Shown here: positions 1 to 32,000 of the stretch, piece by piece
How the letters are laid out: the number at the start of each line of letters is the position of its first letter
Position numbering within the stretch: position 1 is the first letter of the stretch
Assembly (NCBI GenBank): GCA_041661045.1
Contig: JBAZVE010000001.1
Span: 990,001-1,022,000 of the forward strand
Source of the DNA: Candidatus Saccharimonadota bacterium
Lineage (GTDB): Bacteria; Patescibacteriota; Gracilibacteria; UBA1369; 2-02-FULL-48-14
DNA: 32,000 bases
Direction of reading: 5' to 3'
Notes under the pieces: model-generated
Seen by the model: only the letters and a program-made list of their open reading frames with translations
Databases searched by the model: none
Told to the model about the DNA's origin: nothing
Made by a program: the position numbers and the translations under genes

Positions 1-66
1 ACCAAGCTCTACTTTGAATCGCTCAATAGTCTCCCTGAAGTCCCCTCTGCTCCCTAACACCGCTCC

Positions 67-1374
67 ATGGCGCGAACCAAAAAGTTTATTGCTCACTTCT
101 CTGAAGAGAATTTAGCCAAATACCCTCAAGAAGTCCGTGATTTGATCGATAAAGGTCGCCAACGCGGCTTTGTGACGCAACAGGAATTGATGCATGCTTT
201 GCCAAACCTGGAAGAGGATATTGAATTTGCGGATGAGGTCTACACGCTGCTTTTGGAGCTTGGAATCGATTTGATTGATGTGAAGGATGAGATGATTTGG
301 GGAAAGAAGGAATCGGAAGAAGAGGAGCCTGCGGATGAAGACTTAATGGATGAGGAATTGATTAAGCTGGCGGAAGCAGACGATCTTGGGGAAGAGTTTT
401 CTGAAGAAGTGACGGAGACCGAAGAAGAGGCGGAAGAACGCGTGGCCAAGAAGAAGAAAAAAGATAAGGCGGATAAAGACCATGCGGCGGCTGTGGAAGC
501 GGCAGCTAAGAAAAAAGAAAGGAGCAAAAAAACAGTGGATCTTTCGGAAATTGCGAACGATTCCATCCGTATGTATCTTTGTGAAATCGGTAAGGTGGAC
601 TTGCTCACGGCTAAAGAAGAAGCGGATTTGGCGCGAAAGATTGCTAAAGGAGATCAATCGGCCAAAGCTAAGTTGGCGGAGGCTAATCTTCGTTTAGTGG
701 TTTCTATCGCAAAAAAATACATTGGTCGTGGACTTTCGTTCTTGGATCTTATCCAGGAGGGAAATATTGGTTTGTTCCGAGCCGTAGAGAAATTTGATCC
801 CAATCGAGGGTTCAAGTTCTCCACTTATGCAACTTGGTGGATTCGTCAGGCCATCACTCGTGCTATTGCGGATCAAGCGCGCACCATTCGTATTCCGGTG
901 CACATGGTGGAAACCATCAACAAGCTGACGCACACCCAACGCCGTTTGGTGCAGGAGCTTGGGCGGGAACCTCTGGTGGAAGAGCTGGCTGCGGAAATGG
1001 ATATGGATGAGAAAAAGGTTCGTCATATTCTTAAAATCTCTCAGGATATTGTTTCTTTGGAGGCTCCGGTTGGGGCCGAAGAGGACAGCAAGCTTGGAGA
1101 CTTTATTGAAGATGATGATGCGCTTTCTCCTTCCGAGCAGACCAACCGTCAGCTCATTAAGGAAAATATTCACGAGATGCTTCAATACCTTTCTCCACGA
1201 GAACGAAAGATTATTGAAATGCGATTTGGACTTAAAGATGGTATTGGTCACACTTTGGAAGAGGTGGGCAATGAGTTTGGAGTGACCCGAGAACGGATTC
1301 GACAGATTGAAGCCAAGGTCCTTCATAAGCTGCGTGAACACCCAAAGAGTGTTAAAATCCGCGCATATTTCTGA
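67..1374 (+). CDS. rpoD: RNA polymerase primary sigma factor (sigma-70 family)
   Basis: 435-aa ORF. Region 2-3 signature [54 protein letters not shown]. Region 4.2 [26 protein letters not shown]. Acidic/Lys-rich spacer in region 1. Confidence 0.95.
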
Positions 1375-1420
1375 TCCCTCGGCCCTGCCCGAGTCTTACT
1401 GTTTGTCTAACCCACTATTT

Positions 1421-1948
1421 ATGTCTAAAGCTATGACTCAAAAAAGTACCGGATCCAAAAAGGCCATTGTTGCCACCGGAGATGAAGAACTTCTTGTGAC
1501 CAAGGAAGGTCTCAAGGCTCTCCATGAAGAATTGGAATTTTTGTCCACCACTCGCAGGAAGCAAGTGGCTGAACGGCTCAAAGAAGCCATCAGTTATGGA
1601 GATCTTTCCGAGAACTCTGAGTATGAGGAAGCTAAGAATGAGCAGGCTTTTGTGGAGGGCCGTATTATTGAGCTGGAAGGAATGATTAAGATCGCCAAGG
1701 CGGTGGATGAGAAGCAGCATTCTAAAAAAGTAGTGGAGATTGGAGCCAAGGTTAAAATTTCCAACACCAAGAAAAAAGAAGAGATGGAAATCACGATTGT
1801 GGGTGCCACCGAAGCAGATCCTTTCAACGGCCGAATCTCTAATGAGTCTCCCATTGGAACCGCTTTGCTGGGAAGCAAAGTGGGGGATGTTGTTACGGTA
1901 GACGCTCCTGTCGGAAAGTTGGAATACGAGGTGCTTAAACTCTCTTAG
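1421..1948 (+). CDS. greA: Transcription elongation factor GreA
   Basis: The ORF track starts at 1307 inside rpoD. I trimmed it to the ATG at 1421 (MSKAMTQK; an alternative ATG is at 1433). GreA coiled-coil motif ISYGDLSENSEYEEAKNEQAFVEGRIIELE followed by a C-terminal globular domain. Confidence 0.9.
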   Translation: MSKAMTQKSTGSKKAIVATGDEELLVTKEGLKALHEELEFLSTTRRKQVAERLKEAISYGDLSENSEYEEAKNEQAFVEGRIIELEGMIKIAKAVDEKQHSKKVVEIGAKVKISNTKKKEEMEITIVGATEADPFNGRISNESPIGTALLGSKVGDVVTVDAPVGKLEYEVLKLS

Positions 1949-2318
1949 TCTTTTTCTTTCCTTTCTTTTTGGGCAGATACTTGTCGGTCTTTTTCTGGTC
2001 TTCGAGCATGGGTTTCATCTCTTCCGCCTTGCTTGTTTTTTTCCAAAACCAGACTCCATAGGCACTGGCGGCCACGAAGAGGAGGACTATCCAGAGGCGC
2101 ATTCCAAGATATGGGATATTTTGATCTCTAAAGAATGTCAGTAAGAGCCCCACAATGGAGAATTCACGCATTCGAGAGGCCAGGCCGCCTTGTTTAAGCT
2201 TGAAGCTTCCCGCAAAAACTCCAATGAAGAGAACTAGGAGGGGCCAAAAATAAAGGAAACTGCTTCCGGGCTGTTGATCCAGGAGGTAGGAGAGGCTGAA
2301 CAGTTTAAAGGGATTCAT
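1935..2318 (-). CDS. Hypothetical small membrane protein (about 3 hydrophobic helices, Lys-rich C-terminal tail)
   Basis: 127-aa ORF with an ATG start. It overlaps the lgt stop by 14 nt and convergently overlaps the greA 3' end by 14 nt. Hydrophobic segments are present, and the tail reads KKKGKKKTKRV. No family recognised. Confidence 0.5.
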   Translation of the reverse strand: MNPFKLFSLSYLLDQQPGSSFLYFWPLLVLFIGVFAGSFKLKQGGLASRMREFSIVGLLLTFFRDQNIPYLGMRLWIVLLFVAASAYGVWFWKKTSKAEEMKPMLEDQKKTDKYLPKKKGKKKTKRV

Positions 2319-3099
2319 GAGGATGAGATTTAAAGGATTTTATTCTTTTTAGGAGTAGGGAACCACTTAAGAGGAAGAAGAGTGCGAAGAAAAATATGGG
2401 CAACCGTATTCTTAAGATCAGGAGTGTATCATCCCCCTTGAAGAATTCAAGAATAAAAAATAGTAAACTCAGAAAAGTGGAGTAGTAGAGGGTGGAGTTT
2501 CCCTCTCGTTCAAAGAAGGTGGTTTTTTTACCGAGATGCCTCTTTAAGCCGAGGACTCCCAAGATTGCAAGGATAGTGTAGATCTGTACCGGGTGCACGG
2601 GAACGGTGTATTTAACACTATAAACTTCGTAGCGGACTCCCCAAAAGAGATCGGTGGGTCTTCCATAGGCGTATCCCCCCAAAAAAGCACCTGCATTTCC
2701 AATACTCATTCCTACCAGGAGGGGTACGATGAGGGCATCCGTCCATTCCCAAATGTTCTCTCCGGATCGGTAGAGGCGGTAAGTCAGGGCCAAGAGGAAT
2801 CCCAATAATGCTCCCCAAAAAGAAAACCCCTGGTCCCAAATCGCAAAGAAATTTCCCAGTGTTCTCAGGTTGAATCCCGGGAAATAGGCATCGGTGTGCA
2901 GGACAAAATAAAAAATTCTTGAACAGATCAAGGCACTGAGGAAAAAGGTTCCACTGTGTTCGATGAAGAGAGTAAAATTCACGCGGGCTCGTTTGAGCCG
3001 TTGCACGGCCAAATAACTTCCAGCTAAGAGAGCCAGGGCAACAAAGACCCACAAGGTTTGAATAGAGACGAATTGAGACTCGTAAAGGATGGGAATCAT
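2305..3099 (-). CDS. lgt: Prolipoprotein diacylglyceryl transferase (divergent)
   Basis: 264-aa polytopic membrane ORF. Lgt-like blocks: IWDQGFSFWGALLG (compare W-DGG-S-HGG), GNAGAFLGGYAYGRPTDLFWGV (compare GR-GNF-NGE-G) and HPVQIY (compare HP-QLYE). Confidence 0.75.
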   Translation of the reverse strand: MIPILYESQFVSIQTLWVFVALALLAGSYLAVQRLKRARVNFTLFIEHSGTFFLSALICSRIFYFVLHTDAYFPGFNLRTLGNFFAIWDQGFSFWGALLGFLLALTYRLYRSGENIWEWTDALIVPLLVGMSIGNAGAFLGGYAYGRPTDLFWGVRYEVYSVKYTVPVHPVQIYTILAILGVLGLKRHLGKKTTFFEREGNSTLYYSTFLSLLFFILEFFKGDDTLLILRIRLPIFFFALFFLLSGSLLLKRIKSFKSHPHESL

Positions 3100-3100
3100 C

Positions 3101-6209
<3,109 letters not shown>

Positions 6210-6282
6210 GCCCCAAAAGTCTAGGGCTTAAAAAAGAATCAGAAAAATGGTGCTGACGAATGAATCATAAACCTTCAGAAAG

Positions 6283-6312
6283 AAAAAGGAGAGATCATGA
6301 TCTCTCCTTTTT
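6283..6312 (-). terminator. Rho-independent terminator candidate downstream of the 1090-aa surface-protein gene
   Basis: Perfect 30-bp palindrome aaaaaggagagatcatgatctctccttttt, 32 nt past the stop at 6344. In the minus sense the hairpin is followed by tttttctttct. The A-run/T-run flanks could make it bidirectional. Confidence 0.7.
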
Positions 6313-6343
6313 CGCTTCAAGATGAATGAGTCCGCACGATTTT

Positions 6344-9300
6344 CTAGTCCTCCCAATCTTCTGAAGCGATGCCCCAGGCGAGGGAGACGCGGTAGGCGAT
6401 GGCCATGGCCTCGCTACGGAGAATATCGTTGTAAGGTTTGAAGCTGTCGTCGTCATAGCCTTCAATCACGCGGACATTGTCTTCTTGAGCGGTATCCACG
6501 AGGGTTCCGTAGGCAATGGCCAAGGCGTAGGCGAAGTAGTCTTCGTTATCCACATCTTCAAAGATGTCTTCAACATCGTAATCGTAGATGCTTTGGTCCG
6601 CGAAACGAACGGCGTAGAGAATGGCATCGGCACGAGTGATGGGTTCGTTGGGGTAGAAGTAATATCCATTGTCCCGTGTACGAATCACATCTTCATCTTC
6701 AGCAATGTTGAGGTAGGGGTAGAACCAATCGTTGGCAGAAACATCGTAGAAGCCGGTCTTGTCTTCCCACCCATCGTCCACATCATGACCAAAGATCAAA
6801 ACCATCACTTTGATCCATTCGGCACGGGTGATTTCGTCTGCCGGAACAAAAGTGGTTGAAGTGCGGCCTTGAATGATGCTGGCTTGGTAAAGGCGGCAGA
6901 CCAAATCTGCAAACCATTCTCCATTGGTGTCGGTGAAAGGATCGGTACATCGGTAATTTCTATTTTTGATCACTTCTCCAGAATTCACATTGGTCACTGA
7001 AACATCACCGGGGTTGACCCCGTTGTAGGCCGCATCGGTTGAGATGGCGGCGGCGGTGATGATCGAGTAAGCCACATCCGCATCATCGGAACTGTCGGCA
7101 ACTCCGGTGACCGTAATGGTTTGAGGAGTGGACCAAGTTGCGGTGGTGAATGTGACTGAACTTGGAGATACGGTTCCTTCCGTTGTATCTGATGAGGAAA
7201 GTCCAACGCTGACATCCGCTGTGGGCTGCTTGCTGAGCACCATGGTGAATGTGGCGGTTCCACCGGCTTCCGTCGTGTTGCCGGAGATGGTGGAAACGGA
7301 AATGGTACCGGTTTCAGTTGGCGTTGTTGGGGTTGTTGGGCTGGTGTCGTTGTCGGTGATGGTCGCGGTGAGATTGGGTACCGCGGTACTCGCGTCGGTG
7401 TCGTAAATGCTGAGAGAGTGGGTGAGCACTCCGGAATGAGTCCCTTCCACACTGCTGTCGTCCACAGCCGTTACGGTGACCATTTGAGGTACGCTCCAGT
7501 TTGTTGCATCAAAGATGAGCGAACTTGGAGTGACCGTCAATTGAGCGTCGGGGGTGATCTTGAAGCCCATGGTTGCGGAGGGAGCCGCAGTGAGTGCAAC
7601 CGTGTAGGAATCGGTGGCTCCACCTTCTGTTACAGCTGTAGTTCCGGAAGATTCAACAATGTTGGCTTCCACTGGTGTTGTGGTTCCTCCACCGGTGAGG
7701 GTGAACTTGCTTGCGCAAGTGGGATACTCCAGCATTTCAACGGTTATGGTGTCTCCCGATACGCCTCCACTGAAGAGACCACTCAATATGGTGCTGTTTT
7801 CGGTGAGGGTGATGAGATAAGGATTCTCCGGTCCGGTGGAGTACAAGTACTCACTGGTGCCGTCGGAATGAATCAAATTGCTTCCACTAAAACCTCCGGC
7901 TCCATCGGTTTTGATGGAAAGGGTGGCGCTGAGTGCAGTCATGCTTGTTGCGGCATCGTAGTCAAAGGTTGTCATCACACTCATATCAAAACTGGCCGTT
8001 GGAGTGTTGGCAGGAATTTCGTAAGAACTGGGAGTGACGGTAAGTCCTGTACAAGCCAGTGCGTCGGGTTCGGTGGGATCGGCTTGGGTGATAGTGAAGG
8101 ATTCGCTGCAATTTGTTTCTTCTCCATCCACTGAAACAGTGATGGTCTCTCCGACACTCCCTCCAGTAAAGTGCATGGTTACAATGCGAGGTTCCGTTAA
8201 GTTGAGGAGATAAGGATTGGAAAGAGTTATGCCATCTTCACTGAAGAAACTGCTTCCACTTCCTCCGCTGGATTGGAATCTTAGGGTTCCCGTCCAACCC
8301 TCTACACTAGTGCCATCCGTTGGAATGACTATTTCTGTGAGGGTGAATGCTTTCAAGTTGTCTGAAAGCGAGGGAATGCTCGCCGTGACCGCGGTGGTAC
8401 TGATCCCAACGGTGATATCGAAATCGGCAGTGGTGTCCTCTGCCGCCATTTCATAGGAGCTGGGTGAAACCGCGAGGCCTGAACAGGCACTTTCGAGTGC
8501 GGTGATACTGAGGCTGAGCGCGGCGTCGGCAGAAGCACGGGCTTGAGTGGCATAATTTCGCGCGGCTTCCGCAGCTCTGTTGGCTTCTTCCATCAATACG
8601 CCTTCTTCGTTACGAAGTGTGTTCAGTTCGCTGTAGGCAGCGAGGGCATCGGTGTACGCCGCGTGGCTCGTATCCACCATTGTACTCATGGTTTGGTACT
8701 GAAGGAGGAGCTCCTCGTAATCCTCAATGTGCTCCTCAAGATATGCCTCAACTTCTGGGGTCCACTCTGCCGTGCCTATCGTGCCCCATGTTGCCCAGAT
8801 CGTGTCCCAATCCACCAAGTTTTCTACTGTACATTCGTTGTCGAACCAAGCTTCTGGGTCCTCCCCTCCTGGGATTACTCCTGAGGTGGTGGTATCACAA
8901 GCAGGAAAAGAGGATTCATAGACTTCAAGACAAGCCGTGCTATTGTAGTCTCCTCTTTCCATTGCGCCGCTTGCATTGTCTCTGTCTGTATTTGCACAGT
9001 CTACAAAATCTACAGAATTTGTTTGAGTGTATTCCACCCTCCACTCTCCCCAAAAGCTACACAATGAATGATAGGTATAGCCCCCCCATCCAGGGTACAG
9101 AGTATAGGTGCAGTTTGACATCAATAGCTCGTTGTAAAACCCATAATAGCTGTGTTCAAGATCCACCTTGGCAAAGTCTCTATTGTAGATGGCTTCAAGG
9201 TAGGAGGCTTGATAGCCAGAGAGGGCTGCTTCGGCGGCATCTGCGGCGGCTTCTGTTGCATTGTGAAATTCTTCCGCTTGGACGCGGAGCGCTTCGGCAG

Positions 9301-9616
9301 TGGTGGCAGCGGCTTCGGCGGCCTCGGCGGCGGCTACGGCATCCGCTTGCGCGGCTGCGAGTGCGGTAGCATCGTTGGCGTCGGCGGCGACGGTGGCCTC
9401 CCCGGCCGCTTCCATTGCCGCTACGGAAGCGTCTAACGCATCTTGCCTGTACGCTTCGACGGAATTGACTGTTTCTTCAAAATCTGAGGTGCCCGGCAAA
9501 GAGCCTCCCCATCTTCCCTTCAACCAATCGCTTTGCACAAGGGCAAAGGCGAGGGCGCCGAGGAGGACGAGGGCGAGGACGATAAGGATAAAAGGTTTAC
9601 GGGATTTATTGGGCAT
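6344..9616 (-). CDS. Large secreted/cell-surface protein with C-terminal SLH triplet (S-layer or adhesin candidate)
   Basis: 1090-aa ORF with this layout: N-terminal hydrophobic anchor/signal (aa 9-27); Ala-rich helical segments; Cys/Trp-rich region (aa ~155-290, 8 Cys); two copies of a Cys-bracketed ~120-135-aa module (aa 378-511 and 522-642); two beta-sandwich adhesin-type repeats (aa ~648-757 and 769-878, pattern TEGG..F.V.L...P...V...TFT..NW..PQ.(I/V)TVT.V.D); three SLH-like repeats (aa ~889-1090, e.g. FTDTNGEWFADLVCRLYQASIIQGRTSTTFVPADEITRAEWIKVM). Confidence 0.9.
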   Translation of the reverse strand: MPNKSRKPFILIVLALVLLGALAFALVQSDWLKGRWGGSLPGTSDFEETVNSVEAYRQDALDASVAAMEAAGEATVAADANDATALAAAQADAVAAAEAAEAAATTAEALRVQAEEFHNATEAAADAAEAALSGYQASYLEAIYNRDFAKVDLEHSYYGFYNELLMSNCTYTLYPGWGGYTYHSLCSFWGEWRVEYTQTNSVDFVDCANTDRDNASGAMERGDYNSTACLEVYESSFPACDTTTSGVIPGGEDPEAWFDNECTVENLVDWDTIWATWGTIGTAEWTPEVEAYLEEHIEDYEELLLQYQTMSTMVDTSHAAYTDALAAYSELNTLRNEEGVLMEEANRAAEAARNYATQARASADAALSLSITALESACSGLAVSPSSYEMAAEDTTADFDITVGISTTAVTASIPSLSDNLKAFTLTEIVIPTDGTSVEGWTGTLRFQSSGGSGSSFFSEDGITLSNPYLLNLTEPRIVTMHFTGGSVGETITVSVDGEETNCSESFTITQADPTEPDALACTGLTVTPSSYEIPANTPTASFDMSVMTTFDYDAATSMTALSATLSIKTDGAGGFSGSNLIHSDGTSEYLYSTGPENPYLITLTENSTILSGLFSGGVSGDTITVEMLEYPTCASKFTLTGGGTTTPVEANIVESSGTTAVTEGGATDSYTVALTAAPSATMGFKITPDAQLTVTPSSLIFDATNWSVPQMVTVTAVDDSSVEGTHSGVLTHSLSIYDTDASTAVPNLTATITDNDTSPTTPTTPTETGTISVSTISGNTTEAGGTATFTMVLSKQPTADVSVGLSSSDTTEGTVSPSSVTFTTATWSTPQTITVTGVADSSDDADVAYSIITAAAISTDAAYNGVNPGDVSVTNVNSGEVIKNRNYRCTDPFTDTNGEWFADLVCRLYQASIIQGRTSTTFVPADEITRAEWIKVMVLIFGHDVDDGWEDKTGFYDVSANDWFYPYLNIAEDEDVIRTRDNGYYFYPNEPITRADAILYAVRFADQSIYDYDVEDIFEDVDNEDYFAYALAIAYGTLVDTAQEDNVRVIEGYDDDSFKPYNDILRSEAMAIAYRVSLAWGIASEDWED

Positions 9617-11393
9617 ACCAAGCGAGGTAAAATCTTAAAGCGAGCGCCACTGCTTCTGAGCGAGCAATGGACTTTGTGGCACCGGCAGTGCCATTAGAAT
9701 ATCCTTCAAAAACACGAGTCGTCCCTTCATCAGGGTCTTCCACCATCTTGTTGTAGCCAATAATAATGGCATAGGTGTAGGGGTCGGAGGCTTTGAGGTC
9801 TGAGAAGGGGATGTCTTCTTCCTCCCAGTCCCACAAAGTTTGCTCCGCGGTTCGCACCATGTAAAGCATAAAGTCCCCACGAGTGATGTACGCATTTGGA
9901 TTTGCGTATCCTCCGTTATCTATCACTCGAACAACGCCGGCTTCTTGAGCGAGTACATACCATGGGTGAAACCACTCGCTTGATTTCACATCAATAAACT
10001 CTTCCGGGAGGCCTTCGGCATCTTCCTCCGTTTTTCCTGAGAGGAGCATCAATATTTTGATGGCTTCAGCGCGGGTGAGGTCTCCCTCAGGCACAAAACT
10101 ATTGGCATCTCGGCCATTGACGATTCCGGCTTGATAGAGTCGGCACACATTGCTGTAGGACCAGTGTGTTGAATCCACATCGGTAAAGGGTTCGGAGCAT
10201 ACAGCTTCTTTGCTTGTTAAAATGTCATTTATTGTTGTTGTAGTCTCGGTTGTCGTCGTGGTGGTGCTGGATTCAGTGGTGGTGCTAGTGGTGGATGAGC
10301 CGGAGCTTGAAGAACTGGAGGTGCTGTCGGAGGAACTGCTGCCATCGCTTGTTGTTGTGGTGGGCTCCGTTGTGGTTGTGGTAGGTTCGGTTGTGGTAGT
10401 GGTGCCTGTTGTAGTGCTTGAACCGGGGTAACTGGTGGCGTCGAGAGGGTCTGTTCCTGAATCGACTTCGGTTCCGTCTGAGTAAGTGTCCCCGTCGGTG
10501 TCACTGTTGTTGGGGTCTGTTACGGTATCCACTTCTTCGGCATCGGTGAGGCCATCGCCATCCGTGTCTAGGTTTGGATCAGGCTCGGTTGGAGCGGGTT
10601 CGGTTGGTTCTGTTGGTTCTGTTGGAGCCGCCTCGGTTACTTGAGTGAGTGTGAATTTGGTGCTGCATGAAGGATCTTCATTGATGGAAACAGTGATATT
10701 TTCTCCTTCTTTGCCTCCACTGAAGTTTATGTTGGCTACGGAGCCGGATTGAGTGAGGGCTACTTTATAAGGGTTGATGGGGCCGCTTTCCGTGAAGCTT
10801 GTTACGCTTCCATCGGGGTTGCTGAGGCTGTTCCCATGAAAAGCTCCGGCTCCATCGGATTCAAAAACGAGTGTGGCTTCAAAAGCCTCACTATCAGTCC
10901 AAGCATCCAGATCAAAAGTTGTAAGGGCGGTGAGGTCGAAATTGACCTCCGCTGTATTTGCAGGAATCTCATAAGAAGCCGGACTTACGGTGAGTGCGGT
11001 ACACACGATGCTGCTCGTAGTGCTTGTGCTCGTTGTTGTACTGCTTGTTGCGCTACGATCCAGAGGATCGCTACCGCTGCTGACTTCTTCACCATCGTTC
11101 ACGCCGTCTCCATCACTGTCCGGGTTGAGGGGGTCTGTCCCAAATCCTGTAACTTCCGCACCATCCATTAAGCCGTCGTCGTCGGAGTCGGAGTCGTTGG
11201 GGTCTGTCCCCAAATCCCCTTCATCGCTTTTGCGAAGACCATCGCCATCGTCATCGATGCCGGCGGATCCTTCGGTCTCGGTTCCTCCTTCACCTGTTCC
11301 AAATCTTCCCTTAAGAAGACTGGTTTGAGTGAGGGCGAAAACAATTCCGCCGAGTACTGTTAGGGCAATGAAAAGGTAGATGATTTTTTTCAT
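9606..11393 (-). CDS. Secreted/cell-surface protein with TSP3-type Ca-binding repeats, a shared Cys-bracketed module, a Thr/Ser-rich linker and a C-terminal SLH triplet; paralog of the downstream gene
   Basis: 595-aa ORF whose stop overlaps the start of the 1090-aa gene by 11 nt. It contains: DxDxDGxxD repeats (aa 45-112 and 272-320); the module CTALTVSPASYEIPAN...CSTKFTLTQ (aa 131-251); PT and T/S-rich linkers (aa 256-271 and 325-388); SLH repeats (aa ~399-595, FTDVDSTHWSYSNVCRLYQAGIVNGRDANSFVPEGDLTRAEAIKIL). Confidence 0.9.
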   Translation of the reverse strand: MKKIIYLFIALTVLGGIVFALTQTSLLKGRFGTGEGGTETEGSAGIDDDGDGLRKSDEGDLGTDPNDSDSDDDGLMDGAEVTGFGTDPLNPDSDGDGVNDGEEVSSGSDPLDRSATSSTTTSTSTTSSIVCTALTVSPASYEIPANTAEVNFDLTALTTFDLDAWTDSEAFEATLVFESDGAGAFHGNSLSNPDGSVTSFTESGPINPYKVALTQSGSVANINFSGGKEGENITVSINEDPSCSTKFTLTQVTEAAPTEPTEPTEPAPTEPDPNLDTDGDGLTDAEEVDTVTDPNNSDTDGDTYSDGTEVDSGTDPLDATSYPGSSTTTGTTTTTEPTTTTTEPTTTTSDGSSSSDSTSSSSSSGSSTTSTTTESSTTTTTTETTTTINDILTSKEAVCSEPFTDVDSTHWSYSNVCRLYQAGIVNGRDANSFVPEGDLTRAEAIKILMLLSGKTEEDAEGLPEEFIDVKSSEWFHPWYVLAQEAGVVRVIDNGGYANPNAYITRGDFMLYMVRTAEQTLWDWEEEDIPFSDLKASDPYTYAIIIGYNKMVEDPDEGTTRVFEGYSNGTAGATKSIARSEAVALALRFYLAWYAQ

Positions 11394-11432
11394 TTTTGTT
11401 TTTAACTAAATCCTAGCATTTTACACCAAAAG

Positions 11433-12761
11433 CTAGATTTTAGCAATCCTTTCATAGACGCTTTTTTCGTAGGCGTCGAGATCCGGGATCATGAGGCGAG
11501 CCATTCCGGACTGCATTGCGGCTTCCGCCACGGCGCGGGCCACGGTTGGAACCACGCGGATGTCGAATTGTTTGGGGATGATGTAACCCGGGATGATGCC
11601 TTCTTTGGCTTGGAAGTGACCTTTTTGAGCTTCTTCGGGATAAGCGCTTTCTAAGATTGCACGGACTTCATCGGGTGGCGTTTTTTTGACTAGGGAAGCG
11701 AGGGCCTTTGCGGCAGCCAGCTTCATGGCTTGATTTACAGATCGGCAACGAGTGTCCAGGGCTCCTCTAAAAATACCGGGGAAACCCAGGGAGTTGTTCA
11801 CTTGATTTGGATAATCGCTTCGTCCGGTTCCAATGACTTTTACTCCGGCTTCAATGGCGTCTTCCGGCATGATCTCCGGGGTGGGGTTGGCCACGGCAAA
11901 AACAATGGCATCGGGATTCATTGTTTTTGCTACCTCTTTGCTGAGGAGACCGGCACGGGAGACTCCGATGAAAATATCGGCTCCCTGAACCGTTTCTCCC
12001 AAAGATTTTGCTTCGGAGACTTTGGCGAATTTGCGTTTTTGACTGTTCAAGTCTTCTCGAGCTTCCGTGATGAGGCCCTTGCTGTCACACAGGTATACTT
12101 TTTGCAGATCCGCACCCATGTCCAAAAGAAGGTTGGCGCAGGAGATCCCTGCGGCACCGGCACCGCTGAAAACAATCTTCACGGCATCGATTTTTTTGCC
12201 CACCGCTTCCAGTGCATTGAGTATGCCGGCGGTGATCACAATACTGGTGCCTTCTTGATCGTCGTGAAAGACGGGAATATCCATTTCTGCATCCAGCTTT
12301 TTTTGAAGGTCGAAGCAGAGCGGGGCCTTGATGTCTTCCAGAATGATGGCACCAAAGGTGGGTTCCAACAATTTGATGGCGGAAATGAGCTCGTTTTGGC
12401 GAGCTTCATTATGGTCGATTTTACCTCCCAAACAGAGCGGCGTCCCGTTGATATCGGCGAATCTTTTGAGAAGTACCACCTTGCCCTCCATTACGGGGAG
12501 AGCGGCTTCGGGTCCCACTTCTCCAAGTCCCAAAACGGCGGTTCCATCACTCACCACGGCGACAGAGTTCCCCTTACCGGTGTAGTCGAAAACGGCGTCT
12601 TTATTTTTATAAATCTCCAGGCTCGGCAGTGCGACTCCGGGGGTGTAGGCCATGGAAAGATCTCTGGCGCTTTCGCAGGCTTTTGTTGGCTTGGTCGCAA
12701 TTTTTCCCGGGACGGGATTCCGATGGTAATCGAGGACTTCTTCGTTGGTGATGGCAGTCAT
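11433..12761 (-). CDS. NAD(P)-dependent malic enzyme (short form, no phosphotransacetylase-like domain)
   Basis: 442-aa ORF. N-terminus DYHRNPVPGKIATKPTKACESARDLSMAYTPGVALP, then VAVVSDGTAVLGLGEVGPEAALPVMEGK and the Rossmann motif FSGAGAAGISCANLL. Confidence 0.93.
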   Translation of the reverse strand: MTAITNEEVLDYHRNPVPGKIATKPTKACESARDLSMAYTPGVALPSLEIYKNKDAVFDYTGKGNSVAVVSDGTAVLGLGEVGPEAALPVMEGKVVLLKRFADINGTPLCLGGKIDHNEARQNELISAIKLLEPTFGAIILEDIKAPLCFDLQKKLDAEMDIPVFHDDQEGTSIVITAGILNALEAVGKKIDAVKIVFSGAGAAGISCANLLLDMGADLQKVYLCDSKGLITEAREDLNSQKRKFAKVSEAKSLGETVQGADIFIGVSRAGLLSKEVAKTMNPDAIVFAVANPTPEIMPEDAIEAGVKVIGTGRSDYPNQVNNSLGFPGIFRGALDTRCRSVNQAMKLAAAKALASLVKKTPPDEVRAILESAYPEEAQKGHFQAKEGIIPGYIIPKQFDIRVVPTVARAVAEAAMQSGMARLMIPDLDAYEKSVYERIAKI

Positions 12762-12781
12762 GGTGCTTTAACGGTTAGAGA

Positions 12782-12879
12782 GGATGCCGCTTACGCGGCG
12801 TTCTTGCTTAGCAGGCCGTTGGCCCGCTTAGGATGTTGCTTGCGCAACCTTATTGCTTAGCAGGCCGATCGGCCTGCAT
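12782..12879 (-). repeat. Tandem pair of a ~49-bp two-hairpin intergenic element (units 12782-12830 and 12831-12879)
   Basis: Both units start GGATG, then carry hairpin 1, then TTGCTTAGCAGGCCG, then hairpin 2. Hairpin 1 is gccgc-ttac-gcggc (12786-12799) in unit 1 and gttgc-ttgc-gcaac (12835-12848) in unit 2. Hairpin 2 is ggcc-gtt-ggcc (12814-12824) in unit 1 and the 18-nt palindrome gcaggccgatcggcctgc (12860-12877) in unit 2. Minus-sense loops of hairpin 1 read GTAA and GCAA (GNRA). Unit 2 overlaps the last 9 codons and stop of purA. Confidence 0.75.
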
Positions 12880-14277
12880 GGAAATGTACTGATCCCGGTT
12901 TGGTCCCACGGAAATTCCGCGGATACGGCAACCGGCTTGAGTTTCAATTTTTTGGAGCAGTGTCAGCAAGTTTTTTGGCAACTCTTCTTTTGTGCGCATA
13001 CCGGTGAGGTCTTCGGTAAAACTTTCTTCCCATGAATAGATGGGGCGAACACGGGCATAGGCTGCGGTGGAGGCTGGGATGTAATCGATGTTTTTCCCCT
13101 CCAACTCATAGCCAACCACCAATGGAATCTTTCCTTCTTTGGTTTTTGAATAGAATTGAAGCAAGTCACACTTGGTGATCACTATTTCTTCCACTCCGTT
13201 GGATTTTACGGCGTGGCTCAATTGAACCAAATCCAAAATTCCAATGCGTCGTGGCCTTCCGGTTACGGTTCCATATTCTCTGGAAAGCACTCGAAAGGCT
13301 TTTCCCACTTCAAAATCATCTTCTGACTGTAAGAGTGTTTCCACGGGGAGGATGGATTCGGTTTCACGGTTGTTGATGGAATCTCCATTTTCATTCACTG
13401 CCATGCAGTAATCCTCGGATTTTTTGCCACCAAATTCCGAGACAAAGGGGCCGTGTCCCACTCTGGACATCAAAGCCTTTACCACACCGATGGTTTTGTG
13501 ATGAAAGTTTGGGGGGAGGTCTCCGCCCGTGTAGGCGGCGGGGGCGCAGGTTGCGCTGGAGGTTACAAACGGCACAGAACCTTTATTGACATCCAGCATG
13601 TAGGATTGAGCTCCTTCAAAAAGCACCTTGGCTCCGACTTCCGCTTTTTTATAAAGATAAAGCACATCTTCTTCAAAAAAATCTTTCACTTTTTCCAGGG
13701 CGGCGCGCATTTTTGTGAAATGAGAGGGGAGGTCAAAACTTGGGAAGTGATAGAGCGAGTCCGCATAATCATAGTTGGCTTGCATCAGCGAGAAGCAGTT
13801 TTCTTCATTGTCCAAAAGATCGCACAATCTTAAATTTACGGTGTTTTTGCCATTCATTCTCAGGGCTCGGTCGGCGTAAGCCGGGCCGATTCCGTTCTTG
13901 GTCGTGCCCACTTCTTTTCCCAAAATGGTGTCCATCAAAATGTGATGCGGCTGCACCAGCCCGGCCTGAGGGGAGAAACGGAGGCGGTTCTTTAAAATAA
14001 TTCCTTGAGCTTCGATGTTTGTGATTTCTTCCGCCAGTTTGATGATGTCGATGACGCAGCCGGAGCCCACATACAGATCCATGCTCTCATACAAAACACC
14101 TGATGGAACTTGCCTCAGTGCCAGTCTCAGACCCTTTGCTTCTATGGTGTGTCCGGCGTTGGCGCCACCGTTGAACCGCGCCACCACGGTGTAGTCGCTG
14201 GCCATGTCGTCGATCACGCGGGCTTTGCCCTCATCTCCATATTGTAAACCGATGACGATGTCTGAGTAACCGTTCAT
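12850..14277 (-). CDS. purA: Adenylosuccinate synthetase (divergent, long form)
   Basis: 475-aa ORF. P-loop-like YGDEGKARVIDD, then FNGGANAGHTI, GTTKNGIGPAYADR, FEGAQSYMLDVNKGSVPFVTSS and GTVTGRPRRIG. These blocks are collinear with E. coli PurA. Confidence 0.9.
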   Translation of the reverse strand: MNGYSDIVIGLQYGDEGKARVIDDMASDYTVVARFNGGANAGHTIEAKGLRLALRQVPSGVLYESMDLYVGSGCVIDIIKLAEEITNIEAQGIILKNRLRFSPQAGLVQPHHILMDTILGKEVGTTKNGIGPAYADRALRMNGKNTVNLRLCDLLDNEENCFSLMQANYDYADSLYHFPSFDLPSHFTKMRAALEKVKDFFEEDVLYLYKKAEVGAKVLFEGAQSYMLDVNKGSVPFVTSSATCAPAAYTGGDLPPNFHHKTIGVVKALMSRVGHGPFVSEFGGKKSEDYCMAVNENGDSINNRETESILPVETLLQSEDDFEVGKAFRVLSREYGTVTGRPRRIGILDLVQLSHAVKSNGVEEIVITKCDLLQFYSKTKEGKIPLVVGYELEGKNIDYIPASTAAYARVRPIYSWEESFTEDLTGMRTKEELPKNLLTLLQKIETQAGCRIRGISVGPNRDQYISMQADRPAKQ

Positions 14278-14320
14278 GGCCCAAAACTAGCACATTGCTC
14301 AGCGCTATGGAAGCGTTGTT

Positions 14321-14941
14321 TTAATACAGTTCTTTCCAAATGCGTTCGGAGAGGACGGAGGCTTCGCCACGGGTCGAGTTGTTGTGAGGACGAAAGGATC
14401 CGTCTCCGTAACCTTCAATTATTCCGTATTCAATGCCCACCATTACGGCGGCGGCGAACCAATCGTCTCCGCTCACATCCGAGAACCGGCTTTCAAAATT
14501 GTAAACCTCGTAATCCGTGATTCCTGCGACTTGGATTGCCATGCTCAAGGCTTCCGCTCGAGTGATGGGTGCATTGGGGTGAAAGCTGCCGTCGTTGTAC
14601 CCGCTTACAAAACCTTTTGATCTGGCAAAAGTGACGAATGGGTAGTACCACTCTCCCGGAGCAATGTCCGTGAAGCTTGCGCTCTGCACCGAATAAACGG
14701 TGTAGCCCAAGTTGACCAGGGAGATTTTTAAGAATTCCGCTCGAGTGACCTCGGTATCGGGCGAAAAATTCCGTTCGGAATATCCTTCCACCACGCCATT
14801 TTGGTAGAGAAAACAAATTTCATCTTCGGCGAAGTGGCCCGCGATATCGATGAAAGGATGTTCACAACCCGAAACAGTCAACTCTGCGGAAGCAGTGGGA
14901 ATGAGAAGGGTGAAGAGAAGAGTGGAGAGGAGTTTTTTCAT
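14321..14941 (-). CDS. Small secreted SLH-only protein (signal peptide plus three SLH repeats)
   Basis: The ORF track extends to 15166 across the trpS 3' end. I trimmed it to the ATG at 14941 (MKKLLSTLLFTLLIPTASA|ELT, a signal-peptide-like start). Repeats: FIDIAGHFAEDEICFLYQNGVVEGYSERNFSPDTEVTRAEFLKI, FTDIAPGEWYYPFVTFARSKGFVSGYNDGSFHPNAPITRAEALSM and FSDVSGDDWFAAAVMVGIEYGIIEGYGDGSFRPHNNSTRGEASVL. Confidence 0.85.
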   Translation of the reverse strand: MKKLLSTLLFTLLIPTASAELTVSGCEHPFIDIAGHFAEDEICFLYQNGVVEGYSERNFSPDTEVTRAEFLKISLVNLGYTVYSVQSASFTDIAPGEWYYPFVTFARSKGFVSGYNDGSFHPNAPITRAEALSMAIQVAGITDYEVYNFESRFSDVSGDDWFAAAVMVGIEYGIIEGYGDGSFRPHNNSTRGEASVLSERIWKELY

Positions 14942-14948
14942 GGGTGGA

Positions 14949-14962
14949 GGATGTTGCTTGCG
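14949..14962 (-). repeat. 14-bp remnant of the two-hairpin intergenic element
   Basis: ggatgttgcttgcg is identical to the first 14 nt of the copies at 12831 and 17925. The 3' arm of hairpin 1 is missing. It lies between the trpS stop (14967) and the SLH-only gene start (14941). Confidence 0.6.
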
Positions 14963-14966
14963 ATAT

Positions 14967-15929
14967 TTATAGACCGATCCTTTCGTAGACCGTGGCCATG
15001 GTTTCTCGAGCCAGTTTTGCCGCTTTTTTTGCACCCATATCCATGATTTCTTCGAGCTCTTTGGAGTTTTCAAGTTTCTCTCGGCGAACCTTTGCTTCCG
15101 CAAAAAAGCCGATGAGTTTTTCGAAGAGAGCTTGTTTCGCGCGGCCATAACCGAAGCCCCCTGCACGATAGTTTGCCTTCAGGTCCTCCAGCTCTTTTGA
15201 ACTAGAAAATTGTTCATATAGAGAAAGGATGAGGTCGTTTTCCAGCGGCATGGGATCCTTGAGATCCACGCTGGCGGTTTTGATGCTCATGACTTGTTTT
15301 TTGATCACCGCTTCGTCATCAAAAATACTGATGGTGTTGTTGTAGCTCTTGCTCATTTTTTGACCATCCAAGCCTGGTACGGTGGCCACTTCTTTTTCAA
15401 TTTTGGGCTCCGGAAGTTTAAAAGTTTCTCCATAAATATGATTGAATTTCTCGGCAATATCTCTGGCAATTTCCACATGTTGGCGTTGATCTTGGCCCAC
15501 GGGGACCCAATCGGCTTGGTAAATCAAAATATCTGCAGCCATTAAGACTGGATAAGTGAAGAGTCCAACGGTCATTTCTCGATTTCCTTTTTCTAGCGCA
15601 TCTTTCCAAGCATGTGCTCTTTCTAAGAGTCCGTGTGGAGCAATGCTGGATAAAATCCATGTAAGTTCAGCGTGTTCGGGCACGGCACTTTGGTAGAAGA
15701 ACGAGACTTTTTCGGGATCTAGACCCAGGGCTAAATAATCCAAAACAACTCCTCGGCGGTAGCCTCGCATTTCTTCAGCGTTTCTTACCGTGGTGAGCGC
15801 ATGGTAGTCCGCCACAAAATAGAGACATTCGTGGTTTTCTTCTTGTAGGGCGATGTGTTGTTTGATCGCACCCAAGTAGTTTCCGATGTGGGGTTTTCCC
15901 GTTGGCTTGATTCCGGATAAAATGCGCAT
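14967..15929 (-). CDS. trpS: Tryptophanyl-tRNA synthetase
   Basis: The ORF track extends to 16157 inside priA. I trimmed it to the ATG at 15929 (MRILSGIKPTGKPHIGNYLGAIKQ, carrying the HIGH-type motif). KMSKS is present (DGQKMSKSYNN). 320 aa. Confidence 0.95.
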   Translation of the reverse strand: MRILSGIKPTGKPHIGNYLGAIKQHIALQEENHECLYFVADYHALTTVRNAEEMRGYRRGVVLDYLALGLDPEKVSFFYQSAVPEHAELTWILSSIAPHGLLERAHAWKDALEKGNREMTVGLFTYPVLMAADILIYQADWVPVGQDQRQHVEIARDIAEKFNHIYGETFKLPEPKIEKEVATVPGLDGQKMSKSYNNTISIFDDEAVIKKQVMSIKTASVDLKDPMPLENDLILSLYEQFSSSKELEDLKANYRAGGFGYGRAKQALFEKLIGFFAEAKVRREKLENSKELEEIMDMGAKKAAKLARETMATVYERIGL

Positions 15930-15936
15930 GTCTTTT

Positions 15937-17904
15937 TTATACGCTGATTTGAGGATCCGCGTCAATTCGCCAGTTCGTGAGACTCTCCTCTGGAAGATCT
16001 TTGAGTAGTGCTGCCGGGTTTTGGCCTTGAAGGAGCACATTCCATTGGTACTGTCCTTTGATTCTTGGGAGTAAGGCGGGGGCGGCATAAATTTGGATCT
16101 GGAGCGGGAGGGATTCGGCTTTTGCCTTGAGTTCTCCCTCCAGTTTTTTTGCGGCATTCTCGCAGAAACTTTGGTCTTTGTTGGAGATCATGAGTTTGAG
16201 GATTTTGCCAAATGGAGGCATGGTCGACTCCTTTCTTGCACTAATTTCTTGTTCATAAAACCCTTTGTAATCGTGAGTTTGACTATAAAATATACTCGGA
16301 TGGTCCGGATTGTAGGTCTGTATCAACACTTCTCCTTGTTTTTCTCTTCTTCCTGCGCGACCGGCCACTTGGGTTAGCAGTTGGAAAATGCGCTCTGAAG
16401 TGCGGAAATCCGGGATATGGAGGCCGAGATCTGCCAAAATCACTCCCACCAAGCTCACATTCGGCACATCTAAACCTTTCCCAATCATTTGGGTCCCAAT
16501 GAGAATATCGATTTCACGATTGTGCAGGCGGTCGTGCAGATCACTGAAGCTGTCCTTTTTCCCCATGGTGTCCCTGTCGGCCCTTTGAATGCGAGCCAGT
16601 GGAAAGAGTTTTCTCAATTCAGTTTCCACTTTTTCGGTGCCTACTCCAATGGTTTTGATGCGAGAGCCTTTGCACTTTGGACAGAGTTCGGGGAAGCTTT
16701 CCATTTGTCCGCAGTGATGACAGAGTAGCGTTTCTTTTTTAAATTTGCGGGCGTGATGTGTGAGAGGAAGATCACAATTGGGGCACTCCAGTACGAAACC
16801 GCAATCTCTACACAGCACTGAAGAGGAGGTTCCACGACGGTTGAGAAAGAGGATGATCTGCTCTTTTTGCTCCAATGTTGATCTAATTTTTTGTTCAAGC
16901 ACCTCGCTGAATATGGAAAAATTGCGAGCTTTGAGTTCTTCACGCATGTCGATGATTTGAACGGTTGGGAGCGGAGTCCCGGCAATCCGTTCCTCGAGCT
17001 CAAAGAGGGCAAACTCTCCGTTTTGTGCTTTAAAATAGGTCTCGATGCTTGGCGTTGCAGAGCCAAAAACCACTTGGGCGCCCGTGAGCTCCGCACATTT
17101 TAGGGCGGTTTCCCTGGCGTGATATCGCGGACTTTGATCTTGCTTATAGGACCATTCGTGTTCTTCATCCATAATGATGAGTCCCAGTTTTTTAAAGGGA
17201 GAAAAGAGAGCGCTGCGAGAACCCAAGACCAAATGAATTTTTCCGGATTGAATCTCACGCCAGACTTTTGCTCGTTTCCCTTCGCTGATTCGACTGTGGA
17301 TCACGGTCACTTCGGGGAAGGCTGCTTCAAAATAATGCAAAAGCTGTGGAGTGAGGGAGATTTCCGGAACCAGGAGTAAACACTGCTCGCCCTTTTGAAT
17401 AAAATTTTTGATCAAGTGCTTGTATATTTCAGTTTTTCCGGAACCGGTGATGCCTCGAATTAAGGAAACTTTGGGCTTTTCTTCCAGAATGGTTTTCACG
17501 ATTTTTCCTTGTTCCGGGGTCAGGGTGTGGATCACTTCCTCCTTTATTTTTTGGACTTCAGGCTTGGATTTCCGTTCTTTTATTTGTTTTCTAAAGATGT
17601 TTTTTGGCAGCATCAAGCGGAATGCATCGTATTTTGAGCAAAAATAGTATTCAGCTATCCACTCGGCCAGTTCGATTTGCCAATTTTGCAGTAAACCTTC
17701 TTCGTTCAGCAGTCCTAAAATATTTTTTGTGGCGAACTCCGGTTTGTGGGCATGGAGCCGTAAAACCAGGCCGGCTTTTTCACCTCTTTGAAAGGGCACC
17801 AAGACTCCATCCCCAATTTTTACATTCAATTCTGCAGGTACTCCATAAGTGAGCGCCGTTTGTTTTCGAGCGAAAGCGTGTTGTATTAAAATTTCTGCGT
17901 ACAT
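15937..17904 (-). CDS. priA: Primosomal replication-restart helicase PriA
   Basis: 655-aa ORF. Walker A GITGSGKTEIY, DEEH box (IIMDEEHEWSYKQ), and a Cys-rich zinc-binding insert CRDCGFVLECPNCDLPLTHH...CHHCG...CPKCKG. Confidence 0.95.
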   Translation of the reverse strand: MYAEILIQHAFARKQTALTYGVPAELNVKIGDGVLVPFQRGEKAGLVLRLHAHKPEFATKNILGLLNEEGLLQNWQIELAEWIAEYYFCSKYDAFRLMLPKNIFRKQIKERKSKPEVQKIKEEVIHTLTPEQGKIVKTILEEKPKVSLIRGITGSGKTEIYKHLIKNFIQKGEQCLLLVPEISLTPQLLHYFEAAFPEVTVIHSRISEGKRAKVWREIQSGKIHLVLGSRSALFSPFKKLGLIIMDEEHEWSYKQDQSPRYHARETALKCAELTGAQVVFGSATPSIETYFKAQNGEFALFELEERIAGTPLPTVQIIDMREELKARNFSIFSEVLEQKIRSTLEQKEQIILFLNRRGTSSSVLCRDCGFVLECPNCDLPLTHHARKFKKETLLCHHCGQMESFPELCPKCKGSRIKTIGVGTEKVETELRKLFPLARIQRADRDTMGKKDSFSDLHDRLHNREIDILIGTQMIGKGLDVPNVSLVGVILADLGLHIPDFRTSERIFQLLTQVAGRAGRREKQGEVLIQTYNPDHPSIFYSQTHDYKGFYEQEISARKESTMPPFGKILKLMISNKDQSFCENAAKKLEGELKAKAESLPLQIQIYAAPALLPRIKGQYQWNVLLQGQNPAALLKDLPEESLTNWRIDADPQISV

Positions 17905-17924
17905 AGTGAGGATGAGAATGAGAT

Positions 17925-17977
17925 GGATGTTGCTTGCGCAACCTTATTGCTTAGCCTCCGTTTCACTCCGGCTTAGC
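17925..17977 (-). repeat. Dispersed copy of the two-hairpin intergenic element in the priA / metalloprotease divergent region
   Basis: The 31 nt ggatgttgcttgcgcaaccttattgcttagc (17925-17955) are identical to 12831-12861. They are followed by 15 nt and a second GCTTAGC (17971-17977). Hairpin 1 is at 17929-17942. Confidence 0.75.
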
Positions 17978-18023
17978 ATAAACCATTTTACAAAAAGCCC
18001 CAAACCTGCTTCACTATTTTCTG

Positions 18024-20234
18024 ATGACATTTCGCGCGCTGCTTTCCACTGCCGCCTGCTTGAACCTGTTTTGGGTGCTTCCCGCTTTTGCGGTTTCTTT
18101 CGAGTCGGACATAGAAAGTGGTTTGATCAAACGGAATGCGATTCAAAGTGAGCACTTCCAATTTGAATTTTCAGACATCATTGGGAATCAAGCGGACAGT
18201 GACGGGGATGGGGTCTCTGACATTATTGAACTTATTGCGGAGTCGGCTGAATACAGTTGGGATATTTTGGTGGAAGAAATGAATTATGAAGAGCCTATTG
18301 AAACGGGGGAACCTATCATTGTAATTTTGGACGACAATTATGAGTATCTCAGCTCCGGGGCCTTGGGAATCACCAGTGTTTTGACCAATGATCAACCTTA
18401 CATTGCCATTGATCCTTGGATGAGCCCGGATTATTTGGTGGTCACGATGGGGCATGAGTTTTACCATGCCATTCAATTTGGATACGACTTCAATTTTGCT
18501 TACACCTATCAAGGTATCAACTTTGCAGAAGCCACTGCCAGTTGGGCGGAGGATGTTCTGTTTGATACGGTGAATGATTACGGCCTTTATATCCCGGACT
18601 TTCTGAGTTATGTAGATTATTCCATCTTCGCCTCCATTGTGCCCACAGGAAGTTTGTATGAATATGGAATGAATATTTGGCCTCGCTTTTTAAGTGAGTA
18701 TTACGACAATGGCATTGTGAAGGATATTTGGGAAACTTATTTTGACTCCAATATCAGTTATGACAGTGATCTTAAATTGTATGAGGCGGTTTCGGCCGTT
18801 CTGGATGATGAGGGGGATGATTTGCCGACTGTTTTTCAGGAATTCACTTTGTGGAATTTGAGTTTGGAAGAGTATGAAGAAGGCAGCCTTTACCCCTCTG
18901 TTTTGATTCTGGAAGGGGAGGAAAGCCAGGAGTATACTTTGAGCGATGAGAACTATGCACCAGCCCTGTATGGAACCAACTATTTGTACTTTGAAAACAG
19001 TACCGGACAGAATGAATTCATGTTTCATATCATCAAGCCGGAGGGCGTGAGCTTTGCGGTTTCTTTGGTTCCTTATGATGGAGAGAGCTATGACCTTTCC
19101 AAGGCGAGAACACAGATTATTGAAGGGGACGAAGCAATGGAAGCCTTCTTAAGCCTGGAAAACATCGGGGCTCAGGATGGAGTGGTGGCGGTGATTTCCA
19201 GCCTGGAAATTGAATTTGAGAGTGGGAACAACTGGGAGGTTTTTGACCAAGGCTACCTGTATTACTATTTGGGCAATTACGGGCTTAGTGAAGATGCCTT
19301 TCAGGCTTTGATGGATGGAGCTCAAGAGGAAGTGGAAACGGATCAAGGTGAGAAGGAGGGAGAGGATATTGAGGATGCCTCTGATGCTCGCAGTGAAGGA
19401 GCTTTGACCCTTTCCATCTTAAGTTTTGATGACAACTCTGCCACCTTTTCTTGGAACAGGGTTGCGGATGAGGACATCGACAGTTACGAGCTCAATTACG
19501 GAACAAACAGTGGGTCTTATTCCAAATCTGTGGATATTGAGAACGAATACACCACTTTTGCGACGGTGACGCATTTGGATGAAGGAGAAACTTATTATTT
19601 CTCCCTTTCTGCTCTGGATGAGGATAATGACGAAATTGGGGACCCCAGTTCGGAACTAGTGGTGACGCCCATGGAGTGGATTTTTGAAGATGTTTCTTAC
19701 ATGGATATTCACTTTGATGCCATTGAGGCCTTGGTGGAAATTGGGATTTTTGAAGGCTACAGTGATGGAAGCTTTGGTCCCGAGAATGAGATCAACCGAG
19801 CGGAACTCCTCAAGATTTTGGTGGAGGGTCGTGGTATTGAAGTGGATCCATCCACAAACAAGAACTGTTTTCCTGATGTCCGTGAAGATTGGTATGCCAA
19901 GTATGTGTGTTACGCCAAGAATCAAGGTTGGATTCAAGGGTATAGCGATGGCAGCTTTAAGCCTGCGGATCCTGTGAACAAGGTGGAGGCGCTCAAAATG
20001 CTCTTTGAAGTGTATGAGGTAGAATTGAGTCAGGATGCTGTTGTGGCGAATCTCAAATATCCCGATTTGGATGAAAACGCCTGGTATGCCGTTTATGTAT
20101 GGAAGGCTTCTGCCCTTGGCGTTTTAGAAGAACTCACCACCGCAAACTTCAACCCCGATGCCGATCGTACTCGTGGCGAGATGGCTGAAGAACTTTATCG
20201 TTATTTAGTGGTGGACGGGGCGCTTCGAGAGTAG
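18024..20234 (+). CDS. Secreted HExxH zinc metalloprotease candidate with FN3 domain and C-terminal SLH triplet
   Basis: 736-aa ORF. Signal peptide MTFRALLSTAACLNLFWVLPAFA|VS. HEFYH at 18453-18467, with a downstream Glu in GINFAEATASWAED about 21 residues after the second His (gluzincin-like spacing). FN3-like segment aa ~459-549 (FSWNRV...YELNYG...YYFSLSALD). SLH repeats aa ~553-730 (FEDVSYMDIHFDAIEALVEIGIFEGYSDGSFGPENEINRAELLKIL). Confidence 0.85.
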   Translation: MTFRALLSTAACLNLFWVLPAFAVSFESDIESGLIKRNAIQSEHFQFEFSDIIGNQADSDGDGVSDIIELIAESAEYSWDILVEEMNYEEPIETGEPIIVILDDNYEYLSSGALGITSVLTNDQPYIAIDPWMSPDYLVVTMGHEFYHAIQFGYDFNFAYTYQGINFAEATASWAEDVLFDTVNDYGLYIPDFLSYVDYSIFASIVPTGSLYEYGMNIWPRFLSEYYDNGIVKDIWETYFDSNISYDSDLKLYEAVSAVLDDEGDDLPTVFQEFTLWNLSLEEYEEGSLYPSVLILEGEESQEYTLSDENYAPALYGTNYLYFENSTGQNEFMFHIIKPEGVSFAVSLVPYDGESYDLSKARTQIIEGDEAMEAFLSLENIGAQDGVVAVISSLEIEFESGNNWEVFDQGYLYYYLGNYGLSEDAFQALMDGAQEEVETDQGEKEGEDIEDASDARSEGALTLSILSFDDNSATFSWNRVADEDIDSYELNYGTNSGSYSKSVDIENEYTTFATVTHLDEGETYYFSLSALDEDNDEIGDPSSELVVTPMEWIFEDVSYMDIHFDAIEALVEIGIFEGYSDGSFGPENEINRAELLKILVEGRGIEVDPSTNKNCFPDVREDWYAKYVCYAKNQGWIQGYSDGSFKPADPVNKVEALKMLFEVYEVELSQDAVVANLKYPDLDENAWYAVYVWKASALGVLEELTTANFNPDADRTRGEMAEELYRYLVVDGALRE

Positions 20235-21357
20235 AGAGTTCCTCTAAGACAAAGTTGTTGAGTATGGCTTCGGCAAGTCTGATGGAGAGACATGGAGGCA
20301 CCGCGTTTCCAATTTGTAAATTTCTTTGGCTCCTCGACCCATAAAATTGATATTCATCCGGGAAGCATTGTATCCTCGCCCCCTCTCTTGTGGTGAGTGG
20401 CCTGGGGGCTTTGGGATGTATACATCGAGAAGAGGAAGGGGTGCTTAAATTTCTTGTGATGGTGGTTGAAGGTTTTTTCCACCACAGACGAGAGTAGGTA
20501 TTTTTAAAGCCGGATTTTGGCCTTAGGTTCTTTGGTAAATTTTCCGGGCTTCCTCCGTCGGGCAAGAGCTGCATCAGTTTAACCAGGTTTGGATTGTTTT
20601 TTGGGGCGTTATGATCTTGTAGTTTCTCTGGTGCATTTTTACGCATTATTTTTTGAAACTCATTTTTGGGTTCAGAAGCGTACTCAAAACTTTCTTCCCC
20701 GGAATTTATAAAGGGTAAATCTCCGATGGCGTCTTCCAGTGTCAGGTAGGGGCTGAGCAGACCACTAAAAAGGTTGGAGTCGGTTTCCGGGTTGTAATGA
20801 CTTGGGCTGGGATATTCAAAATTTGTTTTGAGTTTTGAGCCCACCAAGATGATGCGTTCTCTGATTTGTGGAGCTCCGTAATCCGCTGCGTTCAGTAGTT
20901 TGCATTGGACTTTATACCCTAGGGATTCAAAAAGAGTGATGATGTTCCCCAGTAATTCTCCATTTTGCATGGAGGTGAGGCCTCTTACATTTTCAAAAAG
21001 AAAAAACTTTGGTTTGAACTCGTCCAAAACCCTAAAATATTCTTTGAAGAGTTCCCCTCTTGGATCGTTGCTCGCTCGTTTCCCAACCGTTGAGTAGGCT
21101 TGGCATGGAGGTCCTCCAATAATGAGATCTATCTCTTCCGGATCAATTCCCAGATCCCTGCTCACTTTTTTTGCATTAAACTCTTTTACATCTTCATTGT
21201 AGACCTTTGTTTTAGGGTGATTTAAAGAGTAAGCCTTTGCCATTTGGGGAAGAATTTCGTTGGCCGCAACAATTTCAAAGCGATCGTCTTTTGCAAAACC
21301 ATAACTTAAGCCTCCAACTCCACAGAATAGATCGATGATTTTAAGGGTTTTTTTCAT
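20149..21357 (-). CDS. DNA (cytosine-5)-methyltransferase
   Basis: 402-aa ORF. Motif I IIDLFCGVGGLSYGF, motif IV GGPPCQAYS, motif VI FLFENVRGL, motif VIII QIRERIILVG, motif IX-X RPLTTREGARIQCFPDEYQF...QIGNAVPP. The last ~30 aa are a tail encoded antisense to the metalloprotease 3' end. Confidence 0.93.
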   Translation of the reverse strand: MKKTLKIIDLFCGVGGLSYGFAKDDRFEIVAANEILPQMAKAYSLNHPKTKVYNEDVKEFNAKKVSRDLGIDPEEIDLIIGGPPCQAYSTVGKRASNDPRGELFKEYFRVLDEFKPKFFLFENVRGLTSMQNGELLGNIITLFESLGYKVQCKLLNAADYGAPQIRERIILVGSKLKTNFEYPSPSHYNPETDSNLFSGLLSPYLTLEDAIGDLPFINSGEESFEYASEPKNEFQKIMRKNAPEKLQDHNAPKNNPNLVKLMQLLPDGGSPENLPKNLRPKSGFKNTYSRLWWKKPSTTITRNLSTPSSSRCIHPKAPRPLTTREGARIQCFPDEYQFYGSRSQRNLQIGNAVPPCLSIRLAEAILNNFVLEELSTLEAPRPPLNNDKVLQPSRHEYDRHRG

Positions 21358-21367
21358 GAGGATTGGG

Positions 21368-22156
21368 TCAATCGGGCATCATCTCTGCATAGGGTCTTGG
21401 ATCTTCCGTTATCCTCCATACGAAATAATTCTGATCTATATTGAATACGGTTTGCCCCTCCATCTGCTGTCGTGTGATCCAGTTTATATTGTCTTCCTCG
21501 ATTTCGTCCAATTTTATAAAAGCCACTTGGCCATTGTAAAGATCAAAGTGAATTCCAAGAGTGTGGAGTCCAAGATTTTGAAAAACTCTTTTTGCCTCTA
21601 AAACCTTGTGTTGTTTGATGTCGTTTATTCCAGTGAAACCGGCCTGCATCTCAATCCGTAGTTTCGGTCCTCCCTCCAAGCTGATTTCCAGGTCGGCTTT
21701 GGGGGTTCTCTTGAAAGTCTCGATTTTTTTAAGATCATCATCGCCAATGAGTTCAATTTTTGAAAAATCCACTCTAAAAATAGCTTCAAGTGCTTTTAGA
21801 AAGAAATTTGAAATGATGTACCCGCGCATCCAGGAATAGTAGACTTGTTCCGGGCGTCTGCCTTGGTTGTTGAGGACGGGGAAAATGGCGTTGGCCTTCA
21901 TGATTTGGAAAGGCTCGTCTACAAATTCCTTTTTGAATGCTTCCGCGTCTTTCAATTTTATTTTTTCTCCCACTGCGGCGTTGAGCCGATCAATCATTTC
22001 ATAGAGCCGTTCGTTGAGTTGATCGATATAGTTGAAGTCCACGCTTGGGGGAATATCTTTTGCCCCGAAAAAGTTTTTTACGGCGTTTTGATTTGCAAAA
22101 CCCAGCCGCACTCTGTACTCCCGAAAATGTTCCGGCAAGATTGCTTGTATTGGCAT
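21368..22156 (-). CDS. Putative type II restriction endonuclease (family not recognised), partner of the adjacent C5-methyltransferase
   Basis: The ORF track extends to 22219 into the tRNA gene. I trimmed it to the ATG at 22156 (MPIQAILPEH; 262 aa). It ends 10 nt before the methyltransferase start on the same strand. A possible PD-(D/E)xK-like stretch is TPKADLEISLEGGPKLRIEMQ (a D...ExQ variant). The functional call rests mainly on genomic context. Confidence 0.5.
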   Translation of the reverse strand: MPIQAILPEHFREYRVRLGFANQNAVKNFFGAKDIPPSVDFNYIDQLNERLYEMIDRLNAAVGEKIKLKDAEAFKKEFVDEPFQIMKANAIFPVLNNQGRRPEQVYYSWMRGYIISNFFLKALEAIFRVDFSKIELIGDDDLKKIETFKRTPKADLEISLEGGPKLRIEMQAGFTGINDIKQHKVLEAKRVFQNLGLHTLGIHFDLYNGQVAFIKLDEIEEDNINWITRQQMEGQTVFNIDQNYFVWRITEDPRPYAEMMPD

Positions 22157-22189
22157 GGTCTCTTTTTTTAAGCTGCACTTCGTGCAGTA

Positions 22190-22266
22190 TGGTGCACCCA
22201 GAGGGAGTCGAACCCCCAACCCCTGGTTCCGAAGACCAGTGCTCTATCCAGTTGAGCTATGGGTGC
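22190..22266 (-). tRNA. tRNA-Arg (anticodon UCG) with genomically encoded CCA
   Basis: The reverse complement GCACCCATAGCTCAACTGGATAGAGCACTGGTCTTCGGAACCAGGGGTTGGGGGTTCGACTCCCTCTGGGTGCACCA folds as a cloverleaf. Acceptor GCACCCA/TGGGTGC, D stem GCTC/GAGC, anticodon stem CTGGT/ACCAG with loop CTTCGGA (anticodon TCG), and T arm GGGGG-TTCGACT-CCCTC (one G-U pair). Confidence 0.9.
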
Positions 22267-22332
22267 ATTGAGGCTGCGTGAGCAGCCAAGTCATCTTAAA
22301 CGGTAGATTTTCTCTTTGCAAGTCACTCCAAT

Positions 22333-25300
22333 CTATTTCCGTCGATTTTCCCAGTTGGTCCACCATACCAACATGGGGCTGGCGATGAAAATGGAGGAAT
22401 AGGTTCCGGCAAGCATTCCGATGATGAGGGCGAGTACGAAGATTCGGATGCTGTCGGCGCCAAAAATGAAGAGTGCCGTGATGGTGATGAGGGTTGAAAC
22501 AGAAGTGTTGAGGGATCGAGCCATGGTTTGATTCAAAGCTCTGTTGGCAATTTCTCCCAAACTGTCTTTTTCTCCACGCAAATGAAGATTCTCACGAATA
22601 CGATCGAAGACCACGATGGTATCGTGGACGGAGAATCCCATGATGGTGAGCAAGGCAGTGATGAAGAGGGCATCCATCTCAATGTCCAGGAAGTGCCCAA
22701 GCACCACAAAGACTCCAATGACGAGGAGCACATCGTGCAATAAGGCCACAATGGCGGAAATTCCAAATTTCCACGCACTGATTTCTTTGGTCACTTTTCG
22801 GAAGGCAAAAGCAATGTAAAGCACAATCATCACGGAGGTGATGGCCAAAGCCCATCCGGCTTTTTGTTTGAGGGTTTCACCAATTGTGGGTCCAACGGTG
22901 GTGAAGCGGATTTCTTCAAAAGATTCCTGACCTTCGGCCAGTTTGCTCACAATGGCTTGATGGGTCGGTTCATCCATGTGTTTCATGCGGATCAAGAAAT
23001 TGCCTTGGTCGGTGCTCACGATGTGAGGCGTTCCAAAGTCTCCTTGAAGAGCCGTTTCCACTTCTTCGAGTTTTTGGCTGATTTCTTCGCTGGTGCGGCC
23101 TTCGTCCATGTGCAGTTCCAAGGAGGTTCCTCCGGTGAAATCGATACCCCAGTTGATGGGGAAGATAAGGATTGCCACAAGAGCGAGCGCAGCGAGCAGC
23201 CCGGAGATTCCACCCCAGATGGCACTCTTTTGAATGATGGGCAGCAAGACTTTGCGAGAGGTGCGAGGTTTTCCCCACAAGCTCAATTTGTCGGCCAGTT
23301 TGGTGTTGGCGGCAGCTAGGAGCAGGGTTCTTGTGAGCATGATGGCGCTGAACATGGAAAGCAGAATTCCGAGCGCGAGGTTGAGCGCAAATCCACGGAT
23401 GATGGAGGAGCCAAAGTAAAAGAGAATGATACAAGTGATGAGGGAAGAGAAGTTGGAATCGCGGATGGAGTCCCAGGCTCGTTTGAATCCTTCTTCAATG
23501 GCTTGATGGAGGTTTCGTCCATTGCCGAGTTCTTCTTTCATGCGTTCAAAGATGAGTACATTGGCATCCACGGCCATTCCAATGGAAAGGATCACTCCGG
23601 CGATACCCGCCAAGGTGAGGGTGATTTTGGTGGAGAGGACCATGGTGAGGAAGAAGAGGACAAAACAGGTCACCACAAAGGCGATGAATTTTTCTCCGCC
23701 GGAATCTTTGTTCTTAAGAATGAGGTGTATGGCAAAACCAAACACTCCAAGGGCAATGAGCAAGGCCACTGCGGTGGGAAGGGCGGTTTTGATGACAAAG
23801 AGGAGCAGGAGAGAGTAAATGCCCAAGGCCACGGTGGCGATGAGTCCCGGGAGACGGTAGTAGAGAATCATAAAGAGAGCCAGTACAATCACTCCAATCA
23901 AACCTCCAAAAAGGCTTTGATCCAAAGCTTCTTGCCCCAGTGAGGCGCTGATGTTGTACTGTCCCACCAACTCAACGGGTGCCGGAATGGCACCGGTGTT
24001 GAGGTCTCGAGCTAAATTTTGAGCTTCTTCCAGAGTGAAGTTTCCACTGATTTGAGCGGAACCTCCGCTGATCTTTTCATTCACATTGGGGGCGGAGATT
24101 AGGTTTCCTCCCACAAAAATAGCGATTCGTTTGCCCACATTTTTCTCGGTGAGTTGTTCAAACAGTGTGGCGCCTTCCTCATTGAATGTGATGCTCACAA
24201 AAGGTTGGTAGGCCTGGTTGAAGGCCACATCGGCTCGTTCGAAGTGTTCTCCGGTCATGGCAGGTGTCTCCAGCCATGGGTCAGGAGTGGTGCTGAAGAG
24301 AATCTTGTTGAAGGCCACTTTTTCGACGCTGATGGTTTCGCTGCTGGCCTCTTGTTTTTCATAGACTTGAATGAGGTGGTATCCAAACTCAGTTTCCACT
24401 ACTTCGGAAACACTGTTCACTTCCAAGGCAAAGGCTGCTTCTTCAAAAGCATCGGTCATCACTCCACGGCCAAAAGCTCCCAAATCTCCACCGGTTTCTT
24501 TTCCGCTGGGGTCATCGGTATATTCCTTTGCCAATTCCTCAAAAGAAGCTCCTTCAGATAATTTTGTTTGTACTTCTTGAATACGCGTTAAGGCTTCTTC
24601 TTTGGTTCGAGTGATGCCTTCAGCAGAGGTTTCGGAGCCCTCGAAAGCTACTAAAATATGGCGGGCGCTCACTTCTTCTTCAATTTCTCGGATTTCTTCT
24701 TCATTCTTTCTATCGGTGACTTGCACCACGGTCATTCCTTTGTTGGCCACGCCCATTCCATTTTCATCAATCGTGTAGCCTTCATCCAATTCAAAAGGAC
24801 CAAAAATACTATTCACCTCGCGGCCCTGGAGTGCGGCCATCAAGCTTGTGCTTAAAGTGCTGATGTCGGTGAGTTCCACTTCTTCCACCCTCACTTCACC
24901 TGAATTTTCTTCTTGTGCGGCTTCTGCAAGCGTCATGAATTCCCCTCCGCCATTCACTTGAGCGAGAAAAGCATTGGCGGCATCGGTGGCCCAAGAGAGC
25001 TGTTCGTCATCTTGAGGATTTGGATTTTCTTCGCGGAATTCCAGTTGAATGGTTTTACCCACGGTTGCTTTGGCTTCTTCCAAGTCGGTGATTCCAGCCA
25101 ATTCCACCACAATGTGCTTTTCGCTACCCACGGTGGAAACAAAAATATTGGGTTCCGAAACGCCCAGACTATCCACTCGTTTTCGAATCACTTCTTTTAC
25201 TCCCTCCACAATTTGGTCTTGATCCGCTTCTGCCACCTGGCTCATGTCGATGGCGTAGTCGAGTTGGGTTCCACCTTTAAGATCCAAACCGAGCTTGAGA

Positions 25301-25389
25301 TCGGTCTTTGCATCCACAAAGCCCAAAGCCCCCGCAAAGAGGAGGATGACTAAAATTTTACCGGCGAGCATTTTTTTTACGGAAAGCAT
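22333..25389 (-). CDS. secDF: Protein translocase subunit SecDF fusion with an inserted parvulin-type PPIase module
   Basis: 1018-aa ORF. SecD N-terminus and P1 base: LGLDLKGGTQL...VIRKRVDSLGVSEPNIFV...IVVELAG...TIQLEFRE, then later KRIAIFVGGNLISAPNVNEKISGGSAQISGNFTLEEAQNLARDLNTGAIPAPVEL. 6+6 TM regions. SecF start GIDFTGGTSLEL. The parvulin block lies in between (see the next feature). Confidence 0.93.
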   Translation of the reverse strand: MLSVKKMLAGKILVILLFAGALGFVDAKTDLKLGLDLKGGTQLDYAIDMSQVAEADQDQIVEGVKEVIRKRVDSLGVSEPNIFVSTVGSEKHIVVELAGITDLEEAKATVGKTIQLEFREENPNPQDDEQLSWATDAANAFLAQVNGGGEFMTLAEAAQEENSGEVRVEEVELTDISTLSTSLMAALQGREVNSIFGPFELDEGYTIDENGMGVANKGMTVVQVTDRKNEEEIREIEEEVSARHILVAFEGSETSAEGITRTKEEALTRIQEVQTKLSEGASFEELAKEYTDDPSGKETGGDLGAFGRGVMTDAFEEAAFALEVNSVSEVVETEFGYHLIQVYEKQEASSETISVEKVAFNKILFSTTPDPWLETPAMTGEHFERADVAFNQAYQPFVSITFNEEGATLFEQLTEKNVGKRIAIFVGGNLISAPNVNEKISGGSAQISGNFTLEEAQNLARDLNTGAIPAPVELVGQYNISASLGQEALDQSLFGGLIGVIVLALFMILYYRLPGLIATVALGIYSLLLLFVIKTALPTAVALLIALGVFGFAIHLILKNKDSGGEKFIAFVVTCFVLFFLTMVLSTKITLTLAGIAGVILSIGMAVDANVLIFERMKEELGNGRNLHQAIEEGFKRAWDSIRDSNFSSLITCIILFYFGSSIIRGFALNLALGILLSMFSAIMLTRTLLLAAANTKLADKLSLWGKPRTSRKVLLPIIQKSAIWGGISGLLAALALVAILIFPINWGIDFTGGTSLELHMDEGRTSEEISQKLEEVETALQGDFGTPHIVSTDQGNFLIRMKHMDEPTHQAIVSKLAEGQESFEEIRFTTVGPTIGETLKQKAGWALAITSVMIVLYIAFAFRKVTKEISAWKFGISAIVALLHDVLLVIGVFVVLGHFLDIEMDALFITALLTIMGFSVHDTIVVFDRIRENLHLRGEKDSLGEIANRALNQTMARSLNTSVSTLITITALFIFGADSIRIFVLALIIGMLAGTYSSIFIASPMLVWWTNWENRRK
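24355..24675 (-). other. Parvulin (PpiC/PrsA/SurA-type) peptidyl-prolyl isomerase domain embedded in the SecD periplasmic P1 domain
   Basis: aa ~239-345: VSARHILVAFEG...SFEELAKEYTDDPSGKETGGDLGAFGRGVMTDAFEEAAFALEVNSVSEVVETEFGYHLIQV. This matches the parvulin pattern (A/S)xHIL...F..LA..YS.D..S...GGDLG.F..G.M...F..A.F.L..G..S..V.T..GYH.I. Confidence 0.85.
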
Positions 25390-25431
25390 GGGAATTTGGC
25401 TTAGGGATTAGAAGAATGAGCTTGTGGGGAG

Positions 25432-25459
25432 ATTATACGAGGAAATAACTTTAAAACAA
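25432..25459 (-). promoter_or_regulatory. Sigma-70-type promoter candidate for secDF
   Basis: In the minus sense: TTGTTT (plus-strand 25454-25459), a 16-nt spacer, then a perfect TATAAT (25432-25437). The -10 hexamer ends 42 nt upstream of the secDF ATG at 25389. Confidence 0.35.
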
Positions 25460-25517
25460 GCTATCCCTAGCCTGTTTTATTGGCAGAAGGTGAATTGTGT
25501 GGTCTTGCTACCAATGG

Positions 25518-25919
25518 TCAGTCCTTATGCAGCTCCGCATCTTTCTCAAAATTATTTCCTTTTCCGCTACGGCCGTAGTCGTCGGAGAGTTTTATGACAT
25601 CGTCTAGATCGTTGGTGGAAACCTCTAAGATCTCAGCGTCTTCCAAGGCTTCGGCGCGGTGAATCATGCCGGGGTGCACATCCAGTTTATCGCCGGGATT
25701 CATGAGAATTTCGTCCAAGTGATCGGCATCGGAACCCAGGTAGAATTTGACTTGGCCTTTGAGCAAGTATTGGGTTTCTTTTTTGCGTTCGTGATACTGG
25801 AGTGAGTAACGGTGGCCCTTTTTGATGTGGAGAATTTTGCCCACATATTCAGGTTGGTTGGCGAACCAAATTTCTTTGCCCCAAGGTTTGAGGACTTCTT
25901 TAATTTCCGTTTGATTCAT
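25518..25919 (-). CDS. Cupin-fold protein (type II phosphomannose isomerase-like C-terminal domain)
   Basis: 133-aa ORF. KPWGKEIWFANQPEYVGKILHIKKGHRYSLQYHERKKETQYLLKG...DVHPGMIHRAEA, a two-His cupin motif. Its start overlaps the upstream manC-like gene by 20 nt. Confidence 0.8.
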   Translation of the reverse strand: MNQTEIKEVLKPWGKEIWFANQPEYVGKILHIKKGHRYSLQYHERKKETQYLLKGQVKFYLGSDADHLDEILMNPGDKLDVHPGMIHRAEALEDAEILEVSTNDLDDVIKLSDDYGRSGKGNNFEKDAELHKD

Positions 25920-26952
25920 GGTTTTGAAGTTTATTTAAAAGTTCTTTTAAATTGGAAGATTTGTCTTTTGGACAGATGAGAGTGAATCCATCGGCACTCA
26001 CCACCACCATGTTTTTGAGGCCAAAGGCGGCAATTTTTTCTTGGCCTTCATTGTAGATGAGGCTGCCTTCGCAATCCACTGCGGTGGCATCTCCTTTTAC
26101 CAGGTTGGATTTGGGGTCGTCGGCGAGCTCTTCGTGCAAAGAAGCAAAGGTTCCGATGTCGCTCCAGCCCAAATCGGCGGGAATGATGCGCACACGGGAA
26201 GGGTCCACTTTTTCCATGATCCCGTAATCGATCGATATTTTATCGCAGAGGGGGTAATAGGTTTCGATGCTTTCTCCCGCTTGAATCTTCATGAGTTGTG
26301 TATAGGTCTTGGGGAGGTGGGTTTTGAACTCTTCTAAAATGGTCTTCACTTTCCACACATAATATCCGGTGTTCCAGAGGTAACTGTAAGAGGAAAGGAA
26401 GCGTTTGGCGGTTTCGTAATCGGGTTTTTCTTTAAAGGCTTTGAATTCATAGATTTCGACGCCGTCCCTTTCTCCCAGCATGCGTCCGATGCGCACATAA
26501 CCCAAATTGGTGTTGGGGTATTTGGCTTTTACCTCGATGATGTTGAGCGTGTCCTCCTCCTTTGCCAAGAGCTCTGCTGTATACAATTTTTGTTCAAACT
26601 CCTCTCGATCTTGGACCAGATGATCTGCATACACCACAGCCATCACGGCCTCGGGATCTTTTTTTGCGATGAGGGCGGCGGCCAGACCGATGCAGGGGCC
26701 CGTGTCCTGAATGCTGGGCTCCAAAATCAGGTTCTCTTCGGGGATTTGAGGGAGCTGGGCTTTCACAAGATCCTTGTACTGTGCGTTGGTGCTGATGTAG
26801 ATGTCCTCCGGTTTTACAAAAGAAACGCGATCGTAGGTTTCTTGAAGCATGGTTCGGCTGGAAACCAGTTTTTGGAATTGTTTGGGTTTTTGGGGATGAC
26901 TCATGGGCCAGAGTCTTGTGCCCACGCCTCCCGCTAAAATCACAATTTTCAT
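25900..26952 (-). CDS. manC: Mannose-1-phosphate guanylyltransferase-like nucleotidyltransferase
   Basis: 350-aa ORF. N-terminal MKIVILAGGVGTRLWPMS, a G-x-G-T-R-L sugar-nucleotidyltransferase signature. The central region resembles ManC/CpsB. Confidence 0.85.
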   Translation of the reverse strand: MKIVILAGGVGTRLWPMSHPQKPKQFQKLVSSRTMLQETYDRVSFVKPEDIYISTNAQYKDLVKAQLPQIPEENLILEPSIQDTGPCIGLAAALIAKKDPEAVMAVVYADHLVQDREEFEQKLYTAELLAKEEDTLNIIEVKAKYPNTNLGYVRIGRMLGERDGVEIYEFKAFKEKPDYETAKRFLSSYSYLWNTGYYVWKVKTILEEFKTHLPKTYTQLMKIQAGESIETYYPLCDKISIDYGIMEKVDPSRVRIIPADLGWSDIGTFASLHEELADDPKSNLVKGDATAVDCEGSLIYNEGQEKIAAFGLKNMVVVSADGFTLICPKDKSSNLKELLNKLQNHESNGN

Positions 26953-27701
26953 AGTGCAAAGAAGTAAAGGTCTAGAATCGGATCTCCGAGGAAGAAGGCT
27001 AGCACGGTTCCGGCGGCAAGAAAAGGTCCCAAGGGCACAGCGGTTTTTCCGTTTGCTTTTTTACTGAGCAAAAGAAAGATGCCCACAGTGGAGCCCAAAA
27101 TGTAAGCCATGAAAATGGCGAGCGGAGTGAACGGCCAGCCCAGCATGAAGCCCATAAAAGCTCCGATTCGAATATCTCCGCTTCCAAGCCAGCGCCCTCT
27201 TGAGATTAAATATTGCAGACCAAAGAAGCCGATGCCGATGGCGCCGCCGAAGGCGGCGCTTTGAATGTCCCCGATCCAGAAATTTGCCACAAAGGCATAG
27301 AGAATGGCCGGGAGCATGATGGCATCGTGGATTTCTTTATAACGGAGGTCGTAAAAGAAAATGAAGAGCAGGACAAAAAAGTTGGGAACCAGAAAGGCAA
27401 AGAGCTCCCAGTTTTGTACTTGAAAATAAAGAAGGGCGAGGAGAAGTCCGGAGCTCAGCTCAGTGAGTGGATACCACCATGAAATTGGTTTTTTGCAGCT
27501 TTTGCAGCGGCCGCGAAGCGCCAGGAAACTGAGGAGAGGCACAAGGTCTTGAGGACGAAGCACTGTTTTGCAGTTGGGGCAGTGCGAGCGGCCCTTCACA
27601 ATTCCGGTTTCTCCCTTGTGCAGTCGTGGAATCAACATACTTAAAAAGCTTCCTAAAATCAGACCCAAGATAAAACACAGGAAAAGAGAAGGGAGCATCA
27701 T
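26949..27701 (-). CDS. pilD: Type IV prepilin peptidase (A24 family)
   Basis: 250-aa polytopic ORF. Cys box CPNCKTVLRPQDLVPLLSFLALRGRCKSCKKPISWWYPLTE. Two Asp regions (YKEIHDAIMLP and GSGDIRIGAFMGFMLG). ATGA overlaps at both ends. Confidence 0.9.
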   Translation of the reverse strand: MMLPSLFLCFILGLILGSFLSMLIPRLHKGETGIVKGRSHCPNCKTVLRPQDLVPLLSFLALRGRCKSCKKPISWWYPLTELSSGLLLALLYFQVQNWELFAFLVPNFFVLLFIFFYDLRYKEIHDAIMLPAILYAFVANFWIGDIQSAAFGGAIGIGFFGLQYLISRGRWLGSGDIRIGAFMGFMLGWPFTPLAIFMAYILGSTVGIFLLLSKKANGKTAVPLGPFLAAGTVLAFFLGDPILDLYFFAL

Positions 27702-29107
27702 GGATTTTCTTGCTCGCTAAGGTTTAAGGCGTTGTATTGCTTCGCGGCTTCAATGCTGAGCGCGTCCCCGGGATTGGCCAATTCGTAGGCTTTTTTGAAT
27801 TCCCATTGTGCTCCATCCTTGTTGTTTTGGGCTAAACGCAGCAGCCCTGCGGTGTAATGGGCAATGGCCAGGTTGGGATCTAGATCAAAGGCGGAGTCGA
27901 TGGCTTCGTTTGCTTCTTCCAGTTCTCCTCGGCTCAAGTGCACGGCCGCCAAGGCGGCATAGGCCTCTGCATTTTGCGGAAAGCTGCTGACTCCCTCTTT
28001 TGCCAAGGTCAGCGCTCGGTCGAGATCCCCCAGTTCTTCCATGGATAAACGGAGGGCTTCTTCAAACAGCGTAAAGTCACCGGCATCGATTTTGGTGAGG
28101 TATTCGTATGCGGCCAGCGCATCTTCGTAGCGGCCGAGTTTATTTTGGCTCTCCGCCAATTTGCGATATGCCTCACCCTCAGGTTCGAAGTCATAGAGCA
28201 ACGCCAACTCAAATGCATCCACGGCTTCCTCGTATTCTTCTTGTTCAAAATGAGCCAGTCCCAAGAAGTAATGCGTCTCCGGTTTTACGGCGTCCAACTT
28301 TTTAGCTTGTTTGAAGGCGTCTTCCGCTTCCATAAATTTCTCCATTTTCAGTTCGGCATAGCCCAGGAGTATCCATACATCCCGGTAATCGTTTTTTTCG
28401 TTCAAAATTTGGAGGCCCAAGTCTTCCGCCAAAGGATATTCGTCCGCATCAATCAATGCTTTGGTGAGCAGAGCTTTTAAGGTGATGAGCTGAGCGCCTT
28501 GCTGCTCTTTGTATGTTAAGAAAGCACTTTGAAAGGGTTGGATGAGCCCATTGGCCAAGTTCCCACTCAAATCCGCGGCTTTTTCGATTTTCCTTTCGGC
28601 TTCTTCAAAGTTTCCAAAGGCCATTTCGATGAGTCCCAAATAAAATACAGTGGCCTGATCTTCGACATTGCCTTCCTCCAATAGTGATTTTGCCGCAGCA
28701 AAGTCTTTCACTCGCATGAGTCCCACGGCCACCGCTACGCGCGTTTCATCGCTGGGTCTGAGTTCGTAAGCTCTTTTAAAGCTTCCCAGCGCGTCGGCAT
28801 AGGCCCCCATTTTGAGATACGCTCCTCCGAGTTTGGAATATGCTTCCTCTTCGCTTTCTTCCAAGCTGATGGCTATGGAGTATTCCGCTGCCGCCAGCTT
28901 ATAATAGCCGTTTTCAAAAAGTTGGTCGCCTTTGGAAAGGCGCGTTTCATAATTGAGGGGGAGGTCTGCGGCCGGGATTTGGAGGGATTCTTCTAAAAGA
29001 TTAGCCTGGAGCAGAGGTTTTGCAAAACTCACAAAGAGGAGAGCGAGCGTCAGAAAAAGGAATGAGGAAAGGGCGATGAGTCCAATTTGAGTGGCGCTGT
29101 TTTTCAT
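27698..29107 (-). CDS. Membrane-anchored tetratricopeptide (TPR) repeat protein
   Basis: 469-aa ORF with an N-terminal TM helix (IGLIALSSFLFLTLALLFVSF). Repeated 34-aa TPR-like units follow (A..Y..A......EA...LG.AY...G.Y..A...F..A). Confidence 0.85.
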   Translation of the reverse strand: MKNSATQIGLIALSSFLFLTLALLFVSFAKPLLQANLLEESLQIPAADLPLNYETRLSKGDQLFENGYYKLAAAEYSIAISLEESEEEAYSKLGGAYLKMGAYADALGSFKRAYELRPSDETRVAVAVGLMRVKDFAAAKSLLEEGNVEDQATVFYLGLIEMAFGNFEEAERKIEKAADLSGNLANGLIQPFQSAFLTYKEQQGAQLITLKALLTKALIDADEYPLAEDLGLQILNEKNDYRDVWILLGYAELKMEKFMEAEDAFKQAKKLDAVKPETHYFLGLAHFEQEEYEEAVDAFELALLYDFEPEGEAYRKLAESQNKLGRYEDALAAYEYLTKIDAGDFTLFEEALRLSMEELGDLDRALTLAKEGVSSFPQNAEAYAALAAVHLSRGELEEANEAIDSAFDLDPNLAIAHYTAGLLRLAQNNKDGAQWEFKKAYELANPGDALSIEAAKQYNALNLSEQENP

Positions 29108-29111
29108 GGGG

Positions 29112-29585
29112 TCATCTTATCGTAGCGGCAAGGGTTAGGGCAAGGCTTAGAGCATCGGCAGCGTCGTCAGGTTTGGGCACTTGTTTGAGATTGAGTTCCA
29201 GCATGACCATTTTTTGAATGGCTTTTTTATCCGCGCGCCCATCACCCGTGAGGGCGCGCTTCATGGCGCTTGGACTGATTTCGTGCACCATGAGCCCGGC
29301 TTCTTCCAATGCCAAAATGATCACGCCGCGGGCGTGGGAAACTTGAATTCCCGTCGTAACATTCTTTGAGAAAAAAATTTGTTCAATGGAGCAGATGCTT
29401 GGCTTGTAGTCACGGATAATTTCACTTATATCCGTATGGATTTCTTTGAGTCTTTCCCCCAGAGGCCGCTTCGCGGCCGTACGCAAGACTCCCACGGTGA
29501 GGAGCTTTTTCTCTTTTTTTGCATTCATTTCTAAAACGGCAAAACCGGTGGTGGCGAGGCCGGGGTCTATTCCAAGAATGCGCAT
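29112..29585 (-). CDS. ruvC: Crossover junction endodeoxyribonuclease RuvC
   Basis: 157-aa ORF. MRILGIDPGLATTGFAVLE with the catalytic Asp, then EQIFFSKNVTTGIQVSHARGVI, and a C-terminal DDAADALSLAL. Confidence 0.93.
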   Translation of the reverse strand: MRILGIDPGLATTGFAVLEMNAKKEKKLLTVGVLRTAAKRPLGERLKEIHTDISEIIRDYKPSICSIEQIFFSKNVTTGIQVSHARGVIILALEEAGLMVHEISPSAMKRALTGDGRADKKAIQKMVMLELNLKQVPKPDDAADALSLALTLAATIR

Positions 29586-29607
29586 GGCCTCAGTCTACCC
29601 GATGCAC

Positions 29608-30648
29608 TCAAGAAGAAAAGAGTTCGTGATCTTCTTTCAGTGCTTTTTCGCAAATCTCCGCGATGCGCGCCAGGGTTGCCACCGCTTCTGTGGGATAGGA
29701 ACCCACGGCGGTTTCATTGGAGAGCATCACGGCGTTGGCTCCATCAAAGATGGCGTTGGCGGCGTCGCTCACTTCCGCTCGCGTGGCTAGCGGGCTTTTG
29801 ATCATGGACTGCAAAACTTGAGTGGCGATGATCACCGGTTTTTTGGCTTTTCGGCAGAGGGCGATGATCTTTTTCTGTTCCACAGGAACTCGTTCCGCTT
29901 CAATTTCAATGCCAAGATCTCCTCGCGCCACCATGATCCAATCGGAGGCCTCAATGATTTCTTTTATTTTCTTGAGCGCTCGAGGGCGTTCGATTTTTGC
30001 AATGATTTTCACTTGCTTCGCCCCGAGCTCAAGCAAAGCTTTTCGCACTCGTTCAATGTCCTCCGCCTTCTCCACAAAAGAAACGGCCACGCAATCGACT
30101 TTTAGTGTTTTCACCCCAAACTCAAGGTCCTTTTGATCCTTTTGATTCAGCGCTTCGGAGGCGGGGAGTCGAGAGTCCGGAATATTGACCCCTTTGTGCG
30201 ACTTTAAAACCCCTCCGATTAAAACTTTGGCTTTCACGAAGCCCTTTTCTTTGGATACAATTTTTGTTCGAATCAAGCCGTCCTCAATCAATAAATGGTC
30301 GCCTTCTTCCACCACTTCCGCCAAGGGAGGATAGGGGAGGGGAATGCAGTTTTCTTGTTTTCCTTTAGTGCAAAAATTCAGGACTTGGCCTTTTTTCACC
30401 TTAATGCCCTCCGGGGGGAGGTCTCCCAGGCGGATTTTTGGCCCCTGTAAATCTTGCATGATTTCTATTTTTTGACCACTCTCTTTTTCGGCGGCGTGGA
30501 TGTTTTTCACGATCTTTTTAAATTGGTCGTAAGAGCCGTGTGAAAAATTGAGGCGAGCCATATTCATGCCCGCCTCAATGAGTGCTTTAATTTCTAGTTT
30601 TTCTTCCGTTGCAGGCCCTAGAGTCGCAAGGATTTTGGTCTTTCGCAT
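29608..30648 (-). CDS. pyk: Pyruvate kinase, short form lacking the C-terminal (allosteric) domain
   Basis: 346-aa ORF. MRKTKILATLGPAT...GMNMARLNFSHGSYD, then MVARGDLGIEI and MLSNETAVGSYPTEAV. The protein ends ~25 aa after this block, where canonical ~470-aa enzymes continue with the C domain. Confidence 0.9.
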   Translation of the reverse strand: MRKTKILATLGPATEEKLEIKALIEAGMNMARLNFSHGSYDQFKKIVKNIHAAEKESGQKIEIMQDLQGPKIRLGDLPPEGIKVKKGQVLNFCTKGKQENCIPLPYPPLAEVVEEGDHLLIEDGLIRTKIVSKEKGFVKAKVLIGGVLKSHKGVNIPDSRLPASEALNQKDQKDLEFGVKTLKVDCVAVSFVEKAEDIERVRKALLELGAKQVKIIAKIERPRALKKIKEIIEASDWIMVARGDLGIEIEAERVPVEQKKIIALCRKAKKPVIIATQVLQSMIKSPLATRAEVSDAANAIFDGANAVMLSNETAVGSYPTEAVATLARIAEICEKALKEDHELFSS

Positions 30649-32000
30649 CAGTTCTTAAGTTTACGGTTGTGGTAGAAGAGCCCGAGTCCGGCCAAGCTGG
30701 CGAGCACCGCGAGAGTTCCCAATGCAATCACCCAAGGAGAAGTGGTTTCTCCACTGATGAAGGCGGTGTTGGTCACCGTGAACTTGATTTGTGTGGGGCT
30801 ACTCTTGGCGCCGGTTTCCAGGTCCATAGCGTACCATGTGGCCGTGTGCTCTCCAAGTTCCAGGTTTTCCACCGGTCTTGCGTACACGGTTTGTTCCGCG
30901 GCATCGGCAATCAAGGTTTGGCTGTATATTGTGCTTTGCCATGCAATCATGATCATGTAATCGTCTGCTGCTTTTAGTGCAAGGGAAGGACGGCGTTCAT
31001 TCACTACCGATCCATCTTGTAATCCCAAACTGATGTATTGAGGTTTCTTCACATAACTGACCACATTGAGGGCCAATGATCGTGAGAGTCCGTTTACAGA
31101 GTTCAGATTTTTACCGGTGGTGAGGATCACGGTGTGTTCTCCTTCGGCAAGTTCGCTTGAGCTTAAGAGGACGAAACGACCTTCTTCATCGGACTTTGTT
31201 TCTCCAATGAGAACCAATTCGTTCTCAGCATCCACTTCGTAGGCTTGAACGGTTTCTTCTTCTGCGGCGGCGTGACCGATGAACAGCACTTGGCCTTCCT
31301 CCACAGTATCTCCATCCTTCACATTCACCACATTGAGCATTTCAGCGGCGGAGGCGGGGGTGGTGACAAGGGGGTCTGTTCCATAGTGGAGCACTTCATC
31401 TCCATCACTGAGCCCGTCGCCATCACTGTCTTCATCTTGAGGATCGGCATCAATAGTGAGTTCATGCAAGTCTGATAGACCGTCTTCGTCGGAATCGATG
31501 GACCCCAGAGAATCCGTGATTTCTTCGTCTTCAATGTAGTCGATGAGGATTTGTGGATCTACTTCCTGTGCGGTGTAGGCGAGGGGGGTCTCATCTACGG
31601 TATCGCTGATTCCATCTCCATCACTGTCGGAGGATTCAGGATCGGTTCCTGTCTCAAACAGTTCGAGAGTATCGCTGATTCCATCTCCATCGGTATCCTC
31701 TTCATAAATATTTCCTCCACCGATGAGCTCCTCCCAGTCGAGGGTTCCATCTCCATCCGTATCTCGGGTGCCGTTGAGCACCTTGTCTTTAATAAAGAGA
31801 TTGATGAGGATTTGAGGAACACCTTGAGGATTTTTGTTTCCAAAGAACTTGGTTTCAAAAAGCTTGAAGTTGTACTTCCCTTCTCGAACAGGTTTTTCAG
31901 GGAGACCGTCTCGAATGCTTTTAATGGTGATCGGTTCCACGAATTCATAGATTCCACTGAAGAAACTTCGTACGGTAGCATCCTCTTTGATGGGCTTCGT
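30648..32000 (-). CDS. Cell-surface protein (5'-partial; frame open to the window edge) with TSP3-type Ca-binding repeats, two Ig-like domains and a C-terminal hydrophobic anchor
   Basis: The ORF-track start at 31940 is a GTG. The same frame stays open through 32000 (...TKPIKEDATVRSFFSGIYEF-VEPITIK), so the N-terminus lies outside the window. DTDGDGxxD repeats aa ~58-190. Two beta-rich Ig-like segments. C-terminus GETTSPWVIALGTLAVLASLAGLGLFYHNRKLKN (TM helix plus basic tail). The stop overlaps the pyk ATG (TGATG). Confidence 0.85.
   Translation of the reverse strand, partial: TKPIKEDATVRSFFSGIYEFVEPITIKSIRDGLPEKPVREGKYNFKLFETKFFGNKNPQGVPQILINLFIKDKVLNGTRDTDGDGTLDWEELIGGGNIYEEDTDGDGISDTLELFETGTDPESSDSDGDGISDTVDETPLAYTAQEVDPQILIDYIEDEEITDSLGSIDSDEDGLSDLHELTIDADPQDEDSDGDGLSDGDEVLHYGTDPLVTTPASAAEMLNVVNVKDGDTVEEGQVLFIGHAAAEEETVQAYEVDAENELVLIGETKSDEEGRFVLLSSSELAEGEHTVILTTGKNLNSVNGLSRSLALNVVSYVKKPQYISLGLQDGSVVNERRPSLALKAADDYMIMIAWQSTIYSQTLIADAAEQTVYARPVENLELGEHTATWYAMDLETGAKSSPTQIKFTVTNTAFISGETTSPWVIALGTLAVLASLAGLGLFYHNRKLKN

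Follow-up and report, generated by a model that had tools for sequence, protein, structure and literature searches.

The 32,000-nucleotide stretch of DNA analysed here (the window) carries on its minus strand purA, the gene for adenylosuccinate synthetase, and a malic enzyme gene, and at the junction of the two lies a head-to-tail pair of 49-nt units, each predicted to fold into two hairpins (Table 1). A first-pass annotation had described a tandem two-hairpin element at 12782-12879, and our repeat search recovered it with a period of 49 nt (12782-12830 and 12831-12879, numbered on the plus strand; match of 45 nt at 78% identity). Without gaps, 34-35 of the 49 positions are identical between the units, and with one gap allowed 38 of 48 are; in composition-preserving shuffles of the window (n = 100), the best pair at offsets of 20-120 had on average 28.6 identical positions and at most 31. 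The 15-mer TTGCTTAGCAGGCCG occurs exactly twice. We used the 33-nt core of five copies to make a covariance model, R1, which gives unit 2 54.6 bits and unit 1 51.6 bits. Unit 1 ends 20 nt before the malic-enzyme ATG.

Table 1. Genes, repeat units and predicted hairpins in the window, with the evidence for each
Feature	Coordinates	Strand	Evidence
Malic enzyme gene, directly downstream of the element pair	11433..12761	-	Pfam PF00390 and PF03949
Unit 1 (downstream copy), 49 nt, UAAGCGGGCCAACGGCCUGCUAAGCAAGAACGCCGCGUAAGCGGCAUCC	12782..12830	-	Repeat search, fold
Hairpin 1 of unit 1, GCCGC-GUAA-GCGGC	12786..12799	-	Predicted fold
Hairpin 2 of unit 1, AGCGGGCC-AAC-GGCCUGCU	12810..12828	-	Predicted fold
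Unit 2 (upstream copy in gene sense), 49 nt, AUGCAGGCCGAUCGGCCUGCUAAGCAAUAAGGUUGCGCAAGCAACAUCC	12831..12879	-	Repeat search, fold
Hairpin 1 of unit 2, GUUGC-GCAA-GCAAC	12835..12848	-	Predicted fold
purA (adenylosuccinate synthetase)	12850..14277	-	Pfam PF00709, E 1.9e-114
purA stop TAA, inside conserved linker GCUAAGCAAUAAGG of unit 2	12850..12852	-	ORF
Hairpin 2 of unit 2, GCAGGCC-GAUC-GGCCUGC	12860..12877	-	Inverted repeat and predicted folds
Truncated copy CGCAAGCAACAUCC: loop, 3' arm and AUCC only, without the 5' arm	14949..14962	-	Sequence match
Third full copy, 51 nt	17925..17975	-	blastn, fold, covariance model R1

Both hairpins are part of the minimum-free-energy fold, with per-unit z-scores of -3.1 and -3.6. 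Hairpin 1 of unit 2 begins 2 nt past the purA stop codon, and hairpin 2 of the same unit is an 18-nt perfect palindrome within the purA coding sequence. The compensatory change claimed for hairpin 1 is real, CC to TT between units 1 and 2 being matched by GG to AA on the other arm, and the minus-strand loops are GUAA (unit 1) and GCAA (unit 2), as had been stated. Hairpin 2 of unit 1 is self-complementary, as proposed, but the proposed GGCC-GTT-GGCC is too short on its own: in gene sense it reads (A)GCGGGCC-AAC-GGCCUGC(U), of 7-8 pairs, and one of the 8 is a G.U that is valid in gene sense only. Because the pairing extends once a 1-nt deletion in the loop is allowed for, we consider it homologous to hairpin 2 of unit 2.

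The last nine codons of purA and its TAA stop come from unit 2, in agreement with the first reading of the DNA, and the C-terminus within the unit is M-Q-A-D-R-P-A-K-Q-TAA. The GPxRxQY[IV] motif is followed by 10 residues in the window purA and by 2-5 in its homologs and, judged from sequence, the C-terminal tail is replaced or extended by unit 2. When 12782-12879 is deleted in silico, purA ends in ...QYISSLTVKAP-TGA with the TGA overlapping the malic-enzyme ATG, and the reconstructed site without the element is ...ATTTCC|TCTCTAACC.... The order of purA and the malic enzyme gene is also kept in two loci from relatives (L015 and L017), where the genes are separated by 15 nt and 1 nt, respectively, the element is absent and R1 finds no match. 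Neither locus shows the conservation at the orthologous junction that marks a locus-specific cis-regulatory RNA, and the suggested intercistronic element of purA and the malic enzyme gene is not borne out, as the relatives lack it and copies occur in unrelated contexts. For the same two reasons we read the 12782-12879 module as a dispersed inserted repeat. The search turned up no close relative, the best purA match having 62% identity. The nearest empty sites come from genomes at 58-71% protein identity, not from near-identical strains. An intrinsic (rho-independent) terminator of purA does not fit: hairpin 1 in gene sense is followed by AUCCUAAGC or AUCCUCUCU, and the terminator-like matches of a consensus scan to the element are on the opposite (plus) strand only.

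The check for further copies that the first-pass annotation had proposed revealed a third full copy and a truncated one in the window and two more in metagenome contigs, and the annotation's own ground for rejection, an absence of other copies, therefore does not apply. The third copy lies in the divergent spacer between priA and an fn3/SLH gene, and its 31-nt core at 17925-17955 is identical to that of unit 2 at 31 of 31 positions (blastn E 2.7e-8). Its hairpin 1 is at 17929-17942, its hairpin 2 is of another type, AGCC...GGCU enclosing GGAGUGAAACGGA, and its AUCC ends 20 nt before the priA ATG; it also contains a mini-ORF, MLSRSETEAKQ-stop, read from an ATG at 17979. The truncated copy sits between the stop of a class I (Trp/Tyr-type) tRNA synthetase gene (14967) and an ATG of the SLH protein gene (14941), which, 7 nt downstream of the copy, is likely the true start of that gene. 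Two JGI metagenome contigs carry one copy each (loci L009 and L010), found by a pattern that left the stem positions free and imposed the conservation of the loop (G.AA) and linker. The copy in L009 forms a 54-nt (18-residue) in-frame insertion in a YdeN/RBBP9 hydrolase gene, and the insert is missing from all 11 homologs compared. One locus with an empty hydrolase site (L014) has the same neighbouring sigma-factor gene, its divergence (71% protein identity) being too great to fix the insertion boundary; the reconstructed site without the element is ...TATTCC|ATATGC.... In L010, the upstream protein is unrelated to purA and has its terminus, ...SRSETEAKQ-stop, within the element, as purA has its ...AKQ-stop.

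The neighbours of the copies (malic enzyme, priA, SLH protein, DUF4012 protein) are functionally unrelated. Only three full copies and one partial copy were found in 32 kb of the 1.32-Mb source genome, and in the other two genomes one in about 27 kb and one in about 12 kb. Running R1 over ~190 kb of loci from relatives and from these other two hosts added none. Scanning genome contigs with the 18-base core CGGCCTGCTAAGCAANAANG, picked before the third copy was known and less suitable than the hairpin-1 core would have been, gave 7 single chance-level matches in unrelated taxa and none in a related genome, the source genome itself possibly being outside the collection. There were zero matches in a scan of viral contigs and none by blastn against phage and plasmid collections, and a composite peptide query joining all open translations of the element, meant to reveal other in-frame or C-terminal insertions, had no hit at E <= 10 among 8000 candidates.

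Aligned in gene sense, the copies share a layout of a pyrimidine-rich flank (TCC), (N)AAGC and hairpin 2, followed by the linker UAAGCAA(U/G)AA(G/C), hairpin 1 and AUCC. Hairpin 1 has the general form G-NN-GC / GNAA / GC-N'N'-C and hairpin 2 consists of the base pairs A-U, G-C and C-G with a variable interior. The stems of hairpin 1 (GCCGC, GUUGC, GUGGC and GUAGC) are fully paired in all copies, 25 of 25 cells; two pairs have changed on both sides, one of them being seen as UA, AU, CG and GC. The covariation score was equalled in 1 of 500 shuffles, and registers slid along the alignment pair in 16-52% of cells. The fourth pair of hairpin 2 is A-U, G.U, C-G, C-G and A-U across the copies. With the hairpins paired in all full copies and no conserved peptide on either strand, the claims that structure is kept despite sequence drift and that the element is not a peptide have gained support: both predicted hairpins are kept paired by compensatory changes. 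A small plus-strand ORF starting at the ATG in GGATG was rejected, its residues not being conserved and its L010 version having a stop at codon 2. The argument from minus-strand GNRA loops is weaker than it seems because the search pattern fixed G.AA in L009 and L010, and the independent comparison is limited to GUAA vs GCAA.

The linker comes in two types, the G-type AAGAAC of unit 1 and L009 and the T-type AAUAAG. The G-type copies have a longer stem with G.U pairs on the plus strand only, made of 9 pairs (GGAUGNNGC / GCNNCGUUC, two of them G.U) and followed by UUGCUU, and their antisense folds are more stable than the sense folds (unit 1, -25.3 vs -23.5; L009, -18.4 vs -14.6 kcal/mol), whereas in the T-type copies the sense fold is the more stable. 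TCC is found 0-1 nt 5' of the element in four of five copies, the third copy having AUGC there, and on both sides of the element in four of five. This pattern suits insertion 3' of a specific tetra- or pentanucleotide without target duplication, as in IS200/IS605, and a 3-bp target duplication equally well. Every copy is in the sense of the local gene and, in four of five full or partial copies, the distance from the end of the element to a start codon is 7 or 20 nt. We rejected a rule of exactly 20 nt to the ATG, which is true for the malic enzyme gene and priA, the truncated copy and L010 having 7 nt. A search of Rfam, proposed along with the element, gave no family of release 15 that fits: only a tRNA reaches its gathering threshold, and the best permissive hit has 17 bits in comparison with thresholds of 40-80. 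The integron attC site, CRISPR repeat, tmRNA tag, group II intron domain 5, hammerhead or pistol ribozyme and a mimic of the 16S rRNA 3' end were dropped for want of any defining sequence feature or Rfam match. An argument from GC skew about the replication strand was set aside, the skew over 32 kb being confounded by coding-strand bias.

The reading that we favour, with some confidence, is that units 1 and 2 are two adjacent insertions of a non-coding interspersed repeat of about 50 nt belonging to a Candidate Phyla Radiation (CPR) lineage in the neighbourhood of Gracilibacteria/Peregrinibacteria. The two-hairpin repeat is probably a new family of miniature mobile DNA, of a familiar kind. It has been copied to unrelated places in one genome and is present in at least two others, and it is absent from the relatives' purA/malic-enzyme junction and from 11 hydrolase homologs. 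The surviving copies are confined to places where the damage is slight: spacers, the very 3' ends of genes, where the element's own UAA serves as the stop codon, and, in frame, a tolerant protein loop; in-frame and intragenic repeats have been described before (PMC10969869, PMC3733652). We propose that an enzyme acting in trans moves, or once moved, the element as a folded single strand, much as HUH tyrosine transposases handle REP sequences and the ends of IS200/IS605. Entry would take place next to TCC, and the terminal AUCC would then recreate the target, which would explain the head-to-tail pair. Effects on the purA/malic-enzyme mRNA would be a by-product of insertion, candidates being a barrier to 3' exonucleases, the stalling of ribosomes at the hairpin 2 nt after the stop codon and the uncoupling of two genes that may formerly have overlapped. 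An RNA-level role as a stabiliser, processing site or insulator is possible as such a secondary effect.

Some observations stand against parts of this scheme, among them the small number of copies found and the lack of new ones in the ~190 kb searched. No transposase of any kind was found in the window or the fetched loci by gene tables and profile searches. Against HUH-type mobility, hairpins 1 and 2 are unlike in sequence, those at the ends of IS608 being alike; against mobility by one sequence-reading enzyme, the stems vary among copies within one genome; and against targeting of TCC, there is the flank of the third copy. The boundaries given for the element are provisional because an exact TCC-to-TCC excision in L010 would fuse two apparently complete genes in frame.

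Several of the same features could also be expected of a structured RNA module selected by the host, a portable gene-boundary element of operon mRNAs whose mobility is secondary or ancient. It could protect the upstream cistron from 3' exonucleases, provide an RNase processing site or act as an insulator by which the following gene's start region stays free of structure where Shine-Dalgarno (SD) sites are not in use; no SD site precedes any of the 22 window ORF start codons used. The covariation of both hairpins, the GNAA loops with C-G closure in gene sense, the G.U pair of unit 1 hairpin 2 that forms in gene sense only and the constant orientation agree with this, as does the ~90% identity of the hairpin-2 region between the third copy and L010 despite a closest purA at 62%. 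The spacing of 7 or 20 nt was also counted in its favour, but it varies (7, 20, 20 and 7 nt, plus the 49-nt repeat), and intergenic regions are so short that any insertion into a spacer lands close to an ATG. Against the module, the relatives' junction does without it, the L009 copy is inside a coding sequence, the third copy has no upstream gene on its strand, the conserved loop and linker of L009 and L010 were imposed by the search pattern and Rfam holds no matching family. We regard a host-selected module as unlikely in comparison with an inserted repeat. Less probable again is that the element serves CPR operons as a portable RNA "punctuation" cassette of benefit to the host, with mobility as its means of delivery: a two-hairpin module bringing its own UAA stop and a stable hairpin capped by a GNRA loop, and leaving a start codon 7-20 nt downstream. 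If true, such cassettes would end, separate or split genes in a lineage without Shine-Dalgarno sites and organise mRNA processing or translation re-initiation.

A further reading, which we find doubtful, takes the element as terminator-like on the plus strand, in the manner of the pneumococcal SPRITE, with insertions surviving only when they point against the direction of local transcription; the orientation bias would follow from this. On that strand a U-rich tail comes after hairpin 1, the consensus scan called GTTGCTTGCGCAAC followed by CTTATTGCTT at 12835-12848 and 17929-17942, and the G-type copies form their 9-pair stem and fold more stably antisense. The stems are merely 5-9 pairs long, however, and the tail is interrupted (UUAUUGCUU); far longer palindromes with runs of A and T exist in the window (6282-6313 and 6142-6209), the T-type copies favour the sense fold and the G.U of unit 1 hairpin 2 turns into a C.A mismatch. 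It is very improbable that the element is a DNA site for a sequence-specific protein (an operator, recombinase or partition site) repeated before several genes. The invariant flanks GCTAAGCAA and CATCC, the three AAGC motifs per unit and the position just upstream of start codons would suit such a site, but the half-sites of the inverted repeats change together with pairing kept, which is not what a sequence-reading protein would lead one to expect, the flanking genes have unrelated functions and one copy is within a coding sequence. A one-off tandem duplication of the purA 3' end without wider meaning, which the presence of just two adjacent units at the locus might suggest and which falls below the threshold of Tandem Repeats Finder (the 12782-12879 pair is not reported even at score 30), is already refuted by the module's occurrence at 17925-17975, at 14949-14962 and in two other genomes.

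The genomes of CPR bacteria are very small and densely packed, and a targeted literature search turned up no account of short interspersed repeats in this group. A hairpin repeat of 50 nt that rewrites gene ends, parts genes that once overlapped and inserts in frame into an enzyme would mean that miniature mobile DNA shapes even such genomes. It has practical consequences too: annotated stop codons are shifted by the repeat, and it may break k-mer assemblies, one Logan contig (L001) breaking off in the 31-mer that recurs at 17925-17955, within hairpin 1 of unit 2. The compact covarying RNA or single-stranded DNA motif offers a handle for seeking the enzyme or a function at the RNA level.

Among known systems, the minimal non-autonomous derivatives of IS200/IS605, with only the left and right subterminal hairpins, are called PATEs. 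Like them, the element has a hairpin near each end without terminal inverted repeats, a short conserved left flank (TCC), a fixed right-end tetranucleotide (AUCC) and a presumed one-strand logic with consistent orientation; the logic of IS200/IS605 and REP combines hairpins just inside the ends with a target tetranucleotide in the flank and another tetranucleotide at the very end (PMC6006769). The TCC could equally be a 3-bp target-site duplication. Unlike them, the element is far smaller, about 50 nt, its hairpins of 14 and 18-22 nt are dissimilar and the window and fetched loci yielded no TnpA gene. Nor do its ends, (N)AAGCNN... and ...NNCAUCC, form the terminal inverted repeats, matching a parent insertion sequence, of a classical MITE.

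As in the REP family, these are short hairpin-forming repeats that are found chiefly in the spacers of co-directional genes and after coding regions, more rarely within genes, occur singly or clustered and drift within a genome with compensatory stem changes; many REPs give rise to transcripts and can influence the stability or translation of mRNA (PMC3733652, PMC3116915, PMC6006769). The sizes of 14 nt and 18-22 nt match the 20-40 bp palindromic stem-loop of a REP, at or below its lower limit. The REP tag, a GTAG/GT[AG]G or CGTC tetranucleotide left unpaired at the hairpin's foot (PMC3733652, PMC6006769), is missing from the five-copy alignment, where the feet read AA(U/G)AA(G/C) and (N)A and GTAG occurs only within the variable stem of L010. 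The element also differs from REPs in joining two different hairpins by a conserved single-stranded linker, and its cluster is head-to-tail where a REPIN is an inverted doublet. REPs reach high copy numbers in a genome; the 32 kb here holds three full copies and one partial copy. No gene for a RAYT or Y1 HUH transposase, which REPs usually flank, was found in the window or the fetched loci, and tagged REPs are listed from other phyla, the host here being a CPR bacterium.

The Rickettsia palindromic elements (RPE) and the Coxiella QMITEs are likewise found in bacteria with small genomes, and these palindromic repeats are tolerated in frame or at the 3' ends of genes (PMC10969869, PMC5896051). 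The hydrolase of L009 shows the corresponding in-frame insertion missing from orthologs, and the element supplies the C-terminal tails of both purA and the L010 protein. The RPE are about 100-150 bp long with a conserved peptide, whereas our copies are 49-51 nt with a reading frame that differs between them, a single in-frame case and no sequence similarity. The pneumococcal BOX, RUP and SPRITE, the last of which resembles a rho-independent terminator (PMC10969869), differ in size and module plan and have no evident sequence similarity; in common with them, the element is built of modular, tandem-capable units that lie between genes and have stable predicted RNA structures. The finding is useful but unsurprising in kind, comparable families being known in many other bacteria.

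On the plus strand, the two units behind purA lie head to tail with a period of 49 nt, and every flanking gene is encoded on the minus strand. Ungapped, the units agree at 34–35 of 49 positions; a single gap raises this to 38 of 48. When the window was shuffled 100 times with its composition preserved, the top-scoring pair of similar spacing had 28.6 matches on average and at most 31. Tandem Repeats Finder run on the window did not report the 49-nt pair, which thus escapes a standard repeat scan. The first-pass annotation had described a compensated change in hairpin 1 (CC/GG against UU/AA), GUAA and GCAA loops in gene sense and a purA end inside unit 2, and all three were confirmed in the sequence, the protein finishing MQADRPAKQ-TAA. 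Hairpin 2 is self-complementary in both units as claimed, but its stem in unit 1 is longer than first described: with a 1-nt loop deletion allowed it reads (A)GCGGGCC-AAC-GGCCUGC(U), a stem of 7–8 bp with one G.U pair, and is homologous to hairpin 2 of unit 2. Two hairpins were predicted in each unit, with z-scores of -3.1 and -3.6.

Positions of the element copies and neighbouring features (window coordinates unless a contig is named; sequences in gene sense)
Feature	Coordinates	Strand	Details
Unit 1	12782-12830	minus	UAAGCGGGCC-AACGGCCUGC-UAAGCAAGAAC-GCCGC GUAA GCGGC-AUCC
Unit 2	12831-12879	minus	AUGCAGGCCGAUCGGCCUGC-UAAGCAAUAAG-GUUGC GCAA GCAAC-AUCC
Third copy	17925-17975		
Truncated copy	14949-14962		CGCAAGCAACAUCC; without 5' arm
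purA	12850-14277	minus	Pfam PF00709, E 1.9e-114
Malic-enzyme gene	11433-12761	minus	next gene after purA
priA	15937-17904	minus	
Inverted repeats, CTP synthase/SLH spacer	6142-6209; 6282-6313		
Palindrome in SLH protein gene	7705-7720		ACTTGC-GCAA-GCAAGT
TSP3-repeat/SLH protein gene	9606-11393		
21-nt tandem repeat	10349-10404		2.7 copies, 82% matches
Mechanical ORFs	14321-15166; 14967-16157		mutual overlap 200 nt
C-5 cytosine DNA methyltransferase	20149-21357		
283-residue ORF	21368-22219		TTG start called
tRNA gene	22193-22266		
Alpha-2-macroglobulin-like protein	L009 2194-7563 (= L011 3991-9342)		~1790 residues
Two PurP-like genes	L010 1206-3365		DUF1246 + DUF1297

When all intergenic spacers of the window were read, a third copy was found between priA and a divergent fn3/SLH gene. 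Its 31-nt core (17925-17955) matches the linker, hairpin 1 and AUCC of unit 2 at 31 of 31 positions (blastn E 2.7e-8), and upstream of the core stands a different hairpin-2 type. The truncated copy follows the stop codon of a class I tRNA synthetase gene and precedes an SLH protein gene whose start is almost certainly ATG 14941 (MKKLLSTLLF..., signal-peptide-like), just after that copy, and not GTG 15166. A Logan contig bearing purA (L001, SRR18595301) ends at its position 2534, about window 12833, inside hairpin 1 of unit 2 and within the 31-mer duplicated in the third copy, where a repeat that disrupts k=31 assembly would be expected to end a contig. JGI metagenome contigs were scanned with GCTAAGCAANAANGNNGCGNAAGCNNCATCC, in which 24 bases are fixed while the loop N and the four stem positions that vary are left open, and exactly two matched: Ga0265292_1000436 (L009) and Ga0265296_1001912 (L010). 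As loop G.AA, linker and AUCC were fixed by this pattern, the independent evidence from these copies lies in their stems, hairpin 2, flanks and genomic context. The element is thus dispersed within and between genomes. Among genome contigs, a scan with an 18-base core that is not shared by the third copy gave just 7 isolated hits, at chance level, in taxa unrelated to the host. A covariance model of the 33-nt core (R1, five copies) detected no copy beyond these in the ~190 kb of DNA fetched, so the family is not dense and is absent from the nearest sampled relatives; the host-genome DNA read was 32 kb of the 1,316,577-bp source contig. The palindrome in the gene of a 1090-residue SLH protein has a GCAA loop and GC closing pairs like hairpin 1; without linker or AUCC flank and scoring 10.3 bits with R1, it is probably a chance match.

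The structure of the element is kept through compensatory change. The metagenomic copies bring new hairpin 1 stems that are again complementary, GUGGC/GCCAC (L009) and GUAGC/GCUAC (L010), and across the five copies all 25 hairpin 1 cells are paired, one pair occurring in all four Watson–Crick forms and another in two. Only 1 of 500 column shuffles reached the covariation score, and slid registers paired just 16–52% of cells. In hairpin 2, the basal pairs A-U, G-C and C-G are present in four of five copies, unit 2 having a U.U mismatch at the A-U position, and the fourth pair is A-U, G.U, C-G, C-G and A-U. The hairpin-2 region of L010 is ~80% identical to that of L009 and ~90% identical to that of the third window copy.

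Orthologous sites lack the element. In relatives, purA likewise lies directly upstream of the malic-enzyme gene, with a spacer of 15 nt in one locus (L015) and 1 nt in another (L017), and neither matches R1. After the GPxRxQY[IV] motif, purA homologs have 2–5 residues against 10 in the window protein. With 12782-12879 removed, the junction reads ...CAG TAC ATT TCC TCT CTA ACC GTT AAA GCA CCA TGA and the protein ends ...QYISSLTVKAP, its stop overlapping the malic-enzyme start as ATGA; this ending is tidy but not conclusive, since the right frame arises by accident with a chance of ~1/3. In L009, from a MAG labelled Candidatus Gracilibacteria, the copy lies within a YdeN/RBBP9-type serine hydrolase gene as an in-frame insert of 18 residues, AAAKRMLSKNVAQATSIC, missing from all 11 aligned homologs; a relative's locus (L014) has the empty site beside the same neighbouring sigma-factor gene. 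A 497-residue protein of L010 finishes ...SRSETEAKQ-TAA inside the element, and the downstream gene begins 7 nt after AUCC. As this protein and purA both end inside it, the element gives GCU AAG CAA UAA (AKQ-stop) to two unrelated proteins; an 11-codon mini-ORF at the third copy also takes AKQ-stop from it. Spacers, extreme gene 3' ends and in-frame positions in coding sequence are thus all tolerated.

Removing the element of L010 (9907-9934) exactly between its putative boundaries, TCC and AUCC, makes the 497-residue ORF continue in frame into the ATG that opens the next gene, a 699-residue DUF4012 gene. The match is probably due to chance, since either protein seems to be complete and has a membrane segment at its N terminus. 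In four of five copies TCC precedes the first (N)AAGC/AUGC by 0–1 nt; the third copy has AUGC in its place. The 3' end is AUCC in every copy. This pattern would fit a 3-bp target duplication and, equally, insertion beside a preferred (A/T)TCC that is recreated at the 3' end, which would explain the head-to-tail pair. Every copy has the orientation of the local gene, a bias only suggestive given the few independent sites. Either strand may be the one that folds. Gene sense is supported by the GNAA loops closed by C-G, by the G.U pair that hairpin 2 forms in unit 1 and by the T-type copies (linker AAUAAG), whose sense fold is the more stable. The opposite strand is supported by the G-type copies (unit 1 and L009, with linker AAGAAC), in which the antisense fold has the greater stability, GGAUG pairing with CGUUC via two G.U pairs into a 9-bp stem followed by UUGCUU. 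A consensus scan also placed terminator-like plus-strand hairpins at 12835 and 17929.

The nearest purA homologs, the closest only 62% identical, are labelled Candidatus Peregrinibacteria, Gracilibacteria and Patescibacteria group. The window (~48% G+C) is densely packed with genes, many encoding SLH-domain proteins. Not one of the starts assigned to 22 ORFs is preceded within 30 nt by a Shine–Dalgarno-like GGAGG; positions -3 to -1 instead tend to be rich in C (..CC ATG, ..CCC ATG), pointing to initiation without SD sites in this CPR organism. Between the genes for CTP synthase and the 1090-residue SLH protein, a 239-nt spacer contains two long inverted repeats very unlike the 5-bp hairpins of the ~50-nt repeat. 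One has 28-nt arms with 93% complementarity; the other, GAAAAAGGAGAGATCA|TGATCTCTCCTTTTTC, is perfectly palindromic over 32 nt, lies between A and T runs and looks like a bidirectional terminator. The strongest short-period repeat of the window, with a 21-nt unit, lies inside the TSP3-repeat/SLH protein gene. The methyltransferase may form a restriction–modification pair with the adjacent 283-residue ORF, which has no family match and whose start, overlapping the tRNA gene, is probably miscalled. On the metagenomic contigs, the ~1790-residue L009 protein has Hint/homing-endonuclease-type domains, suggestive of an intein, and the PurP-like genes of the CPR-like L010, which we take to be archaeal-type FAICAR synthetases, lie beside purH.

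The data are best explained by a new family of non-autonomous interspersed repeats of a CPR lineage, each ~50 nt long with two hairpins. The main rival, less probable, is that the host selects the module as an RNA boundary between genes, which a mobile origin would also allow. In E. coli REP systems, terminating ribosomes can be stalled and upstream mRNA shielded from 3' exonucleases by a stable hairpin located 2 nt past the stop; the hairpin after purA lies at the same 2-nt distance from the stop codon. A canonical purA terminator was rejected because in gene sense neither hairpin runs into a U-tract, translations and a peptide search gave no conserved peptide, and the element matched no Rfam 15 family (gathering threshold or permissive mode) and no viral contig, phage or plasmid record.

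No transposase gene was seen in the window or any fetched locus. Unlike MITEs, the element has no terminal inverted repeats, nor does it carry either of the tags, GTAG or CGTC, by which the two REP superfamilies are defined (PMC3733652, PMC6006769). Small palindromic repeats inserted in frame or at gene ends have precedents in Rickettsia RPEs, Coxiella QMITEs and some REPs (PMC10969869, PMC5896051, PMC3733652). By analogy with REP/RAYT and IS200/IS605 ends, whose cleavage is specified by subterminal hairpins together with a target tetranucleotide in the flank and a fixed tetranucleotide at the end (PMC6006769), these repeats would be mobilised as a folded single strand by some enzyme.

Follow-up and report, generated by a model that had tools for sequence, protein, structure and literature searches.

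A tandem parvulin insert at the P1 base-to-head crossover of SecDF in Peregrinibacteria and Peribacteria

The window, that is, the whole stretch of 32,000 nucleotides that was analysed, encodes on its minus strand a fused SecDF protein whose P1 domain carries an insert composed of two parvulin-like domains. The gene and its parts are listed in the order of the polypeptide.

22333..25389, minus strand: secDF gene, 1018 codons and stop, fused SecD and SecF carrying the parvulin insert (from the ORF list)
25306..25386, minus strand: TM1 of SecD, aa 2-28 (hydrophobic sequence; predicted helix 2-28 in the model)
25030..25299, minus strand: N-terminal part of the P1 base, aa 31-120, with IQLEFRE as its last strand (Pfam SecD_1st, aa 62-122)
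24682..25029, minus strand: segment A, aa 121-236, degenerate parvulin-like, SurA-P1-like, lacking both catalytic-type His residues (profile comparison)
24349..24681, minus strand: parvulin B, aa 237-347, intact PPIC-type PPIase domain (Pfam and Foldseek)
24274..24348, minus strand: return strand and linker, aa 348-372, a long β-strand (349-366) followed by a PDPW motif leading into the head (DSSP, both models)
23950..24273, minus strand: retained P1 head subdomain, aa 373-480 (Pfam SecDF_P1_head)
23275..23949, minus strand: SecD membrane domain with TM2-TM6, aa 481-705 (Pfam SecD_SecF_C, alignment with E. coli SecD 5MG3_D, invariant columns)
23644..23769, minus strand: extra hydrophobic helical hairpin of ~45 aa, aa ~541-582, between TM3 and TM4 of the SecD part (alignment gap)
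22336..23274, minus strand: SecF part, aa 706-1018, with Sec_GG motif, P4 domain and TM7-12 (profile matches)

The preliminary description had read this ORF as a 1018-residue SecDF fusion, and by sequence the product belongs to SecDF, both halves scoring above the curated cut-offs: TIGR01129 (SecD) matches with 401.1 bits (cut-off 244.4), TIGR00966 (SecF) with 326.8 bits (cut-off 160) and TIGR00916 with 345.3 bits (cut-off 148.6). The full-length SecDF equivalog models stay below theirs (e.g. NF009583, 608.7 vs 721), as is expected because of the large insert. Pfam domains follow each other in the order SecD_1st (aa 62-122), Rotamase_3 (aa 234-345) and SecDF_P1_head (aa 375-470), and then two matches each of SecD_SecF_C and Sec_GG; within the SecF part, TIGR00966 covers aa 717-1010, Sec_GG aa 738-762 and SecD_SecF_C aa 816-1012. 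The full-length AF2 model (pLDDT 85.6) shows the 12-TM pseudo-symmetric SecDF fold with P1 (base and head) and P4, together with two additional helices at aa 539-586. Its SecDF body matches the crystal structures 5XAN_B, 5YHF and 3AQP with E-values down to 3e-36 and TMt values of 0.58-0.67, the best being that of 5XAN_B (0.67), and the SecDF state closest to the model is the I form.

Canonical SecDF, as known from Thermus thermophilus (3AQP/5YHF), Deinococcus (5XAN/5XAP) and E. coli (SecD/SecF), has the same succession of TM1, P1 base, P1 head and five more TM helices, followed by SecF with P4 and six TM helices. The window protein shares with it the Sec_GG motifs, the structural match of the model (TMt 0.64-0.67) and the invariant Asp in the TM4 motif AVDANVLIFER. 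This residue, Asp608, is invariant in 112 sequences, its motif is aligned with AVDANVLINER of E. coli SecD, and it provides the conserved charged residue of the proton pathway in SecD TM4. We take D608 to be the TM4 Asp that is essential in the proton pathway of SecDF (Tsukazaki 2011).

In the window protein, aa 32-119 of the P1 base align with Thermus SecDF 34-116, and aa 373-474 align with Thermus 155-256. The P1-base strand IQLEFRE is separated from the P1 head by ~250 residues (aa ~121-372), in which Pfam found no domain other than parvulins and which stand in place of ~38 residues of the Thermus protein (117-154) at the start of the head. In P1 the polypeptide crosses twice between base and head, and comparison with Thermus SecDF and with insert-less SecDs from CPR bacteria puts the insertion in the first of these crossovers. 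Modelled alone, the insert reached a pLDDT of 96 and a pTM of 0.78. A parvulin PPIase inside the periplasmic P1 domain had been proposed from the sequence, and the Rotamase_3 match (E 3.8e-31) between SecD_1st and SecDF_P1_head bears this out. The proposed limits of the insert need one correction. Its start after GKTIQLEFRE (aa 111-120) was right, as were the positions given for ARHILV (from aa 242), FGYHLIQV (aa 335-342) and FNEEGATLFEQL (from aa 402), the highlighted span of 24355-25035 corresponding to aa 119-345; the canonical sequence had been thought to resume at aa ~400, whereas SecD homology restarts at aa 373, so that the insert ends at aa ~372 (window position 24274).

The same description had the parvulin occupy the P1 head region, which we cannot uphold. 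The head is complete at aa 373-480, with SecDF_P1_head matching at E 2.5e-30 in the full ORF and at 1.2e-31 when the region is scanned alone; it contains many invariant residues, is 64% identical within the family (mean pairwise identity of the P1 base: 70%), and shows the strand and helix pattern of a head in the model. W372, at the end of the linker before the head, is conserved to 99%. The parvulins supplement a complete P1 head at the base-to-head crossover and do not replace it. Replacement of the head, with the foldase itself as the moving, substrate-gripping element, could be read from the linear sequence, where the parvulins sit at the point at which the head begins, but the full, highly conserved head with its strong Pfam score and its alignment to the Thermus head rules this candidate out, and we consider it exceedingly improbable.

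An insert of this kind in DNA of an uncultivated organism, presumably from a metagenome, might also be a chimeric assembly or an ORF wrongly joined, with a PrsA-like gene put into secD; the origin of the sequence is the only basis for this suspicion. Against it, the ORF is continuous and its base composition even, the model folds confidently as one protein, and identical domain order and boundaries recur in at least 240 distinct 90%-identity clusters from Peregrinibacteria and Peribacteria, some of them on contigs of more than 1 Mb. Furthermore, in the independent Logan assembly SRR18595301 the product is 100% identical and its gene has the same neighbours. Because these independent clusters share the architecture and the second assembly agrees, a join inside the ORF is excluded, and the probability that we would still give to a chimaera is next to nil.

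The same clusters dispose of the rarity that had been implied for the architecture, which is the norm across the whole candidate lineage (Peregrinibacteria/Peribacteria), with insert boundaries that are alike in SecD-only and fused SecDF forms. In the SecDs of the other CPR lineages compared, a set that leaves out the code-25 Gracilibacteria and the Absconditabacteria, the insert was not found. Nor did the searchable literature yield a description of a parvulin within SecDF, in line with the earlier remark that no characterised example was known. S-layer type exported proteins had likewise been noted nearby; SLH-domain proteins of this type are indeed encoded in the window, as is Lgt. The coupling of PMF-driven pulling to folding that the description proposed, and its link to the export of large S-layer proteins, are putative. 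Peribacteria have been described as having a Gram-positive-like envelope and many large exported proteins (PMC4736985). The 128-nt intergenic region upstream of secDF was searched for a leader or arrest peptide with no obvious result; it holds only a terminator-like hairpin and a TATAAT.

Parvulin B is a parvulin by gathering score (PF00639/PF13616), with 108.5 bits for Rotamase_3 (E 3.8e-31; cut-off 22.5), 93.2 bits for Rotamase (E 2e-26; cut-off 21.7) and 43.2 bits for Rotamase_2 (cut-off 27). Its model has the parvulin fold of a four-stranded sheet packed by helices, and Foldseek superposes it on the Pin1 PPIase domain with an rmsd of 1.0-2.0 Å, a TMt of 0.87-0.89 and 41% identity, and on PrsA (6XD8) with a TMt of 0.93; for Pin1 and PrsA together the superpositions lie at 1-2 Å. 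The active-site constellation of two His, a Cys/Asp site and a Leu/Met/Phe proline pocket is present, with H244, D293, L303, M311, F315, F335 and H338 as active-site-type residues. By sequence alignment we equate H244, D293, L303, M311, F315 and H338 with what we take to be H59, C113, L122, M130, F134 and H157 in Pin1 numbering. Among 112 family members, H244 is kept in 111 and H338 and F315 in all, both His occurring together in 111; M311 is found in 92 (82%) and L303 in 98%. Position 293, the Cys/Asp site, is Asp in 75, Glu in 12 and Cys in 7, i.e. one of these in 94 of the 112, and Gly in the other 18, every one of which is a SecD-only form. Parvulin B thus has the features of an apparently catalytically competent domain of the PrsA/Pin1 structural type, for which PPIase activity is predicted from sequence and model.

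Segment A had been suspected to be a preceding, degenerate parvulin repeat devoid of the catalytic His, and its homology to parvulin domains is borne out by several comparisons. Aligned profile to profile by hhalign, it matches parvulin B with 97% probability (E 1e-10), and its own profile matches the SurA P1 domain (2PV1, E 4.7e-6), PrsA (5e-4), PpiC-type parvulins (9e-4) and PpiD (2.7e-3), which makes the SurA P1 domain its nearest relative in terms of sequence. Segment A of 14 out of 41 family members matches Pfam Rotamase independently (best 4e-8), whereas the copy in the window stays below the gathering score (18.4 vs 21.7 bits). Foldseek aligns SurA (1M5Y) over 226-232 columns of the insert model, covering both halves, and segment A is modelled with a pLDDT above 90. 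Neither the catalytic-type His pair nor an N-terminal β1 strand was found in segment A, where the alignment begins at helix 1; the second His position is Thr220 in the window protein and variable across the family. The return strand (aa 349-366) might supply the missing β1 of segment A in an arrangement like a circular permutation; with the strand so placed, the permuted profile is in register, though the similarity is weak, and scores 57.6 as opposed to 55.0 and 51.2, a small gain. Searches for free-standing relatives of this segment and for the size of its family say little, owing to its fast divergence and the huge size of the databases: phmmer against 1.84 billion representatives gave only 4 matches, and the segment-A profile gave none at E ≤ 0.001 in a library of 5.8 billion. 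A relationship to the P1 head or base was tried and rejected, as hhalign assigns these 27% and 0.1% probability vs 97% for parvulin B. Family identity in segment A is only 25%, yet its length is constant at ~116 aa, and the segment is probably a peptide-binding or scaffold domain.

Parvulin B, at 48% family identity, lies below head and base (64-70%), and from this graded constraint it follows that both the old and the new parts are under purifying selection. Conserved His residues are no proof of catalysis, because SurA and PpiD function as chaperones even when their PPIase activity is dispensed with. Accordingly, the tandem parvulins might serve solely as a holdase or docking module that binds unfolded chains or a partner protein non-catalytically, the His pair being kept for the stability of the fold. 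Segment A is clearly non-catalytic, and the motifs of parvulin B have decayed in some members, one relative having Gln at the first His position and no GGDLG, in addition to the 18 with Gly at position 293. Set against this are the two His in 111 of 112 relatives, a largely kept proline pocket (L303 98%, M311 82%, F315 100%) and a model that fits the active Pin1 domain at 1.0 Å; since the pocket is retained across sequences only 48% identical, its use as such is suggested. We therefore regard a purely non-catalytic module as a minority reading, rather unlikely overall.

Known parvulin chaperones resemble the insert in different respects. SurA of E. coli (1M5Y; P1 domain 2PV1) has parvulins in tandem, P1 and P2, a pair that the insert resembles, the first inactive and the second of the active type, its P1 domain is the best PDB match of segment A, and Foldseek spans both halves of the insert with it. 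Unlike SurA, the insert has no N-terminal chaperone domain and no C-terminal tail and is not soluble, the relative orientation of the two domains differs (rmsd 7-8 Å), and the host is no classical diderm with OMPs. The insert falls outside SurA proper, with 61.4 bits for NF008038 (cut-off 394) over profile positions 185-387 only, i.e. the two parvulins. PrsA, the lipoprotein foldase of Gram-positive bacteria (4WO7, 5HTF, 6VJ4, 6XD8), is nearest to parvulin B in sequence (E 7e-20); like the window protein it is tethered to the cytoplasmic membrane, on its outer face, in a cell of monoderm type, and a role in the folding of secreted proteins is presumed for both. The window protein differs from PrsA in lacking a lipobox and the NC dimerisation/chaperone domain, in being tethered by insertion into SecD instead of a lipid anchor, and in having a second, degenerate parvulin. 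The PrsA models match in the parvulin region only and far below their cut-offs (NF002846, 77.6 vs 361 bits; NF002827, 74.1 vs 343), and the NC domain was not found.

Two further systems have a parvulin or PPIase domain at the translocon. PpiD/YfgM of E. coli, at SecYEG, is likewise a chaperone with a parvulin domain that a membrane anchor keeps at the translocon; PpiD, however, stands on its own as a protein, has a TM helix of its own and a SurA-like chaperone domain, and its only parvulin is inactive. In Mycoplasma pneumoniae, a minimal cell that is wall-less or monoderm, Mpn444 places an extracellular PPIase domain physically beside SecD, but it is a distinct lipoprotein, trimeric and unrelated in its overall architecture, and its association is non-covalent. 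It cross-links to SecD and has been proposed to fold chains leaving SecYEG (bioRxiv 10.1101/2024.09.05.611430). SurA binds the holo-translocon, and AlphaFold puts its two parvulin domains on the P1 head of SecDF (PMC9987972), the site of contact with the precursor (PMC5974789); PpiD works together with SecD/F in VemP's translocation (PMC7793623). The insert-bearing SecDF would be a naturally fused form of the SecDF–SurA, –PpiD and –PrsA partnerships proposed in model bacteria.

Altogether, with a probability of roughly 60% for the explanation as a whole, we favour the view that the product of this gene is a functional SecDF translocation factor driven by protons, with predicted PMF-stimulated export, that its tandem parvulin insert would serve at the translocon exit as a foldase/holdase tethered in cis, and that the insertion dates to the ancestor of Peregrinibacteria and Peribacteria. 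As in other SecDFs, the P1 head would capture an unfolded secretory chain leaving SecYEG; the chain would then pass to the adjacent parvulin pair of the same polypeptide, which would keep it from aggregating and speed prolyl isomerisation during release. The canonical head would keep its substrate-contacting role beside the parvulin module, and the net effect would be a PrsA/PpiD/SurA-type foldase permanently at the translocon exit of a cell without a closed periplasm. What the analysis shows is which domains are present, in which order and within which boundaries, that the head is retained, how far the parts are conserved and how the architecture is distributed over the lineage; chaperone or PPIase activity, action on emerging substrates and any coupling to head movement are inferred.

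The location of the insert, exactly in the base-to-head crossover, also allows a purely mechanical reading, namely a structural spacer or regulator that tunes or gates the F-to-I swing of the P1 head from its hinge, or reaches the cell wall or S-layer, making no direct contact with substrate. Long β-strands at aa 213-236 and 349-366, present in both models, suggest a rigid ribbon, and the full-length model is most like the I form. A pure spacer, however, would have had no reason to retain the active-site constellation of a parvulin over such a time, peptide binding is a known property of parvulin domains, and parvulin chaperones acting in trans have been reported at or near SecDF in other bacteria; we judge it improbable that the module does nothing else.

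A more far-reaching version of the favoured cis-tethered foldase/holdase sees SecDF and tandem-parvulin chaperones as a single functional unit of the translocon exit, and this unit as hard-wired into one polypeptide in Peregrinibacteria. The pair in the hinge would then follow the P1 head in its PMF-driven swing, so that pulling and isomerisation or holding would be mechanically coupled, and in these reduced genomes the module would stand in for a free foldase of the PrsA type. We put this forward tentatively, as possible but well short of even odds. If true, it would provide 'Rosetta stone' evidence for a hand-off between SecDF and SurA, PpiD or PrsA, which has until now been put forward on the basis of low-resolution EM, cross-linking and AlphaFold docking alone. 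How the Sec channel passes unfolded proteins on to extracytoplasmic folding factors is an open question of the field, where current proposals rest on weak or indirect evidence, and a conserved fusion with a SurA-like parvulin pair beside the SecDF head supplies evidence from evolution, independent of those proposals, that these activities go together. Being a single chain of defined stoichiometry, the fusion also lends itself to structural and biochemical work. It may further be one way in which a CPR bacterium of monoderm type, with a reduced genome and many large surface proteins to export, keeps a foldase at the exit site.

Apart from the parvulins, the protein departs from canonical SecDF in the additional hydrophobic hairpin of ~45 aa between TM3 and TM4 of the SecD part, which appears as an alignment gap with no counterpart in the SecD of E. 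coli (5MG3_D) or Thermus (3AQP). Its two helices are predicted at aa 539-559 and 564-586 with a pLDDT of 86-94. The hairpin occurs in the fused SecDF relatives, where the region measures 225 aa, and not in the SecD-only relatives, where it measures 174 aa.

The secDF gene of the window is an uninterrupted reading frame whose product carries a parvulin domain between two segments of SecD:

22333..25389, minus strand: secDF ORF, 1018 codons, uninterrupted (ORF listing of the window)
aa 62-122: SecD_1st (Pfam)
aa 234-345: Rotamase_3 (Pfam, E 3.8e-31; Rotamase, E 2e-26)
aa 375-470: SecDF_P1_head (Pfam, E 2.5e-30)
C-terminal to the P1 head: SecD_SecF_C twice and Sec_GG twice (Pfam)

A preliminary description had placed a parvulin at window coordinates 24355-25035, which correspond to aa 119-345, inside a SecDF fusion. 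Indeed, the SecD and SecF halves both exceed the curated NCBIfam cut-offs (TIGR01129, 401 bits vs 244; TIGR00966, 327 bits vs 160), Pfam puts Rotamase_3 between SecD_1st and SecDF_P1_head, and the sequence strings quoted at the time were found at the positions assigned to them. Since reading frame, domain order, scores and strings agree, the observation is confirmed at the sequence level, far beyond chance. The protein falls below the cut-offs of the full-length SecDF equivalog models of NCBIfam, as expected from its large insert.

The claim that the parvulin occupies the P1 head region was, by contrast, wrong. In an alignment with Thermus thermophilus SecDF (3AQP), aa 32-119 correspond to residues 34-116 and aa 373-474 to residues 155-256, so that ~253 residues (aa 120-372) substitute for ~38 Thermus residues. 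C-terminal to the insert the P1 head is complete (E 1.2e-31 when scanned by itself), contains numerous invariant residues and is conserved at 64% mean pairwise identity within the family, next to 70% for the P1 base and 72% for the membrane core. With the whole head still in place, the parvulins supplement it, having entered at the first crossover from base to head. In the SecDs of other Candidate Phyla Radiation bacteria used for comparison (Saccharibacteria, Yanofskybacteria, Paceibacterota and others), only 20-45 residues separate the strand 'LEFxE' from the head motif 'LTGxxL'; in the alignment, the window protein has a long insert at exactly this site, as do its relatives from Peribacteria/Peregrinibacteria.

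In the second half of the insert, parvulin B (aa 237-347), the PPIC-type domain is intact, a bona fide parvulin as had been proposed. The insert modelled alone with AlphaFold reaches a pLDDT of 96.0 and a pTM of 0.78, and in Foldseek the parvulin B model fits the PPIase domain of human Pin1 to within 1.0-2.0 Å (TMt 0.84-0.89, 41% identity) as well as Bacillus PrsA 6XD8 (TMt 0.93); by sequence, PrsA parvulin domains are the closest solved relatives (E 7e-20). Counted over 112 aligned family members, H338 and F315 are present in all, H244 in 111 and M311 in 92. Position 293 (D293 in the window protein), which we take to be the equivalent of the Pin1 Cys, the Par10 Cys and the PrsA Asp, holds Asp, Glu or Cys in 94 members and Gly in 18, the latter being SecD-only forms. 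This retained active-site constellation counts against a purely structural hinge or spacer, the less likely alternative. The main alternative, a non-catalytic holdase or docking module, is favoured by the Gly at position 293 and by occasional motif decay: in L006:5231-6634, a relative from Candidatus Peregrinibacteria Bin_155, the first parvulin His is replaced by Gln and the GGDLG motif is gone, with the second His kept (FGFHII). Not every member has therefore maintained the parvulin active site.

Inactivity of the first half, segment A (aa 121-236), likewise favours a non-catalytic role. This segment is a degenerate parvulin, in line with the His-less repeat suspected earlier: profile-profile comparison matches it to parvulin B with 97% probability (E 1e-10), vs 27% for the P1 head and 0.1% for the P1 base. 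It has no beta1 strand and neither of the two His. Its profile alone matches the SurA P1 domain 2PV1 best (E 4.7e-6), followed by PrsA, PpiC-type and PpiD parvulins, and in 14 of 41 members it matches Pfam Rotamase unaided (best E 4e-8). Segment A evolves fast (25% mean identity) at a steady length of ~116 residues. Both halves are covered by SurA 1M5Y (226-232 insert columns, Foldseek), and the NCBIfam SurA model covers aa 121-349 via its two-parvulin region only. A long strand (aa 349-366) connects parvulin B back to the P1 head and is similar to a degenerate parvulin beta1 ('VAFNKILFS' vs 'VSARHILVA'); in a permuted profile with this strand as beta1 of segment A, the score gain was small. 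A SecD-only subclass (P0069, P0078, P0104 and P0111; ~760-785 aa) has ~60 additional residues within parvulin B and ~30 in the return-strand region, and loop insertions are seen in the alignment in L006 and another relative, L003.

The window protein is neither a SurA (61 bits vs a cut-off of 394, without the SurA N-domain or tail) nor a PrsA (78 bits vs 361, without NC domain or lipobox) nor a PpiD; by every sequence and fold comparison it is a SecDF. The best match of its full-length model (pLDDT 85.6) is the I-form SecDF crystal 5XAN_B (E 3e-36, TMt 0.67); 5YHF and 3AQP come next. In the TM4 motif AVDANVLIFER, the Asp (D608) is invariant across the family. Given these matches and D608, the SecDF machine looks intact. 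Its SecD membrane domain contains one extra element:

23644-23769, minus strand: hydrophobic segment of ~45 aa, VALLIALGVFGFAIHLILKNKDSGGEKFIAFVVTCFVLFFLTMVLS (aa ~541-582)

Nothing in the SecD of E. coli or Thermus corresponds to this segment, which is predicted as two confident helices (pLDDT 86-94), with which the protein would be a 14-helix SecDF. It occurs in fused SecDF relatives (region of 225 aa) and not in SecD-only parvulin-bearing relatives (174 aa). The periplasmic P4 region of SecF (aa 761-835, window 22885-23109) measures 75 aa here and up to 161 aa among fused relatives.

The window gene belongs to a large family, and in one candidate lineage a parvulin-bearing SecD or SecDF is the norm. 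With the P1 region as query there were at least 120 matches, all of those listed with SecD_1st, Rotamase and SecDF_P1_head and most of them SecD-only (680-785 aa); the full protein gave at least 120 further matches, and those listed are all SecDF fusions (1001-1120 aa) that carry this domain set, at identities down to 48%. Their sources are named Candidatus Peregrinibacteria, Peribacteria, 'Gracilibacteria' and Patescibacteria group, and several sit on contigs >1 Mb. Insert boundaries and lengths are identical between SecD-only and fused forms, which points to a single insertion event that would be older than the lineage's fusion or fission of SecD and SecF. An assembly chimera is ruled out by the at least 240 matches with the same domains, by the independent Logan assembly SRR18595301 (100% identical product, same neighbouring genes) and by the uniform base composition along the gene. 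These proteins have long been public with automatically assigned names (at NCBI, SecD, SecF or 'peptidylprolyl isomerase') and the family is uncharacterised; full-text literature searches found no description of a SecD or SecDF with an embedded parvulin, in line with the preliminary description.

Precursor proteins are contacted by an amphiphilic cavity in the P1 head, which swings from a membrane-facing to an upright position and back in a movement coupled to proton flow (PMC5974789). Chaperones of the parvulin type have been placed beside SecDF in trans by three lines of work: SurA binds to the holo-translocon, with both of its parvulin domains, P1 and P2, docked by AlphaFold on the P1 head of SecDF (PMC9987972); PpiD cooperates with SecD/F in VemP translocation (PMC7793623); and a Mycoplasma pneumoniae PPIase-domain lipoprotein cross-links to SecD (bioRxiv 10.1101/2024.09.05.611430). 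In the Peregrinibacteria protein the same two kinds of component are covalently joined. By analogy, we infer a cis version of SurA, PrsA and PpiD, in which the head would capture the emerging chain and pass it to the adjacent parvulin pair, which would hold it and accelerate prolyl isomerisation during release; a foldase of this kind would thus be permanently tethered at the translocon exit. The analysis establishes which domains are present, their order, their conservation and their distribution; the activity, the contact with substrates and a mechanical link to the movement of the head are putative. Although built from familiar components and putative in function, the family offers Sec-pathway specialists a neat evolutionary argument for the debated SecDF-to-chaperone hand-off and a good structural target.

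The surroundings are those of an ordinary chromosome of a small-genome bacterium, with housekeeping genes (sigma-70 factor, CTP synthase, PriA, a TyrRS/TrpRS-type synthetase, RuvC, pyruvate kinase), envelope and export genes (Lgt, prepilin peptidase) and the following:

6344-9616, 9606-11393 and 30648-31940, minus strand: cluster of large predicted exported proteins (SLH, bacterial TSP3 and fn3 domains)
18024-20234, plus strand: member of this cluster, across which these domains occur
20149-21357 and 21368-22219, both minus strand: C-5 cytosine DNA methylase gene and neighbouring 283-aa ORF

The exported proteins probably form an S-layer or sit at the cell surface, and the window's Sec system likely has them as clients. 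For Peribacteria, the genome paper reports peptidoglycan, S-layer genes, sortase and numerous large exported proteins, and is silent on SecDF and PPIases (PMC4736985). The methylase gene, directly downstream of secDF, may form a restriction-modification pair with the 283-aa ORF, which has no Pfam match; a 456-aa ORF flanked by lgt and the CTP synthase gene (3101-4471, minus strand) has none at E <= 0.001. Between secDF and the cupin gene upstream of it (region 25432-25479), there is no evident ORF for a leader or arrest peptide. This interval holds a 12-pair terminator-like hairpin (25479..25452, minus strand) and then a TATAAT hexamer (25437..25432, minus strand), read by eye, with a poor -35 and not called by the scan; secDF may thus be its own transcription unit.
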